DNA of 64,000 bases from Octopus bimaculoides (Eukaryota). The DNA lies in contig NC_068982.1 of NCBI RefSeq assembly GCF_001194135.2, positions 96,902,822-96,966,821 on the forward strand, written 5' to 3'. Shown piece by piece: positions 1 through 64,000 of this stretch; position 1 is the first letter of the stretch, and the number at the start of each line of letters is the position of its first letter. The position numbers and the translations under genes are program-made. The notes beneath the pieces are model-generated. The model ran no database searches and was not told where the DNA came from. It was given only the letters and a program-made list of their open reading frames with translations.

Positions 1-744
1 TGAATGTTATGCTACCTCAGCACAAATTGTAGTTATAAAAGTACATCTGTTAAAGATGTGTTGCTTTAGCAATGTTTGTTTGTCCCACTTTTTCTCTCAC
101 TACCCACATATATTTTTCTAAAAGGAAGATTGACTGTGACATTGGAGAAAGAAACTATAAAACTAATGGAAATTGTTGACAATGCACAATGGGGAAGGGA
201 GATAATTTCAAAAGAAATGAATTATATTGGTTTCAAATTTTGGCTCAAGGCCAGCAGTTTCAGGAAAGAGAAGTAAGTTATGTTGACCCCAATACTCAAC
301 TGGTATTTATTTTATCAATCCTGAAATGATAAAAGGTGAAGTTGAGCTCAGTGGAATTTGAACTCAGGTCATAAGGACGAATGAAATGCTGTAAAGTATT
401 TTGCTCGTCATGGTAATAGTTCTGCCAGCTCTTTGTCTTAATGAATTAAGTATAACTAATTTATTTTACTTGCTTAGAGGAAAATTTAATTTTTGTTAGT
501 AGACTACTGAACATCTGCAGATATGTTTCATTATATGGATGTATCTGATAGAGTAGTAAGGTACAAATCAAATGGTAGTCAATACCTTAAAGTAGGGTGT
601 TAATTTAAATTAGTTGGCCCATTGAGCTGCAGCTTAATTAAGTCGACCATATCAGAGATACAGAGATTACTGGATCTGGTTGACTATAACTATGATGTCT
701 ACATGACTTTCACAGTAGTTGCCAATGCTTGTTTCAGTCAATCA

Positions 745-752
745 AATTATAT

Positions 753-836
<84 letters not shown>
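745..836. repeat. Compound microsatellite (TA)n-(GA)n
   Basis: Directly visible. Other (CA)n/(TA)n/(GA)n/(ATT)n tracts at about 4648-4817, 7252-7297, 11115-11170, 20688-20765, 22994-23040, 29970-30015, 52317-52402 and 63054-63110. Confidence 0.95.
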
Positions 837-838
<2 letters not shown>

Positions 839-1485
839 ATGAAAACCAGGACAGGAGGAGAAACTCTTTCAAAAACATTCCTGGCTCTCTGTGATTCTAA
901 GTTCATTTGCAATACATGACTCATTGAACAAGTGTCTTCTACCATAGCATTCAGTCAACTAAATCTGTGTGAATGAAATTTGGTTGATGAAACTGTTGGA
1001 GAGACAGTTCCCTTCTTTGGTTGGTAGACTTAATCCCATTACTCTGTTTACCATTATCAACTCCGTGATCATCGCCTCTGCCACATAACTTTTAGGTGCC
1101 TGTAGCAGAGTCTACTTTCTTGTAAGCATTTTGACCAGCTCTGAGGATAACTTACTCCCACCAGTGATGGAGGTCCTGAAAATTGCCATAGGTGCTGCCT
1201 TTCCTGCCTGACGAAGCAATTTATATATATATGTATATATATATTGTTGCTATTATGTTAAACTGTTGTATGTCCAAATTTGACCAAATGTGTTTTTCTC
1301 AATATTTATTTTCTCTTGCAATAGCCGATTCTTTTTGTCAAACTATCATATCTTCAGCTGCTTTGGATGCCAATATATCAAAAATTGTCAAAGTGTAGTA
1401 CAGCAGTTTTGCCATGGAAAGGTGAAACTAATTTTTTGTTTTCTGAAAAAGCAATGTTTTTGGGACTTGCATAATAGCCACAATA

Positions 1486-1520
<35 letters not shown>

Positions 1521-2444
1521 NNNNNNNNNNNNNNNNNNNNNNNTATAACTTTGTCTGTCTGCTCCATCATCTCATTTATTAGTTTATTACAATCCTGTAA
1601 CTCAAGGCTCATGAATTTTAGTATCATTTAGTTAATCACACTTGATTTGTTTTGTTTTTACTCAGTGGTGACAGTTTCTTGTACCTGATTTTGAATAATG
1701 ACTACAATTATTGATCATTGATTTTCAAGCCCCCCAAGATACATTATACTGGATATGCCTTGTTTTAGCATGTTTGATATCCTACTATTTAATTCCTTCA
1801 TACACTATTTAGTTGTTTATGATGCTGTGAATGTTTAGCTCATAAGCATGTGATATAGCTGTTTGAGCATGTTATTGCTAGTTTGCAGCTATTCACTTAA
1901 TTTTAATATTTCAGAAAATTCTTGGTTGAGTTTACACCAAATGCAGACTTTGTGGATTTGAACCATGTTTGGTAATTTTGATATTTTAGGACTTATTTTA
2001 TGTTAAGAATAGATGGTAAATCTCATTGTCTAGAGGTTATTCCTTGGCTTGTAACCAGCTGTTGTTAATCATGTTAGGCTTAATTAGCTCAATTAGATAG
2101 GAGTGGACTATTTCTCAGAAGGTAGATTCTTTGTGGTAAAAAAATAAATAAAAGGAAAGCTATGAGTTTATGCTAATACAAAAGAGTTGATGTCAGAATA
2201 ATGTTATTTTAATGTTAAGAAATTAAGTTAGGGAATGTATAGTTTAATTTTTCAAATTTCTTTATTACTATATATTCTTTACAGCAGGTGATCCCATAAA
2301 CAAGGAAGAACTGAAGCTGAATAAAAGCTGATGTGAATCTCTTCTCAACTTTCAGAACTAGCATCTTAACTTTTCTATACCACTTTCATCAAATTTTTGT
2401 TTGTTTAAGGTTGTTCAATTTCTACCTTATTTGATGTGTTTCAG

Positions 2445-2585
2445 TGTCATATACCAGATGGTGGCGTTGTTCCTAAGTCCCTATACATGAAAGATGATGA
2501 TGCTGATAAATCACCTGATGAACCAACCTTTGCTACAGATAGTATCTATCAGACAACTCATGTTGTTAAAGATTATCCACATGAG
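2445..2585 (+). CDS. SEC14L1: SEC14-like protein 1/5 orthologue, internal coding exon (CHIPDGGVVPKSLY...DYPHE)
   Basis: tttcag acceptor and GAG|gtaat donor, 141 nt, phase 0-0. The peptide matches the SEC14L1 segment I recall as CEVPEGGLVPKSLY...GAPHE. Upstream exons lie outside the window. Confidence 0.93.
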
Positions 2586-2805
2586 GTAATCCCTGTACCT
2601 TTTAAAAGATTGTTTTAAACTTTTCTTGTTTTTTTTTTTTCAATCATCATAGGATCTATATAATATGGCATTCTATTTTGCTTATATAATTACTTTTATA
2701 GTTTTATCCTAATTAGGATTTAGAATATGAAAATTTGTGTTTAATAATGATTTCAATGTCACTCTCAGTATAATGAATACACTTTCTGACTGTATTTATT
2801 GTCAG

Positions 2806-3051
2806 GTTTTAATCCAAGTACCCCAGAAAAACTCAGTGATCACATGGGACTTTGATATCTTGAAAGGTGACATTACTTTCACTGTGTTCCGGTGTATGAA
2901 GCAGTTACATGAACCCATTCACACTCACCATGTAACAGGAGCAACGGCAGGTATTGGTTCTGTGCAGTACATTGAGAAATCAATGGCTGTTGGTGCTGAG
3001 TTGAGCATTGTTGAGCCCCCTCATATATGTCGTGATGGTGATAGTATACAG
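2806..3051 (+). CDS. SEC14L1: SEC14-like protein exon, GOLD domain start (VLIQVPQKNSVITWDFDILKGDITF...ICRDGDSIQ)
   Basis: gtcag acceptor and CAG|gtaagt donor, 246 nt, phase 0-0. SVITWDFD.KGD and IC..G.S.Q motifs of the SEC14L1 GOLD domain. Confidence 0.95.
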
Positions 3052-3146
3052 GTAAGTGTGATATTATTTGCACTGTTAGAATATTCTTTTATTTGTTTCA
3101 GTCATTTGACTGCAAACATGCTGGAGCACCACTTTGAAGGATTTTA

Positions 3147-3440
3147 GTCGAACAGATCAGCCCCATGACTTATTTTTTAAACCTAGCACTTATTCTATCA
3201 ATCATTTTGTTGACTGCTAAGTTACAGAGATGTAAACATACCAACACTGGTTGTCAAGCGGTGATGGCGGGGACAAATACAGACACACACACACATATAT
3301 AGGATAGGCTTCTTTCAGTCTACCAAATCCACTCACAAGGCTTTGGTTGGCCTGAGGCTATAGTAGAAAATACTTGCCCAAGGTTCCACACAGTGGGACT
3401 GAACCTGGAATCATGTGGTTGGGAAGCAAACTTCTTACCC
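3147..3440 (-). mobile_element. tRNA-head SINE, GGCACCTTGGGCAAGT family
   Basis: On -, ggtaagaagtttgcttccc...GGTTCAGTCCC...ccttgggcaagt...ccaaagccttgtgagtggatttggtag. Related copies at about 13320-13480(-), 14298-14670(-), 29812-29965(+), 31219-31375(+), 32470-32630(+), 32698-32815(-) and 59470-59625(+). Confidence 0.82.
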
Positions 3441-4114
3441 TGCGTTATAAAACACATGTACAAATTTAATATTTATTAATTTTTTCTTAGGTACAAAATC
3501 AATTTTTATGGGTGTCTTGTTTCTATATATTAACTACATTATATTACTGGTACATATTTTATCTCATACACATGGTTGAGAGCCCATAAGTACTCCATGA
3601 CTCAGTCTACTGGCAATTCATTTTGGAACTGGGTACATCCAAAGGCCTTACACATAAAACAGATGATGATAACTAGGAATAGTTTGGAGGAGAGGATACA
3701 GTCACGTTACACATCAGATTCAACTGTGAGCCATTGAGAGAATGTCTTCATTAATGATCACAGTACATTTAAAATGGTTATAAAACCAGACTTCTTGAGT
3801 GACAGTCTTCTCAAGAATTCCATATGGCTACAAGATTTTCCAGGTCTTCCTATGCATTGTCAAGTCTTTCTGAAGTCTATGAAATTATATTACACATTGT
3901 AGTAGGGTCATGATAACCATTTAAAATATGCAAATACTATTGTTTTTACCCATCTTTTACTTTGAAATTGTTTCAAAACCTCTTGTCATGCATCTGTGAT
4001 CTGCTTCATTGGTAATCTATTCCAGTCTGTTGTATCTCACATATTTACAATGATGGTTCTACATACTGGCTGTATAGAAAATAGTTTGCTGTCATAGTTA
4101 TACTTTTCTTTCAG

Positions 4115-4260
4115 GGATCCATAGTAACAGGTCAACCTGGCAGTTATATCTTACAGTGGAAACATTTTGATTCAGCTAAACCTTCATTTGACTTCCCACT
4201 CTCTTCACACAAGTCCAAAGTCATGTATTATACTGAACTGCTGAAGTCAGAAGCTTTCAA
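4115..4260 (+). CDS. SEC14L1: SEC14-like protein exon (GSIVTGQPGSYILQWKHF...HKSKVMYYTELLKSEAFK)
   Basis: ttttctttcag acceptor and AA|gtaagt donor, 146 nt, phase 0-2. PG.YILQW and K.KVMYYTE motifs. Confidence 0.95.
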
Positions 4261-4678
4261 GTAAGTGCTTACTGTCTTGATGTTCTGTGTCTACTAGATC
4301 CTCTGTATTTTATTACGTCCCATTACAGTCTGAGTTTAAATTATGCCTGGATTGAATTGCCTTTCATTCTTCTGAATTTTATAAACTATAAGTGCCATTT
4401 AAATACTGGGGTCAATGTATTTGACTATAGCCATGAAGGTGGTGTTTCATCATGGCCTAAGATCATTGGATGAATAATTTGTTGCTCAATTTGATTCTCC
4501 ATATGGCCTTAGGTGCCTTTAAGGAGTCCACTCTGTTGCAAACAAGATAACTTATGAACAATGGTTTCTTCCTTCCTTTCCCACCAGTTTGTTTCAGAGG
4601 CTCTGAAAAAGGTTTTGAGCATGTTCTTCTTTCTCAGTCATACCAATACACACGCACACACACACACACACATGCACG

Positions 4679-4730
<52 letters not shown>

Positions 4731-4753
4731 NNNNNNNNNNACACACATGCACG

Positions 4754-4818
<65 letters not shown>

Positions 4819-5689
4819 CATTATCATCGTCATTTAACATCCTTTTTTTCTTATGCTGGCCTGAGTTTGATGGTTTGACAAGAACAGATGAGCCTGAGGG
4901 TTCTGCCAGGCTCTATGTTTGCTTTGGCATGGTTTCTACAGTTGGGTGCCTTTCCTAATATCAACCGTTTAACAGTGTACTGGTGCTTTTTATGTGGGGC
5001 TAGCACCTGTGAGGTCCCCAAGTACCCACAAGATAAGACCCTTCAACTGAGCTGGGTATAAACTGGAAGAATAAGAAACTATGATAGAGGGAGAGGAGCA
5101 TACTGAAGAGGTGAATACATGGCTTACCCACCTGGAAACTGAAAGAGAGAAAGGAAGAGGTGAGGTTCCAGTATGTGAATATGAAACAAAATAAGATAAC
5201 CCATGTGTGTTTTTTCTGGGCTCTCTTTTTTGTCTCCTTTCTTCTCTTCCTAGTCACTCCTGGACTTTGCTCTTGTATCAAACGAAGGGCTCTGTCTGAA
5301 AAATTATAACTTTTATTTCTTCCCTAAGTATCAACCTAATAATATTAATTGTGAATGTCTCTTGTACTTTTGTTTTTTGTATTTGCTTTGCTACATATAT
5401 CTGTGTGTGGGGGGGATGGAGAGATGGGGAGAGAGCATATTAGCAGAATGAGTAGTGAGGTGGATGTTCCAGGCCTCTGCATCCTGATAGCAATGCCTGT
5501 CAAGTTATAGTGGCCCTAAAGCACACAGCCATTGTCTTAGAAAATAAAATATTGATGGTGTGGAGAGGGGAGATTTGCATGGATGAGTATCTCTCAGTCT
5601 TCTACAAAATCTTGTCAATGGTCTGTGCATATAGATGCAGATACAGCTTTAATCCTGATTGACAGGTCAGCTCCTGAAAGAGAAAAAGA

Positions 5690-6060
5690 AATTGGGAGCA
5701 GTGTAGAAGAAAGAAAGAGAGAGAGAACAAACGAAAAGAGAGAGAGAGAGAACAAACAGAAAGACAGAGAGAGAGAGCAAATAACAAATGGAAAGAGGGA
5801 GGGAGAGAGAGAGTAAATAACAAATGGAAAGAAGGAGGGAGAGAGAGATAGAGAGCAAAGAACAAATGGAAAGAGAGAGCAGAAACAAGACAAACAGAAA
5901 GAGTAAGAGAGCAAAAGTAAGGCAGAAAGAGACAAAAAAGAGAGAGCAAAGAAGAGTAAAAAGAAAAAGAGAGAGAGAGAGAGAGCATAGAAGAGACAGA
6001 AAGTGACTGGGAGAGAAAGTAGAGAAGAGACAGAGAGAGAAGGAGAGAAGAAGAAAAGAG
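5690..6060. repeat. Purine-rich AG low-complexity tract with ~36-bp subrepeats (gagagagcaaataacaaatggaaag)
   Basis: Directly visible, in the last SEC14L intron. Confidence 0.85.
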
Positions 6061-6138
6061 TCAGAAATGAATTTGTTGGGTTTTTTTTTTCATTATAAAC
6101 CTATTTCTTTATAAATTTGTTTGTTTATTTATTTGCAG

Positions 6139-6244
6139 GGGCTCCATGAGCAGCCTTCAATCCTTTCAAAGTAGCATTTCTTCTCTGAGCATTGGAACTA
6201 ATCAGAGCAGCCAATCGGGCCTGAGTAGCTGTCCGTCCAGGTGA
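6139..6244 (+). CDS. SEC14L1: SEC14-like protein terminal coding exon (GSMSSLQSFQSS...SSCPSR*)
   Basis: atttgcag acceptor. The first G completes AAG from the phase-2 intron, followed by 34 codons and TGA at 6242-6244. Ser-rich tail starting GSM.SL.S as in SEC14L1. Confidence 0.93.
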
Positions 6245-7250
6245 TTTCAGTGGTCATCTCATCTGTGCATGGTGTTGTCTCCGATTTACTGCCCGTCTCC
6301 ACCTATACAATATTGGTTGATGTATCCCTCAGTCTGCTGCCTTCAGTTGTTGTTTTTGTTGTTGTTGTTGTGTTGTAGTAGTAGTAGTAATGGTTGTCAT
6401 TGTTCTTAGTGTAAATAACAGACTGAGAAACATATACGCACACACCACATACATTGGTACTTCACACATATATAATCATATGTCCATGAATATGTTTATG
6501 TGTAATCGTCTATAATATATCTATAATCTTGTGTAACACATATATATATATAATCCAAGAGAGTTAGGCGTTGAGGATCCAACCCACTAAGGGATAATAT
6601 ATATCCAATATACTGCTGGGAGGGTATCCAATTATTGTTACACTAGTGTTATACCAAGTGCAATAAGTGGGTGCGGGTAAAAAGGGTTTTTTTTTACCCT
6701 AAATTTATATAGCAATAAGAAAATGGAAGGGAATATGAGGTACTCATCAACTTACAGACACTATATTCCGTTGATTAATCTGTTTATTTTATAACCAAAA
6801 TGACAAAAAAGTCAATATATAGACACTTATGACATACCATGTCATATCAACAATTAAGATTTCAAATTTAATGGACATCTAGCAATTGGAGAAGGGACAA
6901 AATCTTACAGCTGTTTCGGCCTAGTGTTGGCATGCCCCANNNNNNNNNNTGTATGTTTTTATATGCCTTATATTTTTATTTTTTATTTTTATTTTATATT
7001 TGTATGTAAATTTTGCAAAATTTACATACAAATATAAAATAAAAATAAAAAATAAAAATATAAGGCATATAAAAACATACAAAAAGTATATAAAAAAACA
7101 TATAAAGAGTCATAAAAACTCATATATACATGCATATGCATGTATACATTACCATATACAGGTATACATGGATACAAACACAAATTAATCAACGGAATAC
7201 AGTGTCTGCAAGTTGATGAGTACCTCATATTCCCCTCCATTTTCTTATTG

Positions 7251-7298
<48 letters not shown>

Positions 7299-9209
7299 CA
7301 TGCATATGTATACACTATACAGATATATATTTATACACAGACTCACACACACTTAAACATATACAGTCCCTTTATTTTCTTAATGTTTCACATAAATTAT
7401 CAATTCCAGATGAGAACTTTATATATTTATTGTAAAATGGAGAGAAAGATCTGTTGCATATTCTATATTGGGAGAGAATATAGTTAGGTATAAGTTTTTA
7501 CTTAAGCTTTCCATTCCAGAATATACAATAAACTAAATAAAATAATGTATTGAGGTGTTAAGTGAATGCTTGTAACTAGAGAGAAAGCGAAAGGGTTTTA
7601 TTTCCAATAAAATGTTCGATATTAGTCAGATTATGTTGTACTGTATAATACATTAATAAAACACACACCAGAAATGTTTATAGGTAGAGATTTAGTTGAC
7701 AGTGTATTTTTCTTTTCAAAGAATGTTCCGGTGCTAAGAAAAAATATCTTATTTGCCAAATAGTGTGAGGAATTCTTGTGCAACTAATTCATAGAGTTGT
7801 TTTATATTTACCTTTGAACTACTTTACACATTTAAAAAAAATTTCTTTGAAAAATCCTGAATATCTCAATATTCTTGCTGCTGAAAATCTGGTATTTCTG
7901 TAGCAGGCCATTATTAGTGGTGATCACTGCATGGCACTAACTGTGTGTCAGCAAATCAAATCTATAAAATGTTTGGAACTGCTTCATTTATGGGTCTGAT
8001 AGTGTTTTTTAAAGGCATGAATATCATCATTTTTCACATTTCTTTCCATAGAAATTAAGATTTATCAAACAGTGAATTTTTGATTTGTGGCATATAGAAA
8101 TATTTTGAGGCTGCTGATTTTTGCTTTCCTTGACAAGAACTATTTGCTGTATGATTTTATCTTGATTCAATCCTAGTTCCAGATATTTCAGTTAATTTTT
8201 CTTCATTTGTTTTTAAACATTTTTAAAGAGTTCAGTTGTTTTTAATTTTGGGGTAAATTTCTCTTGATTTATTGTTTGTTTGTTTTATTTATGTTGATTT
8301 TAAAGAATTTGATTTAAAAATGATATGCTCTTGGTTTTATTTGGTACCTTATCATCAGTGTTTAATTTTTAAAATTTATATTTAATTAAAATGTATTTTT
8401 TTTTATAGAAGGTTGAGGATTTTCTTTATAAACTAAAAGATTTTTGTTATAAAAGTGGCTACTTATTTTTGGAAGTGATTGGGAATTATTTTCAAAGACA
8501 TTCAAAAATACATAAACTAAAAGAGTGGAACCCAAAGTGTCCTTGTTACCTATCTCTGTTTCATCCATTGTCTTAAAATTAACATCTATTCCCCCCTTAT
8601 TGCATTTCCTTCTTCCCTTTATTATTCACTAATTAATTTTTTCTTCATTTCTCACTACCTTCAATCTACTTATTCAGCATTATCAGGAAACACTTTAGGT
8701 CTCTGATGAAGAATTATGCCCAGATTCCTTTTCCATGTGGCAAAATAATGTATTCCAATTTCAAACTTGTCATCTATTCTTTTATCTCCTATTTACATCC
8801 CTTCCAAAACTCTTCTAACTACCACTAGCTAACTATCTCTTGTCCTTCATCGAGAACATCTATTTTCATCTTATTTCTCTTTGAATTCTTTGTCTTCTGT
8901 AATTCCAATGGACACAAGTCCACTTAGCTCTCATGCTCCTCCTACACTATTGACACAGAACTAGAATTATTTCCCATTCATAACTATTTGTACCAGTTAG
9001 TTTCCCTACCACAAAACCATACCTTTGATTGACACACTGACTCTTTAAACATTCTTGAAATCCTTCTCACATTTATCCAATTATCACATCTTCTGCTCTC
9101 ATTGGATTGTTTCATCATTACCTAATCAAAGTAACCCACCTCACATAATCCTACCGGTCAGGAAACATTATCCCACCAACCTCCTGATATTGAAAAATAG
9201 ATAAAGAAC

Positions 9210-9309
9210 ATTTATTGTCAAGGGTAATCTGAGAAGAACTGGAAGAACTTCAATGAGTTAGCTGATTGGAGTTTTTCCAGTTCTTCACTTATTACTCTTG
9301 GCAGTAAAT
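9210..9309 (+). ncRNA. Candidate pri-miRNA-like hairpin (unverified)
   Basis: 45-position bulge-free stem: 37 Watson-Crick pairs, 5 G:U, 3 mismatches, 10-nt loop. Confidence 0.4.
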
Positions 9310-9951
9310 ATACGTCACCTGTGACTCTTCAAGACAGCTAAACAGAAACTAACACTTTTCCATGAAGTTTGTTTCTCCATCTCTCTCACACAACCAAAGC
9401 TCACAACTCCTTAGCCCTTAAGTGGTCCATACTCTGCTGCTCTATAAATGTTTGGTAAAGAATATTGCCTACAATGAAGGAGGCAGTCACCATTATCATT
9501 TGGGACAGCCATCAGGAAAGGAAAGGCATTGGTTAGTGGCCTTAAGCATAACTATATTATTTGTGTTGATCACTGAAACTGCAAAACAAGCAATACTCAC
9601 TTCACAGTTGACAAGTTAACTGTTAGGAACAGAGCATTCCAAATATTCAACCACTTACTTCAACATTTCTTCATATATTTCCCTCTCACAGGTGCCTCCT
9701 TATTTTTGACTGTTTCTTTCTGTAAATTTCAAATCATGTTTTATAAAAAAAAAACAGAAAAGAAAAGAACATAAATGGCAGAAAGACATTCAAGTGTTTA
9801 ACATATACCAATTCTTCAAGAAAATGCCCACTCCTTTTTATCACAGCTAATTGCATCAGTAGGTTACAAATGATCAGACTTAGAAGAACACCTACTGAGT
9901 GAAAAAGTGAAGGTTTCAATTCTGCTAGTAGCATCAGTAGTACTATTCCAA

Positions 9952-10327
9952 TGGCCCAGTGGTTAGGGCAGTGGACTCGCGGTCATAGGGTCGCAGTTTC
10001 GATTCCCAGACCGGGCATTGTGAGTGTTTATTGAGCGAAACACCTAAAAAGCTCCACGAGGCTCCGGCAGGGGATGGTGGCGAACCCTGCTGTACTCTTC
10101 CACCACAACTTTCTCTCACTCTTACTTCCTGTTTCTGTTGTGCCTGTAATTCAAAGGGTCAGCCTTGTCACACTATGTCACACTGAATATCCTTGAGAAC
10201 TACGTTAAGGGTACACGTGTCTGTGGAGTGCTCAGCCACTTGCACGTTAATTTCACGAGCAGGCTGTTCCGTTGATCGGATCAACTGGAACCCTCGATGT
10301 TGTAAGCGACGGAGTGCCAACACATAC
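9952..10327 (+). mobile_element. tRNA-derived SINE, apparently full length, with 10-bp target-site duplication
   Basis: A box TGGCCCAGTGG at 9952-9962, B-box-like GTTTCGATTCC near 9996, tail ...gtgccaacacatac. TSD ACTATTCCAA at 9942-9951 and 10328-10337. CpG-rich relative to the flanks. Confidence 0.88.
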
Positions 10328-10369
10328 ACTATTCCAAATCCTTGGTGAATTACTTAACTTACTATGGTT

Positions 10370-10437
10370 GGAGCTATCTCACTGTAAATAGATACCAGGA
10401 GGAGGAGCTATCTCACTGTAAATAGATACCAGGAGGA
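10370..10437. repeat. Perfect 34-bp tandem duplication
   Basis: ggagctatctcactgtaaatagataccaggagga x2. Confidence 0.95.
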
Positions 10438-11112
10438 ATGGCTCACCTCTTTTATCGGCAGGGACCTAGTATAACTAACAAATGTTTTGTTAATTAGTAG
10501 TTCAAGGGAGCAGAATGTAATAAACATTGTACATAACAAACTTGTGATAAAACATCCTGATCAAATTAGGTTCAACTCTTACACATCAAACCTTCAACTG
10601 TTTCCCTTTAATACTCTGTACTTTTTCCACTCTATATTGATAAAATCACAAGAATTGAATGAGTAAGAGTGACACAATATTCCCTCTTAAATTTCTTGTG
10701 TCTATTAAATCTAAACTCTCTTCAGTTTTAGACATGTTGCAGAATTCTGTGTTATGTTACATTGTCTTTTGATTGTTGTATTTATCTGGTGTAATAAAGG
10801 TGGTTTATATGGAGAGGAACTGTTTTAAATGCTTTATACCTGTAATTGAGTATTTCATATTTTTAAGTACAAATCCTGCTTGGCAGTTACTTCATTTAAC
10901 TTTCTGCTCCCCTCCCCTCAGGACAATAAAATAATACCAGTAATATACTGATGTTGATTTAGTCAAGTATATCCTCTCCCCTATTTTTACAAATACTGCT
11001 CTGCACCTAGTCAAATACAAAATATTACATTATTTGGGTATTTAAAAAAAAATCATCATGTATATCTTCATATACATGATGCATTAAGTTTATCTTATTT
11101 TTATCATATATA

Positions 11113-11155
<43 letters not shown>

Positions 11156-12635
11156 CATCATCATCATCATAATATACATCATGTATCTCAGAATGGTAAC
11201 AATGTGCTCTTAGAACAAGGACACATTAAACTCATCTCTCTCTCAGCTGAGCTGAAAACAGGTACCATTCCTATGTCTTGTCTGAACAATATGTATCAAA
11301 ATTTTATAGGGAACATCTCCCATTTGATCATGGGAGATGGATTTAAACAAATAATAAAGAAATCTAGAAATGAATAGTTATATTTTAAAATCTTGGATCC
11401 AGAAATTATATTTTATTTTTAATCCCAATAATTTTTTTTTTTGTTTGCTTAATATTGAAACTGAGACTTGCAGTTAAACTTGCACTTTTTTTTAATAACC
11501 CCTATCCTTCATTCAATGAAACCATAATGTTACCATAAAAGTTCAATGAATAAAATTAAAAAATAAAACTCAATCTTCCTTTGTTTATCCAAACCTTTTT
11601 TAACAACTGATTTTTTTCTTAAGAAAAACACTTCCCTCAAATTAAATAATATATTTATTAAAGAACTCTGTTAAATAGGCAAATTAATTAATTTTCAAAA
11701 GTCAGATAAGGATTTCAATAAAATATCAATATACCTCCAAAATTAATTTTATTTTATTTTGCTGAGGGAAAAAAATGTTAAAACAAATTGACATGAATTT
11801 ATTATACAGTTTGCTTATTGTGGCTATCGTTTAATAGAATAATAACAAAAGTAAGCAAACTGAATATTGCTATAGTATGTTGTCATTAACAGATATTTTT
11901 TCCAAAATGGTCTCCTTTTCCAGGCCAGAGATAATGTTTTAACTCCTTAGTCTATGTCAATGTGACAATCCTTTTTGCTTCAGATGCTGCTAATGCTAGT
12001 TTATTTGCTTGCTTGATGTTACATGTTACCATCACTAATCTCTTTCAATTTTGGTGATTATCATTAAATTTATTAACTTTTAACATTGGCACAAGGCCAT
12101 AAATTTTGCAGAAAGGTGTCATTGATTACACTAACTTCAGTGCTTGATTGCTACTTTATTGTCTCTTGAAGGCAAAGTTCATTTCAGCAGGATATTAAAT
12201 TTCAATTACCAGAAAGTACGATCCATACCTTCCAGTCAGTCAGTCAGTTTGATGAAGATTATCACTCTCTATGCTACACTCACAGGATAATTTAAATTAC
12301 ATTCTGGAAACTGATGAAACATTCAGCAATTTAACAGTGCTACTGCTGCTTACAAATATTGAACTATTCTTACTTTGTAGAATCTATTTTCAATAAGTTA
12401 TACTGGGTCATTTGAAAGTGAGATTTGTTAACCACCTGGCATTAGATGGTATGCCTCCTATAACTAAAAGATAGAAAAACTCACCACATCCTTCAGCTAG
12501 TTGCCTAATGCCTGATTGACTCAGCCATGTATGATTTTGAACCTTTGTGCACAGGAACCAAGTTAATCCTTTTTTTGATAGTGAGGTACTTTCTGGAATT
12601 TTCCACATTTCTTATGACATAGTATACACATTATT

Positions 12636-12737
12636 TTTACTGACCAATAGAAAGAGTTGTTAGAACTGATTTATTGACCAATAGAAAGAGTTGTTAGAAC
12701 TAATTTACTGACCAATAGAAAGAGTTGTTAGAACTGA
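12636..12737. repeat. 34-bp tandem triplication
   Basis: tttactgaccaatagaaagagttgttagaactga x3, with two single-base variants. Confidence 0.95.
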
Positions 12738-13572
12738 TTTGCATATGATGAGCATATTACATCACCAGCTTGTGAGGCAAAAATTTAATCAGTGCAGTGA
12801 AGGTTAGTCACCTGTTTGTTTGGTACTTGGACTAACACCTAAACACTGTCTGATCAATGTGGTATGTAGAAATGAGTTTTCACAAGAAATCCAGAAGTTT
12901 TCATAAGAAACAATTGAGAAACATGTACCAATCATTCAACTCTATAACTAGTGTTTATTACTTGGATGGAGATGAAAAGCTAAGTTGGTCAAAGTGATGT
13001 TTCAGTTGAACAACTGCATGTTCTGTGTAATGTGAATTTGTCTCTTCCCAATCACTACACTAGCTCAGTTCTTGTTGATGATGATTACTACTTTTCCATG
13101 CTTGGGTTTGATGGAATTTGTTGAAGCAGATATTTCTACAGCTGGATTCCCTTCCTGTCATCAATCCTCACCAGTTTTCAAGTAAGGTAATATTTCTCCT
13201 TGGTCAGAAAAAATTTTCATGGAAGACTGGAAATGAATTACACTGCTTGTATGACAATGACATTCACCATTATTATACAATGTCAAGACGAGGAGAGACA
13301 ACCACATACACACACATTTATATACAAGCTTCCTTCAGTTTCTATCTACCAAATCCACACACATGGCTTTGGTCAACCTGGAGCTATAGTAGAAGACATT
13401 TGCCTTAAGTGCCATGCAGTGGGTCTGAACTTGAAGTCATGTAATTGGAAAGCAAATTTCTTAACTACACAACCATACCTGCACATATATTTATATATGT
13501 ATGTATGCATGCAGAGGGCACATTACCTAGTAGTTAGGGTGTAGCAACAATGTTTTTATAAATAGATTAAAC

Positions 13573-13887
13573 CAGGGGTTTTCAAACTTTTTGACTTGCG
13601 GACCCCTTTATATTTCAGGCTTTACCTTAAGGACCCCTTTATAAACGCTTATGAAATTTATACATAAATATTTGCTTAAAATAACATACATTTTTACATT
13701 TATTTATTTAACAGTATTTAACAAATAGGTTTATTGTCAATTAAAAGATTTCGATTAAAAAACATATATAAAATCAAATTGCCCATAAAAAGTATTTGCT
13801 GTCTACGGACCCCCTGTATTGTCCTTGCGGACCCCCTGTGGTCCGCGGACCCCCTGTGGTCCGCGGACCACAGTTTGAAAACCCCTG
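13573..13887. mobile_element. hAT (Charlie-type) MITE, 315 bp
   Basis: Perfect TIRs CAGGGGTTTTCAAACT / AGTTTGAAAACCCCTG and perfect 8-bp TSD GATTAAAC (13565-13572, 13888-13895). Subterminal GCGGACCCC repeats and a 20-bp palindrome at 13854-13873. Confidence 0.93.
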
Positions 13888-15489
13888 GATTAAACGATCA
13901 GATTCAGGTCTTGTTTCGATGTTTTAAACGTTTGTTTGTGCGTGTGTGTGCATGCGCACATGCATGCATAGTTAATCTAAGTGCTGTATGTAAATGCACC
14001 ATGGATGAATGGTTAAGTTTGCCTCTCACAATCACAACATGGCATATTGAGCAATAGTCTACTGTGGCCTTAGTTCAACCAGAACTTTCTAAATGAAATT
14101 GTGTAGGCAGAAACAGTGTGGAAGCCAATTGGATGGTTTGCACTATTAATTAAAAAAATACATACTTGTCACACACAATTTCACACTGACTACTTAAGGC
14201 TTTGTTGAAGGTAGAACACTAAACACAGTAGTTTCACCACTGTGGAATAACTGAGTCACTTGAGTATATCTTTTATCTTTTGATTGTTTCAGTAATTAGA
14301 CTGTGGCCATGCTGGGGCACTGCCTTAAAGAATTTTAGTTCAACAAATCAATCCAAGTACATATTTTGTTTTTTTTTAAGCTTAGTACTTATTTTACAGG
14401 TCTCTTTAGTCAAACTGCTAAATTACAGGGACATAAACACACCAACACCAGTTGTTAAGTGGTAGTTGGAGACAAGGACACACACATAGATGGATATATA
14501 TATATATACACTGATGACTTTCTTTCAGTTTCCATCAACCAAATCCTCTCACAAGATTTTGGTTGACCCGAGGTTATAGTAGAAGACACTTAACCAAGAA
14601 ACCATGCAGTGGGACTGAACCAGGAACCATGTGGTTGGGAAGCAAACTTTTTACCACACAGTCATGCCTATGTCTATAGTTAGGTTGACTGAACAACTGA
14701 AAACTCATGGTTAAAAATTCTAAGATTAATATATGTTGAAACTGGTGATCCAAGTCTCAGCGTATATTTAGATCACTGTTCAACCATTTCACTTATTCCA
14801 CATGGTTGCATTACGAAATGGCCCAAATATTTAACTGTTTAACAGCTCAGTTCAGTTCATCTAATCCTTAATAGGTCCACAGTTAGCAATGATAGGAATT
14901 TACTTCATCAGCTTGTAATACTGATCTTCAGTTCCACAGACATGAAAACCTACTCATGATACTTTACCTCCATATCCAGGGAGAAATTCTCTCTAATGTC
15001 TTTCTTACTATAGATGCCAGAACTGAATGCTGGCTCTGAAGATTTTAGACATCTCGAAAAGTTTAACCCCAGATACAAAACTGACCTACGAAAAATAGTT
15101 GTTTAGCTCAGGCCAATTCTGAGGGAGTAGACCTATGATCAATGTCTTTTCTCATATGTCAAAGAATACAATATCCAATGTGTCTTAACTTTTTCAAAAG
15201 GTGTGATTTGAGGAAGATTTGACTACTATTTTTAGCAAATCAAATGATCATATAGTTTCATTTGTTGGTTAGTCTTTTTCTGCAGGTAGAATTGAACCAC
15301 AGCCCTATTTTCAAGTAGTTTGCTGCATCTGTTAACAGTGATGAACCATATCAACTATACTACCTACTTTTGGTTACAGGGTAAGGTGTTGTGAGTGAAG
15401 TACTTTGGCTTTTGACATAATGCAATACTGATGACCATATACAAAACACTCACATCTTGGCTTTGGTTATCTGATACAAGAATATAAAT

Positions 15490-16107
15490 ATCATCATCAA
15501 CAGCCATTGTCCATGCTGGCATGGGATGGATGGTTTGACTAGAGCTGACAAGCAGGAGAGTTGCACCAGGCTCCTGTCTGATTTGGCATGGTTTCTACAG
15601 CTGGATGCCCTTCTAAACACAACCATTTTACAGAGTGTGCTGAGCGCTTTTATATGGCACTGCATGGACACTTTTACGTGGTACTGCCACAAGTACTTTT
15701 TATGTGGCATCAGCACAAGACTTGCAAGTGAATCCTCACCACCAGTGGAGGATCTAGTCTTAACACTTCTGCTGCAGAGTACAGGTCTTCTTGAGTACAG
15801 CAAGATGCCCGGTATCTCAGTCCTTTGTCGTCTTGTTCCATCTACTTTGAGAGATCGGCACTTCTTTGTGGAGCTGACAGCATCCATCTGCATCACATGA
15901 CCAAACCAGTACGATCTTCTCTCTCTCTAACACATAACAACTAATTCCGCTTATGCCTAACTTCTCTCTCAATATACTAGCACTCTGTCAAACATGTACA
16001 CTTACATTACACGGTATCTAACGGAGAATACTAGCCTTATTTCTCTTTAACCTTAGCACATCCTCAGAGACCACATCTCACTACCATGTAGAATTGCTTT
16101 CCATATA
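15490..16107 (-). mobile_element. RTE-clade LINE 3' fragment (ORF C-terminus and 3' UTR), degenerate
   Basis: Reads ...WFGHVMQMDAVSSTKKCRSLKVDG then a UTR ending in the AAGGGCATCCAGCTGTAGAAAC...catgccagcatggaca..gatgat tail. Confidence 0.8.
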
Positions 16108-18180
16108 CATCATCGTTTAACATCCGTTTTCCATGCTAGCATGGGTTGGATGGTTCGACCAGGGACTGGGAAGCCAGGAGGCTGCACCAGGCTCCAGTCT
16201 GATTGGGTAGTGTTTTTACAGCTGGATGCCCTTCCTAATGCCAACCACTCCGTGAGTGTAGTGGGTGCTTTTCACGTGTCACCTGCACAGGGGCCAGAGG
16301 AGGCTGGCAATGACCATGATCGGTTGGTACTTTTTACGTGCCACCAGCATGGAAGCCAGTCAAGGCGGTGCTGATATTGGCCACGTCCGGATGGTGCTTT
16401 TTACATGCCACCAGCATGGGTGTCACAACTACAATTTCCGTTTGATTTTCATTTTGATGTTGATGTACTTGACTCAATAGGTCTCCTCAAGCACAGCAGG
16501 TCACCCTATGATCCAAGGTACTGTTGAATGGGCTGGGGCCGGTTATGCAAAACTAGTGTCAGATACAACCGTGAACTCACTTTATTTGTCAGGTCTTCGC
16601 AGTCACAGCATAACTCCAGAGGTCTCGGTCTTTTGTCATTGCCTGTGAGGCTCAACGTTCAAAGGTCATGCTTCACCACCTCATCCCATGTCTTCTTGGG
16701 TCTACCTCTACGCCGGATTCCTTCAACAGTTTGGGAGTGGCACTTCATCATGCATCTCTCCTCACCCATCCGTAGTACATGACCATACCAGCGCAAACCT
16801 TCCTTTGATGTTGCTGCACCTCTTATGTATCCATAGCTTACACTGGGTACATCTTATGGAGTTTCTACCTACACCTTTTCTACACATCAAGCAGGGCCAC
16901 CTACCTGAGGGTGTGTGTGATGTGTTCACCTTCCTACTTACTAGAACTTTGGTCTTTGCTACATTGACTCTAAGGCCTTTCGATTCTAAACCTTGCTTCC
17001 ACACCCGAAATTTCTTTTCTAGTTCTGGTAGTGATTCTGCTATAAGGGCCAGGTCATCAGCATAGAGGAGCTCCCAGGGGCAACCCGTCTTGAATTCCTC
17101 TGTTATTGCCTGGAGGACTATGATGAATAAAAGGGGACTGAGGGCTGGACCTTGGTGGACCCCTATTTCTACCCGGAAAACTTCACTATACTCATTGCCA
17201 ATCCTAACCTTACTAACGGCCTCTCTGTATAGGGCCTGTACAGCCCTTATTAATCAGTCGTCAGTTCCCAGTTTCCGCATCGCTCACCAGATAAGGGATC
17301 AGAGGACCCTGTCAAAGACTTTCTCCAAGTCCATAAAAACTAAGTATAGGGGTTTATCTTTAGCTCGGTATTTCTCCTGCAGTTGTCGAGCCAGGAATAT
17401 GGCATCAGTGGTGCTTCTATCCACCACAAAACCGAACTGCATCTTATCTAAGCAGACTCTCTCCCTAATGAGATGGGCTGACCCCTCCATGACCTTCATC
17501 ACCTGATCCAGCAGTTTGATACCCCTGTAGTTATTTCTATCTAGATCATCACCCTTGTAGCAGTTGACTATGGTGCTGCTACGCCAGTCATTGGATATGA
17601 CTCCGTCATGAACTACCTGGTTTACAATGCGGGTGACTATGCCATAGCCCACACCACCAGATGTTTTAAACATCTCAGCAGTGATTCCTAATGGGCCAGG
17701 GGCTTTTCCTGGCTTCATACCCTTAATTGCTTTATCTAGCAGGGAGCTGTCTATTCAGATAGCTGGTCCCTCTACTGGGTCAACATTTGGCAGGTTCTCC
17801 TCCTCCCATTCATTCTCCATGTTCAGTCTTTCATAATAGCTTCTCCAAGCCTCTTTCTTTTCCGAATCATTAAAAGCAAGTGCACCATCATCCATGCGGA
17901 CACATTTCTCTCCTGTGACATCACAATTTTCTCTCACACACTGTCTTGCAATCCAAAATACTTCAGTTCTTTGGTCTTCAAGTCACTGGACATTGGCAAA
18001 CTTCTTTTCTGCTTCGCCCTTAGCTATGTATACCTGCCACCCAGCCTCCCTTTTGGCTACCTGGTACAGTTCCCTGCTACTGCCACCCTTCCAGGCTTTC
18101 CAGGCCTGTTTCTTTGCTCTAATGGCTTTGTCTACCGTACTATTCCACCACCATGTAACTCTACATACATCATACAATCT
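16108..18180 (-). mobile_element. 5'-truncated RTE-clade LINE: RT domain with stops and frameshifts, C-terminus, 3' UTR with ~60-bp repeats and (GAT)n tail
   Basis: MKPGKAPGPLGITAEM, NNYRGIKLL, MQFGF...STTDAIF.ARQLQEKY, DLEK.FDRV, ELLYADDL, GLRVNVAKTKV, Cys-rich CLMCRKGVGRNSIRCTQCKLWIHKRCS, GRPKKTWDEVV. Confidence 0.9.
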
Positions 18181-18184
18181 TCAT

Positions 18185-18365
18185 TTCACTCAGAGAGTGA
18201 AACCTTTTGTAACCAACAGTTTCCTCCTTCCTATTCTTATTCTAGCAATTACACTCTCCATACATCCTAATCCACTACTAATTTGGTCCCCTAAGTAGCA
18301 GAAATTATCTACTACCTCTAATGAGCTACCAAGGCATTTCAGAGAATCAATTTCCTGAGTTTCTA
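18185..18365 (-). mobile_element. RTE fragment (post-RT region), out of order relative to the adjacent copy
   Basis: LEVVDNFCYLGDQISSGLGCMESVIARIRIG, homologous to the peptide in 46724-47359. Confidence 0.75.
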
Positions 18366-19282
18366 TAGTTTTTATGTATCCTGTGCTTCTTCCACATAAG
18401 AACACTACTTTGTAGCATTTTATGATGTTTGTATATTTCTCAAACATTACCAATCAATCCACTTCAGGATTATAGCTAGGGAGGGTGTGGTACTGAGGGA
18501 GGTGGATTCATGTCAGGTGTTGAAAGAGGGACAAAAATAACTGTCTTGCTGTAGAGAAGATACATGGCTATCTCAGTTGGAAAGAGGAAGATGTTAGTGA
18601 TGAAGTGTCGAGGTATACTTTTAAGGTACAAAAAATAGATATATATATAAAAGAGAATAAGGACAGAGGATTGGGTGGGCAAGTTTATGAGAGTGTGAAA
18701 GGAGAGTGACAAATGGTTAAAGACAGGGATAGAGGTGAATGATGAACAAGGGTGAAGGTGATATGTAGCAGTACAAAAAAGCAACACCTAAATACAACAT
18801 GTGGTCCTTTAACCCATAGGATTCTGCTGAACCATCCAACCCAGGTCAACAAATAAAATGGTTGTAAAATTACAATAATGCTAAATTTACACAAACATAA
18901 AACAAGCTACCAAATTATTCCACTCACAAAATGTTGGTCACCTGAGGGAATGGAAAAAATTTCTCAAAGTGTTGTATTGTAGAATCAAATCCAGAAACAC
19001 AGCACTGCAAAATGATCTTAACCACACAGCTATGCCTGTACCCATTTGCAACGTCTGTTTAAGCTGTACAACTTATATTTTCAGTCTGTCTAATTACCTA
19101 AACCTATTTATCACTCAATCTTTCTTCACACTTTTTTTTTACAACATGAATTATTTAGTATGAGATCTTTTAGCTTTGGTACTTCTGTAATAACTAATTA
19201 TTATCTTTAACATCTTATTTCAGTTAAGTAAGCTATTATCAGCATCATCACCATTAACATCCACCTTCCAAGGTGGCGTGAG

Positions 19283-19725
19283 ATAGGAAGGGCATCCAGC
19301 TGTAGAAACTCTGCCAAATCAGACTGGAGCCTGGTGTTGCCATCCGGTTTCACCAGTCCTCAGTCAAATCGTCCAACCCATGCTAGCATGGAAAGCGGAC
19401 GTTAAACGATGATGATGATGATGATGATGTTAAACGAATTATTTCATGATTCTGTCGAACTGGCTCCTGTGCAGGCGGCACGTAAAATACACCATTTTGA
19501 TCATGGCCGTTGCCAGTACCGCCTGACTGGCCTTCATGCCGGTGGCATGTAAAAGCACCTACTACACTCTCGGAGTGGTTGGCGTTAGGAAGGGCATCCA
19601 GCTGTAGAAACTCTGCCAAATCAGATTGGAGCCTGGTGTAGCCATCTGGTTTCACCAGTCCTCAGTCAAATCATCCAACCCATGCTAGCATGGAAAGCGG
19701 ACGTTAAACGACGATGATGATGACG
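19283..19725 (+). mobile_element. Two head-to-tail RTE 3'-UTR/SINE-like tails with (GAT)n ends
   Basis: GGAAGGGCATCCAGCTGTAGAAACTCTGCC...CCCATGCTAGCATGGAAAGCGGACGTTAAACGATGATG occurs at about 19286-19430 and 19587-19725. Confidence 0.85.
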
Positions 19726-20353
19726 ATGATATATATTAGTAGCATAGTAACCATAAAAACTTACAGCGGTTTATGTCAATCTATCTGTAATCTTTTATGT
19801 TTTCCCTTCAAACCTTGCTCCATTTTCTCCTTGATTCATTGTCTTTTAGTTATTCTATTTTTTATCTCTACTCACTTTCCTGCATTAAACCGACTCAGTT
19901 ATTTCTTTCTTTCCTCGTCTTTACATATTTCCTTCCTCATTGCAAAATCTACCTCCACATTATTTCCCAATGAAGCAGATTTTAATTTTCCAATGTCTAC
20001 TCCAAGCTCACTGATATCATACATAAATTTTTCTCTTTCTCTATCATATGCTCACTCACTATATCTCCTTACTTATCACATTATCTCTTATTTCTCCTCT
20101 CTATCATAAAGCTGTCTTTATTCATTACACTCTCCTCTTTTACTCATATTATTTCTTTCCCTCTTGCTCTTTTCTCCACTTCTCCACATTTTTACTGTCT
20201 CGTTTGATTGCTTGTTCCATGACCCTCATTGTTGTAGCTAGTCACTGTTCTGTCTTTGTAGTAGCTGTCTCACTTACATACAATAGTGCATGTAGGCCAG
20301 TACTATCCTACCTGTGCTTGGAAGAGTTAAATCACCCCTAGAATAATATTAAT

Positions 20354-20575
20354 ACAAATAAACATAATAGAATTACTAAAAAAATATTGTCCCAAATTAT
20401 ATACTCCCCAAATTTGTATAGTAAATTAACAACAAAATATAGAATCTTTTTATAGCTATAACCCACAAATAAACATAATAGAATTACTAAAAAGCTATTG
20501 TCCCAAATTATTTACTCCCCAAAGCTGTATAGTAAATTAACAACAAAATATAGAATTTTTTGTAGCCATAACCCA
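20354..20575. repeat. 111-bp tandem duplication
   Basis: acaaataaacataatagaattactaaaa...tataaccc starts at 20354 and 20465. Confidence 0.92.
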
Positions 20576-20709
20576 ACTGTTACTTTCTATAATTTCAGAT
20601 ATTTAAAAATCAATCCTTGTGATTATTGCAATATATAATCTTATTAGCAGGGTTTTATAAATAGAAAGACTATTATAATTAATATGATCTCTCTCTCTCT
20701 CTTTCTCCG

Positions 20710-20755
<46 letters not shown>

Positions 20756-22497
20756 ATATATATATGTATTAGTTATAATCCCGACAACATGAATAGTTTT
20801 TCTGACACACTACAAGTCTAATCAGTAATAACATTTTATTTTCTTTTGTAACCTACAAAGTGCAAAATAACTGTAGATTTTCTCTGCTTTCTTCCAGATC
20901 TTTGAAATGACATCCAGGAATGGAATTGCCCAGCTGATTTAGATTTCCAATTTACTCCAAAAGAGACAAGGGAATTTTGTAAAATGTAACAGATGGCTTG
21001 GAAATGTCTTTTGTTATAAATTTCCAGACAAAAACTATTACCTTCTGAAATATGCAAATCAATATGATGAACTGAAAGCATCTTCAAAAGCTTCTATTTG
21101 GTGATAGGCAGCCACATTTAAACCAATTCTGTTGTTTGTGCTCATGTACTATTTAGCCTAGCATCAAAAAAGAAAACAAAAATCAATGTAGAAAGGACTA
21201 CATCTGATTTTAGGTTGTTGAAGGTTAATTCTGCTTAATATGTTTATTGTTAATACAGTTGGTGCCATTGAAGTACCATCAGTTACCTATATTGGATCAG
21301 TGATGCAGGCTTTAGGTCTTCAGATAAAAGTTTGCTGCTGCTTTGATAGACAATGGCAATACATTAATACAAAACGTATGTATACATATTTAAGTATATT
21401 CTATACAACAAACAAAAATACTCTGTATTTATGTTGTGTGTGTATACATTATGTATATAAAACCATGTATGTATGTTTATAGGTGAATATGAAGGTTAAT
21501 TTTATGTTTGACATAATTTAATAATAGAGACATATGTAAAGTTACACAACCATTGTAAGATGCTGCGTGTGTATGCATGACTATGTGCGTGTTTGCATAT
21601 GTTTATATTTATTTAAAGAATTTCAACAACATATCACTCAAGAATCTCAACACACTTCAAACCATCTCTAATCCAGACCATTTTATCATAACTCACACCT
21701 TAGAAATGACAACAGCATAATCTCATACTCAGGTAACACACACACATGCATCAACATAATACTAGGAGGCTTCTAATTCAACAGGTTTGGCAAAGCCAAT
21801 CATTCTCCAAGCTATATCCATAGCAGGATTTGAACAAAATACTCTTAATCAGATTTCTCACACTTGCCTTCTTCATATTCTGTCATTAAACAAACAAGTA
21901 ATTAATTCATACTTATCTTTTGATGCCCAGATACAGTTAAAGGAAAGCTCACAGGAAATTGATAGACTTTATTTCCAGAAATGCTGGACAAATAATTCCA
22001 AATGCCCAGTTTTCAATGCTAATAGTAAAATGTTACTGCAGGTCAATAAACTACATGTCAGTTATGTCCCCTTTATTTATACAGATAAGCTTTACCTTCT
22101 CTCTATTGCTTATTTACAGCTAGGACTGGGCCATTTGTGAGTTAAGTGGCATTATGGCCAATGATACAGTGTTGTGTTTGTGATACTACACGAATCATCA
22201 ACAATTCAATTGGCAGCCTGAAGTCTTAGCAATTCATGCTGCTACATCTCTTATTTAAACATCTGCATTTAAGAAAACATATATTTATTTACATCACAAA
22301 AAATAATGATAAATCAAGTCAATTGCTTATTTTCCATAATCAGAGATAACCACTAATAAATATTTCATGTGATTGAAATCATGAGAAGGAAAGAAATGAG
22401 AAGAGCTATTTATGCAGTCATCTATCTATATATATATATATCTCAATGGCAAATAAGAACAGATATTACTTCTGTATTCAAATGAATGACCTTTAAT

Positions 22498-22530
<33 letters not shown>

Positions 22531-22825
22531 ATGTTGGTGTATTTGAAAACCATGTAATATTTGATTGCAGATGATATCAATATTTCTGATAACAGTATGC
22601 TAGCTAGATTATGATCTGCAATTGTAATATGCATATTTTCTATACTTCAGCTCATCATATTCTCTACATACCATCATTACATATCCATTGAATGCTAATG
22701 AAAATCATCTTTTATAGAAGTGGAAATGTAGTTTTCATATATTTTCTTCCGGAATTGAAATTATCTTGCATATATACAAGAAACTCTAAGGTTGTGAGTA
22801 CTGGACTACTGACTACATGGTCCCA

Positions 22826-22969
22826 AGTTCAAACCACATGACAGCCAACACGTGACCCTGAGAAGGTCACCTAACTGCTAGTTTCAGTCTGCTGACAGAC
22901 ACAATCTAATCACATCAACTCCACAGTTGTAGTGATTAACAGTTGGAAGACATTCTACTGTAAATATAA
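22826..22969 (+). mobile_element. Gypsy pol-derived fragment homologous to 57450-57590
   Basis: Aligns by eye at roughly 85-90% and shares the right endpoint ...cattctactgtaaatataa. Confidence 0.65.
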
Positions 22970-22989
22970 AGTATACATTTGTATGTAGC

Positions 22990-23029
<40 letters not shown>

Positions 23030-23853
23030 TGTGTGTGTGTTGGTATGTAGTGCAAGGGCTAGTAGCATGTAGAGTGACTGGTAGTGTGGAGTGAAGTGAC
23101 CAGTAGTGTGCAGTGGACAGTGCTTCTGTGTACAGGTGACACATCTTTGAATGTGTGGTGATGGAACTGTTTGTGTGAGCATGTCAATGTGTGGTGATGG
23201 ATATGTTAGCATACCATATCTAGGCTGTTGGACAATTGTTTAATATATTGTGACAAAGCTGTGGTGACATAGTAGGCAGGCTATTTTAGTATTTTAGTAT
23301 GTGGTTTTTTATCCGGTGACAACCAAGCCTTGTATATTCCCTCGCCAAATATATCACTATTTTTGTTGTCATTATCATTAATAATATTAGAGCAATGGAG
23401 ATGGCCGAGGAAGTAGAACCAGATTTCATGTTTTACTGCATTTAGTTTCATTTCTCTGTTCTGAGGCTGACTTTGCCTTTTATTCTCACAGGATTGATAA
23501 AATAAGTACCAGTAATATGCTATATCAATTCAACTGACTTTACCCAACCCATTTTAAAAAATTGGCCTTGTACCTAGTCAAAAGAAAATCATTATTATTA
23601 ATTAATATTTGTATGTTTTTTTTCTTCAATTTTTGTTATTTCATTTTAGACATTGTTCCTTGAATAAAATGGTGATTACTCAAGAGACATATTTCTCAAA
23701 ATGAAAATATTGTTCACCCTAATTGTATTATTTTCGATAAATTGAGAGTTTCATACAAAAGTCTAAAATCTCTTTGCTTTATTTATTTATTTTTGTTTAC
23801 AGTAGTATCACTATTCAGACTCTAAAATTTGTATTGTAGATTGACCATACTTA

Positions 23854-24752
23854 CAAGGTGGTATCAATGAGTTTTCAGATGAGTTATGTTTGATAAAAAA
23901 AAGAAAAGTTTATTTACCAAAGTTTTAGCATTATCTCCTTTGAAATAGTCACCTTGCACAGCAATACACTGGTCCCTACGTTCCTGCCACTTTTGGAATC
24001 TGGCCTGGAAGTTGTTTTACACAAGCAAATCGAAGACCTTCAGCAATTCACTCTGGGTCTTGACAATGGTGTTTAAAATGGCAACCTTTGAGCTGCATTT
24101 TCATCTTGGGGAAGAGATGGAAGCCCACAGGTGCTAAATCTGGTGAATAGGGTGGGTTTGGAAGTGATACCATGTTGTTTTTGGTGAGAAACTCACGATT
24201 GAGGAGAGCTTGGTGACAGGGTATCATGAAGAATCCGATCCAATTCTTCCTGGTCCACAGATCCAGTTGCTTTCAACAAATGTTTTTGCTCTCATATCAG
24301 CAATGTCATCGATTGCACTTCAATGACCCTCATGCACAAGCTGATGAATTTTCCTCACATTTCCAGAGTTGATGCTCATGGTAGGTCTTCCAGGGATGTT
24401 CTTCCGCTTTTGAAGCACCCATACCACTCAAAACATTGTGTACAACCCATTGCCTCATTCCTGTAAGCTTGCCAAAGCATACTCAATGTCTCTGTAGCAG
24501 ACTTCCCAAGTCTAACACAAAATTTCATGTTGGTTCTTTGTTCCAACTTCCTGACCGCGACAAAATCGCAGCCTACAGCATACATGTGATCACAAAAACA
24601 CAAATTTCACAACTTGCAAAGTAAACACAGTGATGTCGCTTGGCACACTGTCTCATGATGGTCACTGTTAGCTCTCACTGTATATCCAACTGTGTGCTAC
24701 TATCTGTTGGTATGCTACAGAACTAGTCCAGGAACTTTTTGATACCATCTCG
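23854..24752 (-). mobile_element. Mariner-family DNA transposon, internally deleted and degenerate
   Basis: TA at both ends (23852-23853, 24753-24754) and imperfect TIRs (c.ag.tggtatcaa..agtt). HTH N-terminus LEQRTNMKFCVRLGKSATETLSMLWQAY...FEWY..FKSGRTSLED. Confidence 0.85.
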
Positions 24753-26317
24753 TATATTTGCATGTACATGCATCTGGATATTAATATTATCAGCTGATGA
24801 GTATTAGAAGACAAAAGTACCATATACTCACAATGAATGATACTGGAGTCAGAAAAACACTATAGAAAACTTAGGAAAAAGTAGTGAGGTGAAATCTAAG
24901 GACAAGAACCAGTACCAATACATCATCCTGCAGATCTGTTCAAACCATGTCAGTTCAGAAAACCGATCATTAAAATGAGAATGATGATGATGGATAATCA
25001 TTGAAAGAGTTGACAATTTGTATCCCATCACTAGAACTGCACTGTGTCTCTGTTAGCTAAAGACGATTAATCCTGGATGGAGAATCCAGTAAGCACCAAA
25101 AATTCTTTTTCATGTAATGTTTCTAGAGTAAGTCAGTTTAATGGTATTTATCCTTCTCAAAGTTCTATACACTTCAGTTGTCTCCTCCAATTACCAATTT
25201 AGTTCATCTGCTTACCATCGTTTATACTTCATGTATGAGTTTATGTGCATTCATATTCTAATGAATTGATTTTTGTTTTTATCAGATATTTAAAACCAGT
25301 TTCTGTAGTATTCACTAAATGAGAATAGGTAGAGGGGGGTGGTGGTCTCTGGATGTTGAACACCAGTTGAAACAGAAATATTTAAAGAAAAGATAAATAC
25401 TTCATGAATCTCTATATCTTCTGTCATCACTAAAAAGTTCTCTGCTCTCTACTTACACCAATTCATCACTTGTCTCCTAAAATCCATAAAAAAAAAAACC
25501 TTTTCCCTTAACCTATTTTCATTAAAACTTATCAATCTCACTCTCTGTTCCTGACCAATGAAATTATTAATGCAAGAATTCAAACTGAACCTTAACTGCA
25601 CTGGTTTCATTCAGCTATACTTATCCACTAGTGTGGAAGAACCTTGAAAGGCAAGGGGCACTATGCCTTCTAAATAATTTCATCTTTGAAAACAGTGCTC
25701 AGCTTATAAATTTGCTAGAAAAGAGATAGCTACAAGGCTAGGCAGTATTAAATAAAACTGGTTTATTTTGGAGGAGGAAAGTAAACAGTAGAAAATTGTT
25801 CACATAAAACTAAATAAAAACACAGAGATGAAAAAACAGAATGTGTATAAAAGAAATGCACACATGAAAGAAAAAGAGTGTGTAGGAGGGAGGAGAGAAA
25901 AACAGATAGGTGGGAGGTATATGTCTTTGCAGATGCCTTATGGATGTAAGAAAATCTCAATTCAGCTTTATTTAAGGAAAAAAAAACTTTTATAACAAAT
26001 CATATTGCAAATAATATTTGACAAAAACAGTCTTTAATATCATTCTGCAACAATTCCTTGCTTCTTTCAACAGATGTTTGATCAATGAGAAACATCACAG
26101 TTAACAGGTTTAAATTTTTAATACAAACAAATAATTAAAAAAAAAGACTTTACATTCCATGACTCAAACAGTGTACAATACATTGTATTTTATGACACAA
26201 ACCGTTCTATAACATGCAGAGCTGGATCAAGCTAATCTATGACCAGCAGCATATGTTATAGTGGGGACCTAAGTTTAAAACCTAGCTATTTTATTGGTGT
26301 GTGTGTGTGTATATATA

Positions 26318-27332
26318 TCATCATCATCATCATCATCATCGTTTAACGTCCGCTTTCCATGCTAGCATGGGTTGGACGATTTGACTGAGGACTGGTGAAA
26401 CCGGATGGCAACACCAGGCTCCAGTCTGATTTGGCAGAGTTTCTACAGCTGGATGCCCTTCCTAACGCCAACCACTCAGAGAGTGTAGTGGGTGCTTTTA
26501 CGTGTCACCCGCACGAAAACGGCCACGCTCGAAATGGTGTCTTTTATGTNNNNNNNNNNNNNNNNNNNNNNNNNNNNNNNNNNNNNNNNNNNNNNNNNNN
26601 NNNNNNNNNNNNNNNNNNNNNNNNNNNNNNNNNNNNNNNNNNNNNNNNNNNNNNNNNNNNNNNNNNNNNNNNNNNNNNNNNNNNNNNNNNNNNNNNNNNN
26701 NNNNNNNNNNNNNNNNNNNNNNNNNNNNNNNNNNNNNNNNNNNNNNNNNNNNNNNNNNNNNNNNNNNNNNNNNNNNNNNNNNNNNNNNNNNNNNNNNNNN
26801 NNNNNNNNNNNNNNNNNNNNNNNNNNNNNNNNNNNNNNNNNNNNNNNNNNNNNNNNNNNNNNNNNNNNNNNNNNNNNNNNNNNNNNNNNNNNNNNNNNNN
26901 NNNNNNNNNNNNNNNNNNNNNNNNNNNNNNNNNNNNNNNNNNNNNNNNNNNNNNNNNNNNNNNNNNNNNNNNNNNNNNNNNNNNNNNNNNNNNNNNNNNN
27001 NNNNNNNNNNNNNNNNNNNNNNNNNNNNNNNNNNNNNNNNNNNNNNNNNNNNNNNNNNNNNNNNNNNNNNNNNNNNNNNNNNNNNNNNNNNNNNNNNNNN
27101 NNNNNNNNNNNNNNNNNNNNNNNNNNNNNNNNNNNNNNNNNNNNNGGGTATTCACATTGACATTACACATCCAACGGAGCATACTGGCTTCATTCCTTGC
27201 GAGCTTACGTATGTCCTCAGCAGTTACAGCCCATGTTTCACTGCCATGTAGCATGGTTGTTCGTACGCATGCGTCATACAGTCTGCCTTTTACTCTGAGT
27301 GAGAGTCCCTTTGTCGCCAGCAGGGGTAAGAG
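26318..27332 (-). mobile_element. 5'-truncated RTE copy spanning an assembly gap
   Basis: ORF end MLHGSETWAVTAEDIRKLARNEASMLRWMCNV at 27146-27254 and 3' UTR with (GAT)n tail at 26318-26549. Gap 26550-27145. Confidence 0.8.
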
Positions 27333-27347
27333 CTCTATATATATATC

Positions 27348-27505
27348 TCATCATCATCATTTAACGTCTGCTTTCCATGCTAGCATGGGTTGGACGATTT
27401 GACTGAGGACTGGTGAAACCGGATGGCTACACCAGGCTCCAATCTGATTTGGCAGAGTTTCTACAGCTGGATGCCCTTCCTAACGCCAACCACTCAGAGT
27501 GTAGT
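27348..27505 (-). mobile_element. RTE 3'-tail / SINE-like fragment
   Basis: Near-identical to the tail at 26330-26490. Confidence 0.8.
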
Positions 27506-27693
27506 GTGTATATATATATATATCAAGATGAATACTTATTCTGTAAATTCTGATTTTGTTTTTGATCAAATCTTAACTGCTACAACATTACCGAAAGTAC
27601 ACATATACAGCATTGTTACTTATGCAACCAAGATGCACAACTCTAATATAAATGTTTTTATAGTCTAGTGTTTAAAATGTGACTATTAAACTT

Positions 27694-27699
27694 TTTATT
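27694..27699 (-). promoter_or_regulatory. Candidate polyadenylation signal AATAAA for the BIN3 3' UTR
   Basis: tttatt on + about 1.1 kb past the stop. AT-rich DNA makes chance hexamers common. Confidence 0.3.
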
Positions 27700-28214
27700 T
27701 GTGTTATAATTTTGTTTAATGGCATAAAATTAAAGTCGAAACTGTACACAATGAAATGTTTCTTACCTGTTTAAAAATCCAGATTTGATTAATGAGGATG
27801 GTTAGCATGATGGTGAATATAGACATCATAATAATCCAATTCATTCAACTGATTTTATGAGAAAAATAACATTTAAGCTCAATTATTGTATCACAATATA
27901 AAAATAAACAAAAATAACTCAAATCTGTGCATTTACAATTGCCTTTTAATTTGACTTCTGTAATGTGTTTAATTTAAAGTTGTTTCGGATCTTGGAAGTA
28001 TTCTGAGTATTGGATCAACCTAAAACACCAAGTGGTTCATAAAGGCTGAAGTCAGTATAGTACTATAGTAATAAAGGATTTAGTTCTGAATCCTTAAAAA
28101 ACAGCAGGACCTGTAACATATGCTACAGTTATTACAAAATAAATCCATCACTGATAACATGATGGTCTTCTGATCAAGTCAGTATTTTATTTTTCTCATC
28201 AATGAATACATATT

Positions 28215-28515
28215 TTACAATCTTGAAATCTGCATTTCACAATCTGGGACACGCATCTCATAATCTGGGATACATATTTCAGCATCTGGGGTATGTGCCC
28301 CACAACGTGGGACTCTCATCACACACTCTTGGGCATGCATTTACAACCTAGGATATGCATCACACAATAAGGTGCATGAATTTCAATCTGGCATATATGT
28401 AACAATCAGGGACATGCATTACACAATCTAGCACATGAGTAACAATCTGAGACATGCATCTCACAATCTAGGGCATGCATTACACAATCTGGCACATGTG
28501 GTGCACAATCTGAGG
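28215..28515. repeat. Degenerate ~21-bp minisatellite in the BIN3 3' UTR (about 15 units)
   Basis: Unit like acaatctgggacatgcatctc. The paralogous array at about 57985-58112 has about 7 units. Confidence 0.8.
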
Positions 28516-28833
28516 AATATATTTCACATAAATTAGTCACATGCTACAATACAATATCATATTTCACAGGATGGAATTTCATGATAAAAGTAATGTGATG
28601 ATATTTATGAAACAACAAAATATTACAATCAATGTGTAGAACAATCTTTGTTATTGAGTCACTCCAGTAGTTAGTAGTTTGCCAAATTTAAAGTAGTCCA
28701 ATGTTTAAAATGGATTTCTTCAGTGGACTCCATATGAATAAACTTCATTTATTACATAAAAAGGTATTTGATTTTTTTTCACCTGATATAAAGTCTCTTT
28801 TTGATTTAATATTAATAAATATTAAGTAATTAA

Positions 28834-28974
28834 TCAGTCAACTATGGACAATGCCTTTATATCTGAGAGTTTCTGTTGTATTCTGTTGCCATATTCTTCA
28901 CTAGTGTATGTCTCTGGGGCAAGATGGCCAGCTAACTCACTATAGATCTTGTAACATTCAGAGTTGTAGGCAAC
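28834..28974 (-). CDS. BIN3: BIN3 exon 10, coding part (VAYNSECYKIYSELAGHL...KLSDIKALSIVD*)
   Basis: ttttctctacag acceptor, 46 codons plus TGA. KLS...ALSIV.D C-terminus as in BIN3. Confidence 0.95.
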   Translation of the reverse strand, partial: VAYNSECYKIYSELAGHLAPETYTSEEYGNRIQQKLSDIKALSIVD

Positions 28975-29966
28975 CTGTAGAGAAAAGAGAAAAAAAAAGA
29001 GTCAATGATTAAAACCTTCATTATTGATTTCTTTAATCAATAACAGATTTATCCTAATTAAATATCCCCCACTTCCTATAACCTCAGTAGTACTCAGTTC
29101 TCCAACCCAATCACAACTAAGGAGACTATTTAAACATGACAGAGCAACCTCCACTTGACCATCACTCTGTAGTCTTCTGTCTTAATAATCTCCATGAAAA
29201 CACACACTACTTACATTGATGCACATACATACACTGACATATACACACATTAAGACCCTTCCTACACACATAAGGATCAACAAAGAAACCAATGAGGGAG
29301 CCTCTATGCAGTCAAGCAGCTTACTAGTCCTTAATATCTTTAAAAAGAGGGAATGGTCATGGTTAGAATGCTTCTTTGACTGGAGGTCAGGAAGACGAGG
29401 ACTGACATGATGCTGTAAAAAGAATCTACCTCAATGAATTCTGTCTGAGCCATGGAAAAGTGGACATTAAAACAATGATGATGATGATTTTTCAATTGTT
29501 GGCATCATGTGTCAGATGAAACTTCACTGAGGCAGATTTTCTATGGCCAGATACTCTTCCTGTTACCAACCCATACCTGTTTTCCTAGCAGAGTAATACA
29601 AATTACAAATATGTGTGTAATATGTATGCTTAACTGGTACTCATGCCATTGGCATGTAAAAAGCACCCACTACACTCTTGGAATGGTTGGTATTACGAAG
29701 GACATCCAGCTGTAGATTAGATTGGAACCTGGCATAGCCCTAGAGCTTACCAGTTTCAGTCAAACCATTCAACCCATGCCAGCATGGAAAATGGACATTA
29801 AATGATGATGGCTGTATGGTTAAAACGTTTGCTTCCCAATCATATGGTTCTGGGTTCAGTCCCACTGCATGGCACCTCAGGCAAGTGATTCATGCAATAA
29901 CCTTGGATGATTAAAGCTTTGTAAGAGGTTGTAATATGAGGGAGCTGAAAGACCATTGTGTATATA

Positions 29967-30018
<52 letters not shown>

Positions 30019-30377
30019 TATGCTTGCTTCTCCTCGTCTTGAGATTAGATGATAGCTGTAAAGGATTATCACTGTCATACAAGCAATGCCATTCAATTAC
30101 TTTACTGTGTAAACATGTCTGAACATGGGGAAATATTACCTTGCTTGGAAACATGTAAGGGTTGGTTAGAGAAAGGGCCTCCGGCTCTAAAAAACTGCCC
30201 CAACATCTCTCATCTGACCGATGCAAGTATAGAAAATCCAATGTTAAAATAACAACACTGATGTATAAACAACTTGACTCCAGCCTCACCAAATAAGAAA
30301 AAAACTTGATTGCTAGGATACAATACAGTGTGTGTGTGTGTGTGCGTGTGTGTAAAATCTTATAATATGATACCAAC

Positions 30378-30512
30378 CTGAGATTTGATTAATGCTTCAA
30401 TACATGGTTGATAGTAACTAATTCGGAGATCATATAGTTTAGGCATATCTTCCATTAAGATGGTGTGTAGTTCATAGAACTCTTCTTTGGCTGGCGTCAA
30501 GGATTTCTGACT
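30378..30512 (-). CDS. BIN3: BIN3 exon 9 (SQKSLTPAKEEFYELHTILMEDMPKLYDLRISYYQPCIEALIKSQ)
   Basis: tctatcag acceptor, gttggt donor, 135 nt, phase 0-0. L.E.MP..Y..R..Y.QP..E.LI..Q motif. Confidence 0.95.
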
Positions 30513-32221
30513 CTGATAGAATTTAACAAAAAACAAACAAACAAAATAATCACTCATTTAAAAGACAAAGTACATACAGAGTGTATAAAGACAAAAAGAA
30601 ATCGACATCTTTGATTAAGGTACAATTGATATTTGTTAATATCATTGATGAACACTAGCTTAAAACTAGTTGCTAGGTGATTTGACTAGATATAGCACTT
30701 AAAAGGTCCTTGAAATCAGATGGTATCTTGCAAAAAGAAAAGACATGCTGGATAATGTTGCAGTGGATAAACCATATAAGAAAATAAGATAGAAAGCCTT
30801 TGAATTATATGTTCGTTTGATCACAACTGGCAGGGACTAAACAAACAACTCAAATGTAGATTTGAAATAGCTTTCTAAACAATATTTTTTTCTATCTTTT
30901 ATTCATTTTCTTATGCTGACATAAGAGGAATACATTTGAAAATGTAGACTTTGTACACTATTGCTTATATAAATAAATTCTCACAGCTATTCTCCCATCA
31001 ATGAAGTAGAATGGAATCTATTAGTTCAATAGGTAGACTAAAGTAAACAGATATCCTTTCAACTATAGATCAGAGTGGAATCTGTTAGTTCAACAAGGAA
31101 ACAAAGGTGACAGTAAGAGAAATATTTAAGAGAAACAGAAGGAAGCTATGTTAGTTTCATATGCAGTTTATTAATTCTATGACAAATGGGCTCTTCAACC
31201 AAAAGTTTTATTTTTTGCAGGCATGGCAGTGTGATTAAGAAGCTTGCTCCCTAACTGTTTAATCTCAGATTCAGTATCATTGTGTGGCACAAGAGTCTTC
31301 TGTTATAGCCTCAGGCCAACCGGAACCTTGTGAGTGGATTTAGTTGACAGAAACTGAAAGAAGCCCAGTGCATGCGCGTGTGTGTGTGCAAATAGATGTA
31401 TGATTCCTATTTTTGAGTTTAGAGCCCCAAGTAGATTATCATCATCCAGTCTGCTTCCAGTATAGTGGTTTAGTTGCTACTATATTTAATAGCATTACTA
31501 CTATATACAGGAAGTAAATGTAGGATAAACNNNNNNNNNNNNNNNNNNNNNNNNNNNNNNNNNNNNNNNNNNNNNNNNNNNNNNNNNNNNNNNNNNNNNN
31601 NNNNNNNNNNNNNNNNNNNNNNNNNNNNNNNNNNNNNNNNNNNNNNNNNNNNNNNNNNNNNNNNNNNNNNNNNNNNNNNNNNNNNNNNNNNNNNNNNNNN
31701 NNNNNNNNNNNNNNNNNNNNNNNNNNNNNNNNNNNNNNNNNNNNNNNNNNNNNNNNNNNNNNNNNNNNNNNNNNNNNNNNNNNNNNNNNNNNNNNNNNNN
31801 NNNNNNNNNNNNNNNNNNNNNNNNNNNNNNNNNNNNNNNNNNNNNNNNNNNNNNNNNNNNNNNNNNNNNNNNNNNNNNNNNNNNNNNNNNNNNNNNNNNN
31901 NNNNNNNNNNNNNNNNNNNNNNNNNNNNNNNNNNNNNNNNNNNNNNNNNNNNNNNNGTGTAGAAGAAATACCACAAAGAATTTTGTTCAACACTAACAAT
32001 TCAGTTAATCTATCACTTTAGACAAGTACTTTATTTTATCAACTCTGGAAGGGTGGAAAGCAAAATTAACATTGGTGTGACATGAACTCACAACACAAAG
32101 CATTGAAACAATCTGCAAAGTATTTTGTTCAAGATTAACAATTTTGTCATTTTTGTCAATTATGTAAAGATATGGTGGTGATTATAATAAAAACATTGCA
32201 AAGATAACAAGTGAACGGTAC

Positions 32222-32302
32222 CTGATTTAACTTGACAATATTGTTTCCAGTACGTTCACGGTCTTGGTACTTTTTGACCTTAGCTTCACATCTTTTGTAT
32301 TC
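32222..32302 (-). CDS. BIN3: BIN3 exon 8 (EYKRCEAKVKKYQDRERTGNNIVKLNQ)
   Basis: ttttgcttcag acceptor, gtacc donor, 81 nt, phase 0-0. Confidence 0.93.
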
Positions 32303-32659
32303 CTGAAGCAAAAAGAATCATTAATCAGTGAAAATCATCGATAATGGGATTTAGATATGAAGAACACAGTTCACAGATGATACAAACTTACTTCAATCAA
32401 TGGCCCAGTGTAGCCACAGCCCTCTAGACAGAATTAGTGAAAATATAATCCTAATCTTGAATAAACACAGGTATGGTTGTGGTTGAGAAGTTTGCTTCTC
32501 AACAAATGGTTTTGGGTTCAGTCCAACAGTGTGGCACCATGGATGAGTGTTTTCTATTATAATACTGGGCTGACCAAAGCCTTGCAAGTGAATTTGGTTG
32601 ATGGAAACCGAAAGAATCCCAACAATCATATGAAGTCAAAGGAAGGAGACAGTAACACA

Positions 32660-32697
<38 letters not shown>

Positions 32698-33193
32698 TGA
32701 AAGACTTCTTTCAGTTTCTTCCTACCAAATCTACTCACATTTGCCCAAAGTGCCATACAAAGGGATTGAGCCTGAAGTCATGTGGTTGGGAAGCAAACAT
32801 TTTGCCACATCCACAAGTTGGTAAAAAATATACAATGAAATTTATGAGTTTTGCTAAGTTTATAAGGAAGGCTGGGGAAAAGAAGAATTTGAAGTCTAAA
32901 AACTATCATTTGAAAAAAATTTTCATTTTCTTTCTCAATGAGACAGTGTTGAAACATCAGATTCCTCTTCTTCCTAACTTAACCAAATTCCAGAAGCTAT
33001 TGATGTTTTAATCAGTAAGACATTGATATAACATAACCAATTGAGTTTTAGGCTTCTGAATGTTAGAAATTTTAGTGTTTTAAAAAGATTCTAATCAGTT
33101 CCTTTATGATACATCTCCTTCTCCAGGTAAGTATTTAGAATTAGAGAGATTTTAAATAGAATAAAGCATATAAAAATAAATAACAGTACAAAC

Positions 33194-33254
33194 CTCCAAA
33201 GCTTGTTCCCTCTTTTTCTTAGCCGCATGAAGACTGGGGAATATACTACTAAAC
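33194..33254 (-). CDS. BIN3: BIN3 exon 7 (FSSIFPSLHAAKKKREQALE)
   Basis: cactacag acceptor, gtttgt donor, 61 nt, phase 2-0. F..FP.L..A.K.REQAL motif. Confidence 0.93.
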
Positions 33255-33994
33255 CTGTAGTGACAAGAAGCAGTTGTATTGATATTACTGAAGCAACAAA
33301 ATATTAATGTGATATATTTTTCAATAACATAAATTCCTGTTAACCAGAGCTGCCTAGGTAGGTAAGGTAGGCACTATCTACCTTGAATAAAATAGATCGA
33401 TAGCAACATTTTCCTTTTATGGCAAAATATGTACTTAATTCAATAAAATTATGAAGATTACTTTTCATAAATTGCAAAATATTTTATTTTCTTGTAGGTA
33501 ATTTGCCGCTACTTTTCAATCTCAGTATTTAAGCTACACATAGTACTGCTGTAGTACACATGCTGTGTACACTCCTACAACACTGTTTTCTTTACATGCT
33601 ATAAAGGTAGAAGCTGCCTTCAACTCAGTTGCGCATCTGTGTTTCACTTATTTTTTGTGTGTTTTACTACATAAAGGTCACCAACTACCTACCTGAGTAA
33701 TTACTAATGGCACATGCCTGATTTTAACGTTGAATATAACTAAAAACCCGACCTCTCACTTCTGAAATTTTATTGAGAAAATAAATGAAAAAAATGTTCA
33801 AGAAAAACAAAATAAAGCACACTGTTTAAATGATTGCTTTTCAAATCAGGTGATTTTTCTATCATTTAGCCACTCAATCATTTAGTACATGTAGAACTTG
33901 TTTTTGCTCAGTTGGAAAAGTACAACAAGCTCAGGGGTTGAACTTAGGTTGTTCAGAATCTTAACTTCTAAGTAGTGATCTACATAGTATAGAA

Positions 33995-34280
33995 CAGGGG
34001 TTGTCAATCTTTCATCATTGTGACCCAATTCTGTATGGTTGTCGTTAAATATTCAAATAAAAAAAAATAATTTTCCAAAAATCAAATAAAATTAACAGTT
34101 AATATTTTTGCAGAGGAAATATTCTTGTTTTCATTTGCAGTCAATGTCGTGCTGTAGCTCTTATGCCTATGGTTTATTAATAGTATATTCATGAACATTT
34201 AATGTTTTATAAAATATTTTAAAAAACTTTGCAACATATTCAGGGTTATATTGTAATCCACAAGTTGAGAATTATTACTG
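33995..34280. mobile_element. Possible degraded hAT-type MITE
   Basis: Left end CAGGGGTTGTCAATCT, weak right end AGTTGAGAATTATTACTG, flanks gtatagaa / tataagaa are only TSD-like. Confidence 0.35.
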
Positions 34281-34786
34281 TATAAGAAACAACAATGCAG
34301 CTAACAAGAAGAAATAGTTTCATTCAATCACCTTCAGTAAAATCAGGTGAATTTGGCATTGCTAACATGTATTAAGTTTGATATCTCCAGAGTTCTTCAC
34401 TCAAATACCAGTAAGATTTTATTATAGTTGATATGATCAACTACAAAATGCTCTATCTAGACAAAAGAAGTTTATATTCTAAGCAAGAAAAGCATCTCCA
34501 AAATACATCAACTTAACAAGATATCAATAAACTAGTGATAGACAAAACTATTGTCCATACTTGGAGAGAAGCCACTTTTTTTTTTTTTACACTAAAAAAC
34601 ACGAGCATGAAAAACTCAAGTACCAAAGCTGGTCTTGGGACTGAAATGCACAGTACACATTAATACACACACACCCGTTTTGCATGTGGCCTTGTGCTAA
34701 TATTAAAATTCAACATCAACAGAAACATTAACAAATGCCAGAAACATCAGATTTACAATAAAACAAGTTTAAGAAAATGTATTTAC

Positions 34787-34827
34787 TTTTTGACAGGTTC
34801 CACAAGCGTCTTTTGGATGTTGGAATT
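34787..34827 (-). CDS. BIN3: BIN3 exon 6 (NSNIQKTLVEPVKK)
   Basis: poly-T...gatag acceptor, gtaaat donor, 41 nt, phase 0-2. IQKT..EP.KK motif. Confidence 0.93.
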
Positions 34828-35079
34828 CTATCAATGAAAAAAAAAAAAAAAAATTAAAGAATTTTACAAAAGAAAAAATTTTGAAATATTCAAGTCCATA
34901 TTTTTTCAAATGCATCATTTATTGAATGGCAGGATTTAACAAATGTGGTTGCATAAAGATACAAATTCACTCTCTGAACAAAAGCAATCAATGCTTTCTC
35001 TCTTTTGCTCTTTCTGTCATATATGTAACTTACTAATAATGTTTCACTCTAATGAAGGGTTCTGCCCCAAACTGCCAAC

Positions 35080-36025
35080 CTCACTTCTTCTGTGGCTTGA
35101 CACTATGACGGTGACGTCATCCGCGTATGCAGACACGCTCCTCCTGCATCCTAGCTCTCGTGGCAGGCCCCTCAGCGCCATCAGCTTCCACAGTAGTGGC
35201 TCAAGAGTCAATGCGCACAGAAGTGATGAGAGAAGGCATCCCTGACGAACCAAATGCGTGATGTTAAATGGTCTGGACAAATGACCATTTATGCGAACTA
35301 CCGAGCAGATGCCGCTGTATAAGGCAGTGATCCAACCGTAGAAGATGGGACCAAAACCAGCCGCTCTAAGGACAGCCTCCAAGTAGTGATACACTACCCT
35401 ATCAAAAACTTTTGTTTGATCCAAATTGATCAGTGTCCCACCCATGCCAGGTTCCTTAACTACCCTGTCTATGGTGCGGTGCATCAGATGGAGGTTGTCA
35501 TGGGTACTCCTACCTGGCACGGTGCATGTTTGTGCCTTGTCGACCAGCGCCAACCTCTTGGCTAACACCTTGGCCAAAATCTTCAAGTGTGCGTTGAGCA
35601 CAGTGATGGGCCTGAAGTTATCTATGACATTCCCCTTGCTTGGATCTTTCTTTAGCAGTGCCACTGCTCCTCGCTTTACAGAGACAGGGATACTCCTGTT
35701 TTGCTGCCAGTTGCAGTAGGCGGCTGCCAAGATGCCTCCAAACAAGTCTGGCATATGACAATAAAGTTCATAGGGCAGACCATCCAAGCCTGGCGACTTG
35801 TCTCCCACGCAGCCTGCCATTGCATCCCGTACATCCACAGCTGTGATGGGTCTTTCACAATACTCCACCTCTCTTGCTGAGAGTTGTGGCAGACTATGCA
35901 GGTAGGCACTAAAATCCACTCAGTGTTCTGACCCACCAGTTGTCCCGAACAGTCAGGTAAAGTGTTGTTGAAAGGCCTCACACATCCTTTCAGGCTCGAG
36001 TAATTTGTGCCCTAGCTCCTGTCAG
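35080..36025 (-). mobile_element. L1/Tx1-clade LINE reverse transcriptase fragment in BIN3 intron 5
   Basis: KSPGLDGLPYELY, NFRPITVLNAHLKILAKVLAKRL, LINLDQTKVFDRV, VRQGCLLSSLL, SAYADDVTV. Confidence 0.92.
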
Positions 36026-36438
36026 GGACCTAATGGTGGCTTTGTTGCCTCGTTGTGCCTCCGCCACTCTTGGGCAGCTCCAACTCCTTCGTTCCTCAGA
36101 GCATGCATCATTCGTGTTTGGCATTGAAGTGTTGGTTTAGAAGAATGTGGCATTGTCAATACAGATGTATAATAATTTGAATTGGTCATTGATGAGGGAC
36201 TCAACATAATGGTTTCATTTCCTTGACATATCAAATGTGTACCTCTAAATACAGGAGTCTGTTTGAGAAAATCCTCAGCAACCTTGATATTGCTAAAAAA
36301 AATATTATCCTCACTGATATCCAAACAGGGAAGGCTTGCATTAATTGTTCAAGTTAAAATCATTTTCTCATGTTCTTTAATCTCATACAAAGTTTCAGTT
36401 TTAGATCATAATAATTCAAATATTAATTAATTACTTAC

Positions 36439-36575
36439 CATTTCTTGCATATGAAGGTTCAACTTAACAATTGAATTATCCCACTCTTCACAGTGATGCA
36501 TTAATTTTGATTCTGACTTACATAATGTACTGGCCATTAAATCTTGTGTGATTCTCCGTTCACATTTACTCAGAC
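36439..36575 (-). CDS. BIN3: BIN3 exon 5 (SLSKCERRITQDLMASTLC...LHMQEM)
   Basis: tttcacag acceptor, gtaagt donor, 137 nt, phase 1-0. Confidence 0.93.
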
Positions 36576-37269
36576 CTGTGAAACACAAACATATAGTAAG
36601 GCTTAAAAAAGAAGTTGCATGGAAAAGAAGCTATATTATTCTTGAGGATAGTGATAATGACTTCTATGGCCTCAAATTACAGAGAGGGATATAACGAGGA
36701 TACTGACCCAGATATTTGATTAATACTTATTCAGGAAGGATAAAAGGCAAAGTTGACCCTTGTAGCATTTAAACCTAGAACATAAAGAATTGTAACTCAA
36801 TACTGAAAACAATCTTGTTTGCTAGCCGAACCATTTCACCTGTTAGCCATTCTTCATCCATTAATATTCTCTCTATTCACATATTACACTGATTCATCCC
36901 CATCTCCACTGAACCCAATTATCTCTCCTCATTCATTACTCCTGCCTCTTGTTCTCTCCCTGTCAACTGTATCATTGTTACTACTCTGCAACTCTTTCCC
37001 CTCCCTCCATTCTCTTCTGCATCCCTCTATCCTCCCCAACTCATGCATCATTTGTCATGCACCACCACTTGTCTATCATTCCCTACATATACAATCTTTA
37101 CAGTTGTTGCCCATCTCTCCTCTCTCATTCCTCCAGTCCTTGCTCTGTCATTCACTCTTGCAAACTCACACTCATACTCTTAGTTCATCTGTCCTCATTC
37201 ACTTTAACTTAACTCATACTTTGAGGGGCTACCTGGATATCTCATCACCACTATTTATCTCATTGCAGA

Positions 37270-37630
37270 ATCCTTACTGATCATTCCCACCCTCTCTTTT
37301 AAATATGAGTAGCCATGTAGCTTCTCCACAACAAGGAACTGCTCTGCCCACCACCTCCTCTCATACCTTAACCCTTCAACCCTTAGCATAAAGTTGAACC
37401 CCACGATTTGGGGTTCATAGTCTTGCATGTTACATGGTGACCTCACTAGTGCTGGTGGCACGATAAAAAATCTCAGTACAAACTGTAAAGCGGTTGGCAT
37501 TAAGAAGGGCATCCAGCCATAGAAACCGCACCAGAGGAGACACTGGAGCTCAGAGCAGTCTTTCGGCTGATCAGATCCTGTCAAACTGTCCAACTTATGT
37601 CAGCATGGAACATGGACATAAAATGATGAT
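37270..37630 (+). mobile_element. Older RTE 3'-UTR / SINE-like copy
   Basis: gaagggcatccagccatagaaac...cagcatggaacatggacataaaatgatgatg tail. Confidence 0.7.
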
Positions 37631-38094
37631 GTTTATCTTCCTTCAGCTAAAACACTGCCATAATGCTGGTGATGATAAACATTGTTCCACTACCTGCCTA
37701 ACAAACTATAAACAATGTGAAGTATATTTGCCACTTAAATGTGGCTAAACCCTAAGGGTGAATGTTACTGCTACTTTTAGCCCCGGGAGAACATCTCCTC
37801 CAGCTGGCTATTGACACACTTTCTGTGCCCTGTCGGTATTTGCAAAGGGAAGTCATCCTTCCCATCGTCGATCTGACGCGATACGCACGGACCCGGGTTT
37901 CTGGGTATTTACCCTTCGTCAGCGTACAACAATCACTGATCTTCAATGCAAGTTGTCGTGCAGTTACTGTTTATACCTTGTTCAGAGATTTAACAAACTA
38001 TAAACACCTGGATAAATAATTAACATAATAGAAAAATCATCAATTTAACTATTCCTAATATTAGACATAAATGTAAAATATTATAAATACTCAC

Positions 38095-38156
38095 TTGAAG
38101 CTGTCTCTGAGCACTTTTTAGAATCCTTGTAAAGTTTCCTACATGTCTCCTCAAGT
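38095..38156 (-). CDS. BIN3: BIN3 exon 4 (LEETCRKLYKDSKKCSETAS)
   Basis: tttcag acceptor, gtgagt donor, 62 nt, phase 2-1. Confidence 0.93.
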
Positions 38157-38639
38157 CTGAAATATAAAAGAAAGAAATAGGAGACATGTTATGTTTAAGG
38201 AGAGAGATTCAAAAGACTGAACAAAATGTAAAAATGTTAACAATGACATGAATTTTTCTTTTAATCTTACGTCATGGACAAGTTATAGGATGAAAATTTT
38301 CACGGGAGATCTTAAGAATGTCACTTATGTAAAGATTACAGCTTAGCAATTGGTTATGTTGGTGGTATGTTACTGGCCTGGCAGCTAAACCCCATGGCAA
38401 AAGTTGTTTATTAGGACATTAGGCTGCATCAGTGGCAATCATTTTGGCTGAGATCAGCTCTCAGTGTGTCACAGTGGTTTGGCATATATTTACGTCAACC
38501 ACTTTAAAACAAGTACTGTTTATGTATGTAAACTATTATTACTGGGCTAAACGCTCCTACAGTAATACTACAGGAATAAGATCACCCAAAAGCGTAAGTC
38601 AAACAATTACTGTATATTGGCTTAAGAAAGCATCAAAAG

Positions 38640-39870
38640 TAACCTTTGGTATGGTAAATTTGAAAACAGGGTGTAATACATAAGACAAGTCAGTCTGTGC
38701 ATATATATACTGCGTGCTACGCACACAGCACATCATTTTGGCACATACTTCTTTTCTTTTATTGGTGGAATTGAAGTGGGGGAAATGTCCACGTTCCTTG
38801 ATGATTCAACAAAGGGGAGGAGCCAGACTGTGGATGCCCCTGTGATCAGTATGGTGGAATATTTGAAACTTCTATTATTCATTTCACAAGCAACTCACAG
38901 AATGTTAGTCCATCTTCCACACTGCCAAGCATTTGCTGTATCAAAAACGAATTTATATGTCCACCATATAACGAATGTATATGTCCGAGAGTGTAGTGGG
39001 TGCTTTTACATGCCACCGGCATGAGGGCCAGTCAGGCAGTACTGGCAATGGCCACGTTCAAGTGGTGTTTTTTACGTGCCACCTGCACAGGAACCAGCCC
39101 AGCGGCACTGGCAATGACCTCGCTCGAATGTTTTTTCACATCCCACTGGCACAAGTGCCAGTTAGGCGACGCTGGTAACAAACATGTTCGAATGGTGCTT
39201 TTTACGTGCCACCCATTGCGTGATTGTATAGCAACACAACAGTTCGTTTCATTACTAGATTTCCAGCCATCTCGTTTGCCAGTGTGGGACATGCCAGTAG
39301 AATACGTGGTGGACAGCAAACAAATATTTTAATTATCTCTCCACACCAATGCAATAATGCTACCATCAGTGAAGTGGCACACAGTTTTGTCTTTGCAAAG
39401 TTTCACATTGTGAAGTTCAGGTGTCATGTTTTTCCTGAAGGTGCACACAGTCCCACAGGCATTTGTTTTCCTTGCCTGCAGCCAAAGAAAGAAGTCAGGA
39501 CTGCAAAATTAGTTATCCATATGAATGTTGTATCGTTTGTCTAACAACTTGTTATTCATCAACAAGACAACATTCGTGGATACTGGACTATCTAATTTAT
39601 CTTCTCCAGTGTATATTTTATAGTTCCAAGTATAGCCACAAGCTGCATCAGGTGACTGACAAACCAGATGAAATTTTATCCTGAAGCAGGCACATTTTAT
39701 AGGATTGTACTGCTTGAATTTCAGCTGCCACTTAAATTTCCACAGACTTTCATCAGTGAAAATGTCCTGCATGGGTATATAAACAGTTATGAAATTTTCT
39801 GCAATTTTGTCAAAGATAGGACAAATTTTTTGAAGCCTGTCCTTGTTGCCAGAGTTGAAATGCAGGTTTT
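38640..39870 (-). mobile_element. piggyBac (PGBD4-like) transposase remnant, interrupted by an RTE-UTR repeat insert (about 38985-39215)
   Basis: TDESLWKFK...FKQYNP.K...GYTWNYKIYTG, HMDN, NACGTV, LVWRD...LLST, and a C-terminal GHFPTSIP..C..C...C.D cysteine-rich remnant. Many stops. Confidence 0.8.
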
Positions 39871-41620
39871 TCAGTAGTGCTTAGAGTCAATCATGCAGCA
39901 TTATCTCCTTGTGTCAAAGTTGGACATGAAGTTGAATGTGAAGCTAGTGTAACTGGAATGAAGACAAACACAAAGTTGGAGTAGATGGACATGAAGATGA
40001 ATATAAGGATCATAAATTCAATGAAATTGCTGTAGCTGGGCACAAGGATGACCATAAATTCCATGAAGGACAAGAAGAGTTATAAACCATACAGAATTCT
40101 TTTAAAACTGAAATACAGTTAAAAATATCCTTTTCTCTTCAATCTCTTCTCGTTTTGAACTTTGAAATGGTTCAAAGAGTGGAACAAGAGGATGACTGCC
40201 AGGAATTAAGTAACCTCTAAAAGGCTGCATGAAGCAACCTACAATGGCACAAGTATGTTAAATCATCATGAGCTGTTGTGAGAATAGAAAATAATAGTCA
40301 AGATTTTTTTTCTTATATGTGTAATCAGTTATATGATGGATGGCACCAAAGATGAACTTCTTTATGAATATAGTAGTAACCCAGAAATAGCTAACAAGGT
40401 GTGATGCTGATGTAGATCAGTGTTTTTTTTAAATAATGTCCTTTCCATAGGAATGGGGGAACTATGAAGATTGAAAAGACAGCAGACATATTACCATATT
40501 TAACAAAATTTATGTGATTTTCAACATTTTAAACTTGTCAAACTTCATGGCATAAAGAGAAGAATTAGAGATGCAAAATCTATTTTAGCTTTCCCATTTA
40601 TAAAACGGGTGGGGTAACGGTTAAAAAATTTCACTGATAGTGGGGTCTGCTTTTGTCAGTTTGAGAACGTTTGGTAACAACTATGAAAATCCTGTAGGGG
40701 AGTGGTAGGGGAATGGTGTTAAACAATGTAAAGAAATCCTATGGATGCTTCATAGCAAGTATATCTGGTTGTGCTGAACTGGATTTAATAAATGCACAAC
40801 TATTTTGTTCTGAATTAGATAATTTTACAAAAGAGCTCTGATATTTTTATAAACTGTCAAAAATTTCCTAACTATAAGGTGTGTCTTTTCAATTGTAGAA
40901 CTTAGGAGCTGGGAAATATGGTAATTAAAAAAAATTGGTGGTGGTGGTTGTGGTTACTATAAATGTATGTGGATCACACTTTCTCTAAATAGAATTGCTG
41001 TATAGCAAACTTTTTCTCATGTCATTTGAGAATCAATTCTGTGAGATGAATTATAATAGGCAAGCATGGAATGGGTCAACCCATCACATCCGATGAAGGT
41101 TATCTAGAAGTTCAACAATTTATTATATCAAATACCTGAATGTCTTATGAGTGTAAATTACACACAGACACTAGCATCATCTGTTGATGTCATACAATTT
41201 ACACAGCTAACTGTGACTGTCCAATATTTTAAACAAACTATACTGATACCTATTTAAGTTTCATTTAAAACTTTCATTACTTTTTTTTGTAAATCATTGG
41301 CAAACATACATCCAACTCACTCTTGAACCTATGAGAGAGCTTCTACATGGTCATTTGACCAGCTAGAAATAATAGCCAAACTTCTTTTGTATTGCAATAT
41401 ATCCTTTCCTTTAAGATTATGTAGCCCCAGATATACAGTGCCTGAAACAAAAAATAGGAATGCCAAAGCTGGATTGGCTTTGATCATTTCCAACAAGACA
41501 GTATAACACAGAAAATGCAAGTTGGGAAGCTCAGCCTTGCAGTGATACAACCCATATTTTCACTATAGACTTGAAAATAAGACCTAGGCCAATCCTAAAC
41601 AACAACAACAAATAACTCAC

Positions 41621-41661
41621 TCTTCAAGCTTCTTGCCTTCCTTTTCAAATTCCTTTTCTTC
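41621..41661 (-). CDS. BIN3: BIN3 exon 3 (EEKEFEKEGKKLEE)
   Basis: atttcag acceptor, gtgagt donor, 41 nt, phase 0-2. Confidence 0.92.
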
Positions 41662-41989
41662 CTGAAATAAATGTAAAATATTTGACTTATTTGTAACTGA
41701 GATCATCAGAAATTTGAACAAAAAAGAAAATGCTGCATGCACACACACTATCTTGAAACAACATCCAGCTTCATTAAATAATGATTTCTCACATGTTAGC
41801 AGAGGGCCAGAAATTTATGAGAAGGAGAAAATTGACCTAATTGGCCATATTACATCACTGGTATGCAATTTATTAAACTGGATGTGGGGGGGTATAAAGG
41901 CAAAACTAACTTTGGCAGAATTTGAGTTTGGTGAATAGATAGATGAAACAAAATACTTTATGGTATTTATTATAATGCAGAAAATAGTG

Positions 41990-43151
41990 CAACGGTTGTC
42001 ATAGCTACAGACAAAGCTGAGCTATGTACCCTCGCATGCAAGACTGCCACAATTGATGGACCCCGGTTGGCCACCACTGCCATCAAGCAACCCATCACAC
42101 CAACACACTTTCTATTAATAAAGATAAGAGGCTTGCTACAGAACAACAGCAAATGCAAAATTGCACACCTGAAGAATTTTTCTGCATGCAATTAAATTAT
42201 ATGCATTGCACTCACAGAAACACATCTGTCATCAGACATAAATGATGTAGAGCTACACATATCAATGTATGTTATCTTCCATACAGGCAAAAGAAAAAGA
42301 AGTCATGGTGGAGTTGCAATGTACATCCGTAAAGATGTCACACCATTAACCGTTATCAAATTTCAGTCCAGTGTGATACACCCATAGTACATCTAAAGTA
42401 ACTTGATATAGTGATATGCACACTATATTGCCCACCTGATGCCTCAAATCATAATGGAAAATTTGAGGAAAGCCTCAGTGCTATAAAAAAAGTACTAACA
42501 CAATTGGATCAACATACTACTATATTCCTGATAGGTGACTTCAACTTCCCCAACATCAGGTTGCCTGAGGGCAACATAACCCCAGGAATGACACAAAATG
42601 AGCGAAATCAAGCAGAATCTCCACTTGATCTTATAAAAATGCTATTCATGGAGCAGATCATACTCTCTCCAACCAGGCACAAAAATATTTTGGACCTCGG
42701 TTTTATAAACAATGTGGAAATTATCCACAACGTAAATATATCACTGACAATATTCTCAGACCATAACATGATAGAACTGACAATGTATGGCCTGGAATTA
42801 ACCAAAGATAAACTCTGCACAGATGGCACTCAAACCCTATCCAGGCTAAATTTCTATAAAGCTGACTGGAAGTCACTTCAAAAACAGATACTCTAACAGC
42901 ACTGGCCTCTCTATGCAAGACATAGGTATGAAACTCAATAAATTCATGTCAATAATGCAAGCCATATGCATTAAATATGTCCCAGAGAAGAAAGCCAATA
43001 CACACAAAAATATCATTCCCTGAGACAGGAGAATACTCATGCGACGGAGAATAAAGATCTTGAATCATTTAAATACACACTTCAATGACAGTGTGAAATC
43101 CCACCAGACAGAGGAACTCTTTGAGATTGAAAATAAACTGAAAATCTCCCA

Positions 43152-43194
<43 letters not shown>

Positions 43195-45135
43195 AGAAAG
43201 AGAAACCTGGGCAGTCGAAAAAATAAAGAAATCCTAAAGCCTTCTAGACATTGGCAAAGGAGTCTGCCTTAGTACGCTATAAGATAGGGCCACTATTTGG
43301 TAAAAATGGCTCACTAACTGCAGACCTGGGGAAGATAAGTGAAGCACTGAATAAACAATTCCGAAGTGTTTTCACTTCTCCATTGGCTACAACTGTCTGA
43401 CTCCTGCAAATAAATAAGCCTGGGGAGTTTTTCAGTGCAATGAATCTATTTGGAAAAGAGGCAACCATCGATTACATCAACATAACAGAAGAGGATGTAA
43501 TATCAGCCATTGATGAGATAAGATGAGATCAAACTCAGCAATGGATACAGATGGACTCCCAGCTGTTCTCTTAAAGATATGTAAAAAGGCTTTTGCAAAC
43601 CCACTGCTGATACACTTTCAGAGTTTCCTTGAAGTGGTAAACTTCCCAACATGCTCAAAGAGGGTATAATATGTTCATAGAGGGAGCAGAGCAGATGCTA
43701 AAAACTACAGGCCCATCTCTCTAACCTCACATGTTAGCAAGACAATGTAATGCATTGTCAGAAAAAGGCTGATCACATTCCTAGAAGAAAACAACCTTCT
43801 CACAAACACGCGACATCGCTTCAGTCCAGGGAGGAGCTGCCTCACACAGCTGCTGCAGCACTTTGACTGGGTACTGAAACAAAAGCTAAACCAGTCAGCT
43901 GCAGACATGATGTACCTCGACTTTGCCAAGGCCTTCAACAAGGTTGATCTGGCATATGTCACAAGCTGCGAAATCTTGGTATTACTAGGAAACTGGGAGA
44001 GTGGCTGCAACACTTTTTGAAGGGCAGGAGTCAGACAGTTGTAGCCAATGGTGCTCACTCTGAAGAGACACCAATTCTCAGTGTAGTCCTACAGGGAACT
44101 GTACTGGGGCCACTACTATTTGTGGTGGCCCTCTCAAACATGCCCTCTGCAGTACAGCCAGCCAATCTCACCAGTAATGCTGATGACACAAAAGTATCAC
44201 AGGCAGTTAGCAACTCAGAGGACATCATAAAACTGCAGAAAGGCCTGAATGAAATATACAAATGGGCTAACAAAAATAATATGCAGTTCAATGCTATGAA
44301 ATTTCAGGCACTCCACTATCGGGCCAACACCAGGCTAGAATCAGAATACACTGGACCAGAAGGTAATATGATCTCAGAGTCAGAGTTGGTGCATGACCTG
44401 GGGGTTCACATGAGCAATGATGCAACATTCCATTTGCATATTACCAAGATGGCAACACTGTGTAAGCAAATGGCTGGATGGATTCTGAGGACATTCAGAA
44501 CCAGGAAAAGGGAAGCCCTGCTAATCCTATGGAGGACTTTCATTCTCAGCCGCTTGGACTACTGCTCCCAACTATGGTCCCTAGAGAGTGTGAAACAAAC
44601 TGTGGCACTCAAAGCAATCCAGCATCAATACACAAAGAAGAATGATTCGATGCAAAAGATGGGCTACTAGGAGAAGCTAAAGGAGCTGAGTCTCTATTTC
44701 CTGGAGAGAAGACGAGAGAGGTATGCAATGATATATATTTTGAAGATCTTGGAGGGTTTAGCTCCCAATTTTGGAATTGACAGCTATACCAATCCTCGAA
44801 CTGGACAACACTGCATCATACCAAAGATCCTGTCTTCCCCATCTAAAATAAGGACACAATACTTCAATAGGCTGGGTTTCAAGGGCCCACAATTGTTTAA
44901 CATCCTGCTAGGCAACCTTGGAGATCTACAAGGTATTGCTGTGGAAGTTTTCAAGGAATGTCTGGACAGGTTTCTATCTGAGATACCGGATGAACCCACA
45001 TTGCAGCAGAAGACACAATGAAGAGCAGCTTCATCCAACTTGCTACTTTACCAAAAACAATACTGGAAACAACACCAAGTAAGTACAGGTGGTGCATCAG
45101 CATGACCTCAGCCCTGGGTTGAAACCAGTAAAAGA
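41990..45135 (+). mobile_element. CR1-like LINE, ORF2 (APE endonuclease and RT), degenerate, in BIN3 intron 2
   Basis: ALTETHL, GGVAMY, LIGDFNFPNI, SDHNMI, NYRPISLTS, MYLDFAKAFNKVD, VLQGTVLGPLLF, ADDTKV, ILSRLDYCSQLW. Internal A40 run at 43153-43192. Confidence 0.92.
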
Positions 45136-46428
45136 TAAATCAACAAACTCTTCCAAGCTATCACCTCTTGACAACCACTTTACTGAGTGCAAAAGTAATT
45201 GGTTTAAAGTTGCAACATTTGCCCTGCACCCCATATCAAATTACAGTCATGAATTGACCTAAAATACGCTTTTGAAGACCATCACGAGTTTCTTGGCAAC
45301 AAAAAAATGTTTGTATAATACACAATGAAGAGTAGTAAGTACAGAGGTATTTTTGCATTAGTAAATTAAGTATGAACATAAATTTTAAATGCCCTTTTAA
45401 AGATTGCATGCCTTAATTTTAGCTCAATCTACCATTGCCAAACACAATTTCAATATTTACTTAAACAGGAAACCAAAACAAAGCCAAAATATTTTAGAAT
45501 GTTGCATGTTTACAACACTATAATATAGTTAAATTCTTTATCAGGTATTTAGAAAAAATATCTCTGACAATAATCTAAGTGAATTCACCTATGGGGAAAC
45601 AAGTATTACATAAAAGGTTTCACTGTCTTTTGATTTCAGCTAACAAATTATTATAACTGTATGTTTCAAGAAACAACACAAAATAAGCAATACAGATTAA
45701 TCTATTATAATAAAAGCGAAATTCTGACTGTCCATTTGGGAACCCTATATCTCAGTCTACATTTGCTCTATATAGACACATCATGCCATTTTGGAATCAG
45801 AATCATTCTAGCAGGTAAAGTTTGGCTGATTCACACCATCTTAGTTGGCGTTTGTCAGATGACATCAGAGATCAAGACGGAGATAAATGACATTCACTTC
45901 ATTAATTCCATGTCGAGATAAGAACTTTGAGACAGATTGGCCAACAGTTGGAGTTCAACTTGGGACTGAAACAATAGAATGATTACATTACAGAATTAAT
46001 TCTCATCCGTCCTTAACTTCTGATCAAACACCACTGGGACATATAGTCATTATAGATGTATTATAGTCATGCTATTTAGCTCTCCTCAGTTTTGAGTTGC
46101 AGACCCAATTAGCCCTCCATGAGAGCTACTTAAAAGCCTGCATGGAGTGCAGCTTTTAAGCTAGCTATGTATAAATCATAAATGCAGATCATCAAATTGC
46201 ATTTTATTGCAATAATGTATATCTTCTTATTTTGTGTATGAATGTCAGCTTTCAACTGCATAAGTTGAATTAATCCACTTCATATCCCACACATAATCTA
46301 CTCACAGATTCAAAACAATTGTTTGCTTTGAATAATAATGATTTGATAATAGCTGATTTAATATACGTCCCTAATGAACAATGAAAATCCACTTTTATGA
46401 CAATTTTAAGATTATGAAGGTGACTTAC

Positions 46429-46477
46429 ATTCCACAAAGTAACATTTCTTTTTGGTGTAGAAAGTTGCTTGAATATT
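46429..46477 (-). CDS. BIN3: BIN3 exon 2 (IFKQLSTPKRNVTLWN)
   Basis: ttttgtttttacag acceptor, gtaagt donor, 49 nt, phase 2-0. Confidence 0.85.
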
Positions 46478-46679
46478 CTGTAAAAACAAAAATTCAGAAG
46501 AAATTAGCTTAATTCCAAAGAGCAGAGAGTAGAATAACTTACGATGTTACTAGGATCAGAAATGATAAGAATGTTACAGTGTCCTAACACACACACACAC
46601 ACACACACATTACAAAGCTAGGCCCCAAACTATGTGGTCTCAAGTTCAGTCCCACAGGGCAGCACCTTGGGCAAATATC

Positions 46680-47735
46680 TATGCTTCACCACCTTGTCCC
46701 ATGTCTTCCTGAGTTTACCGCAATCACAAGTTCCCACCACAGTTAGAGATCGGCACTTTTTTACACAGCTGTCCTAGTCCAAACATATCACATGACCATA
46801 TGAGTGCTGTCGTCTCTTGTACACCACATCTGATGCTACTTATGCACAACTTTTCTCTCAAGATGCTTACACTCCGTTCAACATGTACACTGACATTGCA
46901 CAACCAGCAAAGCATACTGGCTTCATTTCTTTCAAGCCTATGCACGTCCTCAGCTGTCATACCCCATGTTTTACTGCCGTGTAACATAGCTGTTTGCACA
47001 CAGGCATCATACAATCTGCCTTTCACTCTGAGGGAGAGACCCTTTGTTGCCAGCAGAGGTAGGAGCTCTCTGAACTTTGCCCAGCCTAAACTTATTCTTA
47101 GAGCTACACTCTCAGAGCATCCACCTCCACTACTAACTTGGTCGCCCAGATAATGGAAGCTATCTACTACCTCTAGCTCACCCCACTGGCAGTTGATGGA
47201 GTCTATTTTCTGTACATTTTTGGTGTTTATTGTACCTGTGCATCTTCCATACACAAAAGCTGATAACCTTCCTCTGATATTGCTGCACCTCTTATGTGTC
47301 CATAGCTTACACCGGGTACATCTTATGGAGTTTCTACCTATGCTTTTTCTACAGATCAAGCAGGGATTTGTGAAGGGATTTGTGAGTTGTCTGCTCTCCT
47401 ACTTACTAGGACTTTGGTTTTTGCTAGGTTAACTCTAAGGCCTTTCGATTCTAGACCTTGCTTCCATACCTGAAACTTCTCTAGCTCTGGTAGTGATTCA
47501 GCTATAAGAACACGGTCATCAGCATAGAGGAGCTCCCAGGAACAGCCTGTCTTAAAACTCCCCTGTTATTGCCTGGACGACTATGATGAACATGAGGGGG
47601 ATGAGGACTGATCCTTGGTGAACAGCTACTTGTACTCTAAATTCTTTGCTGTACTCGTGGCCAACCCTCACCTTACTGGTAGCATCCCTGTACATGGCTT
47701 GTACAGCTCTCACCAACCACTCGTCTATACCTAGG
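46680..47735 (-). mobile_element. RTE LINE RT/C-terminal fragment in BIN3 intron 1
   Basis: VHQGSVLIPLMF, ELLYADD, IGRNSIRCTRCKLWTHKRCS, YLGDQVSSGGGC, MLHGSKTW. Confidence 0.9.
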
Positions 47736-48104
47736 ATGGACATAACTAATCACAGGCCTGCTCAATCATGACTGACAACAGCAACTGTCAAATTTATTAA
47801 GTAGTGAAAGAAAAATTTTCTATCATGGATTACATTTTATTTTATTTGTTTATTTCTAAAAATGAATGACACAGCTGAAGCTGGGTTTGCAACCCAATTT
47901 CTTTTTTTTTTGGCTGGTTCGGTGCAGGTGGGAGTTGAGTACAATATGATAAATCCTGCAAACAATAACACTGCCTCAGTCCACCACATTGCAACAGATG
48001 GCTTCAAATAATTTGAAAAATCGAAACATCATAACCTGAATCAAATACTAGTTTCTAAAAGAAGTATAACAACTTCTAAACATTTTTTTTTTTATTTCTT
48101 TATC

Positions 48105-48325
48105 GCCCACTGGGGGCTAAACATAGAGGGGACAAACAAGGACAGACAAAGGGATTAAATCGATTACATCGATCCCAGTGTGTAACTGGTACTTATTTAA
48201 TCGACCCCGAAAGGATGAAAGGCAAAGTCGACCTTAACGGAATTTGAACTCAGAATGTAACGGCAGACGAAATACCGCTAAGCATTTCGCCCAGCGTGCT
48301 AGTGATTCTGCCAGCTCGCTGCCCT
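48105..48325 (-). mobile_element. tRNA-derived SINE, ACCCCGAAAGGATGAAAGG family
   Basis: On -, head GGCAGCGAGCTGGCAGAA with B box GAGTTCAAATTCC. Degraded copies at about 280-435, 23395-23580, 32020-32140 and 36715-36830. Confidence 0.85.
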
Positions 48326-48989
48326 TCAAAAACATAACATACTTACATCTGATTCGGGGAATTCCATGCAATTCTATGAATCATATAATCATCATGGTAT
48401 ATGTTCAGTTTGGTTGGATCAAANNNNNNNNNNNNNNNNNNNNNNNNNNNNNNNNNNNNNNNNNNNNNNNNNNNNNNNNNNNNNNNNNNNNNNNNNNNNN
48501 NNNNNNNNNNNNNNNNNNNNNNNNNNNNNNNNNNNNNNNNNNNNNNNNNNNNNNNNNNNNNNNNNNNNNNNNNNNNNNNNNNNNNNNNNNNNNNNNNNNN
48601 NNNNNNNNNNNNNNNNNNNNNNNNNNNNNNNNNNNNNNNNNNNNNNNNNNNNNNNNNNNNNNNNNNNNNNNNNNNNNNNNNNNNNNNNNNNNNNNNNNNN
48701 NNNNNNNNNNNNNNNNNNNNNNNNNNNNNNNNNNNNNNNNNNNNNNNNNNNNNNNNNNNNNNGGTTAGGGCTTTAGGGCTTTAGTTGGGGGAAAAAAATC
48801 AAAATTGAAGAATTTGGTGGGGAAAGGGTGGGGGAAATTTAACAATGCCATTTTTGGTAATTTTCCGGAATCTCCGTATCCCAAAACGGGGGTTTTGGGC
48901 AAAAATAATTTTGAAAATAAGCAAATTTGGAAGAAAATGGGGTGGGGGCGGGCGGAAGTCTTTCTCGAAACAATCTAAGAGGGAGGAAT

Positions 48990-49215
48990 CGTGGACTATC
49001 ATTCAATTAGGTAAAGCGGGAGACAGCATTCTTCAGTGGTTGGCACGGCGTCGACTAATTATGAATATGTACACCTGTGAAAATTGTAATTCACCATGTG
49101 GCCTTACTACATGAGGTGACGTTACTGATGGGGGTTATGGCACTGCAAGAGTTGTAAAAGAAGCAAATCTATTCGTTACTGTCCATTTTTTGAGAGAAGT
49201 CATATTTCGCCAGTG
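48990..49215 (+). mobile_element. Merlin / IS1595-like (ISXO2-type) transposase N-terminal remnant
   Basis: ILQWLARRRLIMNMYTCENCNSPC...DG.(frameshift)WHCKSCKRSKSIR..PFFERSHIS fits the zinc-ribbon pattern Cx2C...DG..W.Cx2C..KSIR..FF..S. Confidence 0.65.
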
Positions 49216-49328
49216 TTTATGTCGTGTAAAAAGTAGACTTATTTCCCCCTTAATTTTTATTTGCTTTCTTAATCTAACCAAACTGAATCATATATGTCAT
49301 CACCTATCATCATAAATGTAGTTTCCTA

Positions 49329-50072
49329 CTAGCAAATAACCAACCATGCTTTGGATCATTATCACTGGCTATAGCAACGACAACAGTCACTCTCACACTG
49401 CCTCTGTCGTTGTTGTCCCCCGTCAACTATAACTGAGAAGAAATATAATGAAAAGCATTCCATCTCTTCTAAGACGGTAAGGTATAATTTGATGGAGATT
49501 TGGCTACTATTTCTCGCAAGTGAAGACACCATGTAGAGGCTCCCCTCTTTGGTTTGTCAATATGCTTATTACACGAAGTTGGCAATCTGGCAGACACGTT
49601 AGCGCACCGCGCGAAATGCTTAGAGGCATTTCGTCTGCCGTTACGTTCTGAGTTCAAATTCCACCGAGATCGATTTTGCCCGTCATCCTTTCGGGGTCGA
49701 TAAATTAAGTACCAGTTACGAATTGGGGTCGATGTAATCGACTAGTTCCCTCCCTCAAAATTTCAGGCCTTGTGCCTAGAGTAGAAAAGAATACGCTTAT
49801 TACACGAACTAGCAAATAACCATGCTTTGGATCATCCTCACTGGCAACGACGCCAGTCACACCCACACTGCCTCTGGCGTTGTCGTCCTGTCAACCATAA
49901 CTGACCATATGATGAAAAGCATTCCAGCTGTAAGTATTCCATCTCTTCTAAGACGGTAAGGTATAATTTGATGGAAATTTGACTACTATTTCTCGCAAGT
50001 GGAGACACCACATAGAGGCTCACTCTTTGGTTTGTCGGTTTGTCAATATGCATATTACACGACCTAGTAATT
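49329..50072. repeat. Diverged ~250-bp tandem duplication with a SINE at the junction
   Basis: 49329-49577 aligns with 49809-50072 (ctagcaaataacc...ccatctcttctaagacggtaagg...ttattacacga). Confidence 0.85.
49578..49789 (+). mobile_element. tRNA-derived SINE of the same family with 19-bp TSD
   Basis: B box GAGTTCAAATTCC. TSD aata(t/c)gcttattacacgaa at 49559-49577 and 49790-49808. Confidence 0.88.
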
Positions 50073-50631
50073 AGTAATCCCGAAATACATTTATGAAGGT
50101 TTATAAACCGTGAGACCAACGAAGCGCTTGGTGCTGCACAGATGTTTTTTTTTCTGTCTCCCTTTATTTTTGTTTTCTTTTTCTTTCTTTTATATATGTA
50201 CCGTGTACATATATGTTATATATGTAATAAAATCTGTAGTTAGGCGCTATTTTTCACTTTGTTCTTTCTCAACAAACTTTCAGGTCCGGTGATGCGCGTG
50301 CAGTCGTAAGTGTGTATGTAATTAAAAAGAAGTCATGCTGATATTTCTAGCAGGTCAGACAACCACAAAAAAGCTTATTCTTTAAATCGAAAATAGTTTT
50401 GGCATATAAAAAGAAGCCAACGCAAATTAAAAGTTAAGGTATAATACACATCAAAGCATGTAAATTCTACTAACGATACTATTTCCCTTACGTGTACATT
50501 ACCTTATTGGTTGCTACCAAGCGAAACAACAAATCTTAGCTTACTTGAAAATCAATGAAAAATATACAAAAAAGAGGAAATCAATTATACATATTATATT
50601 AAAAAAATGTAGGCCATATTTTAATCATTCA

Positions 50632-50675
<44 letters not shown>

Positions 50676-51572
50676 TACTACTAAAGCAGCACGGTCCCGA
50701 ACGCGCANNNNNNNNNNTATATATATATATATATGTCTATGTACCTGAAGATATGTAAAAATTACTAATTGATCGTGTCTTCATTTCTGTCCGTCGTCCT
50801 GACAAACACAACAGTACAATAGTACTTTCACTTACATCTGAATTTCGTGGCAACGCTAACCCATTCTTTAATAAAGAGAAATTCGCATAACTGTAGCTGC
50901 CCATGTGTGTGTGTATTATGAAATGATAGAAAAACAGTGGATGTTTAATTCAGTTAATCTCTGTCGATATAGTTTACAGTAATTCATTAACTATATGTAT
51001 TTACAACTCGTGCCCACTAGTAAAATGAATAACCAACATAAAGGCATCTCAGCTGAAATGAAAACGAAAAAAGCTAAAGTGCTCTTTATCACTTTTGACA
51101 AGTACTGGAATATTTCTGAAACACACAGTACCATTTCGTTTGGGCTAGGGTTAAAATAAGTCAAGATGTATAATAAACAGGTATGAAATTATGTATACAC
51201 ATAATTATAAATCTTTATATACATCATATACAAATAAAATATACGTGAAAACCTATTTTCATAAGTTTTCATTTTGTCAATGAAGCTAATCCTTACTTTT
51301 TTTTTTATTCTGAAGGTCCAATAAATAACATCGATGTCACCTTAATGAACGAAAGCCAGTGCATTTCCTACAGGAAAAGAGCAAGGAAGAGGAAAATTCG
51401 AAATATATTTTCCCCTTCCGTATGACAAACCAATTTAGGTTCTAGTATTTAGGTAGGCGTTACAATATTACGAGTATTTTGCTTTGTTTTTTTTTTCTTA
51501 TTTAATGTGAAATGAATAGTTATAAAACGATTTAATTGCTATAACATAATACAGAATAAATAAAATATTTAC

Positions 51573-51580
51573 TTGCTCAT
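51573..51580 (-). CDS. BIN3: BIN3 coding exon 1 (ATG AGC AA)
   Basis: ATGAGCAA|gtaaat. The 8-nt phase-2 end fits exon 2, and the length matches the 8-nt first coding exon I recall for vertebrate BIN3. Confidence 0.75.
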
Positions 51581-52315
51581 TTTCTGGTATTATATCCCCA
51601 ACCACATCAATTGACGATGTTAATGGATAGATAACTCTTCTGCCAATGGTTCTGGGAGGGAGGTACGCGTACCTATCATCTTTAATTGATATTCCGCGTT
51701 ACTGTTTCAAACATCTGGCAAAACCTAAACGTCACAAAATTCTCTGCGTTCCTCTTTCTTTCCTTTTTTCTTTGTCAGAACCAATCAAATGCCTGAAGAA
51801 ACAAAGAAACAATTCACCATTACGAACGAAGTATAACCCCCACCCAACCGTACCAAATATCTATTTTGTATTTATACCATTGGAGTTAACAAAAAAGAAA
51901 ACCGAAAAACAACTATACATTCTGGATAGGATGGAGCTGGTAGCAACTTAGGCACTATCATGCTATTAGCTGTCAGAAGTGAAAGTGCTCACTGCTAGTG
52001 AAGTATCTGTCTGTCTGCCTGCATGCCTGTTGCTGGCCTGTCGATTCTTTCGGTTAAGTTTATTATGAACATCTATAACGGTGTGAAGCATTAAAAACTC
52101 AATTTGAAATATTTATGCAGGGAAAAGGGTTAAAAAATATTAGCAAGTACAGGAGACAGTTATGTTTCAGTATGATTATGATCTCATCAGCGGACTTTGT
52201 CATTCATATTTCCAGTCAGAGTATCTGCTAGATACTGGAATCGATTTAGTTGATTATATTTCTCGATTCAAACCTATCTGATTAAATCAACAATACGATT
52301 CTCACATACACACGG

Positions 52316-52358
<43 letters not shown>

Positions 52359-52368
52359 NNNNNNNNNN

Positions 52369-52407
<39 letters not shown>

Positions 52408-54366
52408 CATACGCATATATATCAACATGTCAACAATGCTTGCTTGGTTCGAACGGAACAGACAAGGTCTTGTTACTCTCCTCATCACCTAGCTCATACA
52501 CCAGTAAAGAAACTCGATCAAGTCTGTGTTTTGGGTATGTTTCTTTTTGGTGGCTGTATGGCGTTCCTATGACTAATTACTTCACAGAGTGGCTGGTTTC
52601 ATTTTATGATATCACCAGCGCTAAAGAAAATGTTTGTAGAGTTCTCTCTTAACTTGTCTGAAGGTTCTTTCTCTCTTTCTTTTTTTACTTCTTCTTTCTT
52701 TCTGTCTTTTTGCACAGTTATTGTAATAAACAAGTTGCATTTGCTTAGACTTTGGTATACTCTGCTCAGTATACTCTTTGACATGTTAGCGAGTATGTGC
52801 GATAGACGACACCAGGCGAACTGTCAAGGGACAAGCAGTCAGCCAGTAGTTAACTTGCGCCAGTCAAGCAGCCAACATAAGCAGTCGCGGAACATAAACA
52901 GACACGACCGAATGACCAACACACACACAGACACAAAACATACTAGTTCTACCTCATCACATCCACACAGTATTTCCCCTGTTTATTTTCAACTTCGCCA
53001 ACTCAAAGCAATTTGGTAATGTCATGTAGTGAAGTTTCTGGTGTATACAACACATAAATGCAAGTGTCGATTAAATAAATTATTTAAACCACAATCCGAT
53101 GCTTTCCTATTGTTTTACTTTGATGTCATCCACATGCCTATTTCATCTGCTACCTCAACGGCATCTTTTGCTACACCATCCCACTACAGCTGTTATGAAA
53201 CTAAATTTATAATGTTGTATAAATGATATGGATGTATGTATGTATGCATGGTCGGGTTGTCGGCGACTAAACTGGCAATCCCATCAAGCTTGCTTGGTAA
53301 GGAGTTGATTGTTGGACACCCTGCAGGACGAAAAATAAGACCTGTCAAAGGGCGGAAGAGCTCATGAGCCATCTGACTATGTGTACATGTGTATGTATGC
53401 ATGTATGTATGCATAGGGACATGGAAATACCTGGGTTGGTGTCCAGGCACGTGGTTGGCCCACTGGGAACGGGAGGCTCCTCTCTTGTTGTCACATGTCT
53501 GTAGGAGAGGGACACTCCAAGAGAAAACCTGCAACATGGACAATATTTGATGATGTTGGTAAGTTCTTTTCGAGTTTATGTTGTCCATGTTCAGAGAATA
53601 GGATTGGATTTGTGCAAATCCTTTCCCCACTATAAAAAAAAAATCATCATGCACGGCTGGTCGTAGCCTTCGTATGTGTGGGACTTTCGATCAGGCATTG
53701 GCAATACTCGAACACAAGTTTGCAGCCATCATCTAGGTAGGTAGGTGCAGTATGGCTGAATGTTTAAGGAGTTGGTTTCAAAACAACTCGGTCTCCGTAC
53801 AATTGCATGGGGTCTTGGACGAGTGGTATTGTTTATTTGAAACTTTGTCACATGGGTTCTGCCTGAGTATCACATTAGACGTGTGCGTGTATGTCTTTTT
53901 CTTCTTTTTGCTTATTAACATTCTCTCTAGAATAAGAGAACCGGTTTTGAATACAGTAACAAAAGCCCCATTACTGCAGTTTGGATATTAATAACTGTTA
54001 CATCTCTATATTTAAGAAAGTCTTGTGTATTTTTACTATCCCACATACAGATAGTATTTATAAAGTTTGTCATTTTCTTTTTTTACTTGAAAATCTTAGC
54101 TCCTCCAAATTGTGGCTAAGGCATTTACTAACGTAGCCAAATGCATCAGTGATTATTGATATGATTGTAAATTATAATCAGAGTAGAAGAGTTGCAAATT
54201 TCAAAACAGTTTTCTATAAATTTTCTCTTTCTTGCTGATTTTGGAAGATATGTTTACATTTCAGTGGCAACTAATCTTTTTTTCCGTCGCACATCACTTT
54301 GTCAGGTTTGTTGTCTGTACCTGATTGAAGTTTTGATAGGAATGTTCCACCAACATTCCCTGTGCT

Positions 54367-56050
54367 TAGGGTTGCCAACCATCCTTTATTTCAAAGGACA
54401 GTCCTTTATTCAGCTCTATTTGTCTTTGTCCTTTATTGGGATTTGAAATGACACTATTTGTCCTTTATTTTGAAATCGTTTTGACTGCTAGTTCAATTTC
54501 CTGCTCTCAAGATGTGATTGCAAAAGCATTTACTTCTTGTAAGAGTTCAGACTCTGTCAACTCTGTAGTCTGCACAATATTAGAAGCACAGAGCAGCAGA
54601 CCAGGGTGTAAAATTAGCCTCATTTTATGTATAACTCAATTCTCCATTTAAAAAAAAAAGGCATTCATTTTGGGAAAATGAGAAAATCGTAAACTATGTT
54701 ACTAAATATGAGAATCACCATCAAGAAAAAAGAAAAGAAAAAACAACAGAGAAAGAAAAGAAAGAAAGGAAGTGCCATTGAACGTTTGGAAAGGTAATAC
54801 CTCCGCCTGAACTGAACTGAGACTCATGAAGAAGAAGAACCAAAACAAATATGGCATATTATACAACAAGGTAGTGATGAGGCCCTTCACAAAATTGAGA
54901 CATAATTTGTTATAAATACCAGGAGAACAGTGAAATCTATGTGAGAAAACCTGTAATAGTAATGCCAATATTTCATGTTATTATCAGATAACAATATTAA
55001 TTGAAAGTGTGTTTTTGAGACATGATAATTTTTACATTGTTACAAGAATGTACTGATTAGGCCCAACTATTCAAGTGCTAGCATTTTGATATCAGTTCAC
55101 ATTTCAAGTTATGTGCATTTTAGATACATGCTTGTTGGGCCATATAGTATCTTTTTGCTTAATATTGTCATGAATGGTGAAAAATTACGATTAGTAATTA
55201 TTATTTTCAAATTCAATACATCTAGTGACATCATCGTGAGCCTGTGAGGCCCAGTGCTTGTTCAGTTAGATGCTAGTTCTCTTGCACCCCACACTAAATG
55301 GCCAAGAACTAGGCTAGAGAATAGTTCTTTAAGTTAATTTCAGGAGTTTGAAGTTATAAGAAATTCTGGGCTTTATGCACTAGCATAATTTGCTTTTTCA
55401 GAAGCTAAATAGACCTACCATAGCCTAAGCTATATTCACATTATTTGAAATAGCTTCTAACAGTGTCTGTGTGAGTGTGCAGATATGATTGATCATTGAC
55501 TTTTTCTTGACCTGCTTGAAGTGCATGCATTGACTCTAGACCTTGTTTCACAACATATATTTTATTTCAATGCTAAATCAATTATTTTCTTTCACAGGGT
55601 TTTAATACATTAGTAAGGCGGGACTACAGTGACTGCTTAATATTTTGTAGTCATGGAACCCTCAGTGAAAAAGAATAGATTGTGCTCATATAACAAAGAT
55701 TAGGAAAAGGAGTATGAATGGTTGGCAGCAACTAATAATCCACAAGAGGCAAAGTGCATTATTTATAATAGTACCTTTAAAATTGGCTATATGGGTGTTG
55801 TAGCTTTCAAACAACATAAAACTTCTGATAGTCATAAAAGTAACTGCAATGCTTCAGCTTCCAAATAAATTTTTCGTAAAAGTCAGTACAAAAGAAGATA
55901 ATGTAATTGCTCCAGAAGTAGCTCAAATATATCATGCAGTTAAACACAATCATTCATACAACACCCTTGATTGTAGCTTGAAATTGAATTCAGAACAGGG
56001 TTCCAAAGTAGCTGGAAAGATATCTTTTACTGAATTATGTAAAATGTGCG
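54367..56050 (+). mobile_element. Degenerate hAT-like DNA transposon (left end and transposase N-terminus)
   Basis: TAGGGTTGCCAAC TIR-like end at 54367. 55654-56000 reads KKNRLCSYNKD*EKEYEWL...AKC...TFKIG..G..AFKQH and EVAQIYHAVKHNHSYNTLDCSLKL. No right TIR found. Confidence 0.55.
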
Positions 56051-56259
56051 TTTTGCAATTAGCTTTAATAACACTGTCATTTAGTGCATTATCTGCACTA
56101 AAACATGAAACTCTTTCTCAGTCAAGTTACAAATTGTCCATAGTAACTTTGGAGGAGCTAGAGCCTGTGAATGTTACTGTTTATGTGGAAATTTGCTGTC
56201 AATGTCAGAATCTTGCAGGTTTTTATATCTATGGAGTGGATTTCTTATATAGATCACGT

Positions 56260-57590
56260 TGTAACGATACAGAATTAAATGTACTTAGTTTCACATTGTT
56301 AAATATGCTGTCGCAGATAAAAGGTGGTCAGCTCAGTGGCTGGCACGGATGGCAATTGAATGGATAACCAACCACTCTGCATTGAGTTATTGTAGTGTGT
56401 GCATGGCACAATATGGTGACAGCAGTAAAACAAGATAAATATATCAAATCGAAACTAATCGCATTACCAGCACATTATTATCATTAGACATTGTTCAACA
56501 GTGTAGACTCAATATATACATTCGAATGTAGCAGGGACCAACTGACCTTTAATCACTGTTTGTATGCTGTTGTGTCCACTACTCTGATTGGTTGGTATTG
56601 GCGCAATTTGTCTCCTACTCTGTTGTGCCAACTGACCGCAGATAGCCAGTTAGAGAGCACCATTTTCAAACTCTGTTTCGAGCTTACTACTTTCTATAAA
56701 GACCCAGCTTTTTTCTCAATACATGTCTTTGGTTCCTGACCTTTTAAGGTCAAACAACTGACCACATAGACACAGCCAGTTCCAGCAACCACATTGAAAC
56801 TTTCCAACTTTGTCCAACAGCGTTACGGAAAATTGATGAGACAATTGATGACTTTGTTACAAGAGCCCGAATGATAGCAAAAAAATATTCTTCATCACCA
56901 TCACCATCTTCTTAATGTTGTCAACATCATCTCTCTACGTACAGAGCTCAGCAAGCAACTTGCCCAGGTTCTAACACCTCTTTGTTCATGAATTACCTCA
57001 CCATGGATCAACAGCAAACATACAACCTGCAAGAACTCCTGTACCAAGTGAACCAGGCTGCAGCATCACAGCTATGACTTCACGTTTGGCATGTACCTGC
57101 AGCCAGCTCATCTTCATGGCCACAACTTCTTGATACATTACAGCTATTGTACAATATGGCAAACCTGTGGCATTTGCATTGAAAGCCCTTGACAAAACTG
57201 AGTCAAACTACCCAAACATTGATCATGAAATGCTGGCTGTGGTATTTGGAATCACCCGTTTCCACACATACCTTTATAGACATCCATTTGAAGTCATCAC
57301 AGGCCACAAACCCCTGGAGGTGATCACAGAAAAACCCTCCTTCGAGCACCACCCCAACTACAAAGGCTGCTCCAGAAAATTCAGGGATGCGATTTCAAAA
57401 TCAAATACCGCCCAGGGCATACTATGACATTGACTGACACTCTCTTGTCAGTTCAAACCACATGATAGCCAACATGTGACCCTGAGAAGGTTACCTAATT
57501 GCTGGTTTCAGTTTGTGACAAACTTTCTAATCATATCAAATCCGTGGTTGTTGTAATTAACAGTTGGAAGACATTCTACTGTAAATATAA
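56260..57590 (+). mobile_element. Ty3/Gypsy LTR retrotransposon remnant (putative 5' LTR, PBS, gag and RNase H fragments)
   Basis: TGTAACG...GGCACA (56260-56410) followed by PBS-like TGGTGACAGCAG (56414). Gag ETIDDFVTRARMIAKK. RNase H KPVAFA.KALDKTESNYPNIDHEMLAVVFGITRFHTYLY...EVITGHKPLE, then KYRPG..M...DTLS. Confidence 0.8.
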
Positions 57591-58395
57591 TCTGATTCAT
57601 TCAACTTATCTTATGAGAAAAATAACAATTAAGCTCAATTATTGTATGATGAGTTTAATGTATCAAAATAGAAAAATAAAACAAAAATAACCCAAATCTG
57701 CACGTTTACCATTGCCTTTTAATTTGACTTCTGTAATTTGTTTAATTTAAAGTTGTTTGGGATCTTGGAAGTATTCTGAGTATTGGATCAACCTAAAACA
57801 CCCAGTGGTTTGTAAAGGTTGAAGGCAGTCTAGTACTGTAATAATAAAAGATTTAGTTCTGAATCCTTAAAAAAGCAGGGCCTGCAACATATGCTGCAAT
57901 TACTACAAGATAAATCCATCACTGATAACATGATAGCCTTCAGATTATGTCAATATTATTTTTCTCATCAACGAATACATATTTCACAATCTTGGAACCT
58001 GCATTTCGCAATCTGGGACATTCATCTCATAATCTAGCACATGAATAACAATCTAAGATATACATCTAACAATCTAGGACATGCATTACAGAATCTGGCA
58101 CATGAATCTGAGGCATTTATTTCTACAGTATCATATTTCACAGGATGACATTTCATGATAAAAGTAATGTGATGACATTTATGAAACAACAAAATATTAC
58201 AATCAATGTGTAGAACAATGTTTGTTATTGAGTCACTCCAGTAGTTAGTAGTTTGCCAAATTTAAAGTAGTCCAATGTTTAAAATGGATTTCTTCAGTGG
58301 ACTTCATATGAATAAACTTCATTCATTACATAAAACAGTATTTGATTTTTTTCCCCCTCATATAAAATCTCTTTTTGATTTAATATTGATTAATA

Positions 58396-58548
58396 TTAAG
58401 TAACTAATGAGTCAACTATGGACAATGCCTTTATATCTGAGAGTTTCTGTTGTATTCTGTTGCCATATTCTTCACTAGTGAACGTGTCTGGGTTAAGATG
58501 GCCAGCTAACTCACTATAGATCTTGTAACATTCAGAGTTGTAGGCAAC
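58396..58548 (-). pseudogene. BIN3: Duplicate BIN3 exon 10' (open frame, stop TGA changed to TCA, extended by SLVT*)
   Basis: Acceptor intact. Identical to exon 10 except LAPETY to LNPDTF and the stop codon. New TAA at 58396-58398. Confidence 0.85.
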
Positions 58549-60041
58549 CTGTAGAGAAAAGAGAAAAAAAAAGAGTCAATGATTAAAACCTTCATTATTG
58601 ATTTCTTTAATCAATAACAGATTTATCCTAATTAAATATCCCCCCACTTCCTATAACCTCAGTAGTACTCAGTTCTCCAACCCAGTCACAACTAAGGAGA
58701 CTATCTAATCACAACAGAGCAACCTCCACTTGACCATCACTCTGTAGTCTTCTGTCTTAATAATCTCCATGAAAACACACCACTTACATTGACGCACATA
58801 CATACACTGACATATACACACAAAGATCAACAAAGAAACCAATGAGGGAGCCTCTATGCAGTCAAGCAGCTCACTAGTCCTTAATATCTTTGAAAAGAGG
58901 GAATGGTCATGGTTAGAATGCTTCTTTGACTGGAGGTCAGGAAGACGAGGACTGACATGATGCTGTAAAAAGAATCTACCTCAATGAATTCTGTCTGAGC
59001 CATGCAAGCATGGAAAAGTGGACATTAAAACAAAGATGATGATGATGATTTTTCAATTGTTGGCATCATGGGTCAGATGAAACTTCACTGAGGCAGATTT
59101 TCTATGGCCAGATACTCTTCCTGTTACCAACCCATACCTGTTTTCCAAGCAGAGTAATAGAAGTTATGGGTTGGTAACAGGAAGAGTATCTGGCCATAGA
59201 AAATTTGCCTCAGTGAAGTTTTCCAAGCAGAGTAATACAAATTACAAATATATGTGTAATATATATGCTTAACTGGTACCCATGCCATTGGCACATAAAA
59301 ATCACCCACTACACTGTTGAAATGGTTGGCGTTAGGAAGGGTCTCCAACCATAGAAACCATGCCAAATCAGATTGGAACCTGGCATAGCCCTAGAGCTTA
59401 CCGGTTTCAGTCAAATCGTCCAACCCATGGAAAATGGACGTTAAATGATGATGATGATGATGATAATGATGGCTGTGTGGTTAAGACGTTTGCTTCCCAA
59501 TCATATAGTTCTGGGTTCAGTCCCACTGCATGGCACCTCAGGCAAGTGATTTATACAATAGCCTTGGATGATTAAAGCCTTGTGAGAAGGTGTAATAGGA
59601 GGAAATTGAAAGAAGCCCATTATGTGTGTGTGTGCGTGTGCGTGCGCACATGTGCACACGCATATGCATGTATGTATGTTTGTTTCTCCTAGTCTTGAGA
59701 TCACATGATAGACGTAAAGGATTATCACTGTCATGCAATTACTTTTCTGTGAAAACATGTCTGACCATGGGGAAATATTACCTTGTTTAGAAACATGTGA
59801 GTGTTGTTGACAGGAAGGGCATCCAGCTCTAAAAATCTGTCTCAACATCTCTCATCTGACCCATTCAAGTATAGAAAAGCCATTGTTAAAATGACAACAA
59901 TGATGTATAAACAACTTGACTCCAAATTGCATTACTTGACATAACTCCAGCCCCACTAAAAAAGAAAAAAAAAATTCATTGCTTGGATACAGTACATTGT
60001 GTATGTGTGTGTGTGTTAAACTCTTATAATATGAAACCAAC

Positions 60042-60176
60042 CTGAGATTTGATTAATGCTTCAATACATGATTGAGGGTAACTAATTTGGAGATCATATA
60101 GTTTAGACATATCTTCCATTAAGATTGTGTGTAGTTCATAGCACTTTCCTTTGGCTGGCGTCAAGGATTTCTGGCT
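60042..60176 (-). pseudogene. BIN3: Duplicate BIN3 exon 9' (open frame, AG/GT intact, 7 amino-acid changes)
   Basis: SQKSLTPAKGKCYELHTILMEDMSKLYDLQISYPQSCIEALIKSQ. 10 nt differences in 135 (2 synonymous, 8 non-synonymous). Confidence 0.85.
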
Positions 60177-60236
60177 CTGAAAGAATTAAAAAAAAAAAAA
60201 AACCCCAGAATAATCACTCATTTAAAAGACAAAGTA

Positions 60237-62808
60237 TTGGGGCATCCCATAAATAATGTGGTTTTTTTCAATTGCATGAACTAAAAGTCGTAGGGAGATG
60301 GGATAAGCGACTTGCATCAACTTGCTATAAAAGCAGGTAGTAATTCTTAGTGCAGATTTTGAAGAGTCATCATCATCATCGTCGTTTAACGTCCGCTTTC
60401 CATGCTAGCATGGGTTGGACGATTTGACTGAGGACTGGTGAAACCGGATGGCTACACCAGGCTCCAATCTGATTTGGCAGAGTTTCTACAGCTGGATGCC
60501 CTTCCTAACGCCAACCACTCAGAGAGTGTAGTGGGTGCCTTTACGTGTCACCCGCACGAAGGCCAGTCAGGCGGTACTGGCAACGGCCACACTCAAAATG
60601 GTGCATTTCATGTGCCACTCGCACAANNNNNNNNNNNNNNNNNNNNNNNNNNNNNNNNNNNNNNNNNNNNNNNNNNNNNNNNNNNNNNNNNNNNNNNNNN
60701 NNNNNNNNNNNNNNNNNNNNNNNNNNNNNNNNNNNNNNNNNNNNNNNNNNNNNNNNNNNNNNNNNNNNNNNNNNNNNNNNNNNNNNNNNNNNNNNNNNNN
60801 NNNNNNNNNNNNNNNNNNNNNNNNNNNNNNNNNNNNNNNNNNNNNNNNNNNNNNNNNNNNNNNNNNNNNNNNNNNNNNNNNNNNNNNNNNNNNNNNNNNN
60901 NNNNNNNNNNNNNNNNNNNNNNNNNNNNNNNNNNNNNNNNNNNNNNNNNNNNNNNNNNNNNNNNNNNNNNNNNNNNNNNNNNNNNNNNNNNNNNNNNNNN
61001 NNNNNNNNNNNNNNNNNNNNNNNNNNNNNNNNNNNNNNNNNNNNNNNNNNNNNNNNNNNNNNNNNNNNNNNNNNNNNNNNNNNNNNNNNNNNNNNNNNNN
61101 NNNNNNNNNNNNNNNNNNNNNNNNNNNNNNNNNNNNNNNNNNNNNNNNNNNNNNNNNNNNNNNNNNNNNNNNNNNNNNNNNNNNNNNNNNNNNNNNNNNN
61201 NNNNNNNNNNNNNNNNNNNNNNNNNNNNNNNNNNNNNNNNNNNNNNNNNNNNNNNNNNNNNNNNNNNNNNNNNNNNNNNNNNNNNNNNNNNNNNNNNNNN
61301 NNNNNNNNNNNNNNNNNNNNNNNNNNNNNNNNNNNNNNNNNNNNNNNNNNNNNNNNNNNNNNNNNNNNNNNNNNNNNNNNNNNNNNNNNNNNNNNNNNNN
61401 NNNNNNNNNNNNNNNNNNNNNNNNNNNNNNNNNNNNNNNNNNNNNNNNNNNNNNNNNNNNNNNNNNNNNNNNATCTCGCTCGAAAATCCTACAACGGCCC
61501 CGCACAAAAGCCAGTTCAGGAGCACTGGTAACGATCTCGCTCGAAAGATTTCATGTGTCGCCCGTACATGAGCCAGTCCAGGGGCACCGGCAACGATCTC
61601 GCTCGAAAATCCTACAACGGCCCCGCACAAAAGCCAGTTCAGGGGCACTGGCAACGATCTCGCTCGAAAGATTTCATGTGTCGCCCGTACATGAGCCAGT
61701 CCAAGGGCACCGGCAACGATCTCGCTCGAAAATCCTACGACGGCCCTGCACAAGAGCCGTTTCAAAGCTATAATGAAAGTGAGAAAGGAACATATTTAGT
61801 ATGTTTTGCCTTATGAGTTCAATAAAGGCAACAACGTAATGGAAAGTGCGAGGAATATTAATGCAATATATGGGGATCGGACAATAAGTGTAAACAAGTG
61901 TCACCAGTGGTTCTAGAAATTCCGAGCTGGAAATTACAGTCTAGAAGACAAATTTCGTCCTGGAAGATGTGTAGAGCTCGACAATGGCGTCCTGCAAACC
62001 CTGGTGGAACTAAATCCCATTATAACTGCCATTGGAAAAGTCAGCAAATTGGGTCAATGGGTTCATCACAAACTTTCCAAGTTTAATTGCACACAAAGAG
62101 TGAATGTGTGCTCTTCGTTGCTGTCACATTTCACGAATGAACCCTTTTTTGGACCCTAATAGTGACTGGTGATGAGAAATGGGTTTTCTATAAAATTGTC
62201 AAGCACCGAAGACAGTGGGTAGGTAAAGGAGAAACAATGGCACCCCAAGCTGAAGAAGGTCTTCACCCACATAAGGTGTTGTTATCTGTTTTGTGGGATA
62301 CGAAAGGTTTAGTCCACTTTGAACTTTTAAACTCAAACCAAATGATAACAAAGGAGATCTACCATGAGCAGCTTGAGCGGCTTAAGTCAGCGTTAGAAGG
62401 AAGATGGCCACTTTTGGTTTCAAGATGAAAGGTGTTCTTCCATCAGGATAATGCTTGGCCACATACAATAAGGATGACTTTCCAAAGGCTGGAGCAGTTT
62501 GAATGGGACATGATGCTCCACCTACCATATTTGCCAGACATTGCCCTGTCTGATTATCATTTATACTGTAGTCTTCAAAATTATTTGGACAGGAAAAATA
62601 TGAATTCTGTAGATGATGTCTACTGGAGGAGTATTTTTCATCACAGACAAGTGAATTTTGGAAGAGGGGTCTTGCAAGCCTACTAGATAGTTGGAAGAGC
62701 ATTGTAGAAAATGAAGGAGTATATTTTAGATTAAAAAAGAACTTTGTCTATCTTAATTTTGAAAAATAAAAGAAGCATAAAAATCACATTATTTATAGGA
62801 TGACCCAG
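60237..62808 (+). mobile_element. Mariner (DD34D-type) transposon with TIRs and TA TSD, transposase disrupted
   Basis: 24-bp TIRs 60237-60260 / 62785-62808 (21/24 match), TA at 60235-60236 and 62809-62810. Transposase from ATG 61773: HTH ...QWF*KFRAGNYSLED..RPGR, VTGDEKWVFY, FHQDNAWPH, PYLPDIALSDYHLY. Confidence 0.93.
60367..61758 (-). mobile_element. RTE 3'-UTR-derived insert inside the mariner, containing a 123-bp tandem array
   Basis: (GAT)n tail and GGAAGGGCATCCAGC module at 60367-60540. Gap 60627-61472. ATCTCGCTCGAAAATCC recurs at 61473, 61596 and 61719. Confidence 0.85.
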
Positions 62809-63053
62809 TATATACAGAGCGTCTAAAGATAAAAAGAAATTAGTATTGTAGCGTACACTTGATAAATTTTTATTATGATCACTATGGATCGGATACAAAG
62901 ATGTGTACAATACAGGACAAACAAATAAACAAAATGTATGAGTTCTATGATCTTTTAAAAAATTTACGATTGTCTTTATATAAAATTTAAAATTCGTATG
63001 TTCATTGACTTTTTTTTCTCCTTTTAAATATACCGACAAACATATGCCTAAAT

Positions 63054-63110
<57 letters not shown>

Positions 63111-63344
63111 NNNNNNNNNNNNNNNNNNNNNNNNNNNNNNNNNNNNNNNNNNNNNNNNNNNNNNNNNNNNNNNNNNNNNNNNNNNNNNNNNNNNNNNNNN
63201 NNNNNNNNNNNNNNNNNNNNNNNNNNNNNNNNNNNNNNNNNNNNNNNNNNNNNNNNNNNNNNNNNNNNNNNNNNNNNNNNNNNNNNNNNNNNNNNNNNNN
63301 NNNNNNNNNACCCCCACCTACACACACCCACCTACACACATGTA

Positions 63345-64000
63345 TATATATTATAAAATAAAACGATTGGGTTTTTCAACCCGGCAGCCTATAAGGCCCA
63401 GTAGCTCGCCTTCTATTTGCTCGATGATTAGTTAGGGTGACTCACACCCACCTTTTTCACCACTTCCTTCGATCTCTGTTCATATACTTTAGCTGACAGG
63501 GTTCTCTTTTCCAGCCCTATCTTGCTCTTCAGATGGTATTTGAAGTAAGTCAGCAATCCAGGGCCGGATATGTAGGACCCTGTCACAAAACCTTCCATTC
63601 TTGTCCTCCATATGCACTCTTTCAACACTGCTACCGTACAGAAAAAGCAAGCCTCACCTTCCTTTGAGAGTCCAGTTGGCGATATCATCTTTATCATAGA
63701 CTCAGCTGACAGCTGTAATCGTCCCAGATGCGACAACACGTGTTCTACATAAATTATCAAGCTGGAGAGCTGCCGACAATGTACAAAAGCGTGTTGGACA
63801 GTTTCACTGTCCTGCTCGCATCTTGGACATGTCGGTGGCACTGCTAAACCGTGCCTGGATAACTTCTCGCGAACAGGTAGAGCATTCCTGTAACACTGCC
63901 AAGTCAGAGATTTTTGGAAATTATCCAAGTACTCCGACTTGAAGGTTTTACGAAACAGGTTGGTAAGTTGGTTCTCGTCGAACCCCAGAGCCTCTCCTAG
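63345..64000 (-). mobile_element. L1/Tx1-clade LINE 3' end (zf-RVT-like cysteine-rich domain), runs off the window
   Basis: ALPVREKLSRHG...TCPRCEQDSETVQHAFVHC and ECIWRTR, followed by a short 3' UTR. Confidence 0.85.

What the first reader, a model, noticed from the sequence alone, without database searches (positions are those of the whole stretch)
57450..62840. A second BIN3 3' end upstream of BIN3 with both exons still open and spliceable
Seen: a same-strand copy of exons 9 and 10, with their intron and the 3' UTR, lies 6-11 kb upstream of the BIN3 start. Both exons keep their length (135 and 141 nt), AG/GT sites and open frames. The stop changed from TGA to TCA, adding SLVT. Exon 9' has 8 non-synonymous and 2 synonymous changes, which looks neutral, while exon 10' is about 96% identical. 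Inference: this is either a dead partial duplicate or the 3' end of a tandem BIN3 paralogue or chimeric gene whose 5' exons lie beyond position 64000. Its transcription would also run toward the BIN3 promoter.
Basis: partly seen in the sequence, partly recalled or inferred. Interest (0 to 1): 0.7.

Follow-up and report, generated by a model that had tools for sequence, protein, structure and literature searches.

The report
Tail of a tandem BIN3 paralogue
The "second BIN3 3' end" is real, but it is the last two exons of a complete, already annotated tandem copy of the BIN3 gene (BIN3-like) in Octopus bimaculoides, whose other exons lie just past the window edge; the copy changes its protein sequence about as fast as, or faster than, neutral DNA.

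Summary
Exon 9' (60176-60042) and exon 10' (58548-58396) lie on the minus strand. Both are open, keep their AG/GT sites, and the stop changed TGA>TCA, adding SLVT.

It is not a dead fragment. The window is O. bimaculoides CM046602.1. Public models XP_014770144.1 and A0A0L8HSJ3 contain exactly these two exons, including the SLVT tail. Exons 4'-8' were found beyond position 64000, with exon 8' about 8.3 kb past the window edge. O. vulgaris and O. sinensis have the same BIN3-like > BIN3 tandem, so this is neither a haplotig nor an assembly artefact.

The N gap sits in an O. bimaculoides-specific SINE and tandem-array insertion inside a mariner in intron 8'. Its flanks are collinear with gap-free orthologues, and no exon is touched.

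BIN3-like shows no amino-acid constraint. Substitution counts (S, N) are 3,25 and 4,39 on its two branches, against 4,0 and 5,2 for BIN3. In exon 9 they are 21 N and 0 S.

A block of about 1.1 kb (58131-59250) was homogenised with BIN3 by gene conversion.

Whether BIN3-like is a fast-adapting gene or an early pseudogene is open. Interest is low to moderate.

The parts
57450..58395 (-). 3' UTR and 3' flank of BIN3-like, homologous to the BIN3 3' region. The duplicated block ends at 57450. It contains a 21-bp minisatellite with 6 copies at 57981-58104, against 13.8 copies in the parent at 28231-28512.
58396..58548 (-). Exon 10' coding sequence (50 codons plus TAA). The former stop position is now TCA at 58410-58408. 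The new stop TAA is at 58398-58396, adding SLVT.
   Evidence: The translation is identical to the C-terminus of XP_014770144.1 and A0A0L8HSJ3.
58549..60041 (-). Intron 9', with no assembly gap.
58131..59250 (.). Gene-conversion tract between BIN3-like and BIN3. The within-species paralogues differ by 3.2% here (1.9% in the intron part), against 5.9-6.5% between orthologues. No 'orthology' sites are left in this block.
59080..59221 (.). Copy-specific inverted duplication in intron 9', with 60-nt arms that are 97% complementary and 22 nt apart. The parent lacks the 78 extra bases.
59932..59955 (-). Alternative terminal coding exon (WGWSYVK*) used by model A0A0L8HR63. It follows an AG acceptor that the parent lacks.
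60042..60176 (-). Exon 9' (45 codons, phase 0/0), flanked by AG and GT.
   Evidence: It matches A0A0L8HR63, A0A0L8HSJ3 and XP_014770144.1 exactly.
60177..64000 (-). The 3' part of intron 8'. The whole intron is about 12.1 kb in this species, and exon 8' lies about 8.3 kb beyond the window end. Parent-like sequence is seen at 60177-60236 and about 62811-62880.
60237..62808 (+). Degenerate mariner (Mos1-type) element with 32-nt TIRs and a TA target-site duplication (60235-36 and 62809-10). It is shared with O. vulgaris and O. sinensis BIN3-like and is absent from BIN3.
60367..61758 (.). O. bimaculoides-specific insertion inside the mariner: a SINE-like repeat (60367-60626), the N gap (60627-61472) and a 123-bp tandem array (61473-61758).
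63340..64000 (-). 3' end of a LINE (C-terminus of the reverse transcriptase, zf-RVT) inserted in intron 8'. It runs off the window and is absent from O. vulgaris at this place. It is preceded by (CA)n(TA)n and the gap 63111-63309.
57141..57449 (+). Truncated LTR-retrotransposon RT/RNase H fragment. It forms the intergenic border of the duplicated block and is conserved in O. vulgaris and O. sinensis.
28834..30512 (-). Parent BIN3 exon 9 (30512-30378), intron 9 and exon 10 (28974-28834, stop TGA).
51573..51580 (-). BIN3 start codon and first coding exon (ATGAGCAA). Exon 2 is at 46477-46429.

Best explanation
Window 57450-64000 is the 3' end of BIN3-like, a complete ten-exon tandem paralogue of bridging integrator 3 in Octopus bimaculoides. 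The stretch holds part of intron 8', exon 9', intron 9', exon 10' and the 3' UTR. BIN3-like lies head-to-tail 5.9 kb upstream of BIN3.

The paralogue arose from a whole-gene DNA-level duplication running from about 0.8 kb upstream of the ATG to the 3' flank. That is about 24 kb in O. vulgaris coordinates. The duplication happened before the O. bimaculoides / O. vulgaris-sinensis split, at roughly 1.8 times the age of that split.

Since then three things have happened:
1. Its introns took up a mariner (shared with the other two species), and in O. bimaculoides also a SINE, a tandem array and a LINE.
2. About 1.1 kb around exon 10' was homogenised with BIN3 by gene conversion.
3. Its protein sequence has evolved with no detectable BAR-type constraint (omega of 1 or more), while BIN3 is strongly constrained (omega 0.04).

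Shown here: the gene's identity, extent, orthology and rates, and the conversion tract. Inferred: it is still expressed as a protein. My leaning is about 55:40 that it is a fast-evolving functional BAR paralogue rather than an early pseudogene.
For: Identity and extent:
- L003 (GCA_001194135.2, CM046602.1) is 100% identical to window 48763-64000, with the same gaps. Upstream of exon 9' it carries exons 4' (5597), 5' (9963), 6' (12655), 7' (13920) and 8' (15460).
- XP_014770144.1 (183 aa) and A0A0L8HSJ3 (249 aa) contain the exon 9' and 10' peptides exactly, including SLVT.
- The parent is BIN3: Pfam BAR E=9.6e-18, and it equals XP_052834453.1 / XP_014770140.1 over exons 2-10.

Orthology:
- O. 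vulgaris L001 and O. sinensis L002 show BIN3-like with ten exons and AG/GT sites directly upstream of BIN3. They are collinear with window 20060-62862 and share the mariner and the retroelement fragment.

Age:
- In distal intron 9 the paralogues differ by 14.3-14.4% in all four pairings, against 7.6-8.6% for orthologues. There are 38 orthology-type informative sites against 12 and 4 of the other two types.

Gene conversion:
- The block 58131-59250 is 1.9-3.2% divergent within the species against 5.9-6.5% between species.

Rates:
- BIN3 O. bimaculoides vs O. sinensis: dN 0.005, dS 0.115.
- Branch counts over exons 4-10, as [S,N]: BIN3-like 3,25 (O. bimaculoides), 4,39 (O. vulgaris), stem 2,5. 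BIN3: 4,0 and 5,2.
- The excess of N over the neutral expectation has P 0.0005-0.03, depending on kappa.
- In exon 9 the BIN3-like orthologues differ by 21 N and 0 S. This is above the adjacent intron rate (Fisher P=0.001).
Against: No transcript or protein evidence could be examined here. The database models are predictions.

Several observations fit decay as well as adaptation:
- The amino-acid changes fall at random with respect to deep conservation. Eight of 33 in O. bimaculoides and 9 of 50 in O. vulgaris hit sites that are at least 90% invariant, where 18% of sites are such. In O. bimaculoides they remove F166, P178, R184, Y188 and P190 of exon 9.
- O. bimaculoides has lost the canonical acceptor of exon 6' (AG>AC) and the original stop codon.
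- Measured against the intron rate rather than the low synonymous counts, dN is only about 1.2-1.8 times neutral.

Exons 1'-3' of the O. bimaculoides gene were not located in L003, which has gaps and a limited flank. They are known only from the UniProt models.
Confidence: 0.9

Rival explanations
1. BIN3-like is a functional, positively selected BAR-domain paralogue. Its changes, concentrated in exon 9 (helix 3 of the BAR domain), are adaptive. One possibility is that they alter dimer partner choice or membrane binding relative to BIN3. This is a sub-hypothesis of the best explanation.
For: - N:S is 69:9 on the BIN3-like branches, against a neutral expectation of 2.6-3.9:1 (P 0.0005-0.03).
- Exon 9 has 21 N and 0 S, and an N rate 2.3 times the adjacent intron rate (P=0.001).
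- There are no stops and no indels in the coding sequence: exons 2-10 in O. vulgaris and exons 4-10 in O. bimaculoides. Non-coding DNA shows about 0.09 indels per substitution.
- All 18 splice dinucleotide sites of exons 3-10 are kept in O. vulgaris.
- The gene is annotated in three species.
Against: - Synonymous counts are tiny (3, 4, 2), and synonymous divergence is lower than intron divergence.
- Replacements ignore deep conservation.
- O. bimaculoides lost an acceptor and the stop codon.
- No expression data are available.
- The analysis is a parsimony count, not a likelihood codon model.
Confidence: 0.5
2. BIN3-like is a young, unprocessed, full-length pseudogene, or is becoming one in O. 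bimaculoides. It drifts neutrally, and its frames are open only because too little time has passed and because gene conversion from BIN3 patches it.
For: - dN is about equal to the intron rate (1.2-1.8 times).
- Changes are random with respect to conservation and hit invariant residues.
- The exon 6' acceptor is lost (AG>AC) and the models use a cryptic AG 18 nt downstream.
- The stop codon is lost.
- Intron 8' is swollen to about 12.1 kb by transposable elements.
- A gene-conversion tract covers exon 10'.
- The two window exons on their own stay open by chance with P about 0.16.
Against: - The N:S excess is above the neutral expectation, which a pseudogene should not show.
- There is no frameshift or stop in about 660-740 nt in either lineage, despite 28-56 substitutions.
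- Both 'defects' in O. bimaculoides happen to be in frame.
Confidence: 0.4
3. It is a dead partial duplicate: only exons 9-10 and the UTR were copied.
For: - Inside the window no copy of exons 1-8 exists.
- Homology to the parent intron 8 fades about 70 bp beyond the mariner and is not significant further on.
Against: - Exons 4'-8' are present upstream in the same assembly.
- The whole gene is present in O. vulgaris.
- The loss of homology is explained by insertions of transposable elements in intron 8'.
Confidence: 0.01
4. It is an assembly artefact: an allelic haplotig of BIN3 scaffolded in tandem, or a collapsed or duplicated region.
For: The region is rich in gaps, with two in 57450-64000. 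The block 58517-58667 is 100% identical to the parent.
Against: - Most of the copy is 8-16% divergent from the parent, with about 25 indels and different transposable-element content.
- The same tandem arrangement, with the same mariner, is found in two independent chromosome-level assemblies of other species.
Confidence: 0.01
5. It is a chimeric gene: exons 9' and 10' are spliced to 5' exons of an unrelated gene, or are driven by the upstream LINE.
For: A LINE lies in the same orientation at 63340-64000.
Against: The upstream exons are BIN3-derived in the public models and in L003. There is no poly(A) or retrocopy hallmark, and the introns are retained.
Confidence: 0.02

Closest known systems
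BIN3 (bridging integrator 3; BAR-only member of the amphiphysin/BIN family; from general knowledge, the homologue of yeast Rvs161/Hob3)
   Same: The exon-intron structure is the same: ten exons with the same exon lengths and phases for exons 3-10. It is a BAR-only protein of about 250 aa. It is 79-83% identical to octopus BIN3. Pfam BAR hits the full-length model.
   Different: BIN3-like has about 26% amino-acid divergence between O. bimaculoides and O. vulgaris, against 1.2% for BIN3. Residues invariant from molluscs to echinoderms are replaced. In O. bimaculoides exon 6' is shortened by 18 nt and the C-terminus is extended by SLVT.
RefSeq and UniProt models of O. bimaculoides BIN3-like (XP_014770144.1, A0A0L8HSJ3, A0A0L8HR63), and of O. 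vulgaris (CAI9717246.1) and O. sinensis (XP_036356654.1)
   Same: These models are the feature itself. The exon 9' and exon 10' peptides are identical to the window translation.
   Different: The databases give only predicted models. They carry no statement on the duplication history, the rate of evolution, the gene conversion or the lost acceptor.
Young tandem gene duplicates with asymmetric acceleration and gene conversion (general class, from general knowledge; examples are globin and opsin clusters)
   Same: One copy is conserved and the other accelerated. The two lie in the same orientation about 30 kb apart. A conversion tract makes the paralogues within a species more alike than the orthologues between species.
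   Different: Here the accelerated copy shows no residual purifying selection at all (omega of 1 or more) while keeping an intact frame in two lineages.
Unprocessed (duplicated) pseudogene
   Same: There is no amino-acid constraint. A splice acceptor and the stop codon have been lost in O. bimaculoides.
   Different: No frameshift or premature stop was found in exons 4'-10'. The N:S ratio exceeds the neutral expectation.

Membership tests
BIN3 / BAR-domain family | A BAR domain (Pfam PF03114) above the gathering score | tested here: met
   Parent: 65.1 bits against a cut-off of 28.5. The full BIN3-like model XP_014770144.1 carries a precomputed PF03114 hit. The two window exons alone score 19.3 bits, below the cut-off, as expected for a third of a domain.
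BIN3 / BAR-domain family | BAR-only architecture (about 250 aa, no SH3 domain) and closest named relatives being BIN3 | tested here: met
   The models are 249-251 aa. The best hits are named 'bridging integrator 3(-like)' in molluscs, a brachiopod and echinoderms.
BIN3 / BAR-domain family | Conservation of family-invariant residues, indicating retained BAR function | tested here: not met
   Eight of 33 changes in O. bimaculoides and 9 of 50 in O. vulgaris fall on sites at least 90% invariant. This is no avoidance of conserved sites (P=0.16 and 0.08).
Whole-gene tandem duplicate (paralogue) | All exons are duplicated, in the same orientation, next to the parent, with introns retained | tested here: met
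   Exons 4'-10' are in L003 and the window. Exons 2-10 are in O. vulgaris, with paralogous introns 80-91% identical to the window BIN3. Exons 1'-3' of O. bimaculoides are known only from protein models.
Whole-gene tandem duplicate (paralogue) | Presence at the orthologous position in related species | tested here: met
   O. vulgaris OX597815.1 and O. sinensis CM016860.1 are collinear with the window and share the mariner.
Unprocessed pseudogene | A disabling mutation (frameshift or premature stop) | tested here: not met
   None in exons 4'-10' of O. bimaculoides or exons 2-10 of O. vulgaris. The exon 6' acceptor loss and the stop loss are both rescued in frame.
Unprocessed pseudogene | Neutral substitution pattern (omega about 1) | tested here: inconclusive
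   Omega is 2.0-2.4 against synonymous sites and 1.2-1.8 against the intron rate. The counts are small.
Unprocessed pseudogene | Lack of expression | not testable with these tools
   No RNA-seq data are available here. The protein collection holds no transcript-derived (Logan) entry for either BIN3-like or BIN3 of this species, so that absence is uninformative.
Processed retrocopy / LINE 3' transduction | Loss of introns, a poly(A) tail and target-site duplications | tested here: not met
   Intron 9' is retained. There is no poly(A) at the 57450 border. The whole gene, with its promoter region, is duplicated.
Non-allelic gene conversion tract | Paralogues within a species are more similar than orthologues between species, in a bounded block flanked by the opposite pattern | tested here: met
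   Block 58131-59250: 0.032 (intron part 0.019) against 0.059-0.065. Distal intron 9: 0.144 against 0.076-0.086. Site patterns switch from X to Y.
mariner/Tc1 DNA transposon (the element holding the gap) | Terminal inverted repeats, a TA target duplication, and HTH plus DDE transposase domains | tested here: met
   32-nt TIRs, 88% complementary. TA is present on both sides, against a single TA in the parent. HTH_48 E=3e-16 and Transposase_1 E=2e-19, with stops and frameshifts.

The most novel reading that the evidence does not exclude
BIN3-like is an octopod-lineage BAR-domain gene under recurrent positive selection, with helix 3 (exon 9) as the hot spot: 21 non-synonymous and 0 synonymous differences between two species. 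It may act as a modified dimer partner of BIN3 rather than as a conventional curvature sensor. The exon 6' shortening, the alternative terminal exon and the SLVT tail in O. bimaculoides would then be part of that remodelling rather than decay.
Probability: 0.35. Interest if true: 0.45.

Novelty: already known. Interest (0 to 1): 0.22.

Why it matters
For genome annotation, it settles that this stretch is coding sequence of an annotated gene. It is not a stray pseudo-fragment or a scaffolding error, and the assembly gap is harmless.

Biologically, it is a clean small example of an asymmetric young tandem duplicate. BIN3 is almost frozen (omega 0.04). Its neighbour has lost all BAR-type constraint yet keeps an open frame in two lineages, with a gene-conversion tract linking the two genes.

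If the excess of amino-acid change reflects selection, octopuses would have a lineage-specific, fast-evolving membrane and cytoskeleton adaptor worth a functional look. If not, it is a snapshot of the first steps of pseudogenisation. Either way the matter is of local rather than general importance.

Tried and rejected
1. The first protein search, with the 95-aa copy peptide, found nothing. This was a limit of the word index, not a true absence. The full-length parent query succeeded.
2. The search of protein representatives refuses spliced proteins, so it was not used.
3. My first guess for BIN3 exon 1 (MHWLSFIK, 51364-51341) was wrong. The annotated proteins show the ATG at 51580 (ATGAGCAA) and exon 2 at 46477-46429.
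4. From the window alone I first leaned towards a roughly 3-kb dead fragment. Homology to parent intron 8 fades near 62880, no exon 1-8 copy is in the window, and exon 9' looked neutral. Searches overturned this. The fading is due to transposable-element insertions in a swollen intron 8'.
5. I considered LINE 3' transduction by the same-strand LINE at 63340-64000, and a Helitron-type capture. Both were rejected. The introns are retained, there is no poly(A), the whole gene and its promoter are copied, and the LINE is absent from O. vulgaris.
6. The Rfam scan of 57000-64000 found nothing at gathering score, so the high-identity intron block is not a known RNA.
7. A literature search for 'Octopus' plus 'BIN3' returned three papers, none of them relevant.
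8. One script call returned no answer and was repeated.

Full report
**1. What is in the sequence.** The window is a repeat-rich metazoan locus of 26-47% GC in 2-kb windows.

A BAR-only gene lies on the minus strand. Its exons were mapped by tblastn and by eye:
- exon 10 at 28974-28834;
- exon 9 at 30512-30378;
- further exons at about 32.3, 33.2, 34.8, 36.5, 38.1, 41.6 and 46.4 kb;
- the ATG at 51580.

The assembled protein hits Pfam BAR (E=9.6e-18) and amphiphysin BAR structures. Over exons 2-10 it is identical to 'bridging integrator 3' of Octopus bimaculoides (XP_052834453.1 and XP_014770140.1).

Self-BLAST shows a same-strand duplicate of its 3' end at 57450-60236, 80-90% identical in non-coding parts. 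Exon 9' is at 60176-60042 and exon 10' at 58548-58396.
- Both keep their length and their AG/GT sites, and both are open.
- Exon 9' has 10 nucleotide differences from exon 9, 8 non-synonymous and 2 synonymous.
- Exon 10' has 6 differences.
- The stop TGA has become TCA, and the frame ends four codons later, adding SLVT.

All statements of the observation are confirmed.

**2. The gap.** Homology to the parent breaks at 60236/60237. There a degenerate mariner begins:
- 32-nt terminal inverted repeats at 60235-60266 and 62779-62810;
- a TA duplication where the parent has one TA;
- HTH_48 and Transposase_1 domains, with stops.

Homology resumes after the mariner for about 70 bp.

Inside the mariner sits a SINE-like repeat, which has at least 6 copies in the window. 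It is followed by the N run at 60627-61472 and then a 123-bp tandem array.

In gap-free O. vulgaris DNA, the two mariner parts that flank this insertion are only 26 bp apart. The gap therefore hides only species-specific repeat inside intron 8'. Its flanks belong together. Exon 9', intron 9' and exon 10' are one uninterrupted stretch.

**3. What it is.** Inside the window there is no copy of exons 1-8, and intron-8 homology is lost beyond about 62880. Taken alone, this suggested a dead fragment.

External data overturn that reading. A search with the full parent protein returned four informative hits:
- O. sinensis BIN3, 98% identical;
- a 'bridging integrator 3-like' protein of O. vulgaris, 79% identical;
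- a BIN3 from another cephalopod;
- an O. bimaculoides protein (A0A0L8HR63) that contains the exon 9' peptide exactly, with all seven of its private substitutions, preceded by diverged versions of exons 1-8.

Its cluster mates A0A0L8HSJ3 (249 aa) and XP_014770144.1 (183 aa) continue through exon 10' and end in ...SIVDSLVT.

The genomic locus of XP_014770144.1 (L003, GCA_001194135.2, CM046602.1) is 100% identical to window 48763-64000, including the same gaps. The window is therefore that assembly. Window position w corresponds to about w+96,902,821 in the record.

L003 carries exons 4', 5', 6', 7' and 8' upstream. Exon 8' lies about 8.3 kb beyond position 64000. Intron 8' is about 12.1 kb and is swollen by the mariner, the SINE and tandem array, a LINE (zf-RVT, 63340-64000) and several gaps.

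O. vulgaris (L001) and O. sinensis (L002) have a ten-exon BIN3-like gene directly upstream of BIN3. Both loci are collinear with the window and share the mariner and the truncated retroelement at the border. The paralogy extends through all introns and about 0.8 kb upstream of the ATG.

The feature is thus the tail of a whole-gene tandem duplicate. A haplotig, a retrocopy and a chimera are all excluded.

**4. History.** In distal intron 9 the paralogues differ by 14.3-14.4% in every pairing, while orthologues differ by 7.6-8.6%. Informative sites there overwhelmingly group BIN3 with BIN3 and BIN3-like with BIN3-like. The duplication therefore predates the species split, by roughly 0.8 split-times.

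A block at 58131-59250 shows the opposite pattern. The two O. bimaculoides copies differ by 3.2% (1.9% in the intron part), against 5.9-6.5% between species, and no orthology-type sites remain. This is a gene-conversion tract covering exon 10' and the adjoining intron and UTR.

Within that tract exon 10' stands out. It has five substitutions clustered in 15 bp, plus the stop change. All five amino-acid-level changes, including the stop loss, are derived on the BIN3-like lineage.

**5. Mode of evolution.** BIN3 is strongly constrained: dN 0.005, dS 0.115, omega 0.04 between O. bimaculoides and O. sinensis.

Parsimony counts over exons 4-10, given as [S,N]:

| Branch | S | N |
|---|---|---|
| BIN3, O. 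bimaculoides | 4 | 0 |
| BIN3, O. sinensis | 5 | 2 |
| BIN3-like, O. bimaculoides | 3 | 25 |
| BIN3-like, O. vulgaris | 4 | 39 |
| BIN3-like, shared stem | 2 | 5 |

Synonymous change is clock-like across all four lineages. Non-synonymous change is more than 10-fold higher in BIN3-like.
- The N:S ratio of 69:9 exceeds the neutral expectation of 2.6-3.9:1 (P=0.0005-0.03, depending on the transition bias assumed; kappa is about 4 in the flanking non-coding DNA).
- In exon 9 the two BIN3-like orthologues differ by 21 non-synonymous and 0 synonymous changes. That rate is 2.3 times the rate in the adjacent intron (Fisher P=0.001).

The replacements do not avoid deeply conserved positions. In O. bimaculoides exon 9' they remove F166, P178, R184, Y188 and P190. 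P178 and R184 are conserved even in amphiphysin.

O. bimaculoides has also lost the canonical acceptor of exon 6' (AG>AC). All models use a cryptic AG 18 nt downstream, in frame, which deletes NSNIQK.

No frameshift or premature stop occurs in about 660-740 nt in either lineage, although non-coding DNA shows about 0.09 indels per substitution.

For the two window exons alone, staying open is unremarkable (P about 0.16).

**6. Interpretation.** The structural identity is near certain. The functional state is inferred.

The N:S excess and the intact frames in two lineages favour a still-coding, rapidly and perhaps adaptively evolving BAR paralogue (about 0.5-0.55). The randomness of the changes, the lost acceptor and the lost stop fit an early unprocessed pseudogene, at least in O. 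bimaculoides (about 0.4).

From general knowledge, BAR proteins act as dimers, and the yeast BIN3 homologue Rvs161 works as a heterodimer. A diverged paralogue could therefore act through altered dimerisation. This is speculation.

**7. Novelty.** The gene and exactly these exons are already in RefSeq and UniProt. No paper in the held library discusses octopus BIN3. The rate asymmetry, the conversion tract and the acceptor loss are small new observations.

Interest is low to moderate.

Noticed in passing
window 59080-59221: A copy-specific inverted duplication in intron 9'. Its 60-nt arms are 97% complementary and 22 nt apart. The parent lacks the 78 extra bases. It looks like a template-switch event and would form a long hairpin in the pre-mRNA.
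   Followed up: partly
L003 12650-12680 (outside the window, O. bimaculoides BIN3-like exon 6'): The canonical acceptor AG of exon 6' is mutated to AC (GATAG|AATTCC in O. vulgaris, GATAC AATTAC in O. bimaculoides). The public models use a cryptic AG 18 nt downstream, which deletes NSNIQK in frame.
   Followed up: partly
window 58480-58494 (exon 10'): Five substitutions are clustered within 15 bp (A>N, E>D, T syn, Y>F) inside a tract that is otherwise 98-100% identical to the parent. This could be a complex mutation, a micro-conversion or local selection.
   Followed up: partly
window 28231-28512 and 57981-58104: A 21-bp minisatellite (consensus TGCATTACACAATCTGGGACA) in the 3' UTR has 13.8 copies in BIN3 and 6 in BIN3-like.
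   Followed up: partly
window 22970-27830: A 4.86-kb block downstream of BIN3, holding SINEs, microsatellites and the gap 26550-27145, has no counterpart in the BIN3-like 3' flank. O. sinensis BIN3 has it too. It is therefore either an old insertion in the parent or an old deletion in the copy.
   Followed up: partly
window 59932-59955: An alternative terminal exon (WGWSYVK*) is used by UniProt model A0A0L8HR63. Its acceptor and part of its sequence are specific to the copy: the parent lacks 25 bp there and has no AG.
   Followed up: partly
window 57141-57449: A truncated LTR-retrotransposon RT/RNase H fragment on the plus strand ends exactly at the border of the duplicated block. It is conserved in O. 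vulgaris and O. sinensis. It may mark the duplication breakpoint.
   Followed up: partly
window about 1-20500 (by collinearity with L002 42012-43293): In O. sinensis, the next gene downstream of BIN3 on the opposite strand encodes a 746-aa protein with PRELI, CRAL_TRIO_N and CRAL_TRIO domains. Its orthologue should occupy the left part of the window.
   Followed up: no
window 60367-60626 and 19284-19730, 26317-26517, 27348-27509, 16108-16316, 59281-59470: A SINE-like repeat of about 200-260 bp is present in many copies, 75-98% identical, some very young. One copy carries a 123-bp tandem array at its tail, and that array causes the assembly gap.
   Followed up: partly
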